DNA from: Candidatus Uhrbacteria bacterium
GTDB lineage: Bacteria > Patescibacteriota > Patescibacteriia > JACPHY01
Direction of reading: 5' to 3'
Assembly: GCA_016188355.1 (NCBI GenBank)
Contig: JACPHY010000002.1
Span: 596-64,595 of the forward strand
Length of the DNA: 64,000 bases
Shown here one piece after another: positions 1-64,000 of the stretch. Position 1 is the first letter of the stretch, and each line of letters begins with the position of its first letter. Made by a program: the position numbers and the translations under genes. The notes beneath the pieces were generated by a model. The model saw nothing but the letters and a program-made list of their open reading frames with translations, had not been told where the DNA came from and did not search any database.

Positions 1-42
1 CGCCACTACGTCTCCACAGCCAACAATCCCCCTTCCGTAACC

Positions 43-132
43 GTGTCATTTCGAGCGAAGCGAGAAATCTCACCCGCCACACTCATGGGCCATGGGTGAG
101 ATTTCTCGGCGCAGACTCCTCGAAATGACACG
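43..132 (-). terminator. Nested inverted repeats immediately downstream of ksgA (inner 14-bp perfect stem gagaaatctcaccc...gggtgagatttctc; outer arm gtgtcatttcgag/ctcgaaatgacac); candidate terminator or structured RNA
   Basis: Palindromes read directly in the sequence; they follow the ksgA stop at 158 on the minus strand; no clear U-tract. Confidence 0.35.
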
Positions 133-157
133 AAAAATCGCAAACGCAATACATGCC

Positions 158-1156
158 TCATCTTCCCACCGCCTTTGCCAATGCAATCCATTGTGCGAGG
201 GTGAGGGTTTCCGGACGTGCAGTCGGATCAATCCCCACACCCACGCAGATCGCATCCGCTTCCGAGCGGTCGCAAGCGGCAATGGTCCGTATGGAGGTGC
301 CGATCTGCTTCCGTCGTCCCGCAAACGCCATGTGGACAAATCGAAGAAACTGATCCCGGGAGAGCGGCTGCAGGAGGTCGGCCAACGCCTCGGGAGATCG
401 TATCTCGGTGAACTGCACGACCGCGCCCTCCACCTTCGGGGGTGGCCAAAAGTGCGACGCCGGCACCCGCACCACGCGGCGCGCGGTAGCATGGAGTTGC
501 GTGAGTACGGTCAAAAATCCCACCGATCCGTCAGCGCCCACCAAACGATCCACCACCTCTTTCTGGAGCAGGAGCACGATGCGTTCCGGCGGAGGGATCG
601 CGCCTGCCGCGATCTGATCGAACAGCACCCGCAAAAAATCACTGGTGATCTGATACGGAAGATTCGCGGCCAGTTTCCAGGAATGCTGGGACGATGGACT
701 CCCGAGGCGGCCATGTAAGGCCGCTACTACGTCCGAAGGATATGTTGCTAGACGTAGAGGCGGGGCTACGTCCCCGCCCTCCGGGGCGATGCCACCGTGC
801 ACCGATTCGAGCGGCCAGAGAGAACCGCGTTCACGTCCGGAGAGTACCCGCAACGCATCACCTGCTACAATTTCCACCCACCCAAACGGAGCAACGATTT
901 CCTGGAGCACCGGAATCACCTGGCGATCCATCTCAATGGCAATGAGACGACCGACGCGAGGAGCAAGCGCAGTGGTGAGCACCCCAAACCCTGGACCCAC
1001 TTCGAGAATGGTATCTGCCGGCTGGGGATCCACTGTCGTCACGATCTCCGCTAGTGTGCCCGCATGAATCAAAAAATGCTGCCCCAACGACCGCTCGGGC
1101 TTTTTCCCCGCGCGGATGCAGAGTGCTTTGAGGACGGGAGGGGAAAGGAGATTCAT
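158..1156 (-). CDS. rsmA: 16S rRNA (adenine-N6)-dimethyltransferase RsmA/KsgA, carrying a ~35-aa in-frame insertion encoded by a REP doublet
   Basis: Motifs SLGQHFL, LEVGPGFGVLT (SAM binding) and ANLPYQITS in the ORF translation; start taken at the internal Met (MNLLSPPVL...), since the upstream ORF extension runs into REP sequence. Confidence 0.8.
   Translation of the reverse strand: MNLLSPPVLKALCIRAGKKPERSLGQHFLIHAGTLAEIVTTVDPQPADTILEVGPGFGVLTTALAPRVGRLIAIEMDRQVIPVLQEIVAPFGWVEIVAGDALRVLSGRERGSLWPLESVHGGIAPEGGDVAPPLRLATYPSDVVAALHGRLGSPSSQHSWKLAANLPYQITSDFLRVLFDQIAAGAIPPPERIVLLLQKEVVDRLVGADGSVGFLTVLTQLHATARRVVRVPASHFWPPPKVEGAVVQFTEIRSPEALADLLQPLSRDQFLRFVHMAFAGRRKQIGTSIRTIAACDRSEADAICVGVGIDPTARPETLTLAQWIALAKAVGR
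721..790. repeat. REP-like GC-rich hairpin doublet (BIME-like) embedded in-frame within ksgA
   Basis: Sequence gaggcggggctacgtccccgcc plus ccgctactacgtccgaagg matches the intergenic REP family at 1211-1264, 1987-2045 and 5318-5375; the minus-frame translation gives IAPEGGDVAPPLRLATYPSDVVA, which is exactly the KsgA insertion. Confidence 0.6.
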
Positions 1157-1169
1157 GCGTTCTCTGTTT

Positions 1170-1264
1170 GACGTAGGGGCGGGGTTACATCCCCGCCGCC
1201 CGTACAGTGCACCACCTACACCACCGAGGCGGGGACGTAGCCCCGCCACTACGTCCGGAATAAC
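1170..1264. repeat. REP cluster: hairpin GGGGCGGGG-ttacat-CCCCGCC plus a REP-B unit (gaggcggggacgtagccccgccactacgtccggaataa)
   Basis: Near-perfect palindromes; the same units recur at 1391-1428, 1950-2045, 5318-5375, 721-790 and the window start (1-20). Confidence 0.7.
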
Positions 1265-1267
1265 CGC

Positions 1268-1332
1268 TACTCCTCCTCTTCCTTCCCCTCCAGGCGCTCG
1301 TATCGTCCTCCTGCTGCTTTCCAGCGGAGCAG
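1268..1332 (-). other. Duplicated fragment of the prfB 3' end (last ~19 codons, ...RYERLEGKEEEE) next to a REP element; a gene-remnant copy
   Basis: About 64 nt nearly identical (one mismatch) to 2042-2105, which encodes the true prfB C-terminus; REP elements abut both copies. Confidence 0.6.
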
Positions 1333-1339
1333 AGACGTG

Positions 1340-1428
1340 GACGTGGCCCCGCCACTACGTTCGGAATAATCATTACTCCTCTTCCTCCGAGACGTAGGGG
1401 CGGGGTTACATCCCCGCCCGGGCAGTAC
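1340..1428. repeat. REP elements (a half REP-B plus a GGGGCGGGGttacatCCCCGCCC hairpin) at the 3' end of the RAYT gene; the RAYT stop codon lies in the hairpin loop
   Basis: Direct sequence comparison with the other REP copies. Confidence 0.65.
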
Positions 1429-1915
1429 ACAGCGCCACCCAATCAAATACGGTCGATCCGCTGTACGGATACAGTTCCGGAGCCGCGCAGATCCCCTTTC
1501 GCACCGGATTCATCCAAATATATCGACAAACTGCTTCAATGTCCTCATCCAAACGAAGGAAATGATCGTAAAAACTCCGCTGCCAAATCTGACCTTGTAT
1601 GCCATGCGACCACGCAATACGCGTGGTGGACTGTTTGATGTCCGAAATGACCTGCATCACTGAATGATCGACATGAGGAGACAGGCAAAAGTGCGCATGA
1701 TCCGGCATGAGTACCCATGCGAATACGGTGATGTGGCGCTGCTCGAAGTATCCGCATAACGCACGATGACATGCGCAGGAAAATGCAGCATTACCGAAAA
1801 TAGGATTTCGATCGCGCACGGCAACTATCACAGAGACCACGGATGCGGGATCCGCATACCGATCGGGAGATAGACGAATATGCTTACGACGGAGGGCGTC
1901 GTTACGCACGTACAT
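1406..1915 (-). CDS. REP-associated tyrosine transposase (RAYT; IS200/IS605-like HUH Y1 transposase, TnpA-REP)
   Basis: HUH motif (MPDHAHFCL) and a C-terminal catalytic-Tyr region (YIWMNPVRKG); REP hairpins flank it on both sides. Confidence 0.75.
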   Translation of the reverse strand: MYVRNDALRRKHIRLSPDRYADPASVVSVIVAVRDRNPIFGNAAFSCACHRALCGYFEQRHITVFAWVLMPDHAHFCLSPHVDHSVMQVISDIKQSTTRIAWSHGIQGQIWQRSFYDHFLRLDEDIEAVCRYIWMNPVRKGICAAPELYPYSGSTVFDWVALCTARAGM

Positions 1916-1949
1916 ATAACGTCGTCGCTACCTCTCCTGTACCCCGTGG

Positions 1950-2045
1950 CGTCCACGTAGGGCCGCCGCTACGCCCGGAGATCGATACACCGCCTACACC
2001 ACCGAGGCGGGGACGTAGCCCCGCCACTACGTTCGGAGCAATCAC
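1950..2045. repeat. REP cluster between the RAYT start and the prfB stop
   Basis: cgtccacgtagggccgccgctacgcccgg and acaccgcctacaccaccgaggcggggacgtagccccgccactacgttcgg match the REP-B family. Confidence 0.65.
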
Positions 2046-3185
2046 TCCTCCTCTTCTTTCCCCTCCAGGCGCTCGTATCGTCCTCCTGCTGCTTTCCAGC
2101 GGAGGTAGGCTTCGATGAAGGGATCCAACTCGCCCTCGAGGAGCGCTTCTGGGTTATTGGTTTCGTGACGGGTACGCAAGTCCTTGGCGAGGTGGTACGG
2201 GTGCAGCACGTAGCTTCGAATTTGATTCCCCCAGGCCACTTCGCGGAATTCGCCACGGAGTTTTTGCTTTTCGGCGGTGCGGCGCTCCAATTCGCGCTGT
2301 TCGAGACGCGCATGGAGGACGCGCATGGCGGTTTCCTTATTCTGCTGCTGCGAACGCTCATTCTGGCAGGAAACGGTGATGCCGGTCGGCAGGTGGACGA
2401 CGCGCACGGCCGAGTACGTTGTCTGCACGCCTTGGCCGCCATGACCAGACGCGAGAAACGTATCAATACGGAGGTCCTTGGGATCGATGGCAACCGTTGG
2501 TGCATCGCCGAGGTCCGGGAGCACTTCGACTAACGCAAATGACGTATGCCGCTGATGATCCGCATCAAAAGGCGAGAGGCGCACTAGCCGATGCACGCCC
2601 GCCTCACTGCGGAGGAGTCCGTATGCATGCCGACCGCGCACCTCGACGAGCACGGACTTAATGCCCGCCTCTTCTCCCCGCGATTCATCCACAATGCGTG
2701 CTCGCCACCCCCGGTGCTCGCAGTATCGGAGGAGCATCCGGAGCAGCATGCCCGCCCAATCCTGCGCTTCAGTGCCCCCAGCACCCGCATGCACGGCAAC
2801 AATCGCATCGCGCACATCGTACGGATCACTCAGCAAGGTGTCGATTTCATGTTGCCGAAATCGCGCCTCGAGCGCCGCGTACTGTTGCTCCAATTCCTCC
2901 CGAAAATTCTGCGTCTGATCCGCAACATCGAGCGCGATCAACTCCGCGAGGTCACGCGCCTCATGTTCCAGTCCTCGCCACACCGCCGCCTCCTCGCGCA
3001 ATCCCGCAAGCTCTTGACTTCGCATCCGCGCATTCGCCTGGTCCTTCCAAAATTCCGGCGCACTCACCGCGCGTTCTAATTCCGCAATCTGCGCTTCTTT
3101 GCGATCGAGGTCAAAGCAACCTCCCCGCCGCGGCAATCCGGGCGTGGAGGTCGTCGATTGATTTCTGGAGTTCTGCGATGGTCAT
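2042..3185 (-). CDS. prfB: Peptide chain release factor 2 with programmed +1 ribosomal frameshift
   Basis: SPF and GGQ motifs in the long frame; an upstream 24-codon ORF (MTIAELQKSIDDLHARIAAAGRLL) starts at ATG 3185-3183 and ends at CTT TGA C (~3116-3110), preceded by a GGGGAGG SD-like element as in the E. coli prfB frameshift site; the long ORF (from TTG 3136) continues in +1. Confidence 0.9.
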
Positions 3186-3197
3186 ATCAAGCCAGGA

Positions 3198-4472
3198 TCA
3201 TTCGGTCGGAAATTCCCCAAGCTGCACCGTCAGTTTCCGTTCTTTGCCGGCACGAAGGATGGTGAGGGTCACGCGATCTCCTGGCTTCTGTTTCGCGATC
3301 AGCCGTGCGAGGGGGCGGGATTCCGTGATCGGCTCGCCGGCGACCGCAATCACGATGTCGTTCTCCCGGATTCCCGCACGATCGGCTGGGCTACCCGGCA
3401 CGACCGCGATATCCGTTGGCGCATCTCCTCGCACCACGAGCGCACCTGCTTTCACGGGTAGCTTCTGCGCAGTTGCCAATCGATCGGTAATGGCAAGGTA
3501 TCGCACGCCGAGCCAGGGTCGGATTATTTTGCCATCCCGAATCACGCTCTCGACGACCTGTTTTGCAACATTGATGGGAATAGCGAACCCGAGGAGTTGC
3601 CCCTCCTCACTCACGGCGGTATTCACGCCCACGACCTGGCCGTGCAAATTGAGCAGCGGCCCGCCGGAATTACCCGGATTGATCGCGGCGTCCGTTTGAA
3701 TCGCCTCATCGATCACTTCGCTCGACCCTCCCGAATCTCCCGCGATGACCCGACGATTGATGCCGGAGATGACGCCCTTCGTCACCGTATTCCGAAACTC
3801 CGAGAGCGCGTACCCGATCGCAATCACCGTTTCGCCCGTCTGGATGGAATCCGAATCTCCCAGCGCCAACACCGGGAGCGGCCCCTGTTTGGGATCGATA
3901 TCAATCTTGAGCACCGCAAGATCGTTCACCGGATCTTTCGCGAGTACCTTTGCCGAAAATTCCCGATCATCATTGAGAATCACCGCGTATTCGGCGTCCG
4001 TATCACGAACCACGTGTCGATTGGTGAGCACGTACCCATCGGACGTCACGAGGAAACCAGATCCGCCGCCCACCTGTCGCTTGCCTTCCGGAGCACCCGG
4101 AAATTGCGGCATGGGTACCGGCGGCGCAAACGGAATACCAAATCGGAAAAAATCATCAAACTCAAAGGCATTCCCCCGCGGGATATTTTTTAGGTCTTTC
4201 CGCACCACAATACTCACGACCGCAGGCGACGCGCTCCGCACGACCGCAATCGTTGCGGATTCCTCATCCAGTGCAGCGGGCACCGCTGGCGCATCCCGAG
4301 ACACGGCCGGCGCATTCGTCAGACGGTTGAGCGATGGGATCGTCTGCGCGAGACCCGCGAGCTGTCCCGTGGACACCAACACGCCGCCCGCAATACCCGA
4401 TATACCGCCCACCAGTAGACCAATAATCCCCGCCACGATCAGAACTTGTTTATCACGAAAGGAAGTGTCCAT
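3198..4472 (-). CDS. htrA: HtrA/DegP-family periplasmic serine protease with PDZ domain
   Basis: N-terminal TM segment, trypsin-like GNSGGPL active-site Ser motif, C-terminal PDZ-like region. Confidence 0.85.
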   Translation of the reverse strand: MDTSFRDKQVLIVAGIIGLLVGGISGIAGGVLVSTGQLAGLAQTIPSLNRLTNAPAVSRDAPAVPAALDEESATIAVVRSASPAVVSIVVRKDLKNIPRGNAFEFDDFFRFGIPFAPPVPMPQFPGAPEGKRQVGGGSGFLVTSDGYVLTNRHVVRDTDAEYAVILNDDREFSAKVLAKDPVNDLAVLKIDIDPKQGPLPVLALGDSDSIQTGETVIAIGYALSEFRNTVTKGVISGINRRVIAGDSGGSSEVIDEAIQTDAAINPGNSGGPLLNLHGQVVGVNTAVSEEGQLLGFAIPINVAKQVVESVIRDGKIIRPWLGVRYLAITDRLATAQKLPVKAGALVVRGDAPTDIAVVPGSPADRAGIRENDIVIAVAGEPITESRPLARLIAKQKPGDRVTLTILRAGKERKLTVQLGEFPTE

Positions 4473-4780
4473 ACATTACCCATAATATACCATCCCCGCA
4501 CTGCCACGCCCTCACTCCGGAGGAGCGATCGCTTGCGGATCCGACCTCCTGGACCAGAGTATCCGCCGATCGCTCCATCACTCCGGATGACGCGGTGGCA
4601 CGGGACGACCACCGGACGCGGATTCCGTCCGCAGGATTGCGCCACCGCCCGCGCCGCACGGGGCGCGCCCACGGCACGCGCAACGCCCGCGTACGTCATC
4701 ACCCGGCCACGCGGAATGCGCGCCAGCACCGCCCAAACACGGCGGTCGAAGGCGGAGGGCACCGCGCGTCGCTCACGCAT
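4439..4780 (-). CDS. Short methylated-DNA-protein-cysteine methyltransferase (MGMT/Ogt C-terminal DNA-binding domain only)
   Basis: PCHRVI active-site motif and a GGY...G tail; 113 aa from the internal Met; overlaps the nrdR end and htrA start by a few nt. Confidence 0.55.
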   Translation of the reverse strand: MRERRAVPSAFDRRVWAVLARIPRGRVMTYAGVARAVGAPRAARAVAQSCGRNPRPVVVPCHRVIRSDGAIGGYSGPGGRIRKRSLLRSEGVAVRGWYIMGNVWTLPFVINKF

Positions 4781-5270
4781 CCGCCGCGCGTCGCCGCGCG
4801 GTGCGGGTGCGGGGAGATTTCCGGCGCTCGAGCGCATCGAGGACCTCTCGAAAACTCCGAAGGTCATTGAAGGATTCATACACGGAGGCAAATCGCACGT
4901 ATGCCACCTCATCCGCTTTCCGCAGATGGCGGAGCACGAGGTCACCGATCTCCGTGGAGCGCACCTCCGGCTTCCGAAGGAGTTGAATATCGCGTTCGAT
5001 TGCCGCAACGGTCCGCTGGAGCTCCTCCGAGGTAATGGGACGCCGCTCGAATGCCTTCCGTAGTCCGGCAACGAGCTTCTCACGACCATACGGCTCACGA
5101 CGACCATCCCGTTTGATCACGGTCAACTCCAAAATCGCCGGCTCCTCCATGGTGGAAAACCGAAACGCACACCGAATGCACTCCCGCCGACGGCGAATAA
5201 TCATACCATCGCTCGACATGCGGGTATCCGTCACCTTTGTATCTTCGTGATGACATTTAGGGCAATTCAT
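4773..5270 (-). CDS. nrdR: Transcriptional repressor NrdR (Zn-ribbon plus ATP-cone)
   Basis: MNCPKCHHEDTKVTDTR...IRRRRECIRC zinc ribbon; VAYVRFASVYESF ATP-cone signature. Confidence 0.85.
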   Translation of the reverse strand: MNCPKCHHEDTKVTDTRMSSDGMIIRRRRECIRCAFRFSTMEEPAILELTVIKRDGRREPYGREKLVAGLRKAFERRPITSEELQRTVAAIERDIQLLRKPEVRSTEIGDLVLRHLRKADEVAYVRFASVYESFNDLRSFREVLDALERRKSPRTRTARRRAADA

Positions 5271-5317
5271 ACAGCGCAGGCAAACCTCCCCCACTTCGCC
5301 ACGGCTTCGCGGGACAA

Positions 5318-5375
5318 GTACCACCTACACCGCCGAGGCGGGGACGTAGCCCCGCCGCTACGTCCGGAATAATTA
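5318..5375. repeat. REP-B element in the nrdR leader region
   Basis: taccacctacaccgccgaggcggggacgtagccccgccgctacgtccggaataattac matches the REP family. Confidence 0.65.
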
Positions 5376-5581
5376 CTCATCCTCTTGCAATGACAACGAG
5401 GGATGGTGGAGATCTCTCATCGCCCAGCGCTCCTCGAGACGACACAAGGGTCGGCCTGTCTTCTTCCCCGAGCACGTCCTCAGCTGCGCTCTGATTCATG
5501 CGCACGAATCAAAAACGGATGGCCGCACAGGTAATCCATGATCGAAAGAGTACCGCATTTCTCGCGCATCCTCAATCATAC

Positions 5582-5612
5582 AAGAAAGAGAGGCCTCACA
5601 CCTCTCTTTCTT
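5582..5612 (-). terminator. Perfect 12-bp hairpin (aagaaagagagg...cctctctttctt) downstream of ftsZ; candidate terminator
   Basis: Inverted repeat read in the sequence, followed by gcttgtttcc on the plus strand. Confidence 0.4.
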
Positions 5613-5660
5613 GCTTGTTTCCGGAATGTGGGAAGACTGCATCCGAGGTCATCGATTCAC

Positions 5661-6896
5661 TTACCCGAGCTTCCGCCGAATGAATGCGGGGATCTCGAGA
5701 TCATCATTGACCGCGGGAGTCGCGGCGACTGGCTCTGGTTCTTCCTCGAGAAAATCATCACCGTATGCACGAGGTATTTCGCGTACTGTCGCAGCTGTGG
5801 TCGCGGGAGCGGGGCTGGCGCGTTCTGGCGCCTTTCCCGTAGCCGCCGGTTCCTCGTTTTTCCCAAAATACTTCGGCGGGCGGTACGGGGGTTGCCGCTC
5901 GAGGAACGCGACGTCTGGCTTGGCAATCGGCTTCCCGGGAGCAGGAGGATCGAAACCGGTCGCCACCACCGTCACCCGGAGCTCCTCCTTGAGACTTTCA
6001 TCAATAATCGTCCCGAAAATAATCTTCGCATTCGGGTCCGCGGATCCGGTGATAATCTTCGCCGCTTCATTCACCTCATGCATGGTGAGATTCGGTCCAC
6101 CCGCCACCGTGAAGAGAATGCCGCGCGCACCTTCGATAGAAATTTCGAGGAGCGGACTCGATACTGCCGCACGCGCTGCCTCAACTGCACGATTTTCTCC
6201 CGACGCGGCGCCAATGCCCATGAGCGCGGATCCGGCGTCCCGCATGATCGCCTTCACATCGGCAAAGTCGACGTTGATGAGTCCTGGGGTCGTGATGAGC
6301 TCCGCAATGCCGCGCACGCCCTGCTTCAAAATGTCGTCGACGATCTCGAACGCGTCGAGGAGCGTCGTCTTTTTGTCGATAATCGAAAGGATGCGATCAT
6401 TGGGAATCGTAATCAATGCGTCCACGCGACTCCGCAAGTCTTCATGAGCGCGCTCCGCGATGGAACTGCGCTGTGCGCCCTCAAAACTAAACGGCTTCGT
6501 CACCACGCCAATGGTGAGGCAGCCGAGCTCTCGCGCAATTTCCGCAATCGGCGGCCCCGCTCCCGACCCTGTTCCCCCGCCCAATCCGCACGTCACAAAC
6601 ACCATGTCGGTGCCCTTGAGCGCCTCGCGAATTTCGTTCTGGCTCTCCTCTGCCGCTTTCTTCCCGACCTCGGGATCCATACCCGCACCCAGTCCTCGGG
6701 TGATCGCCTTCCCCAGGTGCACCTTCATGGGCGCGAGACTCTGATGCAGCGCCTGAATATCTGTATTCGCGGCAATAAACTCCACGCCGTGGAGCTTCGC
6801 ACGAATCATGCGGTTGAGCGCGGAGCCTCCGCTGCCGCCAACCCCGATCACCTTAATCTTCGCAAAGGTATCAATTTTTGGCTTCACTTCGCCCAT
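5661..6896 (-). CDS. ftsZ: Cell division GTPase FtsZ
   Basis: GGGTGSG tubulin signature and the VIGVGGSGGSALNRM N-terminus. Confidence 0.95.
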   Translation of the reverse strand: MGEVKPKIDTFAKIKVIGVGGSGGSALNRMIRAKLHGVEFIAANTDIQALHQSLAPMKVHLGKAITRGLGAGMDPEVGKKAAEESQNEIREALKGTDMVFVTCGLGGGTGSGAGPPIAEIARELGCLTIGVVTKPFSFEGAQRSSIAERAHEDLRSRVDALITIPNDRILSIIDKKTTLLDAFEIVDDILKQGVRGIAELITTPGLINVDFADVKAIMRDAGSALMGIGAASGENRAVEAARAAVSSPLLEISIEGARGILFTVAGGPNLTMHEVNEAAKIITGSADPNAKIIFGTIIDESLKEELRVTVVATGFDPPAPGKPIAKPDVAFLERQPPYRPPKYFGKNEEPAATGKAPERASPAPATTAATVREIPRAYGDDFLEEEPEPVAATPAVNDDLEIPAFIRRKLG

Positions 6897-6978
6897 ATTG
6901 AGGGCAACGAGGCCGGTGCTCCGCTGCGCTATTTTCTCTTACTAGGCTATCGCGACCACCCGACACCGTCAAACAAAT

Positions 6979-8229
6979 CTACGAGAACACACTACGCACC
7001 ATGCTCCGCGTCCGATCCATAATGGTGTTCAATGGCTGGAACATGCGTTTCGTGAATGGCCGTCGCGCCGTGCCCCGACCATCCGCTGCGGCACCCCACA
7101 GCACGAGTCCCACCGCGGTAGAAAATGTCGGATCCAACGCCCGCTCCACCACACTATCAATGTTCTCCGGTTTGCCCAGCGCCACGGGAAGCCGCAGTTT
7201 TCGCTTCGCCACCTCGGCAATGCCCGGCAGCTTCGCCCCTCCGCCTACCAAAATTGCTCCCGCCGGCAACGAGCCACTGCGCCCCGCGAGTGAAAGCTCC
7301 CGATCAATACGCTCGCACAATTCCTCCGTACGTGCCTCGATAATTTCTGCGATGTATTTCCGAGAAATGGGCTCGGCATCGGTCCCGAGAATCGCCCCCA
7401 GATCGACATCCTCCTGTTTCTTGATGTCTCGCGGCAATGCGGATCCGATGGCAATTTTGAGCTGCTCCGCCTGATCCAACGCCACCCGCAAACCAATCGC
7501 GATATCGGAGGTCACATGCTCTGCACCAATCGGAATCACGGCAAGATGCACCACGTCGCCCTCTTCTTCCACCACCAGCGACGTCATCGTCGCGCCAATA
7601 TTCACCACGGCGACACCCAATTCCCGCTGTCGGGCAGTGGTGACCGCCTCCGCGGTGGCGAGAATACCCAAAACGAGATCATCTACTTCCAATCCGGACT
7701 GAAAAATCGACTTCGTGAGATTCCGAATGTGCGAGGAGAGCGCCTGGATGATCTGCGCATCCACCTCGAGCCGTGCGCCGGTCATCCCGACCGGATCGCG
7801 GATACCATCCTGATGATCCAATGCGTAGGCGCGAGGAATGATATGCAGCACTTCAAAATTCGGTGGCGTTGCCCCCGCACGCGCTGCTTCCAACGCGCGC
7901 TCCACGTCCCCTTCTTGCACCTCGCCGTCCGTCCGAGCAACGGCGACCACACCCCGCGATGCGCGCGTGGTCACGAATGGACCACTCACGCTCACCCATG
8001 CGGAACGAATGTCCCCGCCGATCATGCGCTCCAGTTGTTCCGATGCCGACGCGATGCTCGCCACCGCATCCTCCATGCTCGTGATCGTGCCACGCCGAAC
8101 GCCCGCGGAGGGCACTTCTGCCACCCCGACAATACGGAGGGAACGTGGACCATCCACGCGCTCACCGGCAGCAAGCCGGATCGCACGAGATCCCACATCA
8201 ATTCCACAGAGGATCGCACGACCGCCCAT
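6979..8229 (-). CDS. ftsA: Cell division protein FtsA (actin-like ATPase)
   Basis: ILCGIDVGSRAIRL N-terminus and overall FtsA-like sequence; immediately upstream of ftsZ. Confidence 0.9.
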   Translation of the reverse strand: MGGRAILCGIDVGSRAIRLAAGERVDGPRSLRIVGVAEVPSAGVRRGTITSMEDAVASIASASEQLERMIGGDIRSAWVSVSGPFVTTRASRGVVAVARTDGEVQEGDVERALEAARAGATPPNFEVLHIIPRAYALDHQDGIRDPVGMTGARLEVDAQIIQALSSHIRNLTKSIFQSGLEVDDLVLGILATAEAVTTARQRELGVAVVNIGATMTSLVVEEEGDVVHLAVIPIGAEHVTSDIAIGLRVALDQAEQLKIAIGSALPRDIKKQEDVDLGAILGTDAEPISRKYIAEIIEARTEELCERIDRELSLAGRSGSLPAGAILVGGGAKLPGIAEVAKRKLRLPVALGKPENIDSVVERALDPTFSTAVGLVLWGAAADGRGTARRPFTKRMFQPLNTIMDRTRSMVRSVFS

Positions 8230-8232
8230 AGT

Positions 8233-8646
8233 TCATGAAGTACCCACCAGAGCGCCGCCGCTCCACCATTGCGCACCGCGCACCATATACGCCCAGCAAT
8301 ACGGGAGCAGAATCACCCCACCAATCAATGCCGCACCCAGCGAAGCGACCAGCACCGCCGCTGCCATCATGTCCTTGATTTCCCGCACATACCCATGGAG
8401 TCGCGGCTGTACCAAATCCAATAGTCGCTCCACAGCGCTATTTATACATTCTAACACGAGCACCGCGGTTGCGACGAGCGCCAGAACCAAAACTTCGCCC
8501 ACCCGAATCCGAAAGAGCATTGCCAATACACCCACCGCACCCGCTACGCTGAGCTGAATACGAAAATTCTGTTCAGAACGGGCAACCAGAAGCAAGCCAC
8601 GCCAGGCAAATCGGAGACTTTGCAGGAATTGCCGGAGGGAGAGCAC
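8233..8646 (-). CDS. dgkA: Diacylglycerol kinase (DgkA-family small membrane kinase)
   Basis: E.NFRIQ...ECINSAVERLLD pattern typical of prokaryotic DAGK; three hydrophobic helices. Confidence 0.55.
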   Translation of the reverse strand: MLSLRQFLQSLRFAWRGLLLVARSEQNFRIQLSVAGAVGVLAMLFRIRVGEVLVLALVATAVLVLECINSAVERLLDLVQPRLHGYVREIKDMMAAAVLVASLGAALIGGVILLPYCWAYMVRGAQWWSGGALVGTS

Positions 8647-8655
8647 AAGGTTCGC

Positions 8656-9099
8656 TCACGACCGCGATACCTGCTTTCGGATAATCTCCTCCTGTACCCC
8701 AAACATTCGTTCCGCATCCGATGGCGTGGCGTGATCGTATCCCAAGAGATGCAGCATGCCGTGCACGAACACCCGCAGGAGCTCCCGCCGAAACGGCTCC
8801 CCCGCTCGCTCGGCCTGCGCACGAACATGGGAGGGACAGATGAGTATTTCGCCAAAATCCTCCGATCCTTCCCTGGACTCTCCCGGAAAGGCAAGCACGT
8901 CCGTAACCCGGTCTTCGCCGTGATACTGCCGGTTCACCGTACGCATGCGCTGCGGTCCCACAAACGCAACCGAGAGCTCGCCGGACGCCCGCGCCTGTTT
9001 CGTGCTGCGGAGCACGTGCATCACGCATGAGCGCAGCGTGGCCCGTGTCATGGACACGGGCACTGCCCGAGCGATCTCGAGGTGAAGCATACTCGTCAC
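8656..9099 (-). CDS. ybeY: Endoribonuclease YbeY
   Basis: HGMLHLLGYDH metal-binding motif. Confidence 0.85.
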   Translation of the reverse strand: MTSMLHLEIARAVPVSMTRATLRSCVMHVLRSTKQARASGELSVAFVGPQRMRTVNRQYHGEDRVTDVLAFPGESREGSEDFGEILICPSHVRAQAERAGEPFRRELLRVFVHGMLHLLGYDHATPSDAERMFGVQEEIIRKQVSRS

Positions 9100-10268
9100 C
9101 GCGCCGATCCGCGCGTCGACATCCGAAGACTCTGGAGTGCCAATGGGAAGAGATTAGGATACTTGCGACCCGACTGCTCATCTGCCGTCCGCAGATGCAG
9201 GATACGCGTTGCGGTGAGCGCGAAGTAGGTACTCCCCTGCGTTTCGGTGAGCTGATACCCAGATGCACCGCGTCGCGTCGACACCGGAGCCACTGCGCTG
9301 TCCACTGACGCCGACTGCTTCCGGAGCCACGCATCCACGGCCATTCGTGACGCGTTCTCCAGCAACTCGACGCCGATCACAGCAACCCCAGAACCATCGC
9401 GGATCTCCCAAACTCCAGAACGAGTTCCCGAAGCTACGCTCCAACCCTTTGGCACATACACGCTCCAATGATCGGTGGGATGCTCATACTCGTAGACGAG
9501 CCCCGCATCCACAAGCCGTTCCGGAGCAATCCCGGAAGGATTGTAGAGATTCACCAATTCCAACGTATCCGCGTATCCATCCGCATCGGTGTCCCGTCGC
9601 GTAGGATCGGTTCCGAATGCTCGCTCCTCTGCCTCCGACATCCCATCTCCATCCACATCCACATCATCCGATGGCAGCGGTGGTGGCGCATTCACTATCG
9701 GCACCGGCTCCGGCTCGGGAACCGGGATCACCACCGGCACCACCGGCGCAGGCGGAACCACTACCGGAGGAACCGTCGGAGTGTTTACGGGAGCAGGCTT
9801 CGGTTGCGGCGGCGTCGCGCTCGGTGGCTTCGCGGTATTTGCCGCAGGTGGCGGTGGCGGTTTCGGGGCACGGAGCAAAAAATACGAAGTAATCCCCGCA
9901 GCGAGGAGCGCCACCAGTAAAATCCCACCTCCCAGGAGCAATTTCCGACGCCGGTCCTCCCCGTCCGGAGGTATCGCGGCAGGCGTCTCGGGGGTTCCAG
10001 GGGGAGATGCAGCTCCCGTGGGGATCGGTGCGAATGGATCTGCACTAACAGATGGAGGAGCTGGAGGTGGCGACGATTCCGGGGGACGCGGTGTCGACGG
10101 CGACACCGGTGCTGGCATAGGTACCGCGGAGGCAGGGGCAGCAACAGAGGCCGCGGGAAGAGCAGCGGATCGCGTCAACGGGAGAAACCGCTCCGGCATG
10201 ACGTAGTACTTCGCACCACTCCCTGCTGCCGCGGTGCCATTGGTTTCTGAGGTTGATGCGTCCGCCAT
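9096..10268 (-). CDS. Proline-rich single-pass membrane protein with TSP3-like Ca-binding repeats (DxDGDG...DTDxDG) and a C-terminal globular domain
   Basis: TM segment LLLGGGILLVALLAAGITSYFLL; Pro-rich tracts; DVDVDGDGMSEAEERAFGTDPTRRDTDADGYAD; paralogous to 10314-10967. Confidence 0.5.
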   Translation of the reverse strand: MADASTSETNGTAAAGSGAKYYVMPERFLPLTRSAALPAASVAAPASAVPMPAPVSPSTPRPPESSPPPAPPSVSADPFAPIPTGAASPPGTPETPAAIPPDGEDRRRKLLLGGGILLVALLAAGITSYFLLRAPKPPPPPAANTAKPPSATPPQPKPAPVNTPTVPPVVVPPAPVVPVVIPVPEPEPVPIVNAPPPLPSDDVDVDGDGMSEAEERAFGTDPTRRDTDADGYADTLELVNLYNPSGIAPERLVDAGLVYEYEHPTDHWSVYVPKGWSVASGTRSGVWEIRDGSGVAVIGVELLENASRMAVDAWLRKQSASVDSAVAPVSTRRGASGYQLTETQGSTYFALTATRILHLRTADEQSGRKYPNLFPLALQSLRMSTRGSAR

Positions 10269-10313
10269 ACAAGAAAAATGAGAAATCCTGCCGCTACTCC
10301 CGTGCGTTAGTTC

Positions 10314-10967
10314 CTACCGTGGCACCTCGAAGAGCAGGCCCTTGCCACGCGGATTGTACCCGTTCTGGACTTCCTTGCCATCCGGAAACGTGTCGCCATC
10401 GGTATCTGACTTGAGTGGGTCCGTTTGATAGACCCGCGCCTCTTCGCGGTCGGAAAGACCGTCATTGTCCGTATCTGGTTTTGCCGCATCGGTGCCCAGT
10501 CGCGTCTCCTCGGCATCGGGAAGGCCGTCACCATCCGTGTCCACGGCAGAAACTGCCGGAGCTTCCGGCGGGGTCATTGCCGGAGCGGTGGGAGGTGCCG
10601 AAGGAGCGGGTGCGGCGGTTTCTGGAGACGGAACATCCACTGCCGCAGGTGCTGACGTAGTCGACTCCGGAGCGACCGGTGCCGGCGCCGCAACGAGATC
10701 GGTACCCGCATCCGGTTCTCGGACAAGCACCATGTACACGACGACCGCAACGATTCCCAAGACGAGCACGCCCCCCGCAAGGATAAGCACCTTTTTCATC
10801 ACGCCGCTCTGCGCGGCGCGCTGGCCCATGGGGGGAACAGATTCCGCAGGAGCCGCTGCATGCACTGCCGGATCCGGAACTCCCGAAAAAATATCCTCCG
10901 GGGCCGGCGGCTGCTGCGGCGCCACGGGTGGTGGAGGCGGTGTTTGCAATGGGTCGTCCATACACAC
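10314..10967 (-). CDS. Proline/alanine-rich single-pass membrane protein with three TSP3-like Ca-binding repeats
   Basis: TM VLILAGGVLVLGIVAVVVYMVLV; DTDGDGLPDAEE...DTDNDGLSDREE...DTDGDTFPDGKE. Confidence 0.5.
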   Translation of the reverse strand: MCMDDPLQTPPPPPVAPQQPPAPEDIFSGVPDPAVHAAAPAESVPPMGQRAAQSGVMKKVLILAGGVLVLGIVAVVVYMVLVREPDAGTDLVAAPAPVAPESTTSAPAAVDVPSPETAAPAPSAPPTAPAMTPPEAPAVSAVDTDGDGLPDAEETRLGTDAAKPDTDNDGLSDREEARVYQTDPLKSDTDGDTFPDGKEVQNGYNPRGKGLLFEVPR

Positions 10968-11067
10968 AATCCGTCAAGGACAAAGGGGCTTCGCGATCAG
11001 GAAGCGAGCATTTGAGTATACCTCAGCAGAGCAACATGGACGAACCGCAATGACCAAAAGAGCGACG

Positions 11068-14000
11068 TCACGGGGACGGCGGATACGGAGGGCCGGAGCA
11101 TTGGAATGTGGCGGGCTGGGAGATACGGACGTGACGGACGACGGATCCCGACGCAGTGAACTGCGGCACAAGAATCAGCTCAAGTGGTCGGCTGCTCCCG
11201 AATCGACCCAGCGTATCGGTCGGCGTACGTGTGGAGCTATATCCCGCGGCTCCTGGCACGTTGACTGGCTTGCGCAGCACAATCTGCTGTCGCTCCATGA
11301 GTTTCGGCCGCACCGCATCCGTGGGTGCGATGCCAACGCGCCCCAGCTCCGCACCTCCTGCACCAAGCTCCCGAAGCACCAGGGTCGCGTCCGGTACTCC
11401 CTCCTCAAGGAGCACATCGAAGGTGAGCGTGTCATAGAGGCGCGCCGCAGGGAGTCGGATCGGGAGTTCCGCACCATTCGCGACGGCAGTGCCACGACTT
11501 GGATCAATGCCGGTCGCACCGAAATCCGCGGTGACACGATCGAAGGCGCCGGGACACTGACTCGTGCACGTCAGACTGCAGAGCGGTCCATTCCACGGAC
11601 TCGTCGCGCGATCTGCGGCAGCGATATCACATGCCTCTGGACCATTCGCACCATCCTGTTTGATGCCATCCCCACAGAATCCCCCACGCTTCGTCGCGAC
11701 CGTGCACGTATTGGTCAAACAGTAGTTACAGGTACGTCCGTATGCGCACCGCGCGTTCGGGACACACTGCGCGTCCTGCGCACCAGAACAGGCTGCACGC
11801 CAGTTCCCGACGCCCACATCACACTGTTCCGCCGCGCATCGGCCATTGCGTCCGCACTCCGTGCTCGAACGACACGGCTGTCCCAGTTTCCCCGCGTCCC
11901 CCGCAACGCAGGTGGAAGCGAGCACCGCCCCATCACCGCACACATTGTGCTTGCACTGACTCGTACACGCATCCGCATCACGGTCACACACTCCCCCCGA
12001 ACCGCATTCCGCATGAGAACGACACACCCGTTGCGGATCATTGATACATCGCCCCCTCCCCCCGTCATCACACTGCTCCCCGAAGTCCGCCCGACCCTCA
12101 CGGCCATCTTCCACAACGCCATTACCACATCGCGCGCTCGCCACCTGACACGCACCCCATCCGGCGTTCGGCGCGCCATTCGTTGCGCTCCCATTTGCAT
12201 CAAGCACCTTGCAGGCATTTGGTGTTTGCGGCGCGCCACACGTACGCACCTGCGTCGCCTCAAAGGCCACACGTTCAATCCGAAGGTTGGCATCGTAATA
12301 ATCCCGTATACACCCCCCCGAACCACAGGTAGGCGATGCCGCAGCACATGACTCCTGCGTAGCAAAACGACGCGTCCGATCATTCTGGCACGCCCATGCG
12401 CTACCCCCGTTATTCCAATCATTATCCCAGGTGAGGGTAATTTGGTGTGGGGTGTCCGTAGTGCCGGACGCTACACCACGAAGCACCAGCTCATTATGCT
12501 GCAGTTGCGAGGACGCAAGCGCCCAGATGGTGCCCACCGCATTTCCATCGAGCGCCACGCGGATGCGATGGTACACCCCACGTCCACCACGGGTACCTGT
12601 GGGATTCAAATCGGACAGCACCTGTTCTGGCCGGAGACTCGCCTCCATAACCTCTCGCGACACCGTGCCCGGATCACCTCCGGATGACTCCACATTTTGC
12701 GTCACGAGCAACAACTTCACATCTCCCGCTCCGCCATTTTGCGACCGAATGGTTCCTCGGAGCGTAATAGTTGATGGCGTGGACCCATCACCATAGGATC
12801 GCCACCCACCGGAGGAATTTGCCCATTGAGATCCGGTCCATCCCACCCATTGGAGGTTCCCATTATTCTCCACCACGCATGACCGCGATTCATCGCCATC
12901 GCATTGCTCCTGATTCGCGGTCTGGATCTCACGATCCCCACAATACCCCCCCGTCGCGCGGCAAGGCCGCGGGGCGTCTGCGGCGGTGCAGGCGTATTGG
13001 GACTGCGCAGAGGAAGCGGATGGTGTGGTTGCCCTATTGGCAGGACCATCACACTGCTCGCCATACGCCGCCTGAATAATTTCGTCACCGCAGCGCATGT
13101 ACGTCGCCGGACCGGACATACGCCAGGTGCAGTTCGGCGAACATTCGTATGCCGTGCCCGAGGTGATGCCTGGTGCGGTACCACCAGCAGCAGGCACCCG
13201 ACCACCACGCGGACCCACGTCGCACTGCTCGCCCGCATCCACAATGGCGTTCCCGCATTGCGATGACCATGCGCTCCAATCAGACCATTGACACGTCACG
13301 GAACACGTCCGATGCCGCGACTGACGTCTGCCATCTTCGGTACGCTCCTCCGTTCCCACCTGCCCACGCTCACACGCTTCTCCGGCCTGCTGAATACCAT
13401 CACCACATCGGCCACTTGCGCCGTATGTTGTTCCGTTCGGAGTCGCACAAATACCCCCATCCACCCGTATGCCGGTTCGAAGGGCAGGGACGATGGACGA
13501 CCCCGCAACCACCTCCAGCTGCGAACCGAGTTCGGTCGTACCGTCCGCTAATCGCCGGTACTGATACACATACGAACCCGCAGGACAAGAGTACGTACCC
13601 GCGCGTTCACTCCAACACGTCTGCGGGTCGAATAGACGATCTTCCTCACACCGCCGCTGGCCTTCCGGCTGTGCTGCGCATGCGGCATCGTTCACGCAAT
13701 CCGGACCCACGCCACCACACCGACGGATCGACGTACATCGTCCGCCGAACTGGTTCAACGGATCCGATGGCAACGTACTCCCGAGCTGCGCGCCCAACTC
13801 CTGTTGCCAGGACGGCCAGCGACTCACGGACATGCCAGGAATAAAGGTGCCCGCGTTGAGATCAGGACCAAGCGCCATGCACTGTTCTCCCGCAGGACAA
13901 TCACCATCCGCCGCACAGGATCGCGGGGTGATGGTACATCGGCGCTGGAATCGCTGCACGACTTCACGCAGCTCCACGAGATCCTCCATGCGCTGAACAT

Positions 14001-17000
14001 CACGCATGAGTTTATCCTTTGGCGCGCGGCAACTCCCCTGCGCCGTGCCCACACGACAATCCAAATCCGATGTACAGGAGATCCCCGCACACGTACCCCC
14101 CGCTGTTCCACAATCCAAATCCCGTGCGCATGCCGCACCGCTCGTCGTGCAGCGGCCAAAAATCGCACCTGCGGCCACTATGCCCTGCGGCACACACATG
14201 CGCACATTCTGATCGCTCAAATTGGTCGCGAATCGGATACCCTCCAGAATCTGCTGCAGCACCTCTTGCGTTTCCGCAACTGCGCCATCATTGAACGAGA
14301 GCACCGCCAAATTCGTGAAGACGCTTCCGGCACGTACATTCGGCACGTGCAGATACGTCGATCGACCCGCGCGCACCCCGCGGGATCCATCCACTGTGAT
14401 GGGCGTATTCGCATCCGTGAATCCCTGCTGCTGGAACCAACGATCCGCGCGCACATGTCCTTCATTTTCGTAAAGACGCAAGCCCAAAGCATCCTGCCCC
14501 GAACGGCAGAACTGACCCGGAGGACACGTTCCCGGTACATCCGGCTCACAGCGATCGCCGGATTCCGAACAGTACGACGCACCACGCGGCAGGAAGAAGA
14601 ACTCCTTCCGAAGCTCATCACGTCCATTACCCGACTGCACACCAGCAATCTGCCGCGCGACCACATTCGGCGCGATCGCGGGGAGATCATCCCGGAGCGC
14701 GAGCAGGCACTTGAGCGGTGCCATGCATTCCGCATCGCTCCCGCAGCTCCGCGCATCTACGGGTTCGATCGTACCCGGAGCGCGGCATACCTTCCGAGTC
14801 CCCGCATCGCGGCAGTAAGCAAAAGAAATGTGCTCGTCGGTGAGCGGAGAAGGATCGGCGCCCACACAGGTGAACCCGTTCATGCAATCCGAATTCGCCG
14901 TGCAGACATTCGCGCGCATACTACCACTCACACATTGACCCATCGCCGGATACGGCTGCCAGGTCGCCGCATTCGTGACCGCCGGCCACGGATTCTCGCA
15001 AAGGAACACCCGGAACGGCGCCCGCGCACTGAATGGTCCGGCTGGCGCATTGATCGTATTCACGGTGATGTCGAGCTGCGCGAGCGCGAGGCCCTGTCCA
15101 TTCTTCACTGCCGCGGCAGGATGGAAGAAACAGGACGCGTGCGGACCATCGTTGCAGCGCCCGGGTGATGTAGGATCGATATCCGCGACATCGGAAGCGG
15201 TGGATTGCCATTGATACCGCCATTCATATGAGCCGGCCACCGGCCCGACCAGCTGCAACTTCCCGGATGGCAATCGACCCATCGGGGACACCGAGAACGG
15301 AAAATCCATTCGCTGTCCGACGCGCTGGAAGAGGTAGGATGCAGGCTGCATCTGAAGCGTCTCGATCGTGCAGTAGCGACCACCCACCATGAACGTCCAT
15401 GCCGCCCCCCCAAATCGCACGCCATCCATGGAACGCAACGCGATCGGCTTGCCCGCAGCATCTTCATCTGCCGCCCCAAAGAACCGCACGCGATGGAGAC
15501 GACTCGGAACGAGTCCTTTCGGCGTCTCAAATATAAGCTCACTCACGACACGATCTTCCTCCTGCACCTCACGGAGAATTGGGGTCGCCTCCACGGGACG
15601 CCAGTTCGCATCGGAATCCAACGTGCACACACGACCACTGGGACAGTGCTCCAGTATCGCGCCTCGGTACGTCGATGCGCTGGTGACCGCATCGACGACG
15701 ATACCCACGGACGCCGGATCCATGCGCTCGGTGAATCGCGCGGTGACCACCGCATTGATACAGATATTCGTCGCACCCGGATCCGGCATCTCTGATCCTG
15801 ATACGATGGCCGGACGCGCACGACAGCACCCGGAACGATCCACACCGTTCACGGCTGGGGTCAGACATTGCGTGTCGCGCGAATATCCGCACTGCAACTG
15901 GATGGCCACTCGCCCATCCGCGCCGCGCACGCCTGCAATCAACTCCGTAGATTGCATCCCCTCCGCATCCGCAACCCCACCACCAACTGCCTGCACGATT
16001 TGCGCAGGATCGGGCGGATCGGCAACATTGCCCCCATCGCACTGCTCACCGCCGAAGGGACGACCACCGGAACCATCAAACGCGATTCCATCTCCACAGA
16101 GTGCCGGATGCGGTGCGCCGGAAACCGGATCGCGCCAGGCGATCGATGCGCCCTCGAAGAGACATCGCGCGGAGCAACCATCTCCGCTCACGGGTTGACG
16201 TTCCACGCATGATGCGCCCCCACAATCCCCATCCGATGCGCACGTTCGACCCGCGCGTGATCCCGGTGCACATACTCCCACCGCACCATTATCGCACTGC
16301 TCACCGCGGTCCAGTTGACCATTTCCGCATGTCCCCGGTGGGGTATCGACGATCGACCGGGTTCCTGTAAAAATACAGTGCTCAAAATCACATCCCTGCG
16401 ACACCCATACGGATCGCGGATCATCATGCCAATCACACTCCTCTCCTCCAGCCACCCGACCGCCGCGCCCATCCGCCACGATCCCATCACCACAACGTGC
16501 GAGCACCCCATTCGGCGCGCGCACAGGGTCGTACTGCGGCCGCGTACCTTCATGAAGGCATTGACTGGAGCATCCGTCGCCGTTTTCAGTATTGCCGTCA
16601 TCGCAATCCTCACCATCCCCCAACGGTTCCGCGGGACGACCTGGCGTCACCGGTGTTCCGCAGCGCGATCCTCCCGCGCGCGCCCCTAAACGCAAGCAAC
16701 TCGCGGGGTCACACCATGCAGGCATGGTGTTGTTTTGGAGATCACATTCTTCACCCGCATCAATATCTCCATCTCCACACGTGCCCCCCCGAGCAACGGG
16801 TCGCGCGCCACGCAGCAAACAATTCTCCGGATTACAGGAACTCGGAAATCCGGTCGCCTCCGCCTCGCACTCCTCCCCCAATTCTCGCAGACCATTGCCA
16901 CAAATACCGGTGATCCGCACGGACCCGGTGGGAAGGCACTGCAACGTACACGCAGACGATGCGGCAATCGTCGTTCTCGTGAGCGTTGTTTCCGTTGGTG

Positions 17001-20000
17001 CGCCCGGTGCCGCAAAGGTGCCCGCAGTAGTCACCGTCGTGAACCCGGCAACCGCGATATCACGGATGCTCCATCCCCACGGCAAAGAATCGGCGCGAAG
17101 CGGCTGTCCCTCTGGTGCACATCGATCGGGCGCGCTCGTGGGCACCGCCGTCACCCAGGCGCGTTCCCCGACCACCGAAAAGGTGAGCGCTGCCGGTATT
17201 GTCTCCACCTTCTGCACCTCACAGCGCCCTCCGCGCGTTCGGAAAATCCAGGAGCGCGCATCCAAAGACCCATCACCATCGGAATCAAAATTCAATCCCT
17301 CCAACGGAACGCCCCAGGCACTCGTCACCTCGCTCGTCAGCAGTACGCGATAGGGAGTATTTTCCCCAAGCTCAGGAGGAGAAATGCGCAAATGCGGCTC
17401 TTCGGTCACCCGAGTGCCCGCACAGGGATCGTTCCCGCCGGATTCACGTGCGGGGCATACCTGTACATTTGCCGGTCCCAAGGGAATCTCCGCCGTCAAC
17501 GCATCCCGTCGGCAATTCTCCTGCGCGCACTGATACATGCGCACCTCAAACGCCGCGCTCGCCGCAAGCGGCACGTTCGTCACTGCGGCCACGACGGTAT
17601 TCGTGCAAGCCTCCTGACAGCTCTCCGTGGGAATAACCCGAGTTACCCGAGGTCGCTCGAACCGCACCGCCACATCACTAACACCCGAAACCTCTCGATT
17701 GCCTGCCGCGACGATTGCCTGCACCCGCACCGGCTGCGTCGGGGTCTCCCAATGAGCGCGTGCGGTGATGGTGGTGGGCAGATTTTCACACCGACGGTTC
17801 GTTCCACAGAAATTGGTACGGCAATGCCCCGCTCCGGTATCACAGGTAGCACCCAACGACGCGCACTGAGCATCCTGTACACAAGGAATGACGCCGCACT
17901 CTGATTCCACCGCGCACCAACGACCACTTCCATCCACATCACCCGCTACGTACGATCTCCCTGCCACCGCGGGGGGAGAGGGCGGCTGTACCACCCGCCA
18001 CGCATCTACGCGCTCGAGCGCAAGCGTCGTACAGGTCGTAGGATCATTAACGCCCGCCGCACTAATGTGGACGAGGGATGGCAGGTCCGCCGATTGCGTA
18101 GCAGAGAGCACCTGCTGTGGCGTCGCTCCCGGTTCCACCCGCTGCGTGGCGACTGCCGATTGCGGCGTCATGAGAATCTCCCGCACAGCGCACGGTTCCG
18201 CAGATGCCCGCGTCTGAAATCGGAATCGGTAGTTCCCACCTTCCTGCCCATCTCCATCGCCATCAAGTGCCAACTGCTGCGCTCCCGCGCTCCGCAATGC
18301 GAGTTTCGATGCGGTCGTCGCTCCAATCTGCTCCAGGGTATCGCTGCCATACACCACTACTTCATACGTGGCTCCTGGAGACCATCCACCATTCGGCGGC
18401 GCAACATTCACAATGTTGCCCCGATGATTTGTTCGACCGCCCGCATCACTGACCGTTACTGCACCAGTGGTCGCAAACTCACGAATCACGCACGCATCCC
18501 CCTGACGCACAACTTCAAGATCATCCAAATCCGCGGCATATACTTCGTCCGATCCCTGCTCCGCATCTGGCGCGGGCGCGGTGAGATAGATGCGCACAAA
18601 ACCAGAAGCAACGGCATTCGGGCCGCGATCGAACGTGATCGACGTGGCAAGTTCCTGCCAAGTATTCTCGAGCACGACCTCCCGCGCGGACTGCTGCCAC
18701 CAACCCGCATCCGTCACATTCGGCCCACCTGCGCGACCAATCACGATGCCGACACGCGCATTGGGATTCCGCTGTGCATTCCGACCACGAACCATCACTC
18801 GCGCGGTGTAGGTGGTTCCGCCAGTATCCGTCACGAGCGACGCTGGAGCTTCAATAGCGTACGCAATACGGTCCACCGTCGCATCTCGGGGGAGACCAAC
18901 GGCGACCGGTTGTCGTCGATATGCGACCGAATCGGCGACCGCCGCCGTACGTTTCGTCAATCGCAAAACGCCGGTGCCGCCGTGCGCCGCGGTATCTTCC
19001 GTATTTATGAACGTCGCCTGCACGTGTTGAGGGTCCAGTGCGGTCCAAGCCGTCACATCCGTAGCGCGTTCAAATCCACCCCCAAAATCGGTCGCCACAT
19101 TACGACCGCCCGCACACCGGAACACCTGAATGCCGCGTGCCGCTCCTGCGCTCAAAAACTCCGACGAAGATGTCGGGTCCCCCATGCTCATGCTGAATTG
19201 CACGCGCACATTTGCGTTCGTGCATGCCGAACCCCCCGTTCCCTGCTGATCCCAAGGAGACGGGCTGAATGCACCGCAGGACTCCACTACCCGAGGCACC
19301 CGCGGTACCGCGCCAGTGGCAAAGGTCCATTGGTACGCGCCCACATTCGGCTCGGATTCGCACCGCGTCCCCGACGCCACGCATGTGCCATTGCCGCAGC
19401 AGATTTGTCCGCTGGGACACGCATTCGCCGTGCCACCTGCTCGACAATCACGCACCTCAAATTGCACCGGATTCGAACCGCGGTTCGTGGCCGTAGGCGC
19501 ATCTGGATTCTCCCCAGTCACCCACAACCGGAATGGTCCAGTCTTTGCCAGTATCGGAACGAGAATCCCCTGAATTTTCTGCTCCGTCCATGCGAACTGA
19601 TCTCGATCGGATGCACCTACGATTACTTGATCATGGAACCGCATCGTCCCCGCCGCACTCCCAAACCGTTCACCCACAATCGTCACCGGCGTACGCGCAG
19701 GTCCACGATGCGGCGCAATCGCACAAATACCGGGAGTCGCAGGATCAGTGGTGACGGTGAATGGCACCGCATTCGAAGCAACGTCCGTTCCCCGAGGATG
19801 TACACGAATCTCAAATTGCCCCAACGCGGAAAAATCCGAAGGCGGCGGACTCTGACCAACCGGAGCCCACTCCTCGCGATTCGCAGGGATGCGAATCGTA
19901 ATCTCGTTGGCGCGCCACCAATCTTGACGACACGCATCTGGAAAACGCGGCACGATATCGTACCGCTCCGTGCCTCGCGTGAAGGTAATGCGACCCATCT

Positions 20001-22014
20001 CCGCTCCAAAATGCTCACCGCGAATGGTCACGTACTGTCCGAATCCACCGCGACGAGGAGTGATCTCCTGAATGCGCGGAATGATCGGTTCCGGATCGCG
20101 AGTGAACCGAACGGCATTGGATGTCTTGGTGCCATTCGCCACACGAACCTCCACCAGTCCCTCGGCGATCACCGGGACGCGCACCTGAATCGCCGTGGCG
20201 CTCCATGCCGACGTCTCCGCAGCGAGATCACCAAAATACACGGCGTCCTCTGCTCCCCGCGTCGCACCAAACTGCACACCCGATACCGCAATCACCGCAC
20301 CCAATTGCCCGTGTCCCGGATCCAATGCGCATAGCCCCGGTCGCTGCGTGGTGTTCCTCCGAAAATCCTCAATGGTCGATCCACGCGCATCGTCCGTGCG
20401 ATCACGGAATGCGGGTATATCGGAAGTCACGACCTGTAGTGGACCGTTCGGTGCATTTTGCGGAACCACCACAATCACCTGCGTGTCCGACCATGCGGAG
20501 CTGCAGGACGGCGGCAGTGATGCGGTCACATCATCCGCATCGCCATCTTGCCCGAGGAACACGATACTCCCCGGCACCGTACCAAATCCGCTCCCACGGA
20601 TGGTGAGGTAGTTCCCCGGAGCACCGTTTGGCGCAACGATCAATTCGGTGCCCGCGGGCGCATCTTCTCGCCGCGCAAACGTTTCTCCCGTTGTTCGGCT
20701 CACGAGCGCTTGCGGGGAGACATCGGTAATGAGCGGTCCGTCGTCACAACGGCAGGAGGCGGTATGACACCGGAGTCCTTGCGTGCAGGATCCTGGCTCA
20801 CACTGTTCGGTTGCCGCGTTCGCATCGCATCGCGCACCGATACCTGACGGTCCTGGACCCACCGCACAGGCGTCGGCGAGCAAGCACTGACCCGTCGAAC
20901 AACAGGCCGACTGTGTACACTGCGCGTTCGCGCTGCAGGTAACGGTAAACGGATAACCATTCGAGGACTGCGCGCCGCGCACCACGCGAATCTCGCCACT
21001 CAACGCGCCAGTTGGCACATTTACCGTTATGTTGGTCGCCGACCACGTCACCACCGATGTCGCATCGATGCCCCCGCCAAATTGCACATTTCCTTCCCCT
21101 CGCGTCTCCCCGAAGAGCTTCCCCTCCATCGTCACCACAGTCCCCTCCGGTCCCTCGAGCGGCGTCAAGCAGGCAATTTGTGGACCAAGGATTTCTGTAT
21201 TCACCTGGAAATTCACCGTCCCGGAAGACAGGGCACCACCAGCGGCGGTCACTACCACCCCATATGAACGCCCTGATGGCAACGTCGGAACCTCTACCAC
21301 AATCAAATTATCCGACCAATTCGGCACCCCACTGCAGGCAACCACCGGTGCCACCGTGCCTCCGATACGCACCGCAGATTGTCCGTCCACGAAGGACCCG
21401 AAACGGAACCCACGGACAGTAACGTACGATCCGACCGGACCACTCACCGGGGTCACACTGCACACGTGGGGCGCGGTACCACCGGGATCACGGCATCCCG
21501 CAAGACGATTGCCCTGCGGGGGAAGCGTATTGTCCCCGGGAGGACCCGCGAACATCACTCCTCCGGACGTTCCGGTCGCCTGCTGCAATCTTCCCAAGAC
21601 GAAATGGGCAATGCTGAAGGACATGAGGATGATGGCGAGGCCAATCACCCCATTCGTGATCGTTCGTTTCGCGCGGACCACTTTCTCCTCATTCCCGCTC
21701 GCGGTCATCCAGAGGAAACCGCCGGTGAGCATGATGCCAACCGCAATGATGCCGAGGAAGCCGAGGAAGGCGCGAATGATCTTTGCGATGGTGATGCGGA
21801 TGTCTTGTACGGCAAGACCGGTCGCCGTTCCGTAATCAATGCCAGTATTCACCTGTGCCACAACCGGTGACGCGGCAACGCACCACACCAACACGAGCGC
21901 GACCGGGAACGCCCATCGTCGCACATTGCGCCACGTGAACGCGCGCCGAAGAAGTCGGCGAGCGCGCAATGCAGCGAGGAGATGAAGCACAGTACGCATG
22001 CGAGTCATGATCAT
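11068..22014 (-). CDS. Giant secreted/surface protein (~3650 aa): signal peptide, VirB2/TrbC-pilin-like two-helix N-terminal module, multiple IPT/TIG domains, many Myxococcus-type cysteine-rich repeats (CGDG...GEECD)
   Basis: Single uninterrupted ORF; probable start at ATG 22014 (MIMTRM...), 2 nt after the upstream gene stop; repeated CGDGI/CGNGQ...E(E/Q)CD motifs; VTPVSGPVGSYVTVRGFRFG-type IPT units. Confidence 0.7.
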   Translation of the reverse strand: MIMTRMRTVLHLLAALRARRLLRRAFTWRNVRRWAFPVALVLVWCVAASPVVAQVNTGIDYGTATGLAVQDIRITIAKIIRAFLGFLGIIAVGIMLTGGFLWMTASGNEEKVVRAKRTITNGVIGLAIILMSFSIAHFVLGRLQQATGTSGGVMFAGPPGDNTLPPQGNRLAGCRDPGGTAPHVCSVTPVSGPVGSYVTVRGFRFGSFVDGQSAVRIGGTVAPVVACSGVPNWSDNLIVVEVPTLPSGRSYGVVVTAAGGALSSGTVNFQVNTEILGPQIACLTPLEGPEGTVVTMEGKLFGETRGEGNVQFGGGIDATSVVTWSATNITVNVPTGALSGEIRVVRGAQSSNGYPFTVTCSANAQCTQSACCSTGQCLLADACAVGPGPSGIGARCDANAATEQCEPGSCTQGLRCHTASCRCDDGPLITDVSPQALVSRTTGETFARREDAPAGTELIVAPNGAPGNYLTIRGSGFGTVPGSIVFLGQDGDADDVTASLPPSCSSAWSDTQVIVVVPQNAPNGPLQVVTSDIPAFRDRTDDARGSTIEDFRRNTTQRPGLCALDPGHGQLGAVIAVSGVQFGATRGAEDAVYFGDLAAETSAWSATAIQVRVPVIAEGLVEVRVANGTKTSNAVRFTRDPEPIIPRIQEITPRRGGFGQYVTIRGEHFGAEMGRITFTRGTERYDIVPRFPDACRQDWWRANEITIRIPANREEWAPVGQSPPPSDFSALGQFEIRVHPRGTDVASNAVPFTVTTDPATPGICAIAPHRGPARTPVTIVGERFGSAAGTMRFHDQVIVGASDRDQFAWTEQKIQGILVPILAKTGPFRLWVTGENPDAPTATNRGSNPVQFEVRDCRAGGTANACPSGQICCGNGTCVASGTRCESEPNVGAYQWTFATGAVPRVPRVVESCGAFSPSPWDQQGTGGSACTNANVRVQFSMSMGDPTSSSEFLSAGAARGIQVFRCAGGRNVATDFGGGFERATDVTAWTALDPQHVQATFINTEDTAAHGGTGVLRLTKRTAAVADSVAYRRQPVAVGLPRDATVDRIAYAIEAPASLVTDTGGTTYTARVMVRGRNAQRNPNARVGIVIGRAGGPNVTDAGWWQQSAREVVLENTWQELATSITFDRGPNAVASGFVRIYLTAPAPDAEQGSDEVYAADLDDLEVVRQGDACVIREFATTGAVTVSDAGGRTNHRGNIVNVAPPNGGWSPGATYEVVVYGSDTLEQIGATTASKLALRSAGAQQLALDGDGDGQEGGNYRFRFQTRASAEPCAVREILMTPQSAVATQRVEPGATPQQVLSATQSADLPSLVHISAAGVNDPTTCTTLALERVDAWRVVQPPSPPAVAGRSYVAGDVDGSGRWCAVESECGVIPCVQDAQCASLGATCDTGAGHCRTNFCGTNRRCENLPTTITARAHWETPTQPVRVQAIVAAGNREVSGVSDVAVRFERPRVTRVIPTESCQEACTNTVVAAVTNVPLAASAAFEVRMYQCAQENCRRDALTAEIPLGPANVQVCPARESGGNDPCAGTRVTEEPHLRISPPELGENTPYRVLLTSEVTSAWGVPLEGLNFDSDGDGSLDARSWIFRTRGGRCEVQKVETIPAALTFSVVGERAWVTAVPTSAPDRCAPEGQPLRADSLPWGWSIRDIAVAGFTTVTTAGTFAAPGAPTETTLTRTTIAASSACTLQCLPTGSVRITGICGNGLRELGEECEAEATGFPSSCNPENCLLRGARPVARGGTCGDGDIDAGEECDLQNNTMPAWCDPASCLRLGARAGGSRCGTPVTPGRPAEPLGDGEDCDDGNTENGDGCSSQCLHEGTRPQYDPVRAPNGVLARCGDGIVADGRGGRVAGGEECDWHDDPRSVWVSQGCDFEHCIFTGTRSIVDTPPGTCGNGQLDRGEQCDNGAVGVCAPGSRAGRTCASDGDCGGASCVERQPVSGDGCSARCLFEGASIAWRDPVSGAPHPALCGDGIAFDGSGGRPFGGEQCDGGNVADPPDPAQIVQAVGGGVADAEGMQSTELIAGVRGADGRVAIQLQCGYSRDTQCLTPAVNGVDRSGCCRARPAIVSGSEMPDPGATNICINAVVTARFTERMDPASVGIVVDAVTSASTYRGAILEHCPSGRVCTLDSDANWRPVEATPILREVQEEDRVVSELIFETPKGLVPSRLHRVRFFGAADEDAAGKPIALRSMDGVRFGGAAWTFMVGGRYCTIETLQMQPASYLFQRVGQRMDFPFSVSPMGRLPSGKLQLVGPVAGSYEWRYQWQSTASDVADIDPTSPGRCNDGPHASCFFHPAAAVKNGQGLALAQLDITVNTINAPAGPFSARAPFRVFLCENPWPAVTNAATWQPYPAMGQCVSGSMRANVCTANSDCMNGFTCVGADPSPLTDEHISFAYCRDAGTRKVCRAPGTIEPVDARSCGSDAECMAPLKCLLALRDDLPAIAPNVVARQIAGVQSGNGRDELRKEFFFLPRGASYCSESGDRCEPDVPGTCPPGQFCRSGQDALGLRLYENEGHVRADRWFQQQGFTDANTPITVDGSRGVRAGRSTYLHVPNVRAGSVFTNLAVLSFNDGAVAETQEVLQQILEGIRFATNLSDQNVRMCVPQGIVAAGAIFGRCTTSGAACARDLDCGTAGGTCAGISCTSDLDCRVGTAQGSCRAPKDKLMRDVQRMEDLVELREVVQRFQRRCTITPRSCAADGDCPAGEQCMALGPDLNAGTFIPGMSVSRWPSWQQELGAQLGSTLPSDPLNQFGGRCTSIRRCGGVGPDCVNDAACAAQPEGQRRCEEDRLFDPQTCWSERAGTYSCPAGSYVYQYRRLADGTTELGSQLEVVAGSSIVPALRTGIRVDGGICATPNGTTYGASGRCGDGIQQAGEACERGQVGTEERTEDGRRQSRHRTCSVTCQWSDWSAWSSQCGNAIVDAGEQCDVGPRGGRVPAAGGTAPGITSGTAYECSPNCTWRMSGPATYMRCGDEIIQAAYGEQCDGPANRATTPSASSAQSQYACTAADAPRPCRATGGYCGDREIQTANQEQCDGDESRSCVVENNGNLQWVGWTGSQWANSSGGWRSYGDGSTPSTITLRGTIRSQNGGAGDVKLLLVTQNVESSGGDPGTVSREVMEASLRPEQVLSDLNPTGTRGGRGVYHRIRVALDGNAVGTIWALASSQLQHNELVLRGVASGTTDTPHQITLTWDNDWNNGGSAWACQNDRTRRFATQESCAAASPTCGSGGCIRDYYDANLRIERVAFEATQVRTCGAPQTPNACKVLDANGSATNGAPNAGWGACQVASARCGNGVVEDGREGRADFGEQCDDGGRGRCINDPQRVCRSHAECGSGGVCDRDADACTSQCKHNVCGDGAVLASTCVAGDAGKLGQPCRSSTECGRNGRCAAEQCDVGVGNWRAACSGAQDAQCVPNARCAYGRTCNYCLTNTCTVATKRGGFCGDGIKQDGANGPEACDIAAADRATSPWNGPLCSLTCTSQCPGAFDRVTADFGATGIDPSRGTAVANGAELPIRLPAARLYDTLTFDVLLEEGVPDATLVLRELGAGGAELGRVGIAPTDAVRPKLMERQQIVLRKPVNVPGAAGYSSTRTPTDTLGRFGSSRPLELILVPQFTASGSVVRHVRISQPATFQCSGPPYPPSP

Positions 22015-22016
22015 CG

Positions 22017-24260
22017 TTACGGAATGGGTGCGCAGTTCGTTATTGCACCCACGCACCGCTCGCCACCCCGTACCCCACGTGGTCCACGGGGATTCTCCGC
22101 GACGGTAAAGAAGCAATTCTGGTAGAGGTCGCGCGCATTCGATCCCGCACGTACGCGGTACTCCGGAATATCGAGACCCGACTGCTGCTCCCGGAGATCC
22201 GCATGGCGGATCACCGCACGGGTCGCATCAGTCACATCATCCACATCGCGCGTCGTATCCTCGTGCTGCATATCCGATGTATGCCAGAGGCACCCGCGTC
22301 CCGTAGCAGGATCACATCCATTCCCTCCTCCGGTCATTTCCTCCAGATGCAATTCACTCGCGAGATTCCCGCTCATGAGCTTCGAGAAGAGCACCTCCAC
22401 CGGTGCAAATGCAGATACTTCATCCACCAGCTGTAGCGAAGCGCCGGAATCGGCCTGATCGTACACCCGACGGGATCGATCTGAGCGATTGAAATGGACC
22501 ACCTGGACGATCTCGGGAGCGGTGAGGTCCAGCCGATCGTTGGTGAAGAATGTCCACTGCGCACTATCCGAGGTAGATTGATTCACCGCAGCCGAACCCT
22601 TGATTGTAAAACAGGGCGATGTCGACGGGCACATCGGCGCTCCCGGACCCGTGGCTTTGGTGTCCATGTTCCCATCGAGTGAATTGCCTGCCGCGTCCAT
22701 GACTCCGGAGAAGGGCAATCCCGCAGGACCTCCCGCATCCAATCGCGCCGCCTCAATCAGCGCACGCAATTCCGCGTTCTTCGGAAGGCAATACACCGTT
22801 CCCCCACACGAATTCTCTCCGCATGCCGCATCGGTCGTGAATTCTACGGTTTTATATTGATTGCTGATCGTAAACGTACCCGGTACCCGCCGTCCCTGCT
22901 CCGTCACCGCGAGATAGCGAAATCCACGTAATGCATCGGGTGATCCTGTGGGGCCGATATCTGCAGCGGTGACGACACCCGAGGTCACGGTCGGATCCAT
23001 AGCCTCATCGAAATTCACCTGCACCACCACATTGATGGGCTGGTCGGGCACTCCGACAACATCGCCCGATACATCGCGCCCTCCATCAGGAAATGGCACC
23101 ACGCTCTGCACCTGCGGAGACCTATCATCCGTATGGATGGTCACCGTGAAATCCCAAGTGTACCCATCGCGGAACGCGCCAGTGAACATGTCTTCCGGGG
23201 TGCCGTCTCCCCGTCGCGTCGTCTTCTTGATGACATTGGTGAGCCGCACCACATAGGCGGTGGGCTGCGACGCATTCCCCAGCAGCTGTCGCTCTGCTGC
23301 TCCCGTTTGGCTATTCGTACGAACCCGCAGCACATCGCCCACCACCTCCGTGGCGACCGGCGTCAACACAATGGTTCGCCCATCCGGGGACATCGCTACA
23401 CCGACGGGCACCAAATTTGCCGCAGCGGCAGTGAACTCTGCCAATCGCGACTCCCGTGCCTGCGGAGTGAGCTTCGTGGGGTCCACATTGGCGCCCACCG
23501 GGGACACCTGAATCGCCTCCGGAAGCGCAAGATCGCGATAATTATCAAACTGCCGCACATCATCGCCGGATGTGCCGAGCGAATCCGGATTTCCCGGACT
23601 CTGATACGTATTCGCGATAAAGGTCGCGGGATCCACTGGCGATCGAAAGGTCACAAAAATACGCACATTGCGCGGCGCATCCCCCTGTCCGCGCGCGGGG
23701 TAATGACTCTCAATCGGCCCCGCACCCAATGCACCGGATAGCGCTACGGAATCTCCAAATCCTCCGGCTGTTCGTACACCTCCTCCCCCACCCGCTGCCT
23801 CCTGCAATCTCCCCAAGACGAAATGGGCGATACTGAAGGACATGAGGATGATGGCGAGGCCAATCACCCCGTTCATGATCGTTCGTTTCGCGCGGACCAC
23901 CTTCTCCTCATTCCCTCCAGCGGTCATCCAGAGGAATCCACCCGTGAGCGTGATGCCAATCGCAATCACCCCGAGGAAGCCGAGGAAGGCGCGAATGATC
24001 TTTGCAATCGTGACCCGGATGTCTTGCGTGGCGAGGCCGGTGGCGGAGCCGAAATTCAGTCCTTCCTGCACCGTCGATCCGGCATCTGCCGCCCAAACAC
24101 CCACCGGAATCCACACCACAACCGCCATGCCTACCGCGCACGCCAGCGCCAGTCCCGAGCGAGGAACGGCAAACAACCGCCGGGACCATACGGCCGCCCG
24201 CGATCGCCAACCGACTACCCCAGAAGAAGCGTGCGATGTGCCGAACTGCAAAACAGGCAT
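22017..24260 (-). CDS. Large (747-aa) secreted protein paralog sharing the same N-terminal signal peptide plus two-helix module as the giant protein; translationally coupled to it
   Basis: Residues ~74-155 are ~90% identical to residues ~97-180 of the giant protein; stop TAA 22019-22017 followed by the giant gene ATG. Confidence 0.65.
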   Translation of the reverse strand: MPVLQFGTSHASSGVVGWRSRAAVWSRRLFAVPRSGLALACAVGMAVVVWIPVGVWAADAGSTVQEGLNFGSATGLATQDIRVTIAKIIRAFLGFLGVIAIGITLTGGFLWMTAGGNEEKVVRAKRTIMNGVIGLAIILMSFSIAHFVLGRLQEAAGGGGGVRTAGGFGDSVALSGALGAGPIESHYPARGQGDAPRNVRIFVTFRSPVDPATFIANTYQSPGNPDSLGTSGDDVRQFDNYRDLALPEAIQVSPVGANVDPTKLTPQARESRLAEFTAAAANLVPVGVAMSPDGRTIVLTPVATEVVGDVLRVRTNSQTGAAERQLLGNASQPTAYVVRLTNVIKKTTRRGDGTPEDMFTGAFRDGYTWDFTVTIHTDDRSPQVQSVVPFPDGGRDVSGDVVGVPDQPINVVVQVNFDEAMDPTVTSGVVTAADIGPTGSPDALRGFRYLAVTEQGRRVPGTFTISNQYKTVEFTTDAACGENSCGGTVYCLPKNAELRALIEAARLDAGGPAGLPFSGVMDAAGNSLDGNMDTKATGPGAPMCPSTSPCFTIKGSAAVNQSTSDSAQWTFFTNDRLDLTAPEIVQVVHFNRSDRSRRVYDQADSGASLQLVDEVSAFAPVEVLFSKLMSGNLASELHLEEMTGGGNGCDPATGRGCLWHTSDMQHEDTTRDVDDVTDATRAVIRHADLREQQSGLDIPEYRVRAGSNARDLYQNCFFTVAENPRGPRGVRGGERCVGAITNCAPIP

Positions 24261-24300
24261 GTGGATAGCTCACGCACCGCTCTTCTAGTGTATCACGCAT

Positions 24301-24332
24301 GCGCGCTCTGATCCGTGTGGATCAGAGCGCGC
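24301..24332. terminator. Perfect 14-bp GC-rich hairpin (gcgcgctctgatcc gtgt ggatcagagcgcgc) between yqeY and the upstream large-protein gene
   Basis: Inverted repeat read in the sequence; lies downstream of the yqeY stop on the minus strand. Confidence 0.45.
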
Positions 24333-24353
24333 CCCTCGTCTCGAGGTCCTGCA

Positions 24354-24800
24354 TCAGCCGCGCAGCACCTCTTCGACCATCTTCCGAACCGTATTACCAT
24401 CCGCCTTTCCTTGGAGCTCCTTCATTGCCGATCCCATGAGCGGTCCCACCTGCGTGGATCCCGTACGCGCGTGCACCGCAACCACGACGGCGCGAATTTC
24501 TTCTTCGGAAAGCTGCGACGGCAAACAGCGCTCCACGATCACCAATTCGGATTCCGCGGCGGCTGCAAGATCATCACGATGTCCTGCACGATATTCGGTG
24601 ATCGCCTCTCGCAACTGCTTCGCATGGCGCTGCGCTGCCGCCAGCGCGCCCGCGTCATCCAGCTCCTTCCCCGCACCCCGTGCCGCAATCTCCGCATTCG
24701 CCAACGTACTCTTCAACATGCGGAGCGCTCCCACCGCGGTTGCATCCTTCGATTTCATGGCAGCCACCAACTCATCCTGCACTTGACGCATGAGTGACAT
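24354..24800 (-). CDS. yqeY: GatB/YqeY-domain protein
   Basis: MSLMRQVQDELVAAMKSKD...LRMLKS pattern typical of the YqeY family. Confidence 0.7.
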   Translation of the reverse strand: MSLMRQVQDELVAAMKSKDATAVGALRMLKSTLANAEIAARGAGKELDDAGALAAAQRHAKQLREAITEYRAGHRDDLAAAAESELVIVERCLPSQLSEEEIRAVVVAVHARTGSTQVGPLMGSAMKELQGKADGNTVRKMVEEVLRG

Positions 24801-24811
24801 AAGGAATCAAG

Positions 24812-24848
24812 CAAGCCGCGCGTCCCGATGCTTCGGACGCGCGGCTTG
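24812..24848 (-). terminator. Perfect 14-bp hairpin (caagccgcgcgtcc...ggacgcgcggcttg) downstream of rpsU
   Basis: Inverted repeat followed on the minus strand by CTTGATTCCTT. Confidence 0.5.
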
Positions 24849-24856
24849 CGAAGGAC

Positions 24857-25114
24857 TTACCGCCGTCGCCGCTTCGCTTTCATCTTCTCGAGCTCCTCCT
24901 CCAACTTCCCAATCTTCTCGAGGTACCCAAGATAACTCCGACGATACGCACGCGTGACCGCGGCAGCACGATCCACCGCCTTCGAAGTGCGGCGACGATG
25001 AAAACGAATCTTCTTTGCTTGGAGCAATCGGCCGCTCATCTGCACCTTGCGGCCAAATCGGCGGAGCAATCCATCAAAGGACTCCCCTCGCCGTCGATGT
25101 ACATCTACACCCAT
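24857..25114 (-). CDS. rpsU: 30S ribosomal protein S21
   Basis: ESFDGLLRRFGRK...SGRL...R.F..RRT pattern matching the S21 family; start at the internal ATG 25114. Confidence 0.7.
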   Translation of the reverse strand: MGVDVHRRRGESFDGLLRRFGRKVQMSGRLLQAKKIRFHRRRTSKAVDRAAAVTRAYRRSYLGYLEKIGKLEEELEKMKAKRRRR

Positions 25115-25336
25115 ACCTGGGAGATCAAGAACTGAAGGACGTAAGAACCGAGAATGCAAAAACGAAAGAACTAAAGGACGCAAAGACCGAAGAGCGCCAA
25201 AACATCCACCTCCGCTCCAGGCTTGCATTCTTTAGTCGTTTGGACACTGCGACTACTCTAGGGGAAGCAAAAACGCCCGTCAAATGCCACGCTTCTTGCT
25301 CCCCACTTCGCGAAGCGCTTCGCGGGACAGGCCTCA

Positions 25337-25675
25337 TTACGCCATGGCACCCAACCGCTTTCCCCCGAGGAGGTGGAGATGCAGGTGCGCGACTTCTTGG
25401 CCACCATCCTGTCCGCAATTGATCACGAGGCGATAACCACCCGGCGCAATCCCCTGCGCCTGTGCGATGGTGCGCGCGGCACCAATGAGATCCCCCATGA
25501 GCTTCGCATCCGTATCCATCAACTCCCGCACGGAAGGAATATGACGCTTCGGAATGAGGAGGATATGGAACGGTGCTCGCGGATGGAGATCGTCGAACGC
25601 CACCAAATCCGCCGTTTCATGTCGGATCGTTGCGGGTATCTCCTGCGCGACAATGCGACAGAACACACAGTCCAT
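25337..25675 (-). CDS. HIT-family (histidine triad) nucleotide-binding protein
   Basis: HLHLHLLGG histidine-triad motif. Confidence 0.85.
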   Translation of the reverse strand: MDCVFCRIVAQEIPATIRHETADLVAFDDLHPRAPFHILLIPKRHIPSVRELMDTDAKLMGDLIGAARTIAQAQGIAPGGYRLVINCGQDGGQEVAHLHLHLLGGKRLGAMA

Positions 25676-25684
25676 AGAAACGTA

Positions 25685-27298
25685 TTACTCCTCTTCTGTT
25701 TCGGCGGCAGGATCCGCCGGAGTTTCTTCTTCCGCGGGAGCCTCTTCCGGAGGCTCTTCGAATTCCGCGTCTTCCTCGGGCAACGGACGCCGACGCCAAC
25801 GCGCCCCCCGCTCCTGTTCCGGCGCTCCCTCCGTAACCTCCGACGGTACTACCTCGGTCTTTGATTCACGCACCGCTTCTTGCTCGAGACGTTTCCGCAC
25901 TTCCGGAACTACTTTTTCGTACGCGATAATTTCCTGAATACCCGACGACATTTCCCGAATGATGATCGTGCCGTCAATCACCTCTTTCTGTCCGAGGATG
26001 AGTGTGAGGCGCGTATTGAGCGCATTGGCATACTCGAGCTGTGCCTTCAACGCATCCTTCGAGAAATGCGCCGCCACCGTGAACTGCTGCGCGAGCAGTT
26101 CTTCATACAGTCGCATAGCCTTCCGCTTCGCCTGATCACCGAGCTGCGCAAGATAAATCGCCGGTGTGGGAAATGCGGGTGCAACGAGACGCCCCTCACT
26201 CACCGCTTCACGCATCTTATACATGATGCGATCACAGCCAAACGAAAGTCCGGTCGCCGGCGTGGGCCGTCCTCCCAACGATTCCACCAAACCATCGTAC
26301 CGGCCTCCCGCAGCAAGCGCGAGCGGCGATGCGCTCACCGGGGTACCATCCGGAGCAACCGGCAAAAACTCAAACACCGTTTTCGTATAATACGCAAATC
26401 CACGCACTAAGAACGGCGCCAGTGCGTACGGAATCTCGAGTTCATCCAAATACTCGAGCACACGGATGAAGTGCTGCTTGCACTCCTCGCACAGCCAATC
26501 AACCATCTGTGGCGCACTCTCCTGCAGTGCACGGCACCCGTCCACACGACACGAAAAACAGCGAAGCGGCTGCGTGCCCATGTACTGCTTGCACTCCTCA
26601 CAGAGTTCCGTCCGATGCGTCTTCCAGTATCCTTCCAATTCCTGGAGATACGGCGGACGGCACACCCGACATCCCACTGAGTTCACCTGTACCGTAATGG
26701 GAATGCCCAATCGCCGAAAACAATTTGCGCCAATCGTCAGGAGCTCCGCATCGGTGGCCGGGTGCAATTCACCTAAAATCTCCAAACCAAATTGATGGAA
26801 CTGACGCAATCGACCTGCTTGAGGACGATCAAAACGAAACATGGGACCGAAGTACCACAACTTGATCGGCTGCGGCTGATTCGCCATGCCGTGCTCGATG
26901 TACGCCCGTGCCACGCCCGCCGTCCCCTCCGGACGCAATGCCACCGCGCCCTGCTCGGGGTCGGTAAACGCGTACAATTCCTTCGCTACCACCTCCGATT
27001 GCTCTCCGATCGCGCGATGGAAAAGCGCGGGGTCCTCGATAACGGGCGTATCAATGCGCGAGAATCCGTACTGCTGCGCAATGGTTTCCACGAGCGAACG
27101 GAGATGCGCCCAGTACGCCTGCTCTGAGGGGAGAATGTCTTTCACGCCTCGGAGGAGTTCCACTGCGGCTGCGCGCGGCGCCTCTGCGGATATCGCAACC
27201 ACGGGTTTCTCAGGAACGCTCATTTTCGTTTCTTTCGATGCCGGTGCAGGAGATTTGGGAGATTTCATGCGTGCAGAAGCCATGTAAGTGAACGTCAT
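25685..27298 (-). CDS. hisS: Histidyl-tRNA synthetase with a Cys-rich (multi-CxxC) insertion and an acidic C-terminal tail
   Basis: Class II aaRS motifs; HisRS-type anticodon-binding domain; GRYDGL motif; N-terminal start uncertain (possible internal Met). Confidence 0.9.
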   Translation of the reverse strand: MTFTYMASARMKSPKSPAPASKETKMSVPEKPVVAISAEAPRAAAVELLRGVKDILPSEQAYWAHLRSLVETIAQQYGFSRIDTPVIEDPALFHRAIGEQSEVVAKELYAFTDPEQGAVALRPEGTAGVARAYIEHGMANQPQPIKLWYFGPMFRFDRPQAGRLRQFHQFGLEILGELHPATDAELLTIGANCFRRLGIPITVQVNSVGCRVCRPPYLQELEGYWKTHRTELCEECKQYMGTQPLRCFSCRVDGCRALQESAPQMVDWLCEECKQHFIRVLEYLDELEIPYALAPFLVRGFAYYTKTVFEFLPVAPDGTPVSASPLALAAGGRYDGLVESLGGRPTPATGLSFGCDRIMYKMREAVSEGRLVAPAFPTPAIYLAQLGDQAKRKAMRLYEELLAQQFTVAAHFSKDALKAQLEYANALNTRLTLILGQKEVIDGTIIIREMSSGIQEIIAYEKVVPEVRKRLEQEAVRESKTEVVPSEVTEGAPEQERGARWRRRPLPEEDAEFEEPPEEAPAEEETPADPAAETEEE

Positions 27299-27307
27299 GA
27301 ACGGCAG

Positions 27308-27970
27308 CTACCCGCGAACGGGAAGATCGATTGCCGCAGCGGACGTGGGGACCTCGTATGCGGGTGGATGGAAGGTTTGAAATTTCTCGAGCGGCCAACC
27401 CCGCAACCACGCGCGACCCACGATCGCATTTCGAGGAATAGGACCAAAATCCTTGGAATCAAAACTCTGCCGACGATTGTCTCCGAGCACAAAAAACTCT
27501 TCGGGACCCAATACCACCATGCGCTCCCCCGGAGTCGTCACCCCCGTCCCGAGATAGGTCTCTGGAAGGATAAATCCGTTGGGACGCACGTCATTCGCAA
27601 TCCGTACGTGCCCATCGCGAATTTCGACCCGCTCTCCGGGAAGCCCAATGATCCGCTTGATGAAGAATTGCCGAGGATCGTACGGATACCGAAACACCAC
27701 AATATCGCCGCGCTCGGGCGCACGGAATCGATAGGAAAGCTCATCAATGATCAAGTACTCATGATCCTCGAAATTCGGCTCCATCGATGCACCCTTCACG
27801 TAGAATGGCTGCACGAGAAAGTAGCGGATGGGAATGATGATCGCCAGCGCCACAATCACCACGCGCACCACCTCGAGCAGGTACGCACCAAATGATCGGA
27901 ACCGCGAGCGTGTCACTGGCGTATCATGATCAAAATTCGATCGGTACTCTTCAAATGCCATACGCATCAT
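27308..27970 (-). CDS. lepB: Signal peptidase I
   Basis: N-terminal TM; box motifs GASMEP and GDNRRQSFDSKDFGPI. Confidence 0.85.
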   Translation of the reverse strand: MMRMAFEEYRSNFDHDTPVTRSRFRSFGAYLLEVVRVVIVALAIIIPIRYFLVQPFYVKGASMEPNFEDHEYLIIDELSYRFRAPERGDIVVFRYPYDPRQFFIKRIIGLPGERVEIRDGHVRIANDVRPNGFILPETYLGTGVTTPGERMVVLGPEEFFVLGDNRRQSFDSKDFGPIPRNAIVGRAWLRGWPLEKFQTFHPPAYEVPTSAAAIDLPVRG

Positions 27971-28124
27971 TGCACGAAGGTCTCCACGGTCGTACGAATT
28001 CGATCGTACCAGATACCGAACGAAGATACCACCTGTACACGTGTGGCGTCAATGACCGTTGCGCGATTCTCTGGTAGAGTAAAAAAACGTTCGTGCGGGG
28101 GCATCGTACCTCGGCGACCTGCAT

Positions 28125-29579
28125 ATGGAACCAGTGCCCGCACCCAACCTCCTCACCAACCCCGATCCCCCTCCGCTCCCCCAACCCTCACGCGTGCGCC
28201 GCCTCGGCCGCGCGCTGCTCCGCGCCGCAGGAACGACGGCAATCATCCTTGCGGTCACCTTTGCCGTACTCGCCTGGACTACGCGCTCCTCCCACCCCAA
28301 CATCCTGCTCGCGCTCCGCGACTCCGCAACGGTGCAATCCGTGCTCTCCCTCCTCCGGAGCCCTTCCGTGGTTCTCCTGGGAGAACGGGAGGACCGCGTG
28401 AACGTGCTCCTCATCGGCATCGGCGGCACCGGTCATGATGGACCACTCCTCGCCGACACCATCCTGGTCGCCAGTATTCAGCCCTCCACCCACCGTGCCA
28501 CCCTCATCTCCATTCCGCGCGACCTCCTGCTCCCCCTGCCGGACGGACGACTCCAAAAAGCAAATGCGGTCCACGCATTCGCAGAGGACGAACGTGGGGA
28601 TGGTGCCACCGCACTACGCACCAGCCTCAGCACCGTGCTCGGCATAGATATCCCCTATCACCTGCGCGTCGATTTCCGCGGTTTTGTGGGACTCGTGGAT
28701 GCGCTCGATGGGGTGGACATCCACGTCGAACGCACGCTCGATGACGCGCTCTATCCTATTACCGGTCAGGAAAACGCACCATGGTCGGAACGATTTGAGC
28801 ATCTCGTTATCCCCGCAGGCATCCAGCACATGAATGGCACGCTCGCCCTCAAATATGTCCGCTCGCGACACGCGATCGGGATCGAGGGCTCCGATTTCGC
28901 ACGCGCCCGTCGCCAGCAACGCCTCCTCGCTGGCATCCAGGAACGCATCCGGGAGAACGGACTCTTCCAGAATCCGCGCGCCCTCCTCGCGCTCGCCGAA
29001 ACATGGCGCTCGCACCTCGCCACGAATTGCACCCCGCCGGAACTCTATCGACTCGCTTCATTCGGTCAACGCTTCGATGACCAGTCCGTGCATCGCATCG
29101 TGTTCACCGATGGACCATCCGGCGAACTCGTTGGCGGCAGAGAACGAAACGGCTCCTACGCACTACGTCCTCGCGGGGGCACCTACGACGTCCTCCGCTC
29201 CACCGTTGCGCGCGCGCTCGCCGCAAGCAGCACCACCACTGCGCCCGTCACCACCTACGCCGTCACCATCTGGAATGGCACTACCATTGGTGGGCTCGCC
29301 GCTCGCACGTCTGCACGCATCGCACGCCCGATGCTCACGGTGACCGATATCCGAAACGCGCCCGTACGCACCCTGGAGCGCAGCATTATCTACCATCGCG
29401 ATGCCATTCCTGCACCCCTCATTCTGGAACTCCAGCGCCTCCTGAACGCCGACGCGTCCACCGCATTCCCCACGCTTCCCACCACAGTATCGTCGCCACC
29501 TGATATCCTAATCGTACTCGGCAACTCCAGCGCCTCGACGCTGACCACCCACACCCGTTCCGACCCACGCGGCGGATAA
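28125..29579 (+). CDS. LytR-CpsA-Psr (LCP) family cell-envelope phosphotransferase
   Basis: N-terminal TM; VNVLLIGIGGTGHDGPLLADTILVASI...ISIPRDL LCP-domain signature. Confidence 0.8.
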   Translation: MEPVPAPNLLTNPDPPPLPQPSRVRRLGRALLRAAGTTAIILAVTFAVLAWTTRSSHPNILLALRDSATVQSVLSLLRSPSVVLLGEREDRVNVLLIGIGGTGHDGPLLADTILVASIQPSTHRATLISIPRDLLLPLPDGRLQKANAVHAFAEDERGDGATALRTSLSTVLGIDIPYHLRVDFRGFVGLVDALDGVDIHVERTLDDALYPITGQENAPWSERFEHLVIPAGIQHMNGTLALKYVRSRHAIGIEGSDFARARRQQRLLAGIQERIRENGLFQNPRALLALAETWRSHLATNCTPPELYRLASFGQRFDDQSVHRIVFTDGPSGELVGGRERNGSYALRPRGGTYDVLRSTVARALAASSTTTAPVTTYAVTIWNGTTIGGLAARTSARIARPMLTVTDIRNAPVRTLERSIIYHRDAIPAPLILELQRLLNADASTAFPTLPTTVSSPPDILIVLGNSSASTLTTHTRSDPRGG

Positions 29580-29601
29580 TGCACGGACTGCACATCACGA
29601 T

Positions 29602-31005
29602 ATGTTTACGGTTGCGCTCATTGGCCGAACCAACGTGGGAAAATCCACGCTCTTCAATCGCATCATCGGATCCGCTCGAGCTATCGCATCCGCGATTCCG
29701 CACACCACCCGAGATCGTAATAGCGCCACGACCGAATGGCGTGGCGTTCCGATGCGATTCATCGATACGGGAGGCGTGGAGGAGCTGGCCGCCGCACCCG
29801 CCCGTCACGCACGGCGAGATCCCATCATCGCGGAAATCACGCAGCAGGTGGAACTCGCCGTGACCGAGGCCGATCTCCTCCTCTTCGTGGTGGACGTCCG
29901 ACATGGACCACTCCCCGGCGAATACGCCATGGTCCGCGATCTCCGCAAATTGCGACGTCCGATCCTCATCGCATGTAATAAGGTGGAAACGCCGCGGCAC
30001 CGACAGGGCTGCGTCGAATTCGCTGCGCTCGGACTTGGCGATCCGTTCCCCGTTTCCGCGCTCACGGGCACCGGAGTCGGCGATTTGCTCGACGCTCTCA
30101 TCGCTCACGCACCCGCCGCAGCGGACGCATCCGACGACCGAACGCCGCCCCTTCCCGAAACTGCGGATGTGCGCGTGGCGATTGTGGGGGAACCGAATGT
30201 GGGGAAATCCTCCCTCATTAATGCCATCCTCAATCGCTCAGAGGTCATCGTGCACCCAGAACCTTTTACGACGCGCGACATCCACGACGTGACCTTCGTC
30301 TGGAAATCCCGCGATACCACGCGACCCACCACCAACGTCACCCTGCTCGACACCGCGGGGGTACGGCGGGTCGCATTCCAAGCAACTCGCGGCACCCGAA
30401 CCCGTCTCGCGGCCATCGAACGCATGGCGGTGGAACGGAGCCTCCATGCGATTCGCCATGCGGATGTCGCATGTCTCGTGCTTGATGCAACCCGCTCGGC
30501 ATCCCATCACACCAAACAACTTGCCGCAGCAATTACGGAGGCCCACTGCGCCGCGCTCATCATCGTCAATAAAATTGACCAGATGACTCCGCGCCCCGAT
30601 CCCGCCACGCTTGCCGCGAGCGTACGCCGCCAGTTTCCTCACTTGGCATGGGCACCCGTATTGCCGACCTCCGCACTCACGCGCGCTGGGGTAACCGCAG
30701 TAATTCCGGCCGCGCTCGCGGCGACGGATGCATGGCGTCGTATGGTACCCGCCGAAACGCTGGCGCACATCTACGCCGCCGCGAAAGCAGCAATCCCCCA
30801 AAGCAAAACCCCATTCGGTCGCCGCCGCTCCCAACTCCTCGAACTTTCCCAGGTCAGCACGACGCCGCCCACCTTTCTCCTCCGCACGCGCCCTCGCATC
30901 AAACTCCCCGTCGCCATTCCCCGCATCGTGGAGCATGCGATCCGTGATGCCGTGGATTTCTCTGGGAGTCCGATCCGACTCATCATGCGATCCACGAAGG
31001 AATGA
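29602..31005 (+). CDS. der: GTPase Der/EngA (tandem GTP-binding domains)
   Basis: Two P-loops (GRTNVGKST, GEPNVGKSS); DTAG motifs; C-terminal KH-like domain. Confidence 0.9.
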   Translation: MFTVALIGRTNVGKSTLFNRIIGSARAIASAIPHTTRDRNSATTEWRGVPMRFIDTGGVEELAAAPARHARRDPIIAEITQQVELAVTEADLLLFVVDVRHGPLPGEYAMVRDLRKLRRPILIACNKVETPRHRQGCVEFAALGLGDPFPVSALTGTGVGDLLDALIAHAPAAADASDDRTPPLPETADVRVAIVGEPNVGKSSLINAILNRSEVIVHPEPFTTRDIHDVTFVWKSRDTTRPTTNVTLLDTAGVRRVAFQATRGTRTRLAAIERMAVERSLHAIRHADVACLVLDATRSASHHTKQLAAAITEAHCAALIIVNKIDQMTPRPDPATLAASVRRQFPHLAWAPVLPTSALTRAGVTAVIPAALAATDAWRRMVPAETLAHIYAAAKAAIPQSKTPFGRRRSQLLELSQVSTTPPTFLLRTRPRIKLPVAIPRIVEHAIRDAVDFSGSPIRLIMRSTKE

Positions 31006-32063
31006 GGGGTATGTCTCGCATTCTCTACGGTCTCGCCGGGGAGGGTGGCGGCCATGCGGCGCGCGCCAAGGAGATCATCCGACATTGCGAATCACGTGGG
31101 CATCGCGTGCTCGCGTGTTCATCCGCAACCGGATATGCGCGTCTCCAGGGACAGGTGCGTCTTTTTGCGATTGGCGGATTCCGACTCGCATACGAACAAA
31201 ATTCGTTGCGATACCTGAGAACCGTCTTCCGAAATTTGCGCGCAGTGCCCGAGCTCGCCCGCAGCCTGGATCGGATCAGCAGCGCCATACGGCGATTCCG
31301 ACCACAGCTCGTGTGTTCCGATTTTGAACCGCTGACCGCATTCCTCGCGCGCGCACACGGCATCCCGGTCATCTCCATTGATAACCAGCACCAGTTGACC
31401 CGCACCGTGCTCCGACCGCTCCTCCGCGATCGTTCGGATGCGATCACCGCCATGGCCGCAACTCGACTCATGCTGCCCACCTGCGCCGCGTACGTGGTTG
31501 CCGACTTCTCTGGCGCGCGCCCGATCCAGCCGAACACGTTCGTCATTCCCCCGGTGCTCCGTCGCGAAGTCATCCGATTGCGACCCACATCCGGTCGCCA
31601 TCTCCTCGTCTACAGCACCACCGGATCCGCCGACCTCCTCCCCATGGTGCGCGCGCTCCGCATTCCCACCATCCTGTACGGTTGCCCGGTCACGCAGACA
31701 CAGCAGCAGGGATCCGTCACCCTGAAACCAATCAGCGGCACCGAATTCCTTCGTGACCTCGCCAGCGCTCGCGCCGTTGTTGCGAATGCGGGATTCTCCT
31801 TGATCACCGAAGCACTCCACCTTGGAAAACCGTACTGCGCCGTTCCGGTCCAGCATCAATTTGAGCAACTTTGGAATGCCACGCTCCTCGCGCGGCAGGG
31901 ATACGGCATGCGCTCCGACGCACTGACGATCACCCAGCTCCGCACCTTTCTCCGCCGTTGCCCCCAATACCACCGCACCCTTCGCGCATATCCCTACCAT
32001 GATAATCGCGATGCGCTCCGAACCATCGATGCCCTGATTACGGAGCATGCGCTCCCGCGTTAG
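31002..32063 (+). CDS. GT28-family glycosyltransferase (MurG / MGDG-synthase-like)
   Basis: N-terminal G-rich loop GLAGEGGGHAARA; C-terminal VVANAGFSLITEALHLGKPYCAVPVQHQFEQLWNA resembling the MurG C-terminal domain; 4-nt overlap with der. Confidence 0.65.
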   Translation: MRGMSRILYGLAGEGGGHAARAKEIIRHCESRGHRVLACSSATGYARLQGQVRLFAIGGFRLAYEQNSLRYLRTVFRNLRAVPELARSLDRISSAIRRFRPQLVCSDFEPLTAFLARAHGIPVISIDNQHQLTRTVLRPLLRDRSDAITAMAATRLMLPTCAAYVVADFSGARPIQPNTFVIPPVLRREVIRLRPTSGRHLLVYSTTGSADLLPMVRALRIPTILYGCPVTQTQQQGSVTLKPISGTEFLRDLASARAVVANAGFSLITEALHLGKPYCAVPVQHQFEQLWNATLLARQGYGMRSDALTITQLRTFLRRCPQYHRTLRAYPYHDNRDALRTIDALITEHALPR

Positions 32064-32064
32064 T

Positions 32065-32661
32065 ATGCCCCTCCACCTCCTCTGTATTGGACTCGGCAAC
32101 CCCGGATCGGAATATCTCCACACACGCCACAATGTAGGGTTTCGCGTCATTGATACCCTGGCCGCACAGCTCGGATGCACACTCCGACGCTCCACGCGAC
32201 ACCATGCAATGACCGCGCGATGCACGACCGATGATGCGCGCACGCTCCTCCTTGCACAACCACTGACCTTCATGAATGCCAGCGGACTGGCATTCACATC
32301 GCTCACCCGCCAGTATCATCCGGAAATGATCATCATCTGTTCCGATGACCTCGATCTCCCCATCGGCACCCTCCGATGGACGCGCGGCGGATCGAGCGGC
32401 GGCCATCGCGGCCTCCAATCCATCATCGATGCGGGAGGCAAAGATACCCTGCGCCTCCGCATCGGCATCGGCACGAACCGCACCACCAATGGCCATCGCA
32501 TCCCCGCGGAGGATTTCGTGCTCCAACAGTTTTCTTCCACCGAACTCGCAACCCTCGCACCCGCCATCGTCCGCGCCACCGCGGCCATCCTCCTCCTCGC
32601 CCATCACGGGTTCGATGCAGCGCAGCAATTCGCCAACACCCGACCGGAAACGCCATCATAA
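32065..32661 (+). CDS. pth: Peptidyl-tRNA hydrolase
   Basis: LLCIGLGNPGSEYLHTRHNVGF signature; start chosen at the ATG just after the GT stop. Confidence 0.85.
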   Translation: MPLHLLCIGLGNPGSEYLHTRHNVGFRVIDTLAAQLGCTLRRSTRHHAMTARCTTDDARTLLLAQPLTFMNASGLAFTSLTRQYHPEMIIICSDDLDLPIGTLRWTRGGSSGGHRGLQSIIDAGGKDTLRLRIGIGTNRTTNGHRIPAEDFVLQQFSSTELATLAPAIVRATAAILLLAHHGFDAAQQFANTRPETPS

Positions 32662-32695
32662 ACTGCTCCACGCGTGCATGCGTGGAGCAGTATTG

Positions 32696-33055
32696 CTACT
32701 TCTTCTTTGGTGGTGGCTGCGCAAGGCGCCGGATGGTTGCTTCGGGATCCTCCAAGAGGTCAGGCCGCTTGCCATCTAACATATCCCGAATCGCACGAAT
32801 CGCTTCCAGACCACGCTCCCGTTCGCTCTTCCGTTCCGCACGAGTTTTTGGTGGCCGATGGCGCGCATCCTGCCCATGAAAGAGCCGCGTTGCCTCCTGC
32901 TCTTCTTCCAGCGTGGGATGATAGGGTTCCGGTGATGCCGATGGCAACGCTCCTGGCGTTTCCGAATTCGGGGGATCCACCGATGCATCCTCCTGCGCAT
33001 CCGCAGCAGAACGAAGAAAAGGGAACTCGAATTGATTGGGTCGACGTATGCCCAT
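32696..33055 (-). CDS. Hypothetical highly charged, low-complexity protein (lysine tail)
   Basis: ORF only; no recognisable domain; its position suggests the dprA start must lie downstream of it. Confidence 0.3.
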   Translation of the reverse strand: MGIRRPNQFEFPFLRSAADAQEDASVDPPNSETPGALPSASPEPYHPTLEEEQEATRLFHGQDARHRPPKTRAERKSERERGLEAIRAIRDMLDGKRPDLLEDPEATIRRLAQPPPKKK

Positions 33056-33109
33056 GCACGCTCAATATACGCCATGCCCGGGAATACGGCAACGCATACC
33101 GTCACCCGT

Positions 33110-34201
33110 ATGAACACCCTCCGGCCTTGGATCGGACTCGCGGCGCTCGTCGATGTGCTGGGGTGTCGCAATCTCCATCGCATCCTCGCACACGTCGATG
33201 GCGATGCGTCCGCTGCCTGGCATGCCACACCTGCGCTCCTTGCGGCATCAGGTTGTTCCCCGGCCATCGTCCAAAAATGGTCCACCGCCCACCACGCCAT
33301 TGATTGCGACGCGCTCACTGCGGCCATTGACCACGCATCGATCACGGTCATCCCCCATGGGGACGCACGGTATCCCGCGGCACTCGCAACCATCCCCGAT
33401 CCACCCATCGCACTCTTCGTACGCGGCAACCCCGATACGCTGCTCGCATCGCCGCTCCTCGCGGTGGTCGGCACGCGTGCCGCATCGCCCTACGGCATTG
33501 CCGCAACCACCCACCTCGTCGAACCGCTGGCCCGCGCGGGGTGCACGATCGTCTCCGGACTCGCCTACGGTATCGATGCAGTCGCGCATCGCGTTTGTGT
33601 AGAGCAACACGGACGTACCGTCGCGGTACTCGGCACCGGAACCGACGCTCGCAACATTTCTCCAGCCACGCATCGTGGCCTCGCCGAGGCCATACTCCAG
33701 AACAACGGTGCCGTCGTGAGCGAATACGTTCCCGGCACGCCGGGCATCCCCATGCACTTCCCCGCGCGCAACCGCATCGTTGCCGGACTCACCGCAGGCA
33801 CCGTGGTCGTCGAAGCGCCTATGGATTCCGGCGCGCTCATCACGGCACAATTTGCGCTCGATTTTGGCCGAGAGGTATTCGCGGTCCCCGGACCGATCAC
33901 CAGCGCACTCCATGCCGGCGTGCACGCACTCCTCAAAACGGGAGCCACGCCCGTCACGGATGCACGCGACCTGCTCGACCTCATCCCCCTCCCCGCCACA
34001 CTCCCCCTCCCCATGGCCGCACCCCGAGATCCCATTGCCGCCCGCATCCTCGACGCCCTCGGAGCCGCACCCGCGCATGCGGATGCCCTCCATGCGGCAC
34101 TCGGTATTTCCGCCGCAATACTCGCCAGCACCTTGACATCTTTAGAACTGGATGGTGCAATCCGAAACGTTGGCGGTGGACGCTACATTCGGGTCGGGTG
34201 A
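33110..34201 (+). CDS. dprA: DNA processing protein DprA (Smf)
   Basis: Rossmann-like VVSGLAYGIDAVAHR...LGTGTD core; start at the internal ATG 33110 to avoid overlap with the divergent upstream ORF (alternative TTG at 33032). Confidence 0.75.
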   Translation: MNTLRPWIGLAALVDVLGCRNLHRILAHVDGDASAAWHATPALLAASGCSPAIVQKWSTAHHAIDCDALTAAIDHASITVIPHGDARYPAALATIPDPPIALFVRGNPDTLLASPLLAVVGTRAASPYGIAATTHLVEPLARAGCTIVSGLAYGIDAVAHRVCVEQHGRTVAVLGTGTDARNISPATHRGLAEAILQNNGAVVSEYVPGTPGIPMHFPARNRIVAGLTAGTVVVEAPMDSGALITAQFALDFGREVFAVPGPITSALHAGVHALLKTGATPVTDARDLLDLIPLPATLPLPMAAPRDPIAARILDALGAAPAHADALHAALGISAAILASTLTSLELDGAIRNVGGGRYIRVG

Positions 34202-34282
34202 ATACTACAAACACCGAGGCCTCCGCCACTTCCCCTCTCGTATTCCAGTTCTTCCGTCCTTACTTCTTTAGCCTCTCCCCAC

Positions 34283-36655
34283 ATGTCCGCTCATGCCGCT
34301 CCGTCCACGTCCGGGCGCACGCTCATCATTGTGGAGTCGCCCACTAAGGCAAAAACGATCGGCGCATTCCTTGGCGCCGAGTTTATCGTACGTTCATCGT
34401 ACGGACACATTCGTGATCTCCCCAAAGGAGAACTCGGCGTCGATGTCACGAATCGTTTTACGCCGCGGTACATCATTCCCACGGATCGACGGAAGGCAGT
34501 CACGGAACTGAAAAACGAAGCCGCACACGCACGCGACGTCATCCTGGCGACCGACGAAGACCGCGAAGGAGAAGCAATCGCATGGCACCTCGCGCAAGCA
34601 CTGGAGCTTCCCCCAGAAAAAACGAAACGGATCGTATTCCACGAAATCACCCGCTCTGCGATCGACCACGCCTTGACGCATCCGCGCCGCATCGACATGG
34701 AGCTCGTCGAGGCGCAACAAGCGCGTCGCATTCTCGATCGTCTCGTTGGCTACACCCTCTCTCCCTTCCTCTGGCGCAAAGTCGCCTCGGGGTTATCCGC
34801 AGGACGCGTGCAATCCGTTGCCGTACGCGTGCTCGTGGATCGGGAACGCGAAATTCGCGCGTTCACGCCCGAGGAGTACTGGACTATCGACGCCGCACTC
34901 CGCACCACGCCCGGCGTATCGGTCACCGCTGGCCTCAAACTCCGCGATGGCGCGAAGTACGTACCCGCGACTGCCGCGGAAGCAGCGGAGGTGGTCCACG
35001 CCTGTACCCCCGCCTCCTTCACGGTCACCAACGTGGAAGAAAAAGAGCTCACGAAGCGCCCGCCCGCCCCATTCACCACTTCCACGCTCCAACAGGAGGC
35101 GAGCCGGAAACTTGGGTACTCCGTGAAGCAGACGATGATGCTCGCGCAGCAGCTCTACGAACGCGGATTCATCACGTACATGCGTACGGATTCCGTCGCG
35201 CTCGCGCAAGAGGCGGTCACCGCAATCCGCAATCAGGTCGCCACACAATTTGGCGTCGCGTACACGCTCGATGCGCCGCGCACCTATACCACGAAGAGCA
35301 AGGGCGCGCAGGAGGCCCACGAGGCGATTCGTCCCACGGACGCCGCACACACCCCTGATGCACTCGCCGGAGCACTCGATGATCGGCAGCGCGATCTCTA
35401 CGCAGTGATCTGGAATCGCACCATGGCCACCCAAATGCGCGATGCGCAATTGAAGCGGGTCGCCGCGAATATTGCCGCGGATCGATACGGATTCCGCGCA
35501 ACAGGACAAACGATTCTCTTCGACGGCTTTCTCCGTCTCTACCAAGAAACCCGAGAGGAAACGGAACCGCGGGACAGTGAGGATCAGGAGGGAGAGAAGT
35601 TCATCCCTCCCCTCCGCGCCGGCGAACTGCTCGCGCTCGAGCAGTTACGACCGGAGCAGCATTTCACGAAGCCGCCTGCTCGATACACGGAGGCGACGCT
35701 CGTCAAAAAACTCGAGGAGGAGGGCGTGGGACGACCTTCCACGTACGCACCCACCATTGCAACCGTCCAAGATCGCGGATACGTCCGCAAAGAGGGGCGC
35801 CAGCTCATCCCCGAGGAAGTCGCCTTTCTCGTCACCGATCTCCTCACGGAGCATTTTCCGAGCATTGTCGATCTCCAATTCACCGCAAAGATGGAGGAGG
35901 ATCTCGACACCATCGCACAAGGTGGTCGCGATGATGTAGCATTCCTCGATGCCTTCTTCACGCCATTCGATCAACAGGTCAAAGCGAAGACGGAGACGCT
36001 CACTAAGGCGGACGTCACCCAGGAACGTGTGCTGGGCCGCGATCCTGCATCCGGACTCGAGGTTCTGGTCCGTACTGGCCGTTTCGGACCATACGTGCAA
36101 CTCGGTCGCCTCGAGGACATGCCGGACCTGCCGCCAAAGACGCCGCGCAGTAAACCGAAGAAGCAGAAACCGAAAGCAACCTCGCTCCCGAGCGGCGTCG
36201 ATCGCGACGCCGTGACCCTCGACCAGGCACTCGCACTCCTCGCATTCCCGCGAACCCTCGGGGAACAGGAGGGCGCCGCGATCACCGTACACCTCGGTCG
36301 TTTTGGCCCGTACATCAAATACGGCGACGCGAACGCATCGATCCCTGCGGGCACCGATCCGACCACCGTAACCCTCGAGGATGCCATCCGATTCGTACGG
36401 GAAGCGAAGGAACGGAAACAAAAAGCGGCCGAACCGCTCCGTGTCCTAGGCGCTGACCCGGAAACGGGCAAGGACCTCCAGGTGAAGCAAGGGCGCTTCG
36501 GCCCCTATGTCACGGACGGCACGACGCACGCTTCGATTCCGAAATCTTCATCGGTGGAAGCGATCACCCTGGAGGAGGCAACTGCGCTCCTCATCAAAAA
36601 ACGCAATCGCCCACCATCCGCATTCCGCGGACGACGACCATCGAGGAAAAAATAA
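34283..36655 (+). CDS. topA: DNA topoisomerase I
   Basis: TOPRIM N-terminus (LIIVESPTKAKTI); catalytic Tyr region; three C-terminal GRFGPY repeats. Confidence 0.95.
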   Translation: MSAHAAPSTSGRTLIIVESPTKAKTIGAFLGAEFIVRSSYGHIRDLPKGELGVDVTNRFTPRYIIPTDRRKAVTELKNEAAHARDVILATDEDREGEAIAWHLAQALELPPEKTKRIVFHEITRSAIDHALTHPRRIDMELVEAQQARRILDRLVGYTLSPFLWRKVASGLSAGRVQSVAVRVLVDREREIRAFTPEEYWTIDAALRTTPGVSVTAGLKLRDGAKYVPATAAEAAEVVHACTPASFTVTNVEEKELTKRPPAPFTTSTLQQEASRKLGYSVKQTMMLAQQLYERGFITYMRTDSVALAQEAVTAIRNQVATQFGVAYTLDAPRTYTTKSKGAQEAHEAIRPTDAAHTPDALAGALDDRQRDLYAVIWNRTMATQMRDAQLKRVAANIAADRYGFRATGQTILFDGFLRLYQETREETEPRDSEDQEGEKFIPPLRAGELLALEQLRPEQHFTKPPARYTEATLVKKLEEEGVGRPSTYAPTIATVQDRGYVRKEGRQLIPEEVAFLVTDLLTEHFPSIVDLQFTAKMEEDLDTIAQGGRDDVAFLDAFFTPFDQQVKAKTETLTKADVTQERVLGRDPASGLEVLVRTGRFGPYVQLGRLEDMPDLPPKTPRSKPKKQKPKATSLPSGVDRDAVTLDQALALLAFPRTLGEQEGAAITVHLGRFGPYIKYGDANASIPAGTDPTTVTLEDAIRFVREAKERKQKAAEPLRVLGADPETGKDLQVKQGRFGPYVTDGTTHASIPKSSSVEAITLEEATALLIKKRNRPPSAFRGRRPSRKK

Positions 36656-36682
36656 AAAAAGAGAGACCTCTGCAAAAGAATA

Positions 36683-36710
36683 CCCCCGCCCTCTCGAGAG
36701 AGGGCGGGGG
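36683..36710. terminator. Bidirectional terminator: perfect 13-bp hairpin CCCCCGCCCTCTC-ga-GAGAGGGCGGGGG between convergent topA and the lipoprotein gene
   Basis: Inverted repeat flanked by an A-rich tract on the plus strand (T-tract for the minus-strand transcript). Confidence 0.65.
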
Positions 36711-36716
36711 TTCGTA

Positions 36717-39563
36717 TCACGGACAGGTCAACCCTTCATCGGTCTGACCGTCGCAATCGTTGTCGATGCGATCGCACTGTTCGACACCGCCAGCGGTGAG
36801 GAAGCATCCGTACTCGCAGCCGTTGTCGATGCGACCATCCACGTTGTTCCAGCCCGCACGGCAGCCGAGGTTTGCGCAGACGCCGCTCACGCAGGATGCG
36901 GATTGCACGTTCGGGAGCGCACCGCAGTCATTACCGCAACGGCCACAATGCCGTACGTCGGTCATGACGTCGAAATCCTCATCCGCTCGAGCATCGCAAT
37001 CGTCATCGAGTCCATTGCAGACCTCGGGCACGCGATCCTGCGCGCCCACGCACGATCCCCAGAGACGGCTCGGCAGGCATTCCTGCAGGCCGACATGGCA
37101 CGTGCCCACGCCGTTCAGGACCGGATCCACCCCACACGGCCGACGGTCGCCCGGCGTACAGGTGCACCCTTCGTCCACACTCCCATCGCAATCGTCATCG
37201 ATGAGATTGTCACAGACTTCGACCGGAGCGGGGCTCGGATACTGTGATCCCCCGATGTCCGCGGAGCATCGGAAGGCCACGGTGCCCGCACACTCGTATG
37301 CACCCATCCCGCACGCGCCGATGCCGCGACAGGGCGCTCCGATGAAGAACCCCTCATCAACCTGACCGTCGCAATCATCATCGATGCGATTGCAAAGCTC
37401 CGGCATGCCGGGACGCACGCTCAGCGTCGCGTCGTCGCAATCCCCCTCGCACGGCGTATAGCCGTCCATGTCCCCGTCCCGCTCGTTGAAGGGCATCGCG
37501 CCCGAGCAGTCATCATCGCGTCGATTGCACAGTTCCGTCACCGGCGACTGCGTGCCGACGCACGGACCCTGCGCGCCACTCACGCACGTCTGCGTACCGA
37601 GCCGGCAATCGCCGCGGCAGGTCTGCGTGGCCGTATCGCAAAATGGCGCAGGAGGACCGCACACGATGCGTGCCCCATCCTCGCAGGCACAGCCCTCATC
37701 GATCGATCCGTCACAGTCGTTGTCCCGCCCATCGCATTGCCGGGTCGGTCCATCCGCCGTATCCGGAGACGGCGTGCACTGGTATTCGCATCCGTTCGCC
37801 GAATTGCGATCCGCATCCACAAATCCGGAGAGGCACGCACCGAGGAGGCAGGTCTCCCGAGCACAGGTCGCCGCGGCATTCGGGAACGCACAGGCATTGC
37901 CACAGGCACCGCAATGCCGCACATCGGACGCCACGACACTCACCGGCGCGTCATCGACGACGCGATTGCAGTCGTTGTCGATACGGTCGCAGATGTCGAT
38001 CGGTGCCGGCGTCGGATACTGGGACGCACCCGGATCGGTCGAGCAACGGCTCAGGAAGAGACCCGCGCACTCGAACTGGCCGTCCGGACACGCACCGATA
38101 CCACGGCACGGGAAACCCACGAAGAAATCCTCGTCCACATCCCCGTCGCAATCGTCATCCGACCGATTGCAGGATTCGAACTGCGCCGGATTGGTGAAAC
38201 GATCGCGATCGTTGCAATCCCCCTCGCAGATACGATAGCCATCTCGGTCGGCATCGGCTTCGTTCGCCGGGACGACGCCATCACAGTCATCGTCCACGCC
38301 GTTGCAGGACTCGATCGCCGCAGGCGGCACCGCACCCTCGCAATCGTCCCACCGAGATCCCATCGTTTCCCCATTCTCGATCACGCACGTCTGGTGCCCC
38401 ATTCGGCATCGGCCCACCCCATCGAGCTGCCAATCTGGCGCACCGTCATTGTTCCGATCGGGCAAACCGCAAGGCCGCTGTTCGTTCGGAGTGCACACGC
38501 ATCCGTTGTCCGCCATGCCATCGCAATTGTCGTCGAGGAAATTGCCGCAAACTTCTGACCGCACCGGAATGACCGGACACTGCTCACAGCCATTGGACGT
38601 ATCCCCATCCAGGTTCCGCGCGTCCAACCGACAGCCGCGGAACTCGCAATGCCCATCCACGCACGCCACGTGCGCATTGGGGATACGCGATGCGCAATCG
38701 TTCCCGCAGCGACCGCAATGCAACGCGTCCGTCATGAGGTTGAACGTCTCATCGATCTGGCCGTTGCAGTTGTCATCGATGCGGTTGCAGATTTCGGTGA
38801 CCGTGGGACCGGTCGCGCCCTCGCACGTGCTCCAGGTGCCGTCCCGCTGGCAGGTCTGCACCCCAGGACTACATGCGCCCGCACCCGAACCGCATGGGCG
38901 ATCCGGTTCACCGAAGGTGCATTCGAATCCCTCATCCACCGCGCCGTCGCAGTTGTTGTCGTCGCCGTCCGAAATCTCGACGCCGCCATTCGTTCGGAAG
39001 CAGGCGTACTCACACCCATCGCTGAGCGCGAGATTGATATTGTGGAATCCATCCGCACAGGTGACGAGCGTACACACACCGGCCACGCAGGACGTGCCAC
39101 CCGGCGCGGCATGGGGAATCTGTCGATCGCAGACCAACCCGCAGCGACCACAATGCTGCGGATCGCCCGCAAAATTGAATCCCTCATCAGCCTGGCCGTT
39201 CCCGTTGTTGTCGATACCGTCGCACACCTCGGCACCACCGGGCACGCACTGGCTGCTCTGGCAGGAAAATCCAGAGGCGCAGTCGCGGTCTTCACGGCAC
39301 TGCACCATGCAGAAGCTGCCTTCGCCCGGAATCACGCGGCACACGAGTGGCGCCACGCAATCGGAATTCCGATGACACGGTACCCGGGCACCTCCCACCG
39401 TCGATGTGGGTACGCCATGATTGGTCGGCGTACCTCCACCTGCATCGGGCAGCACGAAACCGCCGGTCGTTGCATCACTCTTGCAGCCCACCACGCTGCC
39501 GCTCCATACCGCGGCCACGACGAGCGCAGCCAAGCGGCTGGACGCCCACGCACTCATTTGCAT
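36717..39563 (-). CDS. Cys-rich lipoprotein with ~13 MopE-like putative metal-binding repeats (C.....DDDCDG..DE)
   Basis: GGAGGTG RBS followed by ATG at 39563; lipobox-like SVVGC signal; repeated CNRIDDDCDGQVDEGF-type units. Confidence 0.7.
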   Translation of the reverse strand: MQMSAWASSRLAALVVAAVWSGSVVGCKSDATTGGFVLPDAGGGTPTNHGVPTSTVGGARVPCHRNSDCVAPLVCRVIPGEGSFCMVQCREDRDCASGFSCQSSQCVPGGAEVCDGIDNNGNGQADEGFNFAGDPQHCGRCGLVCDRQIPHAAPGGTSCVAGVCTLVTCADGFHNINLALSDGCEYACFRTNGGVEISDGDDNNCDGAVDEGFECTFGEPDRPCGSGAGACSPGVQTCQRDGTWSTCEGATGPTVTEICNRIDDNCNGQIDETFNLMTDALHCGRCGNDCASRIPNAHVACVDGHCEFRGCRLDARNLDGDTSNGCEQCPVIPVRSEVCGNFLDDNCDGMADNGCVCTPNEQRPCGLPDRNNDGAPDWQLDGVGRCRMGHQTCVIENGETMGSRWDDCEGAVPPAAIESCNGVDDDCDGVVPANEADADRDGYRICEGDCNDRDRFTNPAQFESCNRSDDDCDGDVDEDFFVGFPCRGIGACPDGQFECAGLFLSRCSTDPGASQYPTPAPIDICDRIDNDCNRVVDDAPVSVVASDVRHCGACGNACAFPNAAATCARETCLLGACLSGFVDADRNSANGCEYQCTPSPDTADGPTRQCDGRDNDCDGSIDEGCACEDGARIVCGPPAPFCDTATQTCRGDCRLGTQTCVSGAQGPCVGTQSPVTELCNRRDDDCSGAMPFNERDGDMDGYTPCEGDCDDATLSVRPGMPELCNRIDDDCDGQVDEGFFIGAPCRGIGACGMGAYECAGTVAFRCSADIGGSQYPSPAPVEVCDNLIDDDCDGSVDEGCTCTPGDRRPCGVDPVLNGVGTCHVGLQECLPSRLWGSCVGAQDRVPEVCNGLDDDCDARADEDFDVMTDVRHCGRCGNDCGALPNVQSASCVSGVCANLGCRAGWNNVDGRIDNGCEYGCFLTAGGVEQCDRIDNDCDGQTDEGLTCP

Positions 39564-39766
39564 GCGTTTCACCTCCCACCGCCATGCAGGCATTGCCCGC
39601 TGGCGTTTTCGGTAGTTGTGAAGGAAATGGTATTCCTGGAGCCTTCACACCTCTCTCCGGGAACGCCGTTACCTTACGGATCGCCGCCGAATGTGTCAAG
39701 GAACAAAAAAACGCACGATACAGCGAAAGAGAATCCCGGTACGCATCGCGTACCGGGATGATCCAT

Positions 39767-41698
39767 CTACTCACAGGGCACATGCGGCGGCGGCATCTCG
39801 ATCTCCGACACGAGCCGACCCCCACGATTGACCAGGCGACGCTTCGCCTGACCGCTCCGGAGGCAGCGCTTGATGCGCTCCTCCGGGCTCTCGACGCGAA
39901 GCACCGCACCCGCGGGAAGCGCTTCGAGCTCCTCAAGTAACCGCCCGACCCGCTCCCGCTGTTCGTGATACTTCGGCAGGCGCGCAAACTCCAAGAATCG
40001 ACGATACGCACGCGCTGCACGCAGATACGCATCCGCAGCATCCTGAGGCGCATGCGCATCCAATTCCGCACCCGCGAGCGCGCGATACGCATCACCCAAC
40101 ACCGCGAACATTTCCGGCTCCGTGAACTTCACCTGCTCCGCATATCGTGCGTACGCCGCGATCCGGAGATAGGGATCGCCCGCGGTCTCCGCACACCGCG
40201 CTCCAGCGAGATGCGCGCCCTCACTCCCGAATCCGATCGTTGCCGTAGTCACGAGCGTCTGATAATGCGCGAGCGCGGTCACGCAGTCCCCCATGTACTG
40301 TGTCCACATCACGAGGTGCGCACGCAGAATCGCATCCCGTGGATGCACCGCCAGCACCGTATTCGCCTCACGAATCGCATCGGCCACCGCCCCGCGATTC
40401 GCTCGTGCGATGATGTCCGCACGTACGCGCGCCGTCGGATCGAGTTCGGGTTCCGGTGAGGGCGCCGGCGGTGGAACGGAGGCAGGAATCGCTGGTGTGG
40501 GATGCACCCCAGCCACCGCCGCACCAACGCGCAACGGCGGATCTGCTGGCGCCGCCGTGCGCGTCGCCTTCGGTGCCGAAGATTCCGCCACCGCAGGAGG
40601 AGTCGCCTGCTGCTCCGCGAAATGAACCGCGGGGCGAAGCGCACGACAATGCTCGATAGGCCCGACCTCCACATCCCGATACTGCACGATGATCGATCGC
40701 TCATTCCTTGTCGCTGCACGAGTGATCAGCCGTCGCTCATACGATGCCGCGTCGCGCAGCTCGTGAATCGTGAAGCCATACCGCGTACGGAATGCCTCCT
40801 TCGTCCGCACCTGCTCGAAGGTCGCACGCAGATGCTCCCGCGCCATCTGCTGATGCGCTCCGGGGAGCACCACAATGAACCGGAGGACGGGGTCGGACGT
40901 GAGCAACGCGATCATCTCCACGAACGTGGCCACATCAAAGTCATCGTCGTACCAGAGCGGCTGATCCTTGCAGGTGGTGATCGTCTTGGGATCCCGTGCA
41001 GCGGGGGGAGGCGCGATCCGTCGCACCGCAACCGATGCATCCGGAGAACCGGGAATGGGCGGCGTTCGGTCATCGACCACCCCCGGCGCAGCGCCGGGAT
41101 CCCCGCCAGTCCCTGCGCCACTCGCATCCGCGATCACATACTCGCCATCCGATTCGGTCACCGTGATGCCCGGACCGTGGAGCAACGTGCGCGGCGCTCC
41201 CGGCGCGTCCGCGAACACCGCGTCGTGCTGCGGATGCGCGATCGCCGCGTCCAACTCCGCAACGTATCGTTGCGCCGGTGCAACGTAGTAGCGCTCCTGC
41301 GGAGGACGCTGCACGACCCGCTGGAGGTACCAAGCGTAGAACCCGCGCGCTTCCATGTTCGTTTCTCGCCGTTGCTCTGAATCCTGTTGCAGCTTCCCGA
41401 CTTCGTGTGCACAGCGCGCAATCCACCAGAGGACATCGGGATCTCGCACCGCCCCGGACTGCTCCTGGTACATCCGCAGCCCCGCACCGTAGCATTCCGA
41501 CCATCGGTCCTGGTGATAGAGCGCACGCAACTGCAGCCACGCCGCACTCCGCTCTTCTGCTCGTTGCGCATCGAGACGCGGGAGCGCACGCGCTCGAGTT
41601 CCGGCGCGCCGCCCCGAACCCGATGACGGCGTTTCCGCAGCCGCACCAGCAGCCACGCTCATGATCGCAATCCATACCATTCCGCAGACTTGTCGCAT
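39767..41698 (-). CDS. Hypothetical secreted protein (643 aa) with TPR-like helical segments
   Basis: Signal-peptide-like N-terminus; no confident domain assignment. Confidence 0.45.
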   Translation of the reverse strand: MRQVCGMVWIAIMSVAAGAAAETPSSGSGRRAGTRARALPRLDAQRAEERSAAWLQLRALYHQDRWSECYGAGLRMYQEQSGAVRDPDVLWWIARCAHEVGKLQQDSEQRRETNMEARGFYAWYLQRVVQRPPQERYYVAPAQRYVAELDAAIAHPQHDAVFADAPGAPRTLLHGPGITVTESDGEYVIADASGAGTGGDPGAAPGVVDDRTPPIPGSPDASVAVRRIAPPPAARDPKTITTCKDQPLWYDDDFDVATFVEMIALLTSDPVLRFIVVLPGAHQQMAREHLRATFEQVRTKEAFRTRYGFTIHELRDAASYERRLITRAATRNERSIIVQYRDVEVGPIEHCRALRPAVHFAEQQATPPAVAESSAPKATRTAAPADPPLRVGAAVAGVHPTPAIPASVPPPAPSPEPELDPTARVRADIIARANRGAVADAIREANTVLAVHPRDAILRAHLVMWTQYMGDCVTALAHYQTLVTTATIGFGSEGAHLAGARCAETAGDPYLRIAAYARYAEQVKFTEPEMFAVLGDAYRALAGAELDAHAPQDAADAYLRAARAYRRFLEFARLPKYHEQRERVGRLLEELEALPAGAVLRVESPEERIKRCLRSGQAKRRLVNRGGRLVSEIEMPPPHVPCE

Positions 41699-41796
41699 GA
41701 TGCTGCTCCTTTCTCTCTGCAGCGCACCAAAATTACTCCCATGAAACGAACCATCGGCACCGTAGCATGGAACAAATTACTTGTCAACAAACAGAA

Positions 41797-41823
41797 AGCA
41801 GCTGACCCGAGCTGGATCAGCTG
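41797..41823 (-). terminator. Intrinsic terminator after the IMPase-family gene (hairpin gcagctga...tcagctgc followed by TTTCTGTTTGTT on the minus strand)
   Basis: 8-bp stem plus T-rich tract read in the sequence. Confidence 0.6.
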
Positions 41824-41832
41824 CTCCATGCA

Positions 41833-42753
41833 TCACGCGATGCGCATTCCCTGCTCCGGAATGACCCTTCCACCACTCTGTCGCTCCCACTCCGGGAGGC
41901 GAGATGCATGCAGCACGACCGTCACCCGATCGGTACGATACGGCTGCGGCAGGATGTTCGGCGCATAGCGACGGAACTCGGTGCCCGTATGATTCGCCTC
42001 GAGGAACACGAAGCCCAGATGGCGCGAGATGCCCACGACCGGCGTGAGGTCCCACGGCGTCTGCATGCCGGGCTTCAAGAAATACGCACCCACCTCTCCC
42101 TTCCAGAGTCGTGCCATGCCGATCCCGATGCTCCCACCCTCAATCTCGTGCCCCGTGAAACATCCGGAGACCGCCACCGGACCGCACACCCGCGCCACCC
42201 AATCCGGATACACGTACAAGGGATCCCGCAGCAACGCGTATTGGGAATTGAGCGGACGCCCCTCCGGAATGCTCAGGGTCTCCGCAGTCTGGAAATCCGA
42301 GATGCGGTGCAGACGTGCAGAATCGGGACGATAGCCGTATATCTCCTCGGTGTTCACGTCACCCACGTACGCCGCGACCACCGCATTCGTGGCTCCCTGA
42401 TGCACCAACGCGAGCATCGTGCCCACGCCGTGCGATTGCCGACGATGGAATGCCTTGGTGCCATCGAGCGGATCGACTGTGAAGTAGTACGGCGTCTCCG
42501 GTTCGGGCGGCGAATCGCCACCTTCTTCGGCAACGATCCCGAACGTCGGGAAGCACTCCCGAATCGACTTCAGGTAGATCGCCTGCGCAGCGAGATCGGC
42601 GCTCGTCACGATGTCCTCTCCACCATCGTATCCCGGCTTCTGCCGTGCTTCGTACAGGACACGCTGCCGCCGGATTTCCATCAATGCGCGCCGCACCACC
42701 TCCTTCATGAAGATCCCAATCAGATGCTCGTTGCACTCCCCGAAACTCGACAT
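41833..42753 (-). CDS. Inositol monophosphatase / 3'(2'),5'-bisphosphate nucleotidase family protein
   Basis: DPLDGTKAF motif and overall IMPase-fold pattern. Confidence 0.75.
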   Translation of the reverse strand: MSSFGECNEHLIGIFMKEVVRRALMEIRRQRVLYEARQKPGYDGGEDIVTSADLAAQAIYLKSIRECFPTFGIVAEEGGDSPPEPETPYYFTVDPLDGTKAFHRRQSHGVGTMLALVHQGATNAVVAAYVGDVNTEEIYGYRPDSARLHRISDFQTAETLSIPEGRPLNSQYALLRDPLYVYPDWVARVCGPVAVSGCFTGHEIEGGSIGIGMARLWKGEVGAYFLKPGMQTPWDLTPVVGISRHLGFVFLEANHTGTEFRRYAPNILPQPYRTDRVTVVLHASRLPEWERQSGGRVIPEQGMRIA

Positions 42754-42785
42754 GGCGCTCTCCTTGCTCTCAGAAATGTGCCGGC

Positions 42786-43889
42786 TTAAAAGTATCGCAT
42801 GTACGCGGTATTGTCAAGCGATACCTCTGCTGCGGTCGCCGGCGATGCGTCGCGCTCCCATGGGAACTCTGGACGACCGAAATGCCCGTATGCCGCAGTG
42901 CGCTCGTAGATCGGCTGCCGGAGCCCGAGCCGTTCAATGATCGCGAGTGGTCGGAAATCAAACTCACGGCGAACCAGCGCGGAGTGATCATTGCCCGCTT
43001 CGTCTACCGCGGTCACCATGAGCGGCTCCGCGCGCCCAATCGCGTACGCGACCGATACGAGGCACGACTGCGCCAATCCCCGCGCGACCATCGCACGCGC
43101 CGCGCACCGCGCCATGTACGCCGCGGATCGATCCACCTTGGTGGGGTCTTTCCCGGAGAATGCGCCGCCCCCATGCGAGATGAGCCCGCCGTACGTATCC
43201 ACCATGAGCTTCCGACCGGTCAGTCCAGTATCCGCAGCAAATCCTCCCAGGACAAAACGGCCCGTCGGATTCACCAGGACCTCTACCCTAGACATTTCGC
43301 CAATCGTTGGTGCGATGAGCTCCCGGACGAGCGCGTCACGCATGTGGGACAGCTCGGCATCTGCGGTGTGTTGCGTGCTGATGAGGACCGTCATCACACG
43401 ATCACCCTGGAGCGTCACCTGCGCCTTCCCATCGGGCTGCAGCCAGGGATGTCGACCGCTCCGCCGGAGCGCCTCCAAGCCCCGCGTCAACCGATGTGCG
43501 AGGGTAATCGCCTTCGGCATGTACTCGGGCGTCGCATGCGTCGCATACCCGTACATGATGCCCTGATCCCCCGCTCCGCCTGTATCCACGCCCATGGCGA
43601 TATCCGGGGATTGCTGCACGATGTGCACGCGCACATCGAGATCATCCGCATACCCAATCGCACGATACACGCGACGCGCAATCGCCTCCGCATCAATGGT
43701 GGCGTGCGTGGTAATCTCCCCGCCAATAACGAGCAGCCCATGACTCCCGAACGTTTCCACGGCCACACGGCTCATCGGATCCTGCGCGAGACACGCATCA
43801 AGAATCGCGTCCGAAATCTGATCACAGACCTTATCCGGATGCCCGGACGTCACACTCTCTGCGGTCACGTACTCTGGAAAGCGCAACAT
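42786..43889 (-). CDS. metK: S-adenosylmethionine synthetase
   Basis: GHPDKVCDQISDAILDA N-terminus; GGGAFSGKDPTKVDRS motif. Confidence 0.95.
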   Translation of the reverse strand: MLRFPEYVTAESVTSGHPDKVCDQISDAILDACLAQDPMSRVAVETFGSHGLLVIGGEITTHATIDAEAIARRVYRAIGYADDLDVRVHIVQQSPDIAMGVDTGGAGDQGIMYGYATHATPEYMPKAITLAHRLTRGLEALRRSGRHPWLQPDGKAQVTLQGDRVMTVLISTQHTADAELSHMRDALVRELIAPTIGEMSRVEVLVNPTGRFVLGGFAADTGLTGRKLMVDTYGGLISHGGGAFSGKDPTKVDRSAAYMARCAARAMVARGLAQSCLVSVAYAIGRAEPLMVTAVDEAGNDHSALVRREFDFRPLAIIERLGLRQPIYERTAAYGHFGRPEFPWERDASPATAAEVSLDNTAYMRYF

Positions 43890-44035
43890 AACAAAAAAAG
43901 ACGTTCCCCCACACTGAGGAAGCGTATGCGCAGTGCATCGTTCCCCCGCAACGGGGCTGGCAGTGGCACCACTCCGCGGACGTTCCGCGAAAGGTTGCCG
44001 GCAGGATCATGGGGCCAGGTCCCTCCCCTGCACTC
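43890..44035 (-). promoter_or_regulatory. SAM-I (S-box)-like riboswitch in the metK 5' leader
   Basis: Minus-strand RNA reads GUGCA-GGGGAGGGACCUGGCCCCAUGAUCCUGCCGGCAACC-(CGCGGAacguCCGCG)-GAGUGGUGCCA-(CCCCGuugCGGGG)-UGCAC; this matches the SAM-I core GAGGGA-CUGGCCCGAUGA-GGCAACC-GGUGCCAA and the P1-P4 layout; a GGGGGAAcgUCUUUUUUU tract precedes the ATG. Confidence 0.7.
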
Positions 44036-44187
44036 GGGATTACGTATATTGTTCGACCACTTCGAACGTAGCATCCTCCCCACGGATCGACAATGTGGAT
44101 GACTCCCCCCACTTCCCCGCGCGCGGTGATACGTTATGCTGCCGAAGGCGGCATCGCTCGTTCACAATTCCACCAGCCGGAGGCACC

Positions 44188-45195
44188 ATGCAGTACCCGC
44201 GCCATATCATCAGCACGGAACAGTTCCTCGACCGCGACCTCCTCCAGGATCTCTTCACCCTCACCGATCACTACCGAGCCGCAGACGCGGAGCATGCGGT
44301 GCCGCGCCCGCTCGTCGGCAAGCTCATCGCCAGCCTCTTCTACGAAGCCAGCACCCGCACCCGCATGTCCTTCGAAGCGGCGATGCGAAAACTCGGGGGC
44401 GACGTCATCACCACGGAGAATGCGCGCAAGTTCTCCTCAGTTGCGAAAGGCGAAACGCTCGCCGACACCATCCGCGTCATCGGAGGATATGTGGAGGCGA
44501 TCATCCTCCGCCATCATCAAGAAGGTGCCGCCGAACGCGCCGCAACCGTTGCACCGGTACCCATCATCAATGCGGGTGATGGCGCAGGAGAACACCCCAC
44601 CCAGGCACTGCTCGATCTCTACACGATCCGATCGGAACTCAAACGACTCGATACGTTCCGCATTGCACTCATGGGAGACCTCCGCTACGGACGCACCATT
44701 CACTCCCTCGTACGCCTCCTCACGCAGTGCCCCAACGTGCACGTGTACCTCGTCTCGCCCGAAGCGCTTCGCCTTCCACCGCAGTACATCCACATCCTCA
44801 ACGCGCATGGCATCCCCTACAAGGAAATGATCTCCTTCGAGGAAGTGCCCCGCAATCTCGATGTGGTCTATATCCTCCGCATCCAGAAGGAACGCAAAAA
44901 ACACTCCGAGGGGCGTCGCTCCGCAGGGAAGGATCTCCACGAAAAAGCGGCTCCCTCCCCCGCAGCGCCCCACGTCCTCCACGATCAACTGCATTGTGCT
45001 CCGTACCGACTGGATCCCGAGGTGCTGGAACGCTGCGCACCGAACGCCATCATCCTGCACCCGCTGCCGCGCACGAACGAACTCGATCCTGCAGTGGACC
45101 GCAGCCCCCGTGCGGCGTACTTCCGACAGGCACGAAACGGCCTCTACCTCCGCATGGCACTCCTGAGTCGCGTGCTCGCGCCCAACCATTTCTGA
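44188..45195 (+). CDS. pyrB: Aspartate carbamoyltransferase catalytic subunit
   Basis: STRTRMSFEAAMRKLGG and HPTQALLDLYTI motifs; GGAGGCA RBS before ATG 44188. Confidence 0.9.
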   Translation: MQYPRHIISTEQFLDRDLLQDLFTLTDHYRAADAEHAVPRPLVGKLIASLFYEASTRTRMSFEAAMRKLGGDVITTENARKFSSVAKGETLADTIRVIGGYVEAIILRHHQEGAAERAATVAPVPIINAGDGAGEHPTQALLDLYTIRSELKRLDTFRIALMGDLRYGRTIHSLVRLLTQCPNVHVYLVSPEALRLPPQYIHILNAHGIPYKEMISFEEVPRNLDVVYILRIQKERKKHSEGRRSAGKDLHEKAAPSPAAPHVLHDQLHCAPYRLDPEVLERCAPNAIILHPLPRTNELDPAVDRSPRAAYFRQARNGLYLRMALLSRVLAPNHF

Positions 45196-45202
45196 CACGA
45201 AC

Positions 45203-45227
45203 GACTCCCCGAACATTCGGGGAGTCG
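45203..45227. terminator. Perfect 12-bp hairpin (cgactccccgaa ca ttcggggagtcg) between convergent pyrB and the membrane-protein gene
   Basis: Inverted repeat read in the sequence. Confidence 0.5.
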
Positions 45228-45244
45228 ATTGCGTGGCACGCGAA

Positions 45245-45976
45245 TCATCCCTGCGACACCACGGGTCGCACCGCCGTCGCGGAGGGTGGCGCCTCGATCG
45301 CTGGCACTGCTCGTGCGCGTCGGTGCCATTGATACCGCAACACCGCTACCGCGAGCACGGCGCCCATGACATTCATGAGGAGGTCGTTTGCCGTATCCGG
45401 TCCATCTCCCAATCGATTCGTGTGAAACAGCACGTCCTCGGCGTATTCCTCGAGCTCATACAGCACGCCTGCCGTAATACCCAACGTCACCACGGACAAC
45501 ATCCGAGGAGCATGTGGTGATGCTCGCCCATACCATTGCGCACGATCGCTCCACAGACCCAACACAAGTGTCGCCAGTGTGCTGCCGATGAGATGCGCGA
45601 CTTGATCATACCAGGACCATTGCACATACAACCGCAGGATGTCCCCCAACGCATCCACCATGACCCCAACCACGGCAATCGGCCACACGATCGCGGGATA
45701 CCGATAGCCGTAAGTTGCCAGCAGGAAGAACTCCGAGAGCTCCAGAAAACCCCACACCACCACCAACGTCGTGAACAATCCAATCCACGTGAAGGCGATC
45801 GGATACCGAAACGCCCCCAGCAATCCAATCCCCTCGAACACCAACAAGAGCGCGAATATGCCGCGCGCTCCGTATCGCACCCATTGTCCGATCATCGTCG
45901 GCCGGGCACGAAATTCCATACCGGCCGAGTATACCTGATTGCACGCCAACCGTCGAGCCATTGGCACCCCCAGCAC
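45245..45976 (-). CDS. Hypothetical polytopic membrane protein (about 6 TM helices)
   Basis: Hydrophobic helices; 3-nt spacing to the upstream nuclease gene suggests co-transcription. Confidence 0.5.
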   Translation of the reverse strand: MLGVPMARRLACNQVYSAGMEFRARPTMIGQWVRYGARGIFALLLVFEGIGLLGAFRYPIAFTWIGLFTTLVVVWGFLELSEFFLLATYGYRYPAIVWPIAVVGVMVDALGDILRLYVQWSWYDQVAHLIGSTLATLVLGLWSDRAQWYGRASPHAPRMLSVVTLGITAGVLYELEEYAEDVLFHTNRLGDGPDTANDLLMNVMGAVLAVAVLRYQWHRRARAVPAIEAPPSATAVRPVVSQG

Positions 45977-45979
45977 CCC

Positions 45980-46621
45980 TCATGGCGTGGACGGGAAGCG
46001 ATTCTTCCGCACCTGTTTTTGATATGCATCCTCTCCGCGGTCTGTCCGCACGCCACGGCAACTCGCCCAAAGCCCCCGCCCCTCCTTCCGTGCCGTGCGC
46101 ACGGCCGCGCGAATGTCTTCGGCGTGCGCCACGTTTGGTGGATACGTATACGCCGCAGCAAATCCCTGCTGTGCGAGCGCGAGATTCACGAACGTGCCGT
46201 CGACGAGATACACGTACCGGAGCATGCGGCCGTATTGATCGCGATCCTCCACATCCGCCACCAAACGCACCCGCTTCCCGTCCACAAACGCATGATTCGC
46301 CTGGGATGCTTCCGGACCAAAACACTGCACTGATTTGCGGGGATCGACCGTTTCCGGGGTATCGATACCGAGGTACCGCACCAATGCTCCACCTTCGAGC
46401 TCGATCGTATCTCCGTCAATCGCACGGACCACGAGTACCGTACCGTCCTGCGCTACGGGCGCGGGAGCAATCGCCGACACGGCAGTCGAACGCGCTGCAC
46501 GATCATCGCGATGCTGTAGCACCCCCAACACAAACACAACCATCGTCACGAGCATGGCAATGGATATACGCCACCCGCGCCGTTCGCACGATCGACCATG
46601 GATCATCTCCAGTAACGACAT
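45980..46621 (-). CDS. Secreted or membrane-anchored thermonuclease (staphylococcal nuclease, SNase family)
   Basis: VVRAIDGDTIEL...RYLGIDTPE and LVADVEDRDQYGRMLRYVYL SNase motifs; signal-anchor IAMLVTMVVFVLGVL; start placed at an internal Met. Confidence 0.7.
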   Translation of the reverse strand: MSLLEMIHGRSCERRGWRISIAMLVTMVVFVLGVLQHRDDRAARSTAVSAIAPAPVAQDGTVLVVRAIDGDTIELEGGALVRYLGIDTPETVDPRKSVQCFGPEASQANHAFVDGKRVRLVADVEDRDQYGRMLRYVYLVDGTFVNLALAQQGFAAAYTYPPNVAHAEDIRAAVRTARKEGRGLWASCRGVRTDRGEDAYQKQVRKNRFPSTP

Positions 46622-46684
46622 ACTCCATGAGGGTAACGCATGCTTTCCAGTTTTTTCTCCTGCGCTACACTGACCATACACCCT

Positions 46685-47701
46685 ATGCCTCCATTTTTGC
46701 AGCGACTCCGGAATCTCGATCCGCAGCGACTGCTCCTCCTGCTCATTGGCGCCATCATCGTCTTCAGTATCCTCGGGAAACTCCTCATCCCGATCATGGC
46801 AATCGCCGGTATCGTCCTGCTTGCAAAACTTCTCGCGAGCACCTCCCGGGCCTCTACACACACGATTCCCGCCCCATTCCTTTCCTCTATGCGCACCCGC
46901 GTTCCCTGGATCATCCTCGCGGTGGTTCTCCTACTCATCCTCGGGTCTGGTGTCGTCATTATTTCTGCAGGGAGCACTGGGGTGGTGCACTTGTTCGGTA
47001 AAGTACGCGACCAGGAATTGCGGAGTGGCATCCATCTCATAAATCCCCTCGCGAAAGTGGAGCGCATGAGCATCCGAACCGAAGAATTCTCCATGACGCA
47101 GATGCGGGAAGGCGGATCCGGCGACGCGATCACCGTACTCACCAAAGAAGGACTCGATGTCACCCTCGATCTCACCGTGCTGTATCGACTCCAAGAAGCA
47201 CAGGCATCGGATGTCTTCAAGGCATTTGGGCCGCAGTATCGCGATCGCATCATTCGTCCGGTGATCCGCAGCGCCATTCGACAAGTCGTCGCGGAATTTG
47301 AGGCGAAGGATATCTACTCCGAAAAACGCGAGGAGGTCGGTCAAAAATTACGCACGCTCATCGCGAGAGACCTTGAGCCGCGCGGCATCGTCCTGGAGGA
47401 GGTGCTCCTCCGTGATGTGGAACTGCCCGAACGGCTCATGAAGAGCATCCAAGAAAAACTCGCGTCGGAGCAGGAAGCGCAACGGTACAATTTCCTCCTC
47501 GACCAGGCCCGGAAAGAAGCGGAACGCAAACGCATCGAGGCAGAAGGCCAACGCGACGCGCAGCGCATCATCAACGAAAGCCTCACGCCCGCGTACCTCC
47601 ACTTCAAATACATCGAGAGCCTCAAGGACCGCCAAGGCACCATCTACGTTCCCGTGAATCCCCAGAACGGACTACCGCTCCTCAAGGACATTGGTCGGTA
47701 G
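46685..47701 (+). CDS. SPFH/Band-7 (prohibitin/HflK-C-like) membrane protein
   Basis: N-terminal TM; SPFH-domain sequence; C-terminal coiled coil (EAERKRIEAEGQRDAQRII). Confidence 0.8.
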   Translation: MPPFLQRLRNLDPQRLLLLLIGAIIVFSILGKLLIPIMAIAGIVLLAKLLASTSRASTHTIPAPFLSSMRTRVPWIILAVVLLLILGSGVVIISAGSTGVVHLFGKVRDQELRSGIHLINPLAKVERMSIRTEEFSMTQMREGGSGDAITVLTKEGLDVTLDLTVLYRLQEAQASDVFKAFGPQYRDRIIRPVIRSAIRQVVAEFEAKDIYSEKREEVGQKLRTLIARDLEPRGIVLEEVLLRDVELPERLMKSIQEKLASEQEAQRYNFLLDQARKEAERKRIEAEGQRDAQRIINESLTPAYLHFKYIESLKDRQGTIYVPVNPQNGLPLLKDIGR

Positions 47702-47863
47702 CATCCGTCGATCCCCAGCAGCAACACATCCCTCAGGCCCAATGGGCTTGAGGGATGTGCATGAAGGTCGACGTCTCACTCTTCCTCAGTCACTGCTTCA
47801 TCCGCCCTCGACTCAGATGATCTCTTCGGGAGCGTAAAACTCTTCGAACTCCGCAAAATTACT

Positions 47864-48259
47864 TTATTTTGTATAGCAGGTTGCCTCAATATTGTTCCCG
47901 TCGGGATCGAGAACAAAAGCTCCGTAGTACTTCGGACCATACTGCGGCCGCGGACCGGGCGCTCCATTATCTCTTCCACCCGCGAGCAGGGCTGCGTCGT
48001 AGAACGCTCGCACCATCGCCTCATCTTTCGCGGCAAATGCAATGTGTACCTCGGTAATCTTCACGAGGTTCCCCTCTGCAAACATCCATAGGTGACCCGA
48101 GGCATCTTCCGGGTCACTCGCCCCGAATCCCGCCGCACCATCGAAGTCGCCTGGGAATCGCTTGTATCCCAGCGGCGCAAGTGCCTGCTCGTAGAATGCC
48201 GCGCTGCGATCGAGATTCGAAACATGGAGCGTGACGTGGTCGATCATACGAATATGCAA
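47864..48259 (-). CDS. VOC/glyoxalase-family protein
   Basis: Paired beta-alpha-beta-beta-beta modules (HVTLHVSNLDRSAAFY...; VHIAFAAKDEAMV). Confidence 0.7.
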   Translation of the reverse strand: MHIRMIDHVTLHVSNLDRSAAFYEQALAPLGYKRFPGDFDGAAGFGASDPEDASGHLWMFAEGNLVKITEVHIAFAAKDEAMVRAFYDAALLAGGRDNGAPGPRPQYGPKYYGAFVLDPDGNNIEATCYTK

Positions 48260-48299
48260 TGAGGCCGAATCCCATTATTCGGATGCTCCACTACTACGA

Positions 48300-49637
48300 T
48301 CACGAAACACTCAACCGCTCATCAATGCGCGCGATGTCTCTGGGGAACAACGTCGCCTCCTTCACGTTTTCGATGCCAAGGAACTTCGCGGTGAGGCGCT
48401 CCAGCCCGATGGCGAGTCCTCCCTCCGGGGGCATGCCATATTGGAATGCTTCCAGGTAGTACGCGAAGTGATCGGGGTTGAGTCCCCATTTGGCGATATT
48501 GTTGCGAAGCATGGCGTGGTCGTGGATGCGTTGGCCACCGGTCGTGATTTCGATGCCGCGGAAGAGGAGGTCAAAGCCGAGGGTGAAGTTGGGATCGGCG
48601 GGGTCGGGCATCGTGTAGAAGGGGCGCTTGGAGGTCGGGAAGTGCGTGACGAAGAGGAAGTCGGATCCGTGTGTCTTCGCGGACCATTCACAGAGTTTGC
48701 GCTCGTGCTCAGGCTCGAGGTCGGGTTCACCAATGCACGCGATGCCGAATTCCTTGCCGAGGATCTCCTGTGCCTCGCGGAGCTTTACGGCAGGAATATC
48801 TTTGGGAACGGCGGGGAGCGTCGCACGGAGGAGTTCGAGTTCAGCAGCGCACGTGCGTGCGACGTGATCGACGAGATACGCGAGAAAATCGTTCTCCACG
48901 CGCATCACGTCCTGGTGGTCGCGGATGAACCCCATTTCGAGATCCATGCTCGTGTACTCATTGAGATGCCGGGTCGTGGCGTGGAGCTCGGCGCGGTACA
49001 CGTTGCCCACGGTGAAGACGCGCTCGAAGACGCCCACCATGATCTGCTTGTAGAACTGCGGCGATTGCGCGAGGAAGGCGGGCTTGCCAAAGTAGTCGAT
49101 CGTGAACACGTTCGCGCCACCCTCGGTGGACCCGGCCACGATTTTCGGTGCCTGGAACTCCGTGAATCCCTGCCCACGGAGGAATGCGCGAAATGCTTCA
49201 ATAATTTCTCCTTGAATCTTGAAAATGGCACGCGCGCGTGCGGTGCGGAGCGTGTAGGGAAGATGATCGAGGTAGGTATCGAGTCCGAGATCACTCGTGG
49301 CGTCGAATGGCAACGGCTGCGCCGTGGCGAGCACCGTGACCGCCTTCGCTTCCATTTCGATGCGACCGGTGACGAGCTTCGGATTCACGGCCTTTTCGCC
49401 GCGTGCCTTCACGAGGCCATCCACCTGCACCACAAACCCGGGGCGGAGATCTTTCACGATCGCCATCCCCTGCTCACCCACGACCTGCGGCACCACGACC
49501 ACCTGCAAAATGCCGGAGCGATCTCGAACGTCAAGGAAGATGATCTTGCCCATGTCCCGACGGGCATCAATCCATCCCGACACCGATACTTCCTGTCCCA
49601 CATGATCCGTGGTCGCGGCAACGAGAGTACGTTCCAT
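48300..49637 (-). CDS. aspS: Aspartyl-tRNA synthetase, archaeal/eukaryotic short type (likely non-discriminating)
   Basis: OB-fold N-terminus (VSVSGWIDARRDMGKIIFLDVRDRSG); class II motifs; ~445 aa with no GAD insertion; start at ATG 49637, because the terminator hairpin at 49697-49719 excludes the longer ORF. Confidence 0.88.
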   Translation of the reverse strand: MERTLVAATTDHVGQEVSVSGWIDARRDMGKIIFLDVRDRSGILQVVVVPQVVGEQGMAIVKDLRPGFVVQVDGLVKARGEKAVNPKLVTGRIEMEAKAVTVLATAQPLPFDATSDLGLDTYLDHLPYTLRTARARAIFKIQGEIIEAFRAFLRGQGFTEFQAPKIVAGSTEGGANVFTIDYFGKPAFLAQSPQFYKQIMVGVFERVFTVGNVYRAELHATTRHLNEYTSMDLEMGFIRDHQDVMRVENDFLAYLVDHVARTCAAELELLRATLPAVPKDIPAVKLREAQEILGKEFGIACIGEPDLEPEHERKLCEWSAKTHGSDFLFVTHFPTSKRPFYTMPDPADPNFTLGFDLLFRGIEITTGGQRIHDHAMLRNNIAKWGLNPDHFAYYLEAFQYGMPPEGGLAIGLERLTAKFLGIENVKEATLFPRDIARIDERLSVS

Positions 49638-49696
49638 AGATTGAAGAGGTAGTGGACGAATCGTACCGAATCCCGTTGCGGCGCACAACTCCGCAA

Positions 49697-49719
49697 AAAC
49701 GCAAAGCACCCCGGACCGG
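49697..49719 (-). terminator. Intrinsic terminator after recO (CACCCCG...CGGGGTG followed by CUUUGCGUUUUUGCGG on the minus strand)
   Basis: Stem plus U-rich tract read in the sequence. Confidence 0.65.
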
Positions 49720-49737
49720 GTTCGGGGTGCGCCGCGC

Positions 49738-50472
49738 TCACGACCCGGTCACCATACGGACCCCCCACGCGCCCGTCAACTCGGGGAACGAACGGAGCGG
49801 CCCCGGCAGGTGCACGAGGAGCTGTGCTCGCGCAAACGCCTGCACCGCTGGCAACGCGGGGATGCACTGAAAGTCCGCTGCCATACTCGCGAGCTGCGCG
49901 CGATCTTCGGAACGGAGCATGCACACTTCCCCAGTACGCGCGCGGCAGCGCAGGCAGAGCACGCCCCCCCGCACGGGATCTGCGGCCGCAATGCCAGGCG
50001 GAACCGTCGCGCGACACCCTACGCAGCGCTCCAGCTCCGGCGCGTATCCTAAAATACTCAAACAACGAATGATGCAGGACGAGGTATCCGCGCATCGCTG
50101 CTCCGCGATCGCGGAAAACGCCGCACACAAAAAATCGTACAATCCGGCATCACGATGCGCATCCCGCGTGAGCGCGTCCACACACTCCGCAATAAACGCG
50201 ACTTGCCGAATCAGCTCCCAGGATGACGCGAATCGGGTGCCGGATGCCATGACGCGCGCAAACGTGACCCGATCCATACTGCGCCCATGCGCGAGCACGA
50301 GCTCCGTCACCGAGTACGGCTCCAGATGCGCCGCCAATTTTGCCAATGGCCGCCGCGTGCCCTTGCCCACGCAGGCGAATTTTCCGTGCTCACGCGTGAG
50401 CACGGTGTACACCCGATCCCACTCGCCGCTATCGCGCCGGCGAAGAATGATACCGGTAGCCGCGTAGGTCAT
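49738..50472 (-). CDS. recO: DNA repair protein RecO
   Basis: N-terminal OB-fold pattern; C-terminal CxxC...CxxC zinc finger (CVGCRATV...CLRCR). Confidence 0.8.
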   Translation of the reverse strand: MTYAATGIILRRRDSGEWDRVYTVLTREHGKFACVGKGTRRPLAKLAAHLEPYSVTELVLAHGRSMDRVTFARVMASGTRFASSWELIRQVAFIAECVDALTRDAHRDAGLYDFLCAAFSAIAEQRCADTSSCIIRCLSILGYAPELERCVGCRATVPPGIAAADPVRGGVLCLRCRARTGEVCMLRSEDRAQLASMAADFQCIPALPAVQAFARAQLLVHLPGPLRSFPELTGAWGVRMVTGS

Positions 50473-50492
50473 AGAAAAACCACCGCCACAGG

Positions 50493-50891
50493 CTACTGCG
50501 TTTCCTGGACGCGTTCGATGTAGCTTTGGAGGATGATTGCCGCGGCAATCGCATCATCATCCGCGCTCGACTTCCATCCACGCATGAGACGCTTGGCAAA
50601 TGCCGTGGTCAATCGCTCATCCTCAGTCACCACCGGCAACGTGGATTCTCGACGCAGCCATGCCACGAATTCCTCCGTCGCCGTGACGCGCGCACTCTTC
50701 CCCCCGCGGAGCGGATGTGGCATCCCCACCACAATGGCCCGAACGCCATACTCCATGCACGCACGCTGAATTTCCTGACCAAGCTCCCGCCGCGATTCCC
50801 ATCGCAGCACCCGAAGCGGCGTCGCCAAGACGCCCTCCGCAATCGCAAGGCCCACTTTTCGCGAACCGTAGTCAATGCCGAGCAACGCCAT
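50493..50891 (-). CDS. ruvX: Holliday-junction resolvase-like RuvX/YqgF (pre-16S rRNA nuclease)
   Basis: LLGIDYGSRKVGLAIAE N-terminus; start at the internal ATG 50891. Confidence 0.8.
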   Translation of the reverse strand: MALLGIDYGSRKVGLAIAEGVLATPLRVLRWESRRELGQEIQRACMEYGVRAIVVGMPHPLRGGKSARVTATEEFVAWLRRESTLPVVTEDERLTTAFAKRLMRGWKSSADDDAIAAAIILQSYIERVQETQ

Positions 50892-50943
50892 ACCTTGACG
50901 CCCCATCCTCGTACAGGAGTATCCTATCAGTACCTCCATCACT

Positions 50944-51408
50944 ATGGCAGACGCACCACTGACTCGCGACTACTTTGACCAACAGTTTGACGCGCTCACC
51001 CATGCGCTGCAGGGTGGATTTGCGCATATTGATAGTGAAATCGTTGGGCTCAAGACTGATGTTGCTGAGCTTAAAACGGATGTTGCGGGGCTCAAGACTG
51101 ATGTTGCTGAGCTTAAAACGGATGTTGCGGGGCTCAAACGGGATGTGGGGGTACTCAAAATGGATGTTGCGGACATTAAAGCCGATGTCGCAGATCTCAA
51201 GTCCCGCATGGCCACCCTCGAGGATGAAGTGCGCGTTCTCTCGGCGAACATGATCACAAAGCAGTACCTCGACGCGAAACTCGACATCTTCGTTCGGAAC
51301 CAGGAACGCGATTCTCTTTTCAAGCGGACGCTCCTCCTCGCACTCGAACAGGCGAAAGTACTCGACCCTGCCATGCGTGCGAAACTGGAACAATTGATTC
51401 CGTCGTAA
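50944..51408 (+). CDS. Hypothetical coiled-coil protein with 7-aa tandem repeats (DVAxLKT x ~8)
   Basis: Translation IVGLKTDVAELKTDVAGLKTDVAELKTDVAGLKRDVGVLKMDVADIKADVADLK. Confidence 0.5.
   Translation: MADAPLTRDYFDQQFDALTHALQGGFAHIDSEIVGLKTDVAELKTDVAGLKTDVAELKTDVAGLKRDVGVLKMDVADIKADVADLKSRMATLEDEVRVLSANMITKQYLDAKLDIFVRNQERDSLFKRTLLLALEQAKVLDPAMRAKLEQLIPS
51040..51215 (+). repeat. Intragenic 21-nt tandem repeat array including a perfect 42-nt tandem duplication (51049-51090 = 51091-51132)
   Basis: ctcaagactgatgttgctgagcttaaaacggatgttgcgggg occurs twice back-to-back; degenerate units continue downstream; locally lower GC. Confidence 0.8.
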
Positions 51409-51424
51409 AAGCTGAAACCTGAAC

Positions 51425-51458
51425 GAGAGCGCTCCGCACATGGCGTGCGGAGCGCTCT
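51425..51458 (+). terminator. Perfect 14/15-bp hairpin (gagagcgctccgcac atgg c gtgcggagcgctct) after the coiled-coil gene
   Basis: Inverted repeat followed by gtattcat. Confidence 0.55.
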
Positions 51459-51589
51459 GTATTCATGGTCGGGAGACGGAACGTCGGCCGCCGAAGTACT
51501 GCTCGCTATCCGCATAAAAGATCAGCTCACGGTCGCGGTAGATCGCAATGCCGGCGTATGTCGCGTTGGAATCCTGGAGCATCTTCGGA

Positions 51590-52432
51590 TCATCCTGCCC
51601 GCGTCAACACTTCCGTCCCCTCGCTCGTAATGAGTATGGAGTGCTCAAAATGTGCCGACAGGGAACCATCAACCGTGGCGACGGTCCATCCATCGGCGAG
51701 CGTGCGTACGTCCGCTCGCCCCGCAGCAACCATGGGCTCAATGGCGATCACCAGTCCGTCCGAAAGTGATGCATCATGATGGCCACGATCCCAAAAATTC
51801 GGCACCTGCGGTTCCTCATGGATCGCGCGCCCCACACCGTGGCCCACTAAATCCCGCACCACAGAATACCCTGCGCGCTCCACGACGCGCTGCACGGATC
51901 GCGCGATATCTCGAATACGATGTCCCACCACCGCCTGTGCAATACCCGCTGCGAGGGCATCCGCGGTAACGGTCAGCAGTCGCTGCGCCTCCGGAGCGAT
52001 CACTCCTACGGGTACCGTGACGGCGGTGTCGGTGAACAGTCCGCCCTCCGCGGGCCAACGCATCCCGATATCCAAACTCACAATATCCCCCGCTTGGAGT
52101 ATCACCTCTCGCGTGGGGACCCCATGCACCACCTCCGCATTCACCGATGTGCAGAGGCTTCCTGGATAAGGAATGGCTGCGAAGGAAGGGCGATATCCCT
52201 TAAAGGCTGGCTTCCCGCCCGATGCCAAAATGAGCTGTTCGGCGAGCGCATCGAGTGCGCGCAGCGAAACACCAGGCCGCACGGATTGCGCGACCTGCGC
52301 CAGCACCGCACCCAGCCGGTGCCCTCCTTCTCGCAGCCATGCACGCTCTTCTGTCGTACGCGCAACCATAGCAATGCACTCATCGTAGCAGGACGAAAAC
52401 AGCGCGCCCACTTCCCGGTGAACGCGCTCCAT
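51590..52432 (-). CDS. map: Methionine aminopeptidase type I
   Basis: Metal-binding D/D/H/E/E residues within the MetAP-I fold pattern (e.g. GIGMRWP...HG...ALAIEPM). Confidence 0.9.
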   Translation of the reverse strand: MERVHREVGALFSSCYDECIAMVARTTEERAWLREGGHRLGAVLAQVAQSVRPGVSLRALDALAEQLILASGGKPAFKGYRPSFAAIPYPGSLCTSVNAEVVHGVPTREVILQAGDIVSLDIGMRWPAEGGLFTDTAVTVPVGVIAPEAQRLLTVTADALAAGIAQAVVGHRIRDIARSVQRVVERAGYSVVRDLVGHGVGRAIHEEPQVPNFWDRGHHDASLSDGLVIAIEPMVAAGRADVRTLADGWTVATVDGSLSAHFEHSILITSEGTEVLTRAG

Positions 52433-52459
52433 TGTTGCTCCGCAGTTCCGCTACGGACG

Positions 52460-52976
52460 TTATTCCCCCTCCCCCATGACCATGCCGCACGTACGCTGCG
52501 CCCACCACATCGGCACCGATTCATACAGACGCAGCATGGTCTCCACGCCACCGCACTCCGCTATTTCCCGTACCTCCGCTCCCTGCGCCTGGCAGGCACG
52601 GGAGAATGACTTTCGAGCAGGCAACCCGCACCTACAAATCAAAACAACGATCTCGATCACCCCCGCAGTCGATACCAGACGGGCCACGAACTGTCGCACC
52701 GCAGCATCGCACTGCATCGCCGCGTACACCACGACGAGCGCCGGGGAGTCGACTTCCGCGATACGCGCATACACGCACTGCGCGACCGCGGGAAAGGCTA
52801 TGCCCGAATTGCGCACCGCGTTCACCTGGACGCATCACGCGCGCCGCCCGATGCGGCGTCACCAGTATCACGTGCAGTGGATCGTATTTCGCCAACACCG
52901 CACGCAAGGCGCGCTCCAATACGTCATCGACCAGTTCCTCACGAATGCTCTGCATTGAGACAGCCCCCCGGTACAC
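52460..52976 (-). pseudogene. Hypothetical gene split over two overlapping frames (52976->~52850 and 52825->52460); possible frameshift, pseudogene or sequencing error; occupies the usual infA position between adk and map
   Basis: Both partial translations look protein-like (MQSIREELVDDVLERALRAVLAKYDPLHVILVTPHRAARV / NAVRNSGIAFPAVAQCVYARIAEVDSPALVVVYAAM...); three stop codons in the downstream frame lie just upstream of its GTG; the rest of each overlapping frame is Arg-rich junk. Confidence 0.3.
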
Positions 52977-53016
52977 ACGTACCTTGCGGAGAGTGTATCA
53001 TGTCCACGGCGCGGCA

Positions 53017-53664
53017 TCAATGCTCTGAGATACCCAACGCATGTCGAATATCATGCTGCACCGCCGCTGCAGGCTGTTGGCCATTCACCTCCGCGAGCAC
53101 CCCCTGCGCACGACATGCGGCAATCACCGGCTCCGTCTGCTCATGGTAATGCACAATGCGGCGCGCGATGCGCTCCGGGTCGTCGTCCTTCCGACGGGTG
53201 AGCGTCCCATCGCACGCAGTACACATCGCTTCATTGCCGGGCTCCACTGGCATCTCCCGACGAGAGAACTGCAATCCGCATACGCAGACGAGACGATCTG
53301 AGAGACGTCGATAAATCTCCTGCTCATCAATCACCAGGAGCACCGCGTGGGTTAGTGGCGTCTTGATCTGTTCCAGCACGTCCAGCTGTTCCCGCTCGCG
53401 TGGGAAGCCGTCCAAAATGAACCCCGACGCACAATCCGGCTCCGCCAATCGCTGCGCAATCACGGCATTCGTAATCGCATTCGGCACCATGGCACCGGAC
53501 TCCACCACCGATGCCACCTGTTTGCCGAGCGGGGTTCCCAGCGCAATTGCTCTGCGATAGAGCGCACCCGGCATCACGATGGGCACGCCAAGTACCGGAG
53601 CCAGCAACGCGGCCTGCGTTCCCTTCCCCGCACCGGGCGGACCGAGGAATGCGATACGAAACAT
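53017..53664 (-). CDS. adk: Adenylate kinase
   Basis: P-loop GPPGAGKGTQA; Zn-lid CxxC...CxxC (CVCGLQF...CTACDG). Confidence 0.9.
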   Translation of the reverse strand: MFRIAFLGPPGAGKGTQAALLAPVLGVPIVMPGALYRRAIALGTPLGKQVASVVESGAMVPNAITNAVIAQRLAEPDCASGFILDGFPREREQLDVLEQIKTPLTHAVLLVIDEQEIYRRLSDRLVCVCGLQFSRREMPVEPGNEAMCTACDGTLTRRKDDDPERIARRIVHYHEQTEPVIAACRAQGVLAEVNGQQPAAAVQHDIRHALGISEH

Positions 53665-53788
53665 ATGTACGAAAAAAATGACATGAGCAGTCTCCCATGC
53701 TACCGCAGCTGTCATGCTTCGACAAAACGACACCCCCCAAGGCAGGTACGCCTCGGGGGTGTCTTCATCCAATCACGCTGCGCACCCA

Positions 53789-55072
53789 TCAGAGTCCTTC
53801 GTACTCGCGCATGGTGAGCTGGCTCTGAATCTGTTTCACGGTCTCGATGACCACCGAAACAATGATGAGCAAACTCGTACCGCCGGCGATGGAAACGAGC
53901 GCCTGTGAGCCTGGCATGAGCTGCTGCATGACCAATGGCAGGATCGCGATAATACCGAGCGCAACCGCACCCGCAGAGATAATACGATTCGTCACGAAAC
54001 GCAAGTAGTCCGCGGTCGCACGCCCCGGTCGGATACCGGGAATGAATCCACCCTGCTTCTGAAGATTCTCCGCGATCTGCTGCGGCTGGAACACTACCGC
54101 GGTGTAGAAGTACGTGAAGATCACCACCAGCACGAAGTACAGCACGCCGTACAGCATCTGATTCTGGAAGAGCTGAATGATGGAATCTGCGGTATTGGCG
54201 ATCCATGCCGTCTTCGCGCGCACAAAGAACTGCGCCACCAACGGCGGAAAGAGGATGATGGAAATCGCAAAAATGATCGGGATCACCCCCGCCATGTTCA
54301 CGCGGAGCGGGAGATGCGTATCGAGGCCGCCCACCATGCGCATGCCGCGCACGCGCCGTGCATACGAAACCGGCACATTGCGCTGCGCCTCCGTGAGAGT
54401 CACCACACCAATCACCGTGCACACCGCAAGCACCAAGAACCCGATCGCCTGTAGCGCCTGCGCTGCATCAAATGAGAGCACCGCCTGTTGAATGGCCTGT
54501 GGGAGACTGGAAATGATACCAGCAAAAATGAGGAGCGAGATGCCGTTTCCCACGTGCTGCTCGGAGATGAGTTCCCCCAACCACACCAGGAACATCGTTC
54601 CCGCCGTCACCGTGGCGAGGAGCGCGATCATGTCCCACGTCCCGAGCGCAGGGAGAATTTGCGCATTTGATTGCCGGATAATCGAAATGAGACCGAAGCC
54701 CTGCAGGAATGCGAGCGGCACGGTCAGGAGACGGGTGTACTGGCTGATTTTCCGCCGCCCAAACTCGCCCTCCTTCTGCAGCTCCTCAATCGCGGGGATC
54801 ACCATGCCGAGGAGCTGAAAAATGATGGATGCGGTGATGTACGGTGCCACGCCCATGGCAACAATGGAGAAATTCTCCATGGTGCCACCGGAGAACAAGT
54901 TGAGGAGCCCGAGAATCTGATTGGATGCAAAGAAACGCTGCAACTCAAACACGTTCACTCCGGGAATGGGAATGTGCGCGGCAAGCCGAAAGACGACGAG
55001 AATGCCCAGCACGACCGCAATCGCCCGACGGAGATCCTTCAGCTTCCAGAGCGTTGCGAATGGAGCAAACAT
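53789..55072 (-). CDS. secY: Preprotein translocase subunit SecY
   Basis: Ten-TM SecY pattern; start at ATG 55072 (MFAPFATLWKLKDLRR). Confidence 0.95.
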   Translation of the reverse strand: MFAPFATLWKLKDLRRAIAVVLGILVVFRLAAHIPIPGVNVFELQRFFASNQILGLLNLFSGGTMENFSIVAMGVAPYITASIIFQLLGMVIPAIEELQKEGEFGRRKISQYTRLLTVPLAFLQGFGLISIIRQSNAQILPALGTWDMIALLATVTAGTMFLVWLGELISEQHVGNGISLLIFAGIISSLPQAIQQAVLSFDAAQALQAIGFLVLAVCTVIGVVTLTEAQRNVPVSYARRVRGMRMVGGLDTHLPLRVNMAGVIPIIFAISIILFPPLVAQFFVRAKTAWIANTADSIIQLFQNQMLYGVLYFVLVVIFTYFYTAVVFQPQQIAENLQKQGGFIPGIRPGRATADYLRFVTNRIISAGAVALGIIAILPLVMQQLMPGSQALVSIAGGTSLLIIVSVVIETVKQIQSQLTMREYEGL

Positions 55073-55091
55073 ACGTAGCTTCACTGATGCA

Positions 55092-55547
55092 CTATGCGTC
55101 GATACGACCACCTACCGCCTCGATCTTCGCTTTTGCCGGCGCAGAAACTTGGACGCCCTGCACGATGAGCGACTTCGTGAGCGTACCACGTCCGAGCAGC
55201 TTCACTCCGTAGCGCGCGGTCGAAATGCACTTCGCCGCAATGAGCGTTTGCGGGGTAACGGTCGCACCGCTCGCAAATGCACGTTCGAGATCACCCACGT
55301 TCATGACCCGTGGTTTCGGGGTCAGACTACGGAACCCACGGAGCTTCGGCTGTGCGAGCAGAATACGACGAAGCCCGAGTCGCTTGAGGCCTCCGCGACC
55401 ACCCGTACGCGCCTTCTGCCCTTTGGTGCCGCGACCAGCGGTCTTCCCGCGCCCAGATCCATGCCCGCGACCCAGACGGCGGCGGTTCGAGCGACTACCC
55501 GGAGCGGATCGCAAATTGTGGAGTCCGTACGCCATAAAAAAGTTCAA
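55092..55547 (-). CDS. rplO: 50S ribosomal protein L15
   Basis: Gly/Arg-rich N-terminus (GRGHGSGRGKTAGRGTKGQK) typical of L15. Confidence 0.9.
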   Translation of the reverse strand: MNFFMAYGLHNLRSAPGSRSNRRRLGRGHGSGRGKTAGRGTKGQKARTGGRGGLKRLGLRRILLAQPKLRGFRSLTPKPRVMNVGDLERAFASGATVTPQTLIAAKCISTARYGVKLLGRGTLTKSLIVQGVQVSAPAKAKIEAVGGRIDA

Positions 55548-56119
55548 GCAGTCGCCGCGGCGCGTGCAGCTGCGGCACGAGCCGAGCGACGGGCACGGGC
55601 AACCTCATGCTGATCGCGAAGTGCGCGAATGGCAGTCATGGTCGCCTTTGCATTCGTCACCCGGTTGCTCGATCCCAGCATCTTCGCAACGACATTGGGG
55701 ATACCGGAGAGATCCAAGATGAGCCGTACCACGCCACCTGCGATAATTCCCGTCCCCTTTGGGGCTGGTTTCAGGAGCACTTTCGAAGCCTTATATTTCA
55801 CCGAAATATCGAACGGGATGGATTCGTTCCGCATCGGCACGGTGATCAGCACCTTCTTCGCCTGCGTGGTCGCCTTCGCGATCGCGCTGGACACATCCAC
55901 GCCCTTCGCCAATCCTACCGCCACCCGACCCTTCCGATCACCAATGGCGACGCACGCGCGAAAACGCATGCGCTTCCCGCCCGCAGTGACGCGGGTGACC
56001 CGTGCGAGATCAAGAATCTTCTGCTCAAACTCCTGCGGCTCCCGAGGTTCGCGATCCTCGCGTCGTCGCGACGGGCGCTTCCCGGAATCCGTCCGTTGCT
56101 CGGACATTCGTGGAGGCAT
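55544..56119 (-). CDS. rpsE: 30S ribosomal protein S5 (with a short basic N-terminal extension); overlaps the rplO start, so there is no rpmD between them
   Basis: RVTRVTAGGKRMRFRACVAIGDRKGRVAVGLAKG S5 core. Confidence 0.9.
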   Translation of the reverse strand: MPPRMSEQRTDSGKRPSRRREDREPREPQEFEQKILDLARVTRVTAGGKRMRFRACVAIGDRKGRVAVGLAKGVDVSSAIAKATTQAKKVLITVPMRNESIPFDISVKYKASKVLLKPAPKGTGIIAGGVVRLILDLSGIPNVVAKMLGSSNRVTNAKATMTAIRALRDQHEVARARRSARAAAARAAATA

Positions 56120-56139
56120 ATCGATGTACACGGCAAGAA

Positions 56140-56508
56140 TCAAAATGCGAGACCGCCCTCCCGCGCGCCATCCGCAATGCCCTGGACGCGGCCATGGTAG
56201 GTGTATCCTGCCCGATCAAAAACGACCGCGCTGATGCCTTTCGCGCGCGCGCGCTCGGCCAACAACGCGCCGACCGCGTGGGCAATCGCCACCTTTCGCT
56301 GTGCCTGCGTCCCTTCTGGGGCGGTCACCTCACGATCGGAAGCCGCAACGAGCGTCTGATGATTGGCATCGTCAATGAGCTGCGCCGACACATGGCGCGC
56401 GCTCCGAAATACGGAAAGCCGTGGACGTGCACGGGTACCCTGCACCTGCGCACGAATACGCTGATGCCGTCGCTGTCGTCGTTCACGTGTGGTGGTGGGC
56501 ATCGCCAT
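56140..56508 (-). CDS. rplR: 50S ribosomal protein L18
   Basis: [20 protein letters not shown] and GYTYHGRV motifs. Confidence 0.9.
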
Positions 56509-56511
56509 ACA

Positions 56512-57063
56512 TTATGCGCCGCCGCCCGCCTTCACCGTCTTTCCGGGCTTGAGCTTAATTACCTCTCCCGCATATCGCACTCCCTTCCCGTGGTACGCGT
56601 CGGGCTTCCGGAGCGAACGGAACCGCGCTGCAACTGCTCCGACGAGCTGCTTATCCACTCCCCCCACCGTTAGCGTGTTCTTCTCGACCGCGGCGGAAAT
56701 ACCCTCAGGCAGCTCCTCGGTCACCGGATGCGAGTATCCGAGATGAAACACCACCGATCGCCCCTTGACCTCCACACGGTATCCCACGCCGGATATCTCA
56801 AGCTTCCGCTCAAATCCCGCCGTTACTCCCGTAACCGCATTCTGGAGCAGCCGCGCAGAAAGCCCCCAGAGCGCGCGATCAGATTTTGCTTCCGGACGGA
56901 CCACCATCACCCGCAACATTCCCCCGTCCGCAGTCACCGTCACGTGTGCGTGCAATGGTACCGTGACCTCCCCCTTCGGCCCGCGCACGACGACACGCCC
57001 CGGCTCCACTGCCGCGGTCACGCCTGCGGGAACGGAAATTGGCGCTTTACCGATACGGGACAT
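56512..57063 (-). CDS. rplF: 50S ribosomal protein L6
   Basis: MSRIGKAPISVPAGV start; duplicated alpha/beta domains. Confidence 0.9.
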   Translation of the reverse strand: MSRIGKAPISVPAGVTAAVEPGRVVVRGPKGEVTVPLHAHVTVTADGGMLRVMVVRPEAKSDRALWGLSARLLQNAVTGVTAGFERKLEISGVGYRVEVKGRSVVFHLGYSHPVTEELPEGISAAVEKNTLTVGGVDKQLVGAVAARFRSLRKPDAYHGKGVRYAGEVIKLKPGKTVKAGGGA

Positions 57064-57098
57064 AACAGCGATATGCAACAACGAAATTTCGACGATTC

Positions 57099-57509
57099 CT
57101 AGTAGATTTCACAAATCACCTCACCACCAATACCGCGCGCCCGTGCTTCCGCATTGGTGAGCAACCCCTGCGGCGTCGAAAGGACCACGGTACCCAGCCC
57201 CCGCCGCACGCGCGGAATGGCGCCATGCGTCACATACACGCGACGTCCGGGGCGACTCACCCGACGGATATTGGTGATGACTGGCGTTCCGCGGGAATGA
57301 TACCGGAGGGTGAGCACGAGCTCCGTGCGTCCTGCCGCTGAAGCACCGGATGCGGGTCGCACCTCCACGCGCGCCAACCATCCCTCCCGCGCAAGGAGTT
57401 CCGCCACCGCATGTTTCAATTTCGAGGACGGAACCACCACCGTCGATTTTCCGACGGATTGCGCGTTCCGCACTCGGGTGAGCATGTCCGCAATGGGATC
57501 AGTCATCAT
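57099..57509 (-). CDS. rpsH: 30S ribosomal protein S8
   Basis: MMTDPIADMLTRVRNAQ start; the upstream ORF extension is rejected. Confidence 0.9.
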   Translation of the reverse strand: MMTDPIADMLTRVRNAQSVGKSTVVVPSSKLKHAVAELLAREGWLARVEVRPASGASAAGRTELVLTLRYHSRGTPVITNIRRVSRPGRRVYVTHGAIPRVRRGLGTVVLSTPQGLLTNAEARARGIGGEVICEIY

Positions 57510-57579
57510 AACAACGCTCGCAGGCCCGCGCATGGGGAGATTTGCAGCTGCAAATCTCCCATTGCGCGCGCAGCGCGCC

Positions 57580-57774
57580 TCACCAACTCGCCTTCCGAAT
57601 ACCCGGGAGCTCGCCATTGTTCGCCAGCTCTCGGAAACAGATGCGACAAATATCGAAGTCGCGCATGTATCCATGACGCCGACCGCAACGCCAACAGCGA
57701 CGCACGACCCGAGTGGTGTACTTCGGTCGAACCAGCGACTGCTTCGATTTCAGCACCTGCGCTTTCGTTGCCAT
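57580..57774 (-). CDS. rpsZ: 30S ribosomal protein S14, Zn-binding type Z
   Basis: [10 protein letters not shown]...CRICFRE pair of Cys motifs; ~64 aa. Confidence 0.85.
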
Positions 57775-57785
57775 ACCTCGCACGA

Positions 57786-58376
57786 TCACGAGCGCCGAGC
57801 GGCGCCCTTCTCCTTCTTTTCTTTCTTCACCTTGCCCTGCTCCTCATGGAATGGAAATCCGAGTGCCCGGAAGAGTGCCAATCCACGCTCACGCGTTGCC
57901 GCATTGGAGACGATCGTCACCTGCAGGCCATGGATCTGCTCCACCTCGTCCGAACGAATCTCCGGGAACACGACGTGCTCACGAAATCCGATGGAGCAAT
58001 TCCCCTGACGATCGACGGTCGTCGGTGAAAGTCCCCGGAAATCACGCACCCGCGGAAGCGTTACCCGAACCAGCTTTTCCACAAAATCCCACATGTGCTT
58101 GCCATGGAGCGTCACCATTGCCCCCACCGGCATGCCCTTGCGAATCTTGAAGGATGCAATCGATTGTCGCGCCAAGGTGCGCACCGCTCGTTGCCCCGTG
58201 ATGCGCGCCAATGATGCGGTCACGGTTTCCGCAATTTTGGGATCCCGCTGCGCTTGTCCCATGCCCACGTTCACGACCACCTTCAAGACACGCGGCACCG
58301 CCATGCGATTCGGCATACCGAGATCGCGCATGAGCTGAGGAACAATTTCTTTGTGATATCGCTCATTGAGGGACAT
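57786..58376 (-). CDS. rplE: 50S ribosomal protein L5
   Basis: [16 protein letters not shown] start; L5 core. Confidence 0.9.
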
Positions 58377-58418
58377 ATCCGAGAGAGGCACACCCATCCA
58401 TCAAAACCCACCGAAACG

Positions 58419-58730
58419 TTACGCGAATGTTTGCTTGCACCGCATGCACCGCCGTTCCCGCTTCCCGTCCGTGAGCACCGCCATCCCCACCCGTGTTGCA
58501 GCTCCACACTTCGGACAAACCAGGGAAACGCGGGAGACAGGGAGTGGTGCGGGATAGCGCACCCGCTGCCCCTTTTCTCCCGAACGCCGCGCACGGAGAT
58601 GCTTCACGAGGAGATTCATCCCCTCGATCACAACCGCGGACCGCTCCGCAATCGTGCGCAGCACCTTACCGGTCTTTCCGCGGTCACGCCCTGCTCGAAT
58701 TTTGACGACGTCTCCTTTCTTGATCCGCAT
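58419..58730 (-). CDS. rplX: 50S ribosomal protein L24
   Basis: [26 protein letters not shown] motif. Confidence 0.85.
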
Positions 58731-58823
58731 ATCGGCAAGCGCCAAGCCACAAGCTCCAGGCAACGAGTTCGAACGCACCGGCGTCCGCCCTTGTGGCGTG
58801 AAGCTTGCGGCCTGTCGCTCTCC

Positions 58824-59198
58824 TCACACCACTTCCGGTGCGAGTGAAATAATTTTCGAAAAACCGCGCGCCCGGAGCTCTCGCGCAATCGGACCAAAAA
58901 TACGCGTTCCCTTTGGTTCGAGTGACTTCGGATCCACGATCACGACCGCATTCTCATCGAATCGAACGTAGCTGCCGTCCAATCGACGCTGCTCCTTGCG
59001 CGTCCGCACGATCACCGCATGCACAATATCGCTCTTTTTCACTGCGGTATGCGGCGTCGCCTCTTTGACCACACACGTAATAATGTCGCCCAGACGTCCG
59101 TAGCGCTTCCCGTGTCCGCCACCGCGCACACGAATGCACTGCAGCTTCTTTGCGCCGGTATTATCGGCACTGGCGAGCATGGTGCGATGCTGGATCAT
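58824..59198 (-). CDS. rplN: 50S ribosomal protein L14
   Basis: [24 protein letters not shown]. Confidence 0.9.
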
Positions 59199-59219
59199 AT
59201 CCACGAATACCGAGCAACG

Positions 59220-59504
59220 TCAAGCAACGAGTTCCGCAGATGCGGGTGCCGATGCATGACCAATGACGTCGACCAAGCGCCACCGTTTCTCCTTTGAAAT
59301 CGGACGACACTCCACAAACCGCACCTGATCACCCACATGTGCGGTGTGTTCCGGATCATGTACCTTATACCGCCGGCGCATACGAAATGCCTTTCGGTAT
59401 TTCGGGTGCATCTTCCATCGCTCAACGACGACCACGCAGGTCTTCGCCATCGCGTCGGAAACGACGGTTCCCTCGAATTGTCGTGGTTGCTTCGCAAGTT
59501 CCAT
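59220..59504 (-). CDS. rpsQ: 30S ribosomal protein S17
   Basis: GTVVSDAMAKTCVVVVER...KYRKAF...HDPEH...GD.V. Confidence 0.9.
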   Translation of the reverse strand: MELAKQPRQFEGTVVSDAMAKTCVVVVERWKMHPKYRKAFRMRRRYKVHDPEHTAHVGDQVRFVECRPISKEKRWRLVDVIGHASAPASAELVA

Positions 59505-59527
59505 ATCGAGAAAAACAACAGCGGGCG

Positions 59528-59761
59528 TCAGGCAGCCAACGCACGGGGTGTGCGTGCCGCTCCCGATGACGACTTCGCCGCCGGGCTATGCAATACCGTG
59601 AGGATACGCGCAATCGTCCGACGAACGGCGCGCAGTTCATGGATGTTCTTCAGCTCGCGCGCGCTCGCACGGAAACGCAGCTCCTCTAATTGGAGACGCT
59701 GTTCCGCGAGCAGGCGCTCGAGCTCCTCACGTGTTTTTGATCGCAGGGTCGAAATATCCAT
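59528..59761 (-). CDS. rpmC: 50S ribosomal protein L29
   Basis: LRSKTREELERLLAEQRLQLEELRFRAS. Confidence 0.85.
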   Translation of the reverse strand: MDISTLRSKTREELERLLAEQRLQLEELRFRASARELKNIHELRAVRRTIARILTVLHSPAAKSSSGAARTPRALAA

Positions 59762-59764
59762 ACC

Positions 59765-60178
59765 CTAATGCCGCTCCACAATCACGGTCCGAACCGGGAG
59801 CTTATGTGCAGCCTCACGGAGCACGGCTCGCGCGGATGTCCGATCGACGCCGCCAATCTCGAAGAGCATCATCCCCGGACGAACGACAGCGACGTAGTGA
59901 TCAACGCCACCCTTTCCCATACCCATCGGCACTTCGTTCCCCTTCATCGTCACCGGATGATCCGGAAATACCCGAATCCAAATCTTTCCGCCCTTTCGCG
60001 TCGCACGAGTGATCACGCGGCGCGCGGCCTCGATCTGTCGTGAGGTCATCCACGATCCCGTCGTCGCCTTGAGTCCGATTTCTCCAAATGCCATGACGAC
60101 ATTCCGCGTCGCGGGATGCTCCGTACGGCCACGACCCTTATGCCACTTTCGGTGTTTTACCTTTCGAGGAATAAGCAT
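59765..60178 (-). CDS. rplP: 50S ribosomal protein L16
   Basis: MLIPRKVKHRKWHKGR. Confidence 0.9.
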   Translation of the reverse strand: MLIPRKVKHRKWHKGRGRTEHPATRNVVMAFGEIGLKATTGSWMTSRQIEAARRVITRATRKGGKIWIRVFPDHPVTMKGNEVPMGMGKGGVDHYVAVVRPGMMLFEIGGVDRTSARAVLREAAHKLPVRTVIVERH

Positions 60179-60201
60179 ACCCAAGGACACGAAGCAGCAA
60201 A

Positions 60202-60918
60202 CTATGCCGTCGCAGGAGCTGCACGTCGACCAGTCGACGGCGCGCGCTCCGGACTCCGCTCCCGCTTCGCATTTGCAAACACCTCACCGCGATAAATCCA
60301 GACCTTAATACCGATCGCTCCGTAGATCGTTCGTGCGAATCCCTGCGCGTACTGCACGTCCGCGCGCAAGGTGTGCAAGGGAACGGATCCGCTCATCGCA
60401 GTTTCCCGGCGTGCAATTTCCGCTCCATTGAGTCGTCCGGACATCTGCATGCGCACTCCCTGTGCACCCGCGCGCTCCACACGTCCAATCGCCTGACGCA
60501 TGACGCGACGGAAGGGAAGCCGCTTTTCAATCTCCGTAATCACCTGCTGCAGGACCACCTCCGCATTCAACGCCGGGCGATCGACCTCAATGATATTCAA
60601 CTGCAGTGCCGGTGGATTTTTGATGCCACGGAAAAAACGGTCGCGCAGTTCACGCTTCAAACCCTCTGCGCCCTGCCCTCCTCGCCCGATAATGACCCCG
60701 GGTCGCGCCGCATGCAGGGTAACCGTTACCGCATTCGCGGAACGTTCAACCACGACCTCCGCGACACCTGCTTCGCGGAATCGCGCACGGAGCTCGCGCC
60801 GGATGCGGACGTCCTCTTGGAGATACACCCGATACCGACGATCGTCCGCAAACCAACGAGACGACCACGTGGCGGTCGTGAAGAGGCGGAATGCCTTTGG
60901 GTGGACTTTGTGTCCCAT
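60202..60918 (-). CDS. rpsC: 30S ribosomal protein S3
   Basis: MGHKVHPKAFRL start; KH domain. Confidence 0.9.
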   Translation of the reverse strand: MGHKVHPKAFRLFTTATWSSRWFADDRRYRVYLQEDVRIRRELRARFREAGVAEVVVERSANAVTVTLHAARPGVIIGRGGQGAEGLKRELRDRFFRGIKNPPALQLNIIEVDRPALNAEVVLQQVITEIEKRLPFRRVMRQAIGRVERAGAQGVRMQMSGRLNGAEIARRETAMSGSVPLHTLRADVQYAQGFARTIYGAIGIKVWIYRGEVFANAKRERSPERAPSTGRRAAPATA

Positions 60919-60922
60919 ACAA

Positions 60923-61531
60923 TTACTTCTCTCCGGTTCGACGCGTGAGGAATCGCTTGATCACACCACCGCCCCGCTTCCGGGTCGTGCCCTCCTGCGA
61001 TTGTTCGGGTTGCCGCCGCTTCGCGACACGACGTGGACTCGATGGTTTCGGCGCATGCGTTTCGGCTGCTGGTTCCGCTGGTGCCGATGCCGCTTCCACC
61101 GCTGGTGCAGACGCCATCGCCGATGCATGCGGCCGATCGGCCACCTCCACCGGAGGCGCAATTGTCTGCTGCTCCTTCTTCGGACTCGCACCCGTCGGCA
61201 CGCGTTCATCGAGCACGATCGTGACATGACACGTCCGCTTCCGAATCGATGCCGCACGGCCGAATGCGCGCGGCCGGAATCGCTTGAGCGTTGCCCCGCC
61301 GTCCACCTGGACACTCCGCACGAACAAATTCGCGCGATCCAGGGTTGCGTTATGCTCCGCATTGGCTACCGCGGACGTGAGGAGCTTGGCCATCGGACGC
61401 GCCGCTGCCTTCGGCAGGTGCGTGAGCTGTGCCAGTGCCTCCACTGCGTTCATGCCCGAAATCAGCCCGGCGACGAGCCGAACCTTCCGAGGAGCCATAC
61501 GGAGTCGTTCGAGATGTGCGGTGACCTGCAT
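60923..61531 (-). CDS. rplV: 50S ribosomal protein L22 with a ~90-aa Ala/Pro/Lys-rich C-terminal extension
   Basis: MQVTAHLERLRMAPRKVRLV L22 core; low-complexity tail. Confidence 0.85.
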   Translation of the reverse strand: MQVTAHLERLRMAPRKVRLVAGLISGMNAVEALAQLTHLPKAAARPMAKLLTSAVANAEHNATLDRANLFVRSVQVDGGATLKRFRPRAFGRAASIRKRTCHVTIVLDERVPTGASPKKEQQTIAPPVEVADRPHASAMASAPAVEAASAPAEPAAETHAPKPSSPRRVAKRRQPEQSQEGTTRKRGGGVIKRFLTRRTGEK

Positions 61532-61537
61532 ACGTCG

Positions 61538-61873
61538 TTACTTCTTCGCCGGCGCTTTCGCCGCATCGGCAGCCGGTTTGGCCACCTCGGACTGCTTCGC
61601 CTCAATCTCCCGCTGCATCTTACCGCCGTGTCGAAGGAATTTCCGCGTCGGAGCAAACTCGCCGAGCTTATGCCCCACCATCTGCTCCGAAACCGTCACC
61701 GAAACATGTGCGCGCCCGTTGTGCACGCCAAAGATATATCCCACCATCTCCGGCGTGATCGTCGAATCGCGTGACCATGTTTTGATGACCGTACGATCGC
61801 CAACCCGAACCCGCCCCATCTTCACGAGGAGCTTCGGATCAACGAATGGGCCTTTCTTCAGAGAGCGCGACAT
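61538..61873 (-). CDS. rpsS: 30S ribosomal protein S19
   Basis: [16 protein letters not shown] start at the internal ATG; [13 protein letters not shown]. Confidence 0.9.
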
Positions 61874-61911
61874 AGGATGCAGGGCGACGTGCGAACAAGG
61901 ACAAACAATGA

Positions 61912-62739
61912 TCACTTCCGACGCTTCAAAATGAGCTTCGTCGACCACTTCTTCGGCTTCCGGGTGCGCACGCCCAATGCGTGCTTCCCCCACGGAGTCT
62001 TCGGGAATGGATGACCAACCGGGTTGTGACCCTCACCACCACCGTGCGGGTGATCCACAGGGTTCATGGCCTTCCCGCGCACCTTCGGGCGTTGCCCCAG
62101 ATGCCGCCGGCGGCCCGCCTTCCCCATGCGCACGAGCCGCGCATCCGAATTTCCCACCTGCCCAATCGTCGCCGCACACGTGCGTCCGATCAATCGGATT
62201 TCACCGGACGGCAGCTTGAGCTGCGCGTAAGGGCCGTCAATGGCCATGAGCTGCACGCCCGCTCCCGCACCACGCGCGATCTTCGCGCCTTGGCCCGGCT
62301 GCAATTCCACATTGTGGATCATGGCCCCGATCGGCAAACGCTCCAGGGGCAGTCGATTGCCCACGCGAATCGGCGCCTCGGTCTGCGAGGAGACCACCGT
62401 CGCGCCCACCGTGAGACCATCCGGCGCAATGATGTATGCGCGATCTCCATCCGCGTACGCAATGAGCGCGAGACGCGCATTCCGATTTGGATCGTACTCA
62501 ATGGCCTGTACGGTTGCCGGTGCATCGTAGCGCTTTCGCAGAAAATCCACGACGCGAATATGCTGCCGCGCGCCGCCACCACGGTGACGAGCGGTAATCA
62601 CGCCGCGTGCATTGCGCCCCGCTACGCGTCGGCGAGCAATCGTGAGCGCGCGCACCGGTCGCTGCTTCGCGACATCGCCGCGCAGTACCGTCGCTTTTCG
62701 GCGGCCAGAAGTCGTGGGCTGGTAGTGGATGAGTGCCAT
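61912..62739 (-). CDS. rplB: 50S ribosomal protein L2
   Basis: L2-family pattern (e.g. [12 protein letters not shown] near the C-terminus); 275 aa. Confidence 0.95.
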
Positions 62740-62764
62740 ACTGCGAAGTCAACAAAGCGTCGCG

Positions 62765-63112
62765 CTACGATTTCACGCCAAACGGAATCTTCTCGCCCGA
62801 ACGAAGAGTCACGATCGCCTTTCGGATGCTGCTCCGCACTCCAGAGGTACGGCCAGAACGGACCACCTTCCCCGGGAGATGCACCATAGCCACGCGCACC
62901 GGATGCACGCCGTATCGCTCGGCGACCGCGCGGGCAATCGCCACCTTCTCCGCATCGCGCGCCACGAGGAACGTGTACTGTCCGCGCTCTGCCAAAAGGC
63001 TCGATTTTTCTGTCAGGTGCGGTGCGAGCAATATTCCCACCTCCCGCCGCGGTCGATCCGAGGCAGGGGCAGTGGTCGTGGGAGGAGTTTTGCGAGCAGT
63101 TCGAGGAGCCAT
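62765..63112 (-). CDS. rplW: 50S ribosomal protein L23 (start may lie at an internal position)
   Basis: ILLAPHLTEKSSLLAE...YTFLVARDAEKVAIARAVAERYGV. Confidence 0.8.
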   Translation of the reverse strand: MAPRTARKTPPTTTAPASDRPRREVGILLAPHLTEKSSLLAERGQYTFLVARDAEKVAIARAVAERYGVHPVRVAMVHLPGKVVRSGRTSGVRSSIRKAIVTLRSGEKIPFGVKS

Positions 63113-63131
63113 ACATCAGGGAATCGCCCGA

Positions 63132-63800
63132 TCACGCGGAACGACGCTTCTTGGGTGAAAATACCGCCGTGGCACGCACAACTGCGGCGCGCGTCACCAC
63201 GCACACATCATTCCGGAGCACATCTGCCACATTCAGGTGCGCCGCATCGATGCCCGTGATCTTCGGAAGATTCGCAAACGATCGACGCGCATTTCGCTCT
63301 TCCGCGGGCAGCACCACGAGCGCAGACGGCGCACGCTTCTTCGTATCCACCGTTGCAAGAATGATATCCAGCAGATGCTTCGCGCTCTTCGTCTTCGCCG
63401 TAGCAAATTCCGGCGCATCAATCACGACGAGCGCACCGTGCGCCACCTTGTCGGAAAGCGCCATGCGGAGCGCCTGTCGACGCACCTTCACGTTCACTTT
63501 CTGCTGGTAGTTGCGATCACGATGCGGGCCGAACACCTTTCCCCCGCCCACCCAGATCGGAGATCGGATGGAGCCGTGTCGTGCGCGACCCGTATGCTTC
63601 TGCGCCCACGGCTTCTTGCCGCCACCGCGTACCTCGCCCCGACGCTTCGTGTGCGCAATCGTTTCGCGCGCATTCGCCGCTTGCGCAAGAATGACGTCGT
63701 GCAGGACCGCCGGATTCGGCGTCACGCCAAATACTTCTGGGGCAAGTTCCAGTGTTCCCGTGCGCTCTCCTTGAAGATTGTAGATGGGTGCAGTCGGCAT
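63132..63800 (-). CDS. rplD: 50S ribosomal protein L4
   Basis: MPTAPIYNLQGERTGTLELAPEVF start; KHTGRARHGS. Confidence 0.9.
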   Translation of the reverse strand: MPTAPIYNLQGERTGTLELAPEVFGVTPNPAVLHDVILAQAANARETIAHTKRRGEVRGGGKKPWAQKHTGRARHGSIRSPIWVGGGKVFGPHRDRNYQQKVNVKVRRQALRMALSDKVAHGALVVIDAPEFATAKTKSAKHLLDIILATVDTKKRAPSALVVLPAEERNARRSFANLPKITGIDAAHLNVADVLRNDVCVVTRAAVVRATAVFSPKKRRSA

Positions 63801-63823
63801 ATCCGCAGCTGATGGTACCAAAA

Positions 63824-64000
63824 TCAGGAACTCCAACTCCCGCCCCACGTGCGCACCTCCAGGAGTGCGCCACGCGCACCCGGAACTGCTCCGCAGAGCA
63901 TGACCTCACCCCGCTCGGCATCCACCGAAACGACCCGCAGCCCCTGGACCGTGACCCGATCACCGCCCATGCGCCCTGCCATGCGCATCCCCTTGGTGAC
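63824..64000 (-). CDS. rplC: 50S ribosomal protein L3, C-terminal part (5' end lies beyond the window)
   Basis: Minus-strand translation [55 protein letters not shown] ends at TGA 63826-63824. Confidence 0.8.

Follow-up and report, generated by a model that had tools for sequence, protein, structure and literature searches.

REPINs are described as extragenic, abundant elements that are replicated as a unit. GTAG-REPs are imperfect palindromes of 20-40 nt which fold into GC-rich stem-loops and are dispersed through a genome in many copies, mostly outside genes. Inside genes, pairs of GTAG-REPs (GTAG-REP dimers) have been recorded in several species, where they encode stretches of 20-30 amino acids (Di Nocera, De Gregorio & Rocco 2013, BMC Genomics 14:522; PMC3733652). 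The hosts of these dimers include RNA-modifying and RNA-binding enzymes, and the REP-associated tyrosine transposases (RAYTs) bind REP DNA and cleave it at the GTAG box in vitro (PMC3733652). The textbook case of palindromic DNA residing in frame within genes is that of the Rickettsia palindromic elements (RPEs; Ogata et al. 2000 Science 290:347; 2002 Genome Res 12:808; reviewed in PMC10969869). Against both of these precedents, the first-pass annotation of the locus described here went too far in regarding an in-frame REP insertion as unusual.

We examined a window of 64 kb, i.e., the whole stretch of Candidatus Uhrbacteria DNA under analysis, in which a REP doublet lies within the ksgA gene close to a RAYT gene (Table 1). 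We consider it probable that a GTAG-REP dimer from a RAYT-centred population was copied into ksgA, and that it has been tolerated there as what is probably a near-neutral passenger in a loop of the protein.

A REP doublet within ksgA and its local family

Members of this REP family have a stem of 7 bp (GGCGGGG/CCCCGCC) enclosing a 6-nt loop. The motif GACGTAG (CTACGTC on the other strand) adjoins the stem in nearly all copies, both ksgA units included, and the copy at 1944-1979 has the degenerate box CTACGCC. Six copies of the core GGCGGGG-N6-CCCCGCC are present in the window (759, 1178, 1228, 1399, 2006 and 5337), where shuffling predicts none; one of the six, at 759-778, falls within ksgA. 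Our census recovered nine full copies and one cut copy, all in the first 5.4 kb of the 64 kb, with seven of the full copies being intergenic; the family is small and local. An nhmmer profile trained on these seven intergenic copies only, with both ksgA units left out, nevertheless detected unit B (746-778, minus strand; E = 8.3e-9) and unit A (702-737, plus strand; E = 7.8e-7), and it found no further matches in the other 58 kb of the window. These E-values rule out chance similarity and bear out the first-pass claim that a REP doublet lies inside ksgA. The span of 721-790 originally given for it has the right location and the wrong extent: REP homology covers 702-786, and the hairpin half of the second unit had been missed.

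Table 1. Features of the ksgA-RAYT region (positions in the window; extent of the extra segment from protein and DNA alignments with the closest relative)
Feature	Position	Strand	Description
REP tail, cut by window start	1-12	+	cgccactacgtc directly visible; weak partial nhmmer match only
ksgA/rsmA	158-1156	-	332 aa; intact ORF with insert
Extra segment relative to closest relative (P0002/L001)	~686-811	-	126 nt / 42 aa; borders approximate
REP unit A	702-737	+	Variant stem GGCGGCC/GGCCGCT, GTAG box inward; coding-strand reading ..SDVVAALHGRLG
Spacer of ksgA REP doublet	738-745		Between both REP tails; encodes ..ATYP..
REP unit B	746-786	-	Canonical stem GGCGGGG-ACGTAG-CCCCGCC, then TCTACGTC; coding-strand reading PEGGDVAPPLRL
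Intergenic REP pair	1166-1263	1166-1205 -, 1224-1263 +	In the ancestral spacer between prfB and ksgA, closely preceding the ksgA start codon
REP pair	1330-1426	1330-1369 +, 1387-1426 -	3' end of the RAYT gene; tail-to-tail like the ksgA insert
RAYT	1406-1915	-	169 aa; presumed REP mobiliser
Two tandem REP units	1944-2041	+	Separate the RAYT gene from the prfB stop codon
Farthest REP copy in the window	5333-5372	+	Intergenic

The identity of the insert as REP DNA rests on this match to an intergenic-only profile together with three further features. First, in 27 of 28 positions (96%) unit B agrees with each of three intergenic copies, those at 1228, 2006 and 5337. Second, unit A shares its variant stem with other copies: its GG->CC change is compensated on the opposite arm, as it also is in the copies at 1944-1979, at 3716-3747 of locus L001 (that of the closest relative) and at 6127-6155 of locus L009. 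Third, the layout is colinear with that of the doublet at the 3' end of the RAYT gene, whose minus-strand translation (GGDVTPPLRL...PNVVAGPRPRL) parallels the peptide encoded by the ksgA insert. This is the only colinear doublet that we found (1318-1440, intergenic), and it has a 25-nt spacer and a different unit subtype; the spacer in ksgA, counted from the end of one GTAG box to the end of the other, is 13 nt (738-750).

Within ksgA the two units, both GTAG-tagged, stand in inverted orientation and are each predicted to fold as a hairpin; they belong to different subtypes, and their arms are 71% complementary over 28 nt. The preferred fold predicted for the RNA of the doublet combines the two local hairpins with a central and an outer stem, an arrangement that is contained in a symmetric 108-nt core (692-799, HGG..SPS). 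As first reported, the doublet is read in the ksgA frame without a stop, GIAPEGGDVAPPLRLATYPSDVVAA corresponding to residues 122-146 (nucleotides 793-719).

The RAYT gene lies 250 nt upstream of ksgA, with REPs on both sides (1330-1426 and 1944-2041), and a 117-nt target segment is present in one copy on either side of its cassette. Its product is recovered by the Pfam Y1_Tnp profile (E = 3.9e-11) and by NCBIfam NF047646 (99.2 bits against a cutoff of 80). Its only relative in the PDB is the E. coli TnpA_REP protein (4ER8, E = 4e-7), with which its MPDHAH and RYIWMNPV motifs align, so that both the H-x-H and the YI..NPV tyrosine region are covered. The gene looks intact and has its HUH and Tyr motifs. 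It is present in one copy in the 64-kb window, where a search ruled out a second, and in none at the related loci.

Outside the window, the nhmmer profile finds three REP copies at the locus of the closest relative, and the intergenic pair at 1166-1263 is colinear with the corresponding spacer there. Scans with the REP pattern yielded only three single-copy matches among GTDB representative genomes, in records of Ratteibacteria and Anaerolineae, the source genome being absent from that collection, and five single matches in JGI metagenomes, where no additional contigs of this organism turned up. A window-wide scan for strong short-range inverted repeats returned nine hairpins and no REP copy or REP-like element in another gene, the overlap of each hairpin with ORFs having been left unchecked. 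Rfam reported no families in the window, and there were likewise no tRNAs.

A lengthened loop in an intact KsgA

KsgA/RsmA enzymes dimethylate A1518 and A1519 of 16S rRNA. The family member encoded here (P0001) has a 100% identical counterpart among the Candidatus Uhrbacteria proteins at NCBI. It matches the Pfam RrnaAD profile (PF00398; E = 4.8e-40, 137.8 bits against a cutoff of 24) and NCBIfam TIGR00755 (186 bits against a cutoff of 171), the latter in two stretches, one on either side of the insert. An alignment of 115 homologs has 17 invariant columns, and our protein conforms to every one of them, including E52, G54, G56, G58, E75, P167 and Y168; the nearly invariant N165 is also present. 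The SAM-binding motifs are likewise in place, viz. motif I (GxGxG), the acidic motif II, motif III (GDAL, residues 99-102) and motif IV (NLPY). A search of the 64-kb window ruled out a second ksgA copy.

The predicted structure (pTM 0.87, mean pLDDT 89.4) presents the two-domain KsgA fold, and its best PDB matches by Foldseek are the KsgA structures 3tqs, 6ift, 1qyr and 7o5h, determined by crystallography and cryo-EM, with target-normalised TM scores of 0.84-0.87. The insert is situated between motifs III and IV, i.e., between strands beta3 and beta4 of the Rossmann domain, and appears as a low-confidence loop in this otherwise confident model: residues 110-136 form the sole segment with pLDDT below 50, and the insert, with values of 35-46, is predicted to be disordered. 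In the part of the E. coli KsgA-30S study available to us, the residues named as contacting RNA are Arg147, Lys155, Arg159, Arg221, Arg222 and Arg248, all of which come after motif IV, whereas the insert precedes it.

The closest relative, P0002 (locus L001), is the only close one available, and shares 80% identity with P0001 over aligned columns. Our protein exceeds it by 42 residues (126 nt), exactly at the insert site. The first-pass annotation had correctly placed an insertion between GDAL and NLPY, most of which is indeed accounted for by REP sequence, and had underestimated its size at about 35 residues. The flanks align about equally well under a single 126-nt insert and under the 108-nt symmetric element with a separate indel of 5-6 codons, and about 40 of the 126 extra nucleotides are without REP homology. 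As the sole close relative is only 80% identical in amino acid sequence, the insertion can be neither delimited nor dated with certainty.

The P0002 locus lacks the insert, yet members of the same REP family are present there, both between prfB and ksgA and downstream of the latter. That this relative is shorter by 42 residues at the same place, with REPs nearby, indicates that we are dealing with an insertion rather than with ancestral sequence, and it rules out an ancestral loop as the source of the REPs. The insert was found in no other homolog retrieved. Two observations that the first-pass annotation held would speak against its reading, namely relatives with the same insertion devoid of REP-like sequence and a disrupted ksgA, were not encountered: the closest relative has no insert and the gene is intact. 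A search of a protein database with the 42-residue peptide gave no candidate, though the same search missed even P0001 itself.

The loop between beta3 and beta4 varies in length well beyond this one case. Across 95 distant KsgAs it has a median of 17 residues and a maximum of 41; of the 20 Uhrbacteria clade members compared, 15 have a loop of 37-80 residues, mostly of non-homologous sequence. DNA was read for six relatives, and in every one the longest of the inverted repeats in ksgA falls within the expanded loop.

In the genome of one relative, three palindromes are located in ksgA and as many as three in ybeY, and an element of about 96 nt, GTCATTGCGAG...CTCGCAATGAC, is widespread.

Origin and fate of the insert

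We posit that a REP dimer with the tail-to-tail layout of a REPIN was copied into ksgA from the REPs around the neighbouring RAYT, most likely by RAYT-mediated single-strand cut-and-copy. The landing site would have been the connection between beta3 and beta4, from motif III to motif IV, in the Rossmann domain. The gene would have stayed open by virtue of an insert length that keeps the frame and of the paucity of stops in a GC-rich palindrome, the doublet being stop-free in four of six frames, i.e., in two of three per strand. Translation of the element would now add about 36-42 residues to the protein as a flexible surface loop, in an enzyme that probably still works. Selection would have retained the insert, which is presumably neutral, only because this loop accepts almost any sequence, as is suggested by the relatives with loops of 37-80 residues of unrelated sequence.

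An alternative concerns the role of the RAYT. The REPs 450 nt away could have given rise to the pair in ksgA through template switching or short-homology recombination, in which case no transposition would have been involved. Donor-like copies are close at hand, unit B and the copy at 1228-1255 forming inverted repeats at a distance of 449 nt; we found no target-site signature at the ksgA insertion, and no other doublet matches the one in ksgA exactly. The two routes are indistinguishable from sequence alone. Nevertheless, an intact-looking RAYT with its HUH and Tyr motifs adjoins the site, and such enzymes bind and cleave REP DNA at the GTAG box in vitro (PMC3733652); we regard copying without transposition as rather unlikely, and the RAYT as the probable agent of insertion.

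A different question is what the insertion did to the enzyme. It is conceivable that KsgA has been crippled, either as an early-stage pseudogene or as a protein that binds the 30S subunit without methylating it. In its favour, the insertion looks recent, and a disordered loop of 42 residues beside the SAM-binding motif III could disturb the fold. Moreover, KsgA, which the first-pass annotation called essential, is dispensable in E. coli, where cells without it are viable, albeit cold-sensitive and kasugamycin-resistant (PMC8216452). Against this, the gene has neither frameshift nor stop, every invariant residue is present and the core is confidently modelled. Further, the many relatives with longer inserts at the same site in otherwise conserved genes mark it as a permissive one. 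On this evidence we judge a crippled KsgA to be improbable.

The opposite outcome, that the insert was domesticated, was the view of the first-pass annotation. It would mean that the REP segment was co-opted as a functional part of KsgA, for instance in contacting the ribosome or a partner in CPR (Candidate Phyla Radiation) bacteria, or that the hairpin regulates the ksgA mRNA. The preserved frame and intact gene are compatible with this idea, as are the strong fold of the insert in the mRNA (-55.7 kcal/mol, z = -3.7) and the expansion of the loop in most relatives, which might reflect a lineage-specific role of a long loop. However, we see no sign of a gained function. An open reading through the element is to be expected anyway from its four stop-free frames, and the structural model predicts disorder for the segment. 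No other homolog retrieved has the insert, the nearest relative included, and the inserts of the relatives are unrelated in sequence, implying that they encode no common function. Finally, unit B is still 96% identical to intergenic copies, which leaves little time for adaptation. Domestication is accordingly a shade less credible to us than damage, and very improbable in itself.

An assembly artefact, in which the contig was mis-joined or intergenic REP reads were collapsed into ksgA, deserves mention in a metagenome-assembled genome, repeats being classic sites of mis-assembly, but is hardly credible here, as the sequences on either side make up a single ksgA gene, correctly ordered and without a change of frame, and the ksgA units differ in sequence from every other REP copy and hence are not collapsed reads.

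Relation to described palindromic elements

The preferred reading, a REP dimer tolerated in a permissive loop, bears on more than one gene. We tentatively raise the possibility, without giving it even odds, that in Candidatus Uhrbacteria, and perhaps more widely in the CPR, several unrelated families of palindromic mobile elements have repeatedly gone to fixation as in-frame insertions in housekeeping proteins whose loops are permissive. Such a lineage-wide process may take in the REPs with their RAYT, the GTCATTGCGAG...CTCGCAATGAC element and others. The loop expansion in 15 of 20 clade members, the inverted repeats in the loops of the six relatives and the palindromes in ksgA and ybeY of one genome point in this direction. 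If it is real, it would be the counterpart of the RPE phenomenon in a second lineage with reduced genomes, and a source of odd insertions in CPR proteins. Our literature searches found no paper describing a process of this kind in Uhrbacteria or the CPR, and nothing relevant on REPIN, RAYT, MITE or palindromic insertions in Patescibacteria/CPR. What we have seen in one KsgA loop, and in YbeY in one relative, with palindromes that differ between species, suggests that mobile palindromes are behind some of the unusual variation in length among CPR proteins. This wider pattern is the more useful lead, with a bearing on the annotation and the alignment-based phylogeny of CPR marker genes and on how weak selection in tiny genomes shapes proteins. 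The ksgA insert itself offers a well-controlled example of selfish palindromic DNA lengthening a conserved enzyme without breaking it, complete with a relative whose site is empty, a modelled structure and an adjoining transposase. With it, REP/RAYT biology reaches into the Candidate Phyla Radiation, for which we found no earlier report.

Among described systems, the E. coli TnpA_REP/REPtron (PDB 4ER8; PMC3479197) offers a related RAYT and, in the part of that source at hand, REPs with a GTAG box beside the stem. The sequence relationship is distant (E = 4e-7), and the copies of the 117-nt segment on either side of the RAYT cassette correspond to no REPtron feature in the portion of the description available. 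The REPIN-RAYT systems, as far as the available part of their description goes (Bertels & Rainey 2011, PLoS Genet 7:e1002132; PMC3116915), share with our locus the two inverted REPs with a short spacer and the REP-flanked RAYT, which is single-copy within the 64 kb examined here. Unlike in a REPIN, the halves of the ksgA doublet are of different subtypes and 71% complementary, the element is intragenic, and no second identical doublet was found in the 64-kb window.

The likeness to the RPEs is one of mechanism: in both, selfish palindromic DNA sits in frame in a conserved housekeeping gene of a reduced-genome bacterium, at a site compatible with the fold. However, RPEs are Rickettsia-specific families of 100-150 bp with no known dedicated transposase, whereas here we have a pair of REPs of about 36 nt with an adjoining RAYT; the two are set apart by host, length and unit structure. 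The closest parallel is with the GTAG-REPs of Di Nocera et al. (2013), which are likewise short GC-rich stem-loops with GTAG at one end and a RAYT association, and whose dimers, in opposite orientation inside known genes, are similarly read through as extra amino acids. Our case differs from theirs in that the host is a member of the CPR (Patescibacteria) and the gene is ksgA, in that the REP population is tiny and clustered around the RAYT, and in that the loop receiving the insertion has been repeatedly hit by other palindromes in related species. Thus, the kind of event is already known; what is new is its CPR host and a loop that collects such insertions across the lineage.

A REP doublet within ksgA

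Six instances of the hairpin core GGCGGGG-N6-CCCCGCC are present in the window (at 759, 1178, 1228, 1399, 2006 and 5337), where shuffling predicts none. Repeat analysis delimits a REP unit of about 36 nt, CCGAGGCGGGGACGTAGCCCCGCCACTACGTCCGGA, built of a 7-bp GC stem that closes a 6-nt loop, with a GTAG box (CTACGTC / GACGTAG) adjoining the stem. To guard against circularity, we trained an nhmmer profile on seven intergenic REP copies only. This profile recovers units B (E = 8.3e-9) and A (E = 7.8e-7) inside ksgA, together with three copies in the related locus L001, and finds no further REP match in the window's other 58 kb. Unit B is identical at 27 of 28 positions to the copies at 1228, 2006 and 5337. 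The stem of unit A, GGCGGCC/GGCCGCT, is a variant that has changed twice with pairing kept; it recurs elsewhere in the window, in the related locus L001 (3716-3747) and on the contig L009 (6127-6155), mostly beside a canonical unit. Thus, the REP doublet that the first-pass annotation placed inside ksgA is borne out by a profile that drew on intergenic copies alone. The interval proposed for it, 721-790, leaves out half of unit A, the one with the hairpin; homology to the REPs extends over 702-786.

Features of the window discussed here
Feature	Position	Strand	Remarks
Second palindromic element	42-132		directly 3' of the ksgA stop codon
ksgA/rsmA	158-1156	-	332 aa; Pfam RrnaAD 4.8e-40
Symmetric core of the insert	692-799		108 nt; encodes HGG...SPS
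REP unit A	702-737	+	inside ksgA
REP unit B	746-786	-	inside ksgA; profile match 746-778
Direct copy of ~117-nt segment	1210-1329		
Tail-to-tail REP doublet	1318-1440		at the 3' end of the RAYT gene
RAYT gene	1406-1915	-	169 aa; IS200-like Y1 transposase
Unit A stem variant	1944-1979		
Direct copy of ~117-nt segment	1988-2104		
prfB	2042-3136	-	third minus-strand gene at the window start; ORF listed from a TTG codon, 364 aa
Very long ORF	11068-22116	-	3682 aa

Single copies of the REP core with its GTAG box (GGGCGGGGAYGTRRCCCCGCCCCTACG) were also seen on other contigs (L002, L003, L004 and L008-L012), with genome records named Ratteibacteria and Anaerolineae bacterium among them; some of these genome-collection and metagenome matches share identical flanks over short stretches and presumably stem from the same organisms. 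The doublet on L009 pairs a GGCC-stem variant with a GGGG-stem unit, like that of ksgA.

The window's KsgA matches, at 100% identity, a protein that NCBI lists for a Candidatus Uhrbacteria bacterium and that is encoded on an 89-kb contig, which places the host in the Candidate Phyla Radiation. The closest relative found, a KsgA of 290 aa encoded on L001 (P0002; GCA_016206015.1), shares 80% identity with it in the aligned columns and lacks 42 aa, the entire gap falling between GDALRVL and WKLAANLPY. A phmmer comparison with B. subtilis KsgA splits the query at residues 103/162, equivalent to 105/124 in the solved protein. REP homology accounts for about 85 of the 126 extra nucleotides, with the borders of the insertion being approximate, as they are set by a single relative at moderate distance. 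L001 carries the same REP family in the prfB-ksgA spacer and downstream of ksgA, and none within the gene. As RNA, the symmetric core of the insert is predicted to form one hairpin from each REP, a central stem in which the two GTAG tails pair, and an outer stem (-55.7 kcal/mol, z = -3.7). The insert shares a colinear layout with the 3' doublet of the RAYT gene; the minus strand of that doublet translates as GGDVTPPLRL...PNVVAGPRPRL, and the insert as GGDVAPPLRL...PSDVVAALHGRL.

Around these genes, prfB was called at 349 and 343 aa in relatives, versus the longer TTG-initiated frame of the window. Giant genes, besides the very long ORF of the window, also lie two genes downstream of ksgA in L001 and in a further related locus, L005.

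The interrupted protein and its variable loop

The ksgA reading frame is open, and its product scores above the TIGR00755 cutoff. None of the 17 columns without variation across 115 homologs is altered in it; GxGxG, the motif II glutamate, and both P and Y of NLPY are among them. AlphaFold2, run with 115 sequences, gives a model (mean pLDDT 89.4, pTM 0.87) whose best PDB matches are KsgA entries, some of them ribosome-bound (target-normalised TM 0.84-0.87), and the only stretch with pLDDT below 50, residues 110-136, falls within the insert. The latter occupies the beta3-beta4 connection between motifs III and IV, and from class I methyltransferase topology we infer that it lies away from the active site. 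The contacts of E. coli KsgA with rRNA named in the available part of PMC8216452 (Arg147, Lys155, Arg159, Arg221, Arg222 and Arg248) all come after motif IV.

The doublet is free of stops in four of six frames, being closed only where the TAG of the GTAG box is read; a frame-preserving insertion would therefore usually be read through. Given this, together with the restriction of the insert to this genome among the homologs found, its near-identity to intergenic copies and its predicted disorder, we find no support for describing it as domesticated. Nor is the label "essential" upheld for KsgA: E. coli lacking it is kasugamycin-resistant and cold-sensitive, not dead (PMC8216452). The original interpretation is supported in part.

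The motif III-motif IV loop of KsgA is a hot spot in the Uhrbacteria clade. In 95 KsgAs from outside the clade and more distant, a median of 17 aa and at most 41 aa separate motif III from NLPY; in the Uhrbacteria-like clade of our KsgA alignment (n = 20), the loop is short in five members (17-22 aa) and expanded in 15 (37-80 aa), and the expanded sequences are mostly non-homologous to each other. We read the DNA of six expanded genes. In L005, L013, L015 and L016 the longest inverted repeat of the gene reported by the repeat finder lies within the loop; L007 has shorter inverted pairs there, its longest pair being partly outside; and in L014 only a degenerate GTCATTGCGAG...CTCGCGATGAC pair is discernible by eye, with none from the repeat finder. 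The uninterrupted ksgA of L001 has no inverted repeat at the loop position.

Status as a dispersed repeat was shown for two of these six loop elements, those of L005 and L014, which share a 96-nt element. In L005 it is a near-perfect palindrome, TGTCATTGCGAG...CTCGCAATGACA (fold z = -8.9), and the 17-kb locus has seven or more copies of it, full or partial. The ksgA of L005 contains three in-frame palindromes (8248-8296, 8419-8514 and 8939-9033), two of which are copies of this element, 94% identical and set in different protein contexts, the second being in the C-terminal domain; the third palindrome differs. On the same contig, ybeY has in-frame palindromic elements (L005 21-131, 231-320 and 508-610), comprising further copies of the 96-nt element and another palindrome. 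One of these elements provides the stop codon and the codons just before it. In the Pfam YbeY match, 126 residues cover 100 profile positions. The second palindromic element of the window (GTGTCATTTCGAGCGAAGCGAGAAATCTCACCC ... GGGTGAGATTTCTCG ... CTCGAAATGACAC) is unrelated to the REPs. Its class, which is that of the 96-nt palindrome of L005, is also found 3' of ksgA in L001 (~3615-3715) and in-frame within ksgA of other Uhrbacteria.

A neighboring RAYT as candidate mobilizer

With 99.2 bits against a cutoff of 80, the gene that lies 250 nt from the start codon of ksgA is recognised by the NCBIfam equivalog model for REP-associated tyrosine transposases. Its sole PDB relative is TnpA_REP of E. 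coli (4ER8, E = 4e-7), and the alignment takes in the H-x-H and tyrosine regions. It is the only copy in the window, and REPs border it on either side. RAYTs are generally considered immobile and single-copy. The cassette here lies between two direct copies of a ~117-nt segment made up of the final 61 nt of prfB (98% identical), the prfB stop codon and a REP. The stretch 1150-1329 corresponds colinearly to the whole spacer between prfB and ksgA in L001, where there is no RAYT gene between these two. From this sequence arrangement, an entire REPtron, that is, a RAYT flanked by REPs, seems to have been inserted or duplicated here recently. As RAYTs bind and cleave single-stranded REP DNA at the GTAG box (PMC3733652), this one presumably moved the REP doublet into ksgA.

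Relationship to known palindromic insertions

In its anatomy, the REP unit of the window corresponds to the REPs with a GTAG tag described by Di Nocera et al. (2013, PMC3733652), intragenic versions of which occur in several bacteria, more than half of them as dimers or groups, and code for 20-30 aa. The classic example of selfish DNA within genes that encode proteins is the Rickettsia palindromic element inserted in frame (PMC10969869); the ksgA insert works in the same way, but is made of RAYT-associated REPs. It belongs to a known kind, that of in-frame palindromes in coding genes. Our literature search found no paper linking REPINs, RAYTs or MITEs with Patescibacteria. What is new relative to the known systems is the host lineage, the RAYT gene close by, and the repeated use of one KsgA loop by unrelated palindromes.

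Follow-up and report, generated by a model that had tools for sequence, protein, structure and literature searches.

The 64-kb window, that is, the whole stretch of 64,000 nucleotides analysed here, very probably carries a REPtron, itself probably acquired horizontally, in the spacer between prfB and rsmA, in which an intact RAYT gene is accompanied by inverted, cognate GTAG-REPs that have multiplied locally. RAYT is a "domesticated transposase" of the HUH/Y1 single-stranded DNA (ssDNA) endonuclease-ligase kind, and characterisation of RAYT/REP systems has so far been almost entirely a matter of Proteobacteria. Here, RAYT and its REPs sit between prfB and rsmA in a MAG of Candidatus Uhrbacteria (CPR) with a tiny genome; the system is of an already known kind, and it is the host that is unusual. 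The first-pass annotation had guessed at a CPR-like host, and rightly so: protein MBI2482715.1, from a Candidatus Uhrbacteria bacterium, is identical to the product of the RAYT ORF, and the top matches of RsmA are all from Uhrbacteria. Such systems are apparently rare in CPR, as a profile search gave no second CPR-labelled RAYT among the named hits in the best 120 of 4281 homologues; most of those 120 are unnamed, and rarity is thus weakly supported. RAYT/REP systems are statistically associated with larger genomes (PMC6006769). No relatives of RAYT were found in viral contigs, and an Rfam search of positions 1–6500 (E ≤ 1) returned zero matches.

The RAYT (TnpA_REP) gene (1406–1915, minus strand) is an intact ORF encoding 169 amino acids. 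When searched with HMMs, as had been proposed at the outset, the ORF passed the NCBIfam RAYT model NF047646 (REP_Tyr_transpos) with 99.2 bits (cut-off 80; profile positions 4–146 of 146), failed the NCBIfam IS200 model with 28.5 bits (cut-off 55), and matched Pfam PF01797 (Y1_Tnp) with 43.6 bits; its sole match in the PDB was E. coli TnpA_REP (4ER8). The HUH motif and catalytic tyrosine region first read from the ORF hold up in the alignment to 4ER8: PDHAHF supplies the HUH (H73-A74-H75), YIWMNPVRKG contains the catalytic Y132, and N136 lies four residues on, corresponding to H59-M60-H61, Y115, and N119 of the E. coli enzyme. The GTAG-contacting residues W94, Q95, E100, H101, and R104 of 4ER8 are represented by W111, Q112, D117, H118, and R121; residue roles in E. 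coli TnpA_REP, including these contacts, have been described, and an E-to-D change at the E100 position is reported for subclasses 2.5 and 2.7 (PMC6006769). Across a family alignment of 17 homologues, the HUH, Tyr, Asn, and GTAG-contact residues are invariant. The C terminus is some 10 residues longer than in homologues and is translated from a REP: as had been noticed earlier, a REP loop (TTACAT, within the REP at 1394–1418) supplies both the last codon (ATG, 1411–1409) and the stop codon (TAA, 1408–1406). At 52.2%, the GC content of RAYT compares with 60.8% for the window and is the lowest of all its 510-nt stretches. A tblastn search found one RAYT copy in the 64-kb window, and no tnpB neighbours it. 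Judged from its sequence, the REPtron is apparently complete and functional.

Ten GC-rich, GTAG-tagged hairpins of three sequence types occur at four sites within positions 1–5361, and another is truncated by the window start (1–14, minus strand, downstream of rsmA). Type A (GTAGGGGCGGGGTTACATCCCCGCC) is represented at 1173–1197 (A1) and 1394–1418 (A2), both on the plus strand. Type B (GTAGnGGCGGGGCTACGTCCCCGCC) is found at 754–778 (plus) and, on the minus strand, at 1228–1252 (B1), 2006–2030 (B3), and 5337–5361, together with a degenerate minus-strand unit at 1334–1358 (B2) whose hairpin arm is broken where a copy of the prfB tail joins it. Type C, with a GGCGGCC stem, occupies 706–730 and 1948–1972, both on the minus strand. 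RAYT is thus flanked by REPs of opposite orientation, with B3 (which follows the prfB stop codon directly) and the imperfect-stemmed REP C at 1948–1972 upstream of the gene on the minus strand, and A2 at the RAYT stop codon on the plus strand. The hairpins that the first-pass annotation had placed on either side of RAYT therefore prove to be canonical, GTAG-tagged, and inverted, and the further copies it listed near 721–790, 5318–5375, and the window start correspond to 706–778, 5337–5361, and 1–14.

In the REP census, the other check proposed at the outset, the four separate sites all lie less than 5.4 kb from RAYT, and the other 58.6 kb of the window is free of REPs. A strict consensus scan of 5400–64000 gave zero further REPs, and a loose scan of the same interval for GTAG plus a hairpin gave three hits (12474, 21255, and 54005), all with unrelated 6-bp stems, against a chance level of 6–20 hits in shuffled sequence. 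RAYT systems typically have one gene copy per genome and, as their usual hallmark, abundant REPs dispersed across it; in this window, REP multiplication would appear to have stayed local, affecting four sites in a 5.4-kb stretch.

A GTAG-REP has been defined as GTAG or GTGG lying 0–2 nt 5′ of a fully paired GC-rich stem of at least 7 bp (PMC3733652; PMC6006769). Seven of the ten units consist of GTAG, 0–1 nt, and a 7–8 bp stem, the exceptions being the degenerate units at 1334–1358 and 1948–1972 and the 6-bp stem of 706–730. The 6-nt loops (TTACAT, CTACGT) fall inside the 2–20 nt given in one account (PMC3733652) and 1 nt beyond the 2–5 nt given in another (PMC6006769). Folded as ssDNA, most units form GC stems of 7–8 bp closed by 6-nt loops (z about −2 to −3); the weak folders are 699–734, whose stem reaches only 6 bp (z −1.6), and 5334–5365, which adopts a competing fold (z −1.6). 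A1 and B1 together constitute a REPIN-like inverted doublet (1170–1256) with the GTAG tags outermost, and 1165–1260 has the properties by which REPINs are recognised: an inverted pair, a short spacer, and a single long hairpin (−29.6 kcal/mol, z −4.4, with 0 of 200 shuffles equally stable). The other doublet, at 695–795, folds into separate hairpins (z −2.2). A candidate origin of the spacer at 1198–1227 as a RAYT 3′ remnant, left by an internally deleted REPtron, was rejected, its alignment score of 9 being equalled by 262 of 2000 shuffles.

The reference relative, L044, is a Uhrbacteria contig with about 78% nucleotide identity to the window and an RsmA about 80% identical. The two have in common the prfB–REP B–REP A–rsmA layout, including an orthologous A1–B1 doublet, and L044 also carries a REP downstream of rsmA, a type C unit at 3720 that is the orthologue of the REP cut by the window start. 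As L044 has no RAYT at this locus and yet bears REPs at orthologous sites, the REPs predate the split between the two. Three segments of the window are missing from L044, namely a 638-nt cassette, a 106-nt segment, and a 126-nt in-frame REP doublet in rsmA. The REPtron cassette (1394–2030, minus strand) comprises B3, REP C, RAYT, and the inverted A2 with its CTAC, and is missing as one block. Its ends are exact, running from GTAG to CTAC (window 2030..1393 unmatched in L044; 638 nt), and its flanks, TCCGAAC and (G/T)TC TCGGAGGAAGAGGAGTAATGA, occur in both genomes, the right side being identical at 23/23 positions. ACGT stands at both junctions, and hence the boundary may slide by 2 nt. The 106-nt segment (1264–1369) holds the degenerate REP B and the prfB-tail copy. 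The cassette difference may be a gain or a loss. More distant Uhrbacteria have no RAYT at the locus, which in relatives is a selfish-gene hot spot.

The third segment lies in rsmA (ksgA; 158–1156, minus strand), where an insertion of net 126 nt (42 codons), in frame, falls within 682–842. Inside it is a head-to-head REP doublet (706–778) made up of REP C at 706–730 (minus) and REP B at 754–778 (plus). The AlphaFold2 model of RsmA has pLDDT below 50 at residues 110–139 and is confident over the remaining fold. The doublet is inserted in frame, in a predicted surface loop of the enzyme.

In the prfB gene (RF2; 2042–3185, minus strand), CTT TGA C at 3116–3110 forms a canonical +1 frameshift site. 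Its last 61 nt recur at 1269–1329 (minus strand) with 60/61 identical and with their own stop, TAG, at 1267–1269, the source being the native prfB 3′ end at 2044–2104. The repeat extends past the prfB tail through the adjoining REP (1210–1280 versus 1988–2058, 89%), to about 120 nt in total. A prfB 3′ copy beside a REP unit had been reported from the letters and ascribed to REP-mediated duplication or mobilisation: the copy is genuine and REP-joined, which supports that reading. Immediately past the end of the duplicated segment, at 2105–2108 (plus strand) within prfB, stands a GTAG that is GTAC in both L044 and L050. An extended REP B unit at 5319–5389 (minus strand; core 5337–5361), in the ftsZ/nrdR intergenic region and also present in Logan contig L043, is 83% identical to 1210–1280 over 71 nt, and its 5′ flank preserves a fossil of the final prfB codons and stop (GAG GAT GAG TAA). 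The REP B units at 1210–1280, 1316–1386, 1988–2058, and 5319–5389 have some 70 nt in common, including an EEE-stop remnant; every REP B copy bears a fossil of the final prfB codons, and one has 61 nt of prfB. The acidic tail itself, GKEE(D/E)E*, is also found in relatives without the cassette and is considered native since it occurs in REP-free L050; derivation of the tail from a REP unit was rejected on the same ground, prfB of L050 ending in GKEEDEDE* with no REPs present. We infer that REP-associated rearrangement produced the prfB-tail duplicate as a by-product.

The nearest RAYT homologues share 41%–46% identity, include Dehalococcoidia, and have the same REP stem. Around the homologues in L045, L047, and L048 (Dehalococcoidia; 41%–43% identity), the REPs read GTAG-GGGCGGGG...CCCCGCCC, and RAYT clade and REP type thus appear to go together. 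Horizontal transfer probably brought in the cassette, from a lineage with RAYTs that use GGGCGGGG-stem REPs. That the REPs are older than the split from L044 and that RAYT looks compositionally foreign are two facts only partly reconciled. A genome-contig scan with the REP consensus, in a collection without the source genome, matched type A only and no Uhrbacteria: the 25-mer was found at 42 loci of Ratteibacteria, Omnitrophota, and one gammaproteobacterial MAG, with a RAYT-like fragment (36% identity) at only 1 of the 42, where the surrounding REP differs. A metagenome scan for type B turned up four contigs, all unrelated and without similarity to the window.

By analogy with the enzymes of E. 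coli, Stenotrophomonas, and Marinomonas, the RAYT protein would bind the folded REP hairpin on ssDNA and read its GTAG tag, cleave beside the REP via Y132, and then either rejoin the ends or prime copying. Such activity may multiply REPs and REP doublets. The sequence itself shows that the REP B units were duplicated along with their flank.

A bolder reading, tentative and on balance unlikely, holds that the cassette is an autonomous mobile element, a REP doublet enclosing RAYT, which was inserted into the prfB–rsmA spacer or precisely excised from it, the cuts falling just 5′ of the GTAG tags; on this view, read-through as far as the next GTAG would have captured flanking DNA and left the prfB-tail copy, as in IS91 and Helitrons. 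The difference from L044 does begin at GTAG and finish at CTAC beside a flank identical at 23/23 positions; both cassette ends recur in the neighbouring RAYT-less doublet, the A end over 28/28 nt and the B end over about 120 nt; and the duplicated prfB segment halts exactly ahead of the GTAG where L044 and L050 read GTAC, at a GTAG frequency of 0.0015 per position on that strand. The atypical GC of RAYT and its absence from the locus in more distant Uhrbacteria point the same way. However, the comparison is of two genomes only and is compatible with gain or loss, the GTAG coincidence was spotted post hoc, and slipped-strand deletion across inverted REPs would give the same outcome with no need for a transposase. 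Moreover, mobility of tnpA_REP is without support in the literature (PMC8266576), the enzymes characterised so far cleave at CT or CA dinucleotides and not at AC|GT, and the GTAGs at the two ends lie on opposite strands, unlike the ends of IS200/IS605. It is doubtful, if conceivable, that the whole REPtron is now or was recently a mobile unit, acquired horizontally by a CPR bacterium, with every breakpoint, whether at either cassette end or where the captured prfB tail stops, immediately 5′ of a GTAG. Were it true, it would mark the first comparative evidence of a tnpA_REP moving with its REPs and hint at where the enzyme cuts.

Far less probable is an ordinary IS200/IS605 insertion sequence, of which the hairpins would form the subterminal ends. 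The Y1_Tnp match, the hairpin at each end, the atypical GC, and the selfish-gene hot spot in relatives would all suit such an element; the ORF, however, falls short of the IS200 equivalog model (28.5 against 55) and passes the RAYT model, retains the TnpA_REP-specific GTAG-contact residues, and is present as a single copy in the 64 kb with no adjacent tnpB, and the hairpins are GTAG-tagged and inverted and occur gene-free too, both singly and as doublets. Mis-assembly of a repeat-rich region of the MAG, as the source of the tandem structure (prfB-tail copy and degenerate REP), is likewise highly improbable. The region is known from one MAG assembly only, short repeats such as REPs may tangle assembly graphs, and the independent Logan contig spans 3100–5445 only; sequencing run SRR12113422 contains an identical segment. 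The repeats, however, are about 120 nt or less and differ by a 3-nt indel as well as by substitutions, enough for reads to distinguish them; the prfB, RAYT, and rsmA ORFs are all intact, and the independently assembled L044 has the matching REP doublet and flanks.

Read as a REPtron with locally multiplied REPs, the locus leaves knowledge of the RAYT family unchanged. A complete, apparently functional REPtron in Candidatus Uhrbacteria shows that the system is able to live in a reduced CPR genome. With repeats that are few and still local, and a relative with three empty sites, the locus offers a rare before-and-after view of REP activity, and it bears unusually clear traces of local rearrangement. 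The visible effects are the tag-bounded presence or absence of a whole cassette, the copying of a REP with its flank, and an in-frame insertion in a housekeeping enzyme. The locus is also a simple natural substrate set for studying the site and mode of cleavage by such an enzyme.

The E. coli REPtron (TnpA_REP/YafM, 4ER8; RAYT group 2) belongs to the same HUH-Y1 fold family, with the HUH, the catalytic Tyr, the Asn, and all but one of the five GTAG-contact residues identical, and its gene likewise lies between GTAG-tagged REPs of both orientations. The two proteins nevertheless share only 33 bits (phmmer), and E100 is replaced by Asp in the Uhrbacteria enzyme. The Uhrbacteria REPs differ in their short, perfect, bulge-free 7–8 bp stems, and ten are seen, clustered in 5.4 kb, whereas those of E. 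coli are dispersed in their hundreds. In Salmonella and E. coli, recombination between distant REPs reportedly gives rise to large tandem duplications (Shyamala, Schneider, and Ames, 1990). The join-point there is within a REP, as here; those duplications are large, however, whereas the extra Uhrbacteria DNA amounts to 106 nt with one end against a GTAG in prfB.

The rsmA insertion resembles the intragenic REPs/RPEs of Opitutus terrae and Rickettsia conorii, in which in-frame REP dimers add tens of residues to housekeeping genes and REP ends overlap stop codons (PMC3733652). It differs in its host gene, rsmA, in its size (42 residues, as opposed to 20–30 per REP dimer in the published cases), and in that the empty site is seen in a relative with an RsmA about 80% identical. 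The Pseudomonas fluorescens REPINs of Bertels and Rainey (PMC3116915, PMC3337134) are inverted REP pairs forming one long hairpin, as at 1165–1260, where the doublet also adjoins a RAYT that is single-copy within the 64-kb window; rather than a large doublet population, the window has two doublets only, one of them intragenic. The group 3 REPtrons of Stenotrophomonas maltophilia and Marinomonas sp. MWYL1 have short, perfect, GC-rich palindromes 0–2 nt past GTAG (PMC8266576). The Uhrbacteria REPtron departs from these in belonging to CPR and not Proteobacteria, in its 6-nt loops, and in having three REP types at one locus. Marinomonas REPs cluster beside tnpA, which has been read as recent arrival followed by local multiplication (PMC8266576), and the local clustering of the Uhrbacteria REPs follows the same pattern, a likeness drawn from REP features and not from group 3 sequences.

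At this locus a CPR genome carries a bona fide, well-formed REPtron, that is, a gene for a REP-associated tyrosine transposase (RAYT) together with its flanking REP hairpins. The RAYT gene product has 169 residues (ORF 1406-1915, minus strand), among them PDHAHF and YIWMNPVRKG, the HUH motif and catalytic-tyrosine region by which the first-pass annotation had recognised it. The protein scores 99.2 bits over the full profile length of NCBIfam NF047646 (REP-associated tyrosine transposase; curated cut-off 80 bits), also matches Pfam Y1_Tnp, and falls below the curated cut-off of the IS200 transposase model (28.5 versus 55); with the RAYT model passed and cognate REPs flanking the gene, the original interpretation holds. 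Its sole solved-structure match is E. coli TnpA_REP (4ER8), and the alignment places the HUH histidines at H73/H75, catalytic Tyr115 at Y132, and Asn119 at N136. The residues that contact the GTAG tag in E. coli TnpA_REP (W94, Q95, E100, H101, and R104; PMC6006769) correspond to W111, Q112, D117, H118, and R121, the Glu-to-Asp change being known from subclasses 2.5 and 2.7. None of these HUH, Tyr, Asn, and GTAG-contact residues varies in an alignment with 16 homologues, and the gene looks intact. In the same alignment the ORF is around 10 residues longer than usual at the C-terminus and extends into a REP, such that the loop of the unit at 1394-1418 contains both its last codon and its stop codon, as the annotation had described.

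Repeat searches and two pattern scans over the window recover ten GC-rich hairpins with a GTAG tag, plus one truncated by the window start (1-14). Type A (GTAGGGGCGGGGTTACATCCCCGCC) lies at 1173-1197 and 1394-1418 on the plus strand. Type B (GTAGnGGCGGGGCTACGTCCCCGCC) lies at 754-778 on the plus strand and at 1228-1252, 2006-2030, 5337-5361, and, in degenerate form, 1334-1358 on the minus strand; type C, with a GGCGGCC-type stem, lies at 706-730 and 1948-1972 on the minus strand, the latter again degenerate. The hairpins are thus real at the sites claimed for them, around the RAYT gene, elsewhere, and at the window start, as is every other element of the first-pass description. The same searches found no further family member in 5400-64000. 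Modelled as single-stranded DNA, most of the ten hairpins give stems of 7-8 bp with 6-nt loops; folding is weak or competing at 699-734 and 5334-5365 (z -1.6 each), and the doublet at 1165-1260 forms a single long hairpin (-29.6 kcal/mol, z -4.4). Two sets of repeats in the window are unrelated to REPs: a 280-nt direct repeat pair (21557-21836 and 23776-24055; 85% identity) and, within 36724-39239, a series of 54-63-nt units spaced 183-1395 nt from start to start.

A related Uhrbacteria locus (L044, GCA_016206015.1; ~78% nucleotide identity) shares the gene order htrA-prfB-rsmA. Its prfB-rsmA spacer carries a REP B-REP A doublet orthologous to that at 1170-1256, and a type C REP downstream of its rsmA is orthologous to the fragment at 1-14; the REPs therefore already existed before the two lineages split. 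The window has three stretches without a counterpart in L044. The largest is a cassette of 638 nt (2030..1393) that runs from the GTAG of the REP B at 2006-2030 to the CTAC of the REP A at 1394-1418 and contains a REP C and the RAYT gene. Its junctions read TCCGAAC | GTAG...CTAC | GTC TCGGAGGAAGAGGAGTAATGA, where L044 has TCCGAAC TTC TCGGAGGAAGAGGAGTAATGA, with 23 nt past the junction identical. The second stretch (1369..1264, 106 nt) comprises the degenerate REP B and a copy of the prfB tail, and the third is a net 126 nt (42 codons) in rsmA with the head-to-head doublet 706-778.

The prfB-tail copy had been reported as a duplicated fragment adjoining a REP, and it is borne out: a 61-nt segment at 1269-1329 matches the 3' end of prfB (2044-2104) at all but one position, and the similarity continues through the adjoining REP to ~120 nt altogether. 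Four REP B units (1210-1280, 1316-1386, 1988-2058, and 5319-5389) have ~70 nt in common at 70-89% identity, beyond the 25-nt hairpin, and each has, on its GTAG side, the remains of the final codons of prfB followed by a stop codon (GAG GAT GAG TAA at 5366-5385, between ftsZ and nrdR). The REP B of L044 is likewise adjoined by such a remnant. In L050, a more distant Uhrbacteria locus, prfB ends in GKEEDEDE* although REPs are absent; the acidic tail is therefore native, and the flank moved from the prfB-adjacent REP B copy to the other sites. REP B was thus copied along with its flank, with the 61-nt copy as the largest case. Because copy and native tail are 98% identical, against ~85% when the native tail of the window is compared with that of L044 (67-nt block), the duplication is younger than the species split. 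The far end of the copy adjoins the broken arm of the REP B at 1334-1358. In native prfB the four bases next after the duplicated segment are GTAG (2105-2108, plus strand), where L044 and L050 have GTAC; GTAG has a plus-strand frequency of 0.0015 per position, and its presence here, noticed after the fact, is no more than suggestive. At its other end (3110-3185, minus strand), prfB shows the +1 programmed frameshift canonical for RF2, with an ATG at 3185, then a Shine-Dalgarno-like GGGAGG and CTT TGA C at 3116-3110; a mechanical ORF list therefore places the start of the gene too late, on a TTG.

Within rsmA (158-1156), the in-frame doublet accounts for 42 additional residues (682-842, minus strand). 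The closest RsmA (P0073, 290 aa, ~80% identical in aligned columns) lacks them, and at this position the RsmA of other Uhrbacteria has unrelated inserts whose length varies. An AlphaFold2 model of RsmA (pLDDT 85, pTM 0.84 overall) keeps the methyltransferase fold, and low confidence is confined to the insert, with pLDDT below 50 at residues 110-139 and ~67 at 140-160, directly before the strand with the NLPY motif. Homologue and model together indicate that the REP-encoded insert is a tolerated surface-loop addition. Further along, a 91-nt near-perfect palindrome at 42-132 belongs to another repeat family (GTCATTTCGAGCGAAGCGAGAAATCTC...) and occurs once in the window; one of its frames reads RFARNDT, similar to the FARNDK inserts that RsmA carries in other Uhrbacteria (P0082, P0086).

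The suggestion of a CPR-like host proves apt, as a protein identical to RAYT is MBI2482715.1, "transposase [Candidatus Uhrbacteria bacterium]" (Patescibacteria group, Parcubacteria group), encoded on a contig of 88,967 nt. The neighbouring RsmA is MBI2482714.1, and its closest homologues all carry the Uhrbacteria label. The next RAYT homologues are just 41-46% identical, the named ones being from Dehalococcoidia or Proteobacteria. Of 4281 profile matches the 120 best, most of them without a name, include no second CPR-labelled RAYT, and RAYTs may be rare in CPR bacteria; the literature searched yielded no link of RAYTs or REPINs to them. At three loci (L045, L047, and L048, the last a Dehalococcoidia MAG), RAYT homologues of 41-43% identity are flanked by GTAG-GGGCGGGG...CCCCGCCC hairpins that differ from those in the window mainly in the loop, and RAYT clade and REP type thus travel together. 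The exact type A 25-mer occurs at 42 loci in Ratteibacteria, Omnitrophota, and one gammaproteobacterial MAG, frequently as one half of a pair with a GGGAGGGG-stem REP; these genomes also hold several other GTAG-hairpin families. Type B occurs on four unrelated metagenome contigs, paired in two with a type C unit. The REPs of the window are therefore part of a widespread GTAG superfamily.

The difference at the cassette may reflect loss in L044, whose site retains the sequence that elsewhere always stands before GTAG-REP B; with ACGT at either junction and inverted repeats as ends, slipped-strand deletion would suffice with no transposase involved. It may equally be a gain in the window lineage, given that three of three relatives have no RAYT at the locus and that the gene is atypical in composition: in GC content the ORF ranks below every other 510-nt stretch of the window (52.2% versus a mean of 60.8%), and its GC3 is 53.5% against ~65% in neighbours, which favours horizontal acquisition. 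Such foreign GC sits awkwardly with REPs that predate the L044 split, unless the present gene took the place of an older RAYT or the composition of RAYT genes stays atypical. In the two more distant relatives (L050 and L051), which have neither RAYT nor GTAG REPs at the locus, the order is prfB, sua5, a GIY-YIG or DUF559/Vsr-like endonuclease gene, and rsmA (interval 2930-4004 in L050 and 2723-3896 in L051), and selfish genes seem to have landed in this interval repeatedly. That the REPtron itself is a mobile unit is unlikely, the literature stating no evidence for tnpA_REP mobility (PMC8266576).

The locus displays directly an intact RAYT with cognate REPs, local REP multiplication as singles and doublets, co-copying of flanks, and three indels relative to L044. 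By analogy with characterised enzymes (PMC8266576, PMC3479197), RAYT would bind folded REPs on single-stranded DNA, use GTAG for recognition or choice of cleavage site, and form a 5'-phosphotyrosine link through Y132, and would then rejoin strands or leave a 3'-OH able to prime copying. Together with its empty-site comparator, the locus is unusually informative on REP-associated rearrangements. The host is unusual for a REPtron, while each single phenomenon has precedent: REP dimers within genes and stop codons supplied by REP ends are already known (PMC3733652), and the widespread GTAG superfamily accords with published work in which the distribution of tnpA_REP is patchy and driven by transfer (PMC6006769). 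Marinomonas REPtrons show the same concentration of REPs next to the RAYT gene, which was interpreted there as local multiplication after a recent arrival (PMC8266576).

Follow-up and report, generated by a model that had tools for sequence, protein, structure and literature searches.

SAM riboswitches of the SAM-I or S-box class (RF00162) are exemplified by the yitJ and metK leaders of Bacillus subtilis and by the metF aptamer of Thermoanaerobacter tengcongensis, for which a crystal structure is available (2GIS). Two other members of the same clan (CL00012), SAM-IV (RF00634) and the SAM-I/IV variant (RF01725), have a similar ligand core around P1, P2 and P3, but are not known to carry a SAM-I-type P4 at that position and possess other peripheral elements and pseudoknots. 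In the open-access literature, we found no description of SAM riboswitches in CPR/Patescibacteria. The leader described here precedes metK in a 64-kb stretch of DNA (the window in the following) from a Candidatus Uhrbacteria metagenome-assembled genome (MAG); it is a SAM-I (S-box) riboswitch of the ordinary kind, with a predicted switch between terminator and antiterminator, and a newly recognised, unannotated example of a well-known riboswitch class. Like the described SAM-I riboswitches, it has the P1-P4 junction, the pseudoknot between L2 and J3/4, a site upstream of metK, the motifs AUC...GAG, GGAGGGA, UGA, GGCAACC, GGUGCC and GAU, as well as the predicted logic of a SAM-OFF terminator/antiterminator, in which the 3' strand of the aptamer is common to the antiterminator. 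It differs from them in its short and bulged P1 (3+2 pairs), in the first two positions of J1/2, which are CC and not AA, in the closing pair of P4, which is G:C and not U:A, in a U-tract located 3 nt ahead of the start codon with no separate Shine-Dalgarno (SD) sequence, in a score just under the Rfam cut-off and in its host, which belongs to CPR/Patescibacteria. It is very probable that this riboswitch turns off the metK transcript when S-adenosylmethionine is abundant, and probably also the adjoining gene of the inositol-monophosphatase (IMPase)/CysQ family; SAM binding and termination at the metK leader are inferred.

The leader lies on the minus strand at about 44043-43893, within a divergent region of 298 bp between metK and pyrB (start ATG at 44188; TIGR00670 match, 317 bits). 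An initial annotation of this DNA had already proposed a SAM-I-like riboswitch in the metK leader and had given this region as common to metK and pyrB, which we can confirm. The two genes on the downstream side of the leader are:

42786 to 43889, minus strand: metK, the regulated gene, encoding a methionine adenosyltransferase of 367 aa (TIGR01034, 429 bits; ATG at 43889)
41833 to 42753, minus strand: gene of the inositol-monophosphatase/CysQ family, 32 nt downstream of metK, with weak NCBIfam matches to HisN, CysQ and IMPase

MetK has a fully (100%) identical counterpart in a Candidatus Uhrbacteria MAG, and its nearest relatives are all from CPR/Patescibacteria. The pair of metK and a PF00459 gene is also present in the sister Uhrbacteria contig L081 (MetK 85% identical), where the IMPase/CysQ-family gene occupies positions 1290-2204 and the gap between the genes again is 32 nt. 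In the window, this second gene has its own AGGAG ribosome-binding site; it is probably co-transcribed with metK and would therefore also be under the riboswitch. A pAp-phosphatase-like enzyme tied to SAM synthesis would make a reasonable sulfur-metabolism pairing. Elsewhere in the window, an ORF on the minus strand (11068-22014) reaches the very large size of 3648 aa. At 44132-44150 (either strand), in that half of the divergent region which is closer to pyrB, AUGCCGCC-UUC-GGCAGCAU makes up an imperfect, GC-rich hairpin some 40-55 nt ahead of the pyrB start codon; a search of 43800-44200 with Rfam in E-value mode gave no match at this hairpin, PyrR element included, and it may be unrelated to the metK switch or part of a pyrB leader. 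Reading the leader as coding sequence (ORFs 43831-44112 and 43865-44083) was rejected, since the window and L081 differ there by indels of 1, 2 and 4 nt and their substitutions track RNA stems, not codons.

In E-value mode, the 401-nt region 43800-44200 gave an RF00162 match on the minus strand at 44040-43937 (43.8 bits, E = 6.8e-09, model positions 6-103 of 108). The Rfam check suggested for the proposed riboswitch thus yields a significant match, but one that stays 0.6 bits below the RF00162 gathering score of 44.4 bits, which is an operational annotation cut-off and not a structural feature. The shortfall arises because the outer part of P1 is weak or unpaired, so that the match covers model positions 6-103 only, and it is this fraction of a bit that makes standard annotation overlook the riboswitch; Rfam at gathering thresholds returned zero matches in the whole 64-kb window, not even a tRNA. 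Independently, a covariance model (R2), made from 15 metagenomic CPR leaders with the window, L081 and the leader L085 excluded, found the element at 44048-43932 with 60.5 bits (E about 1e-16) as its sole match in the 64 kb. The assignment to SAM-I/S-box therefore stands. The location given in the initial annotation is correct as well, except for the 5' end at 44035, as the true start of the aptamer, at 44040-44043, is about 5-8 nt upstream of it. All the sequence elements quoted there are found on the minus strand, including GGGGAGGGACCUGGCCCCAUGAUCCUGCCGGCAACC (44028-43993), the CGCGGA/UCCGCG hairpin (43989-43984 / 43980-43975), GGUGCCA (43970-43964) and the CCCCG/CGGGG hairpin (43956-43952 / 43948-43944). 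The parts of the aptamer, all on the minus strand, are:

43935 to 44043, minus strand: complete SAM-I aptamer, a P1-P4 four-way junction with pseudoknot (RF00162, R2, pair list)
44038 to 44043, minus strand: P1 5' strand GU(A)AUC, with AUC 44040-44038 as canonical core and G44043 and U44042 beyond the bulged A44041
44037-44034, minus strand: J1/2, CCGA (Rfam alignment, pair list)
44000 to 44033, minus strand: P2 (Rfam alignment; covariation)
G44033:C44000 plus GCAGG 44031-44027 / CCUGC 44005-44001, minus strand: P2a, with U44032 bulged
GGA 44026-44024 plus CAUGAU 44011-44006, minus strand: K-turn signature in P2
GGG 44023-44021 / CCC 44014-44012, minus strand: P2b
44020-44015, minus strand: loop L2
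43965 to 43999, minus strand: P3, with base GGCA.CC / GG.UGCC, distal stem UUCGCGGA / UCCGCGGA and loop ACG
43957 to 43960, minus strand: J3/4, CCAG, forming the pseudoknot with CUGG 44018-44015 of L2
43940 to 43961, minus strand: P4, with closing pair G43961:C43940, stem CCCCG 43956-43952 / CGGGG 43948-43944 and loop UUG
43935 to 43939, minus strand: P1 3' strand GAUGC, common to the 5' arm of the antiterminator

The window makes every canonical pair except the four outer pairs of P1: the modelled pairs of P2a, P2b, P3 and P4 are all formed, and the four letters of L2 and of J3/4 pair perfectly in the pseudoknot. The base of P3 contains conserved SAM-pocket nucleotides, and the pocket letters G44035, GGCAACC (43999-43993) and GGUGCC (43970-43965) correspond to the invariant RF00162 consensus; following the published SAM-I structures, we take these to be the nucleotides that contact SAM. 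The K-turn is seen at the level of its sequence signature, with GGA 44026-44024 and AUGA 44010-44007 aligning with the gGA and UGA columns of the consensus. Junction, pseudoknot, K-turn signature, pocket motifs, gene context and platform logic are all those of SAM-I; the exceptions are the Rfam cut-off, the only point on which the element fails, and a P1 that is unusually short. That the leader instead carries another member of the clan, SAM-IV or the SAM-I/IV variant, might be considered in view of the mention of SAM-IV in the initial annotation, of one lower-scoring overlapping clan match (suppressed in favour of RF00162), and of the organism being high-GC and not a Firmicute, as are many SAM-IV hosts. 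We see next to no probability in this, as RF00162 is the best-scoring clan member here, a canonical P4 hairpin (43961-43940) separates J3/4 from the 3' strand of P1, the pseudoknot of L2 with J3/4 is of the SAM-I type and covaries, and P2 contains the K-turn signature.

The predicted aptamer fold and its conservation are supported by homology and covariation. The 41-sequence alignment of metK leaders was guided by a model (R1) whose seed contained the window, and it is therefore biased towards the structure; this bias is addressed by a control with slid partners and by the model R2. Over the 41 leaders, the canonical SAM-I structure with its pseudoknot has 92.3% of its cells paired, with both sides changing in 25 of the 33 pairs, values reached by none of 500 shuffles, and when the partners were slid by 1-3 columns, pairing amounted to 35-49% only. 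P2, P3 and P4 helices are 87-99% paired with both-side changes in 17 of 22 pairs, P2 (helices 2 and 3) being 97% paired (both-side changes in 7 of 8 pairs) and P3 (helices 5 and 6) 99% and 87%, while the pseudoknot (helix 4) is 97.3% paired and changes on both sides in all four of its pairs. The closing pair of P4, which is G:C in the window and L081 only and U:A in 33 others, represents a double compensatory change. Altogether, covariation in the homologues extends to the P1 core, P2, P3, P4 and the pseudoknot. It should be noted that de novo RNAalifold on a MAFFT alignment gave P3 and the core of P4 only, and P1, P2 and the pseudoknot were recovered only with the model-guided alignment. The fold of the whole leader is no stabler than that of shuffled sequences (z = 0.11); for riboswitches with competing folds, z values near those of shuffles are usual.

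The weak P1 is the single real peculiarity of this element. Its conserved part comprises three contiguous, junction-proximal pairs (A44040:U43937, U44039:A43938 and C44038:G43939), the fewest among the well-aligned relatives, which have 4-7; four outer P1 positions are unpaired in the window, and two more pairs are possible past the bulged A. In SAM-I aptamers, A-U and U-A pairs of P1 beside the junction form a lining of the SAM pocket. P1 is probably extended by these two, U44042:G43936 and G44043:C43935, across A44041, and matching G:C and U:G pairs are present in L081, whose P1 has 7 bp (AUGUAUU/GAUGCAU). The gain from this extension is marginal (-45.6 vs -45.0 kcal/mol by folding), and P1 as a whole adds almost nothing, about 0 kcal/mol, to the calculated stability. 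The initial annotation had the junction closed differently, by GUGCA (44033-44029) and UGCAC (43937-43933) in place of the canonical P1, a helix extendable to CGAGUGCA/UGCACU.CG plus CGUA/UACG, and here we cannot follow it. The complementarity is real: the helix appears in the minimum free energy (MFE) structure of the 3'-truncated leader (end 43922), its energy of -45.0 kcal/mol compares with -45.0 to -45.6 kcal/mol for the canonical closure, and it is kept in L081 with G:U replacing G:C. Across the 41 homologues, however, only 40% of its cells are paired, with 41% in shuffles, and it would abolish the conserved G of J1/2 and two P2a pairs required by the family model and by covariation, GUGCA 44033-44029 belonging to J1/2 (its G) and P2a. 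As the closure of the junction it is extremely unlikely; the long helix is possibly, at most, a lineage-specific alternative fold of the ligand-free leader. The question of a lineage-specific P1 rests on one sister sequence, L081, since none of the 17 metagenome loci found with a relaxed pattern is closely related to the window; scanning the metagenomes with a core pattern of 27 specified bases gave no loci.

Between the aptamer and metK, a G-rich segment and a U-tract had been read in the initial annotation as part of a platform that either terminates transcription or sequesters the ribosome-binding site (RBS). Both the G-run (43910-43906) and the seven U (43899-43893) are present ahead of the ATG at 43889, and a hairpin followed by U7 is found, which may also hide the SD-like G-run. 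The platform consists of the following elements:

43916 to 43946, minus strand: antiterminator GGGGAACGAUGC-ACUGC-GCAU(A)CG(C)UUCCUC, its 5' arm being the P4 3' arm, J4/1 and the P1 3' strand
43893 to 43925, minus strand: predicted intrinsic terminator A-CG(C)UUCCUC-AGUGUG-GGGGAACG-U, then C and U7 (43899-43893) (terminator scan; folding)
43902 to 43910, minus strand: second copy of GGGGGAACG, a direct repeat of 43947-43939, serving as terminator 3' arm

The 3' end of the aptamer is repeated as the 3' arm of the terminator, so that the aptamer copy is able to pair with the same 5' arm, giving the antiterminator. The terminator scan returned three overlapping registers of one hairpin, where 0.2 would be expected by chance, and the hairpin is modest, with -8 to -9 kcal/mol, G-U pairs and one bulge. 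Calculated folding energies are -13.4 kcal/mol for the antiterminator, -8.1 to -8.8 kcal/mol for the terminator and -6.7 kcal/mol for P4. The antiterminator is present in the MFE structure of the free leader, and in the unconstrained ensemble its mean pair probability is 0.71, that of the terminator 0.09; with the aptamer enforced, which serves as a proxy for the SAM-bound state, the values are 0.04 and 0.43, respectively, the remaining terminator probability coming from this hairpin in another, shifted register.

Judged by these folds, classical SAM-OFF transcription attenuation is the most likely mode of action. By analogy with the SAM-I class, SAM bound in the pocket between P1 and P3 would lock P1 and P4, and folding as well as the comparative design suggest that 43946-43935 would then be unavailable; CG(C)UUCCUC (43924-43916) would instead pair with the repeat GGGGAACG (43909-43902), forming the terminator hairpin with its U7, and transcription would halt 4-10 nt ahead of the AUG. 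At low SAM, the more stable antiterminator (43946-43935 with 43929-43916; -13.4 vs about -8 kcal/mol) would disrupt P4 and P1 and use up the 5' arm of the terminator, allowing RNA polymerase to read through into metK. The terminator hairpin may in addition lower the translation of read-through transcripts, because, close to the start codon, its 3' arm alone resembles an SD sequence.

The same aptamer might also act mainly at the level of translation, with the SAM-stabilised hairpin 43925-43901 sequestering the G-run GGGGGAA (43910-43904) as RBS and the U-tract being a ribosome standby or S1-binding site, not a terminator. The stretch 3-11 nt ahead of the metK start codon is devoid of an SD core, whereas GGAGG precedes pyrB and AGGAG the IMPase-like gene, a comparison made with these two neighbouring genes, as a window-wide survey was too noisy (6/34 crude ORFs). 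The U-tract ends 3 nt ahead of the metK AUG, abuts it in L081 and nearly does so in L085; the 5' arm of the hairpin, UUCCUC, resembles the 16S anti-SD sequence, and the stability of the hairpin is modest for a terminator. On the other hand, the G-run, which is the only SD-like sequence upstream of metK, lies 16 nt (in L081, 12 nt) ahead of the AUG and so beyond normal SD spacing, and a hairpin with 5-8 U directly behind it is kept in most CPR metK leaders, in some of them 20-150 nt from the start codon; its conservation even at such distance fits intrinsic termination. We consider mainly translational control to be unlikely, if by no means negligible, and transcriptional and translational control are in any case mutually compatible and not exclusive.

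A sub-threshold score and an eroded P1 would also be explained if the leader were a decayed, non-functional SAM-I relic in a reduced genome: three contiguous P1 pairs are left, compared with seven in the sister genome, and the calculated contribution of P1 is close to nil. The comparison with the same sister genome argues otherwise. In the aptamer core (44035-43940), window and L081 agree at 88 of 94 positions (94%), whereas the 4-fold degenerate, synonymous sites of metK are 42.5% identical, which is near saturation, and this difference indicates strong purifying selection on the structure of the leader RNA. Identity amounts to 20/23 in the antiterminator region and 8/9 in the terminator 3' arm, with 2/6 in the terminator loop. 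L081 keeps both stems of the platform, with no change in those of the antiterminator; the differences are located in loops, the bulge and the outermost terminator pair, A43925:U43901, which is G:C in L081; apart from this one compensatory pair the changes in the platform fall into loops, that of the terminator having diverged. Since the remaining helices are likewise all intact, as are the pseudoknot and the conserved motifs of the pocket, a relic is very unlikely, and we continue to regard the leader as a SAM-I riboswitch subject to selection.

Upstream of the aptamer, two further features, both weaker, may be assigned:

44048 to 44052, minus strand: ACAAU, a probable remnant of the conserved ACAAYUGAAUA (from the upstream regions of 41 leaders)
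44065 to 44093, minus strand: candidate promoter TTGTCG (44093-44088), 17-nt spacer, TACGTT (44070-44065), weak and proposed from sequence

A consensus promoter scan of the region gave 0 promoters, the candidate at 44065-44093 falling below its criteria; in L085, an identical TACGTT hexamer is found 6 nt ahead of the leader motif. In metK leaders of CPR and Clostridia (L003, L005, L009, L013, L019, L022, L026, L028, L030, L032, L039, L040 and L053), ACAAYUGAAUA precedes the P1 of SAM-I by about 5-12 nt, and since a -10-like TAnnnT hexamer sits 6-7 nt upstream of it, the transcript probably begins with this motif. In the window and in L081, only GAACAAU of it is retained, and ACAAU (44052-44048) would probably lie at or near the transcription start. 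Taking ACAAT at these positions as the -10 box itself, with a start at P1, was rejected, as the relatives with clear promoters have their TAnnnT 6-7 nt upstream. ACAAYUGAAUA could be either transcription-start context or an extension of P1, and as a motif common to CPR and Clostridia it could constitute a functional part of S-box leaders of metK that has so far not been described.

The SAM-I class as such is not new for CPR, and standard thresholds find it in most CPR relatives: an above-threshold RF00162 match lies directly upstream of metK in 13 of the 20 closest CPR metK loci, and L081 likewise exceeds the threshold with 45.8 bits. The CPR metK leaders (L003-L028, L081, L085, L086-L101) resemble that of the window in gene context, aptamer and platform design, the common design being a 3' aptamer segment GGGRAAGAU that can pair with the terminator 5' arm and recurs, ahead of the U-run, as terminator 3' arm; other CPR leaders realise it as GGGAAAGAU / AUCUUUCC / GGAAAG-U(n). 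Most of them have 4-7 contiguous P1 pairs on UAUC/GAUA, the window being shorter, and only the window and L081 differ from the other leaders in carrying GAACG for GAAAG in both repeats, together with a matching CG in the terminator 5' arm. In two loci with a MetK 75-76% identical (L083 1458-1644 and L084 1204-1265), no SAM aptamer is detectable upstream of metK, and the riboswitch therefore is not universal even among near relatives. The SAM-I aptamer of a Lloydbacteria locus (L001 2652-2859) has an insertion of about 117 nt inside P3 and, because of large insertions, stays below the Rfam threshold with 42.2 bits; another one, at L096 9238-9436, has extended P2 and P4. In a Candidatus Kaiserbacteria MAG, we also observed a glmS ribozyme (RF00234, 52.6 bits) that closely follows metK (L011 4189-4382), so that a second classical riboswitch/ribozyme class is present in CPR genomes, too.

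A more speculative interpretation, which we put forward tentatively and hold to be rather improbable, combines several of the above-discussed features: a minimal bulged P1 (3+2) would leave it mostly to P4 and J4/1 to pass on the sensing of the ligand, and one and the same hairpin, its U-tract running into the start codon, would terminate transcription and sequester the SD-like element. If true, this would mean coupled transcriptional and translational control from one compact platform in an ultra-small genome.

For the ordinary SAM-I riboswitch that we favour, the importance of the finding is modest, and the understanding of riboswitch mechanisms is unchanged by it. It does show, on a concrete example, how a riboswitch that looks functional can escape default Rfam annotation when only a fraction of a bit is lacking; such members can be recovered by models specific to a clade or by thresholds that take the context into account, as for sub-threshold matches upstream of metK. 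To our knowledge, very few recognisable regulators exist in CPR/Patescibacteria. The SAM-I feedback control of SAM synthetase appears to be one that this Candidatus Uhrbacteria genome has retained, and that is widespread in the metK leaders of CPR/Patescibacteria.
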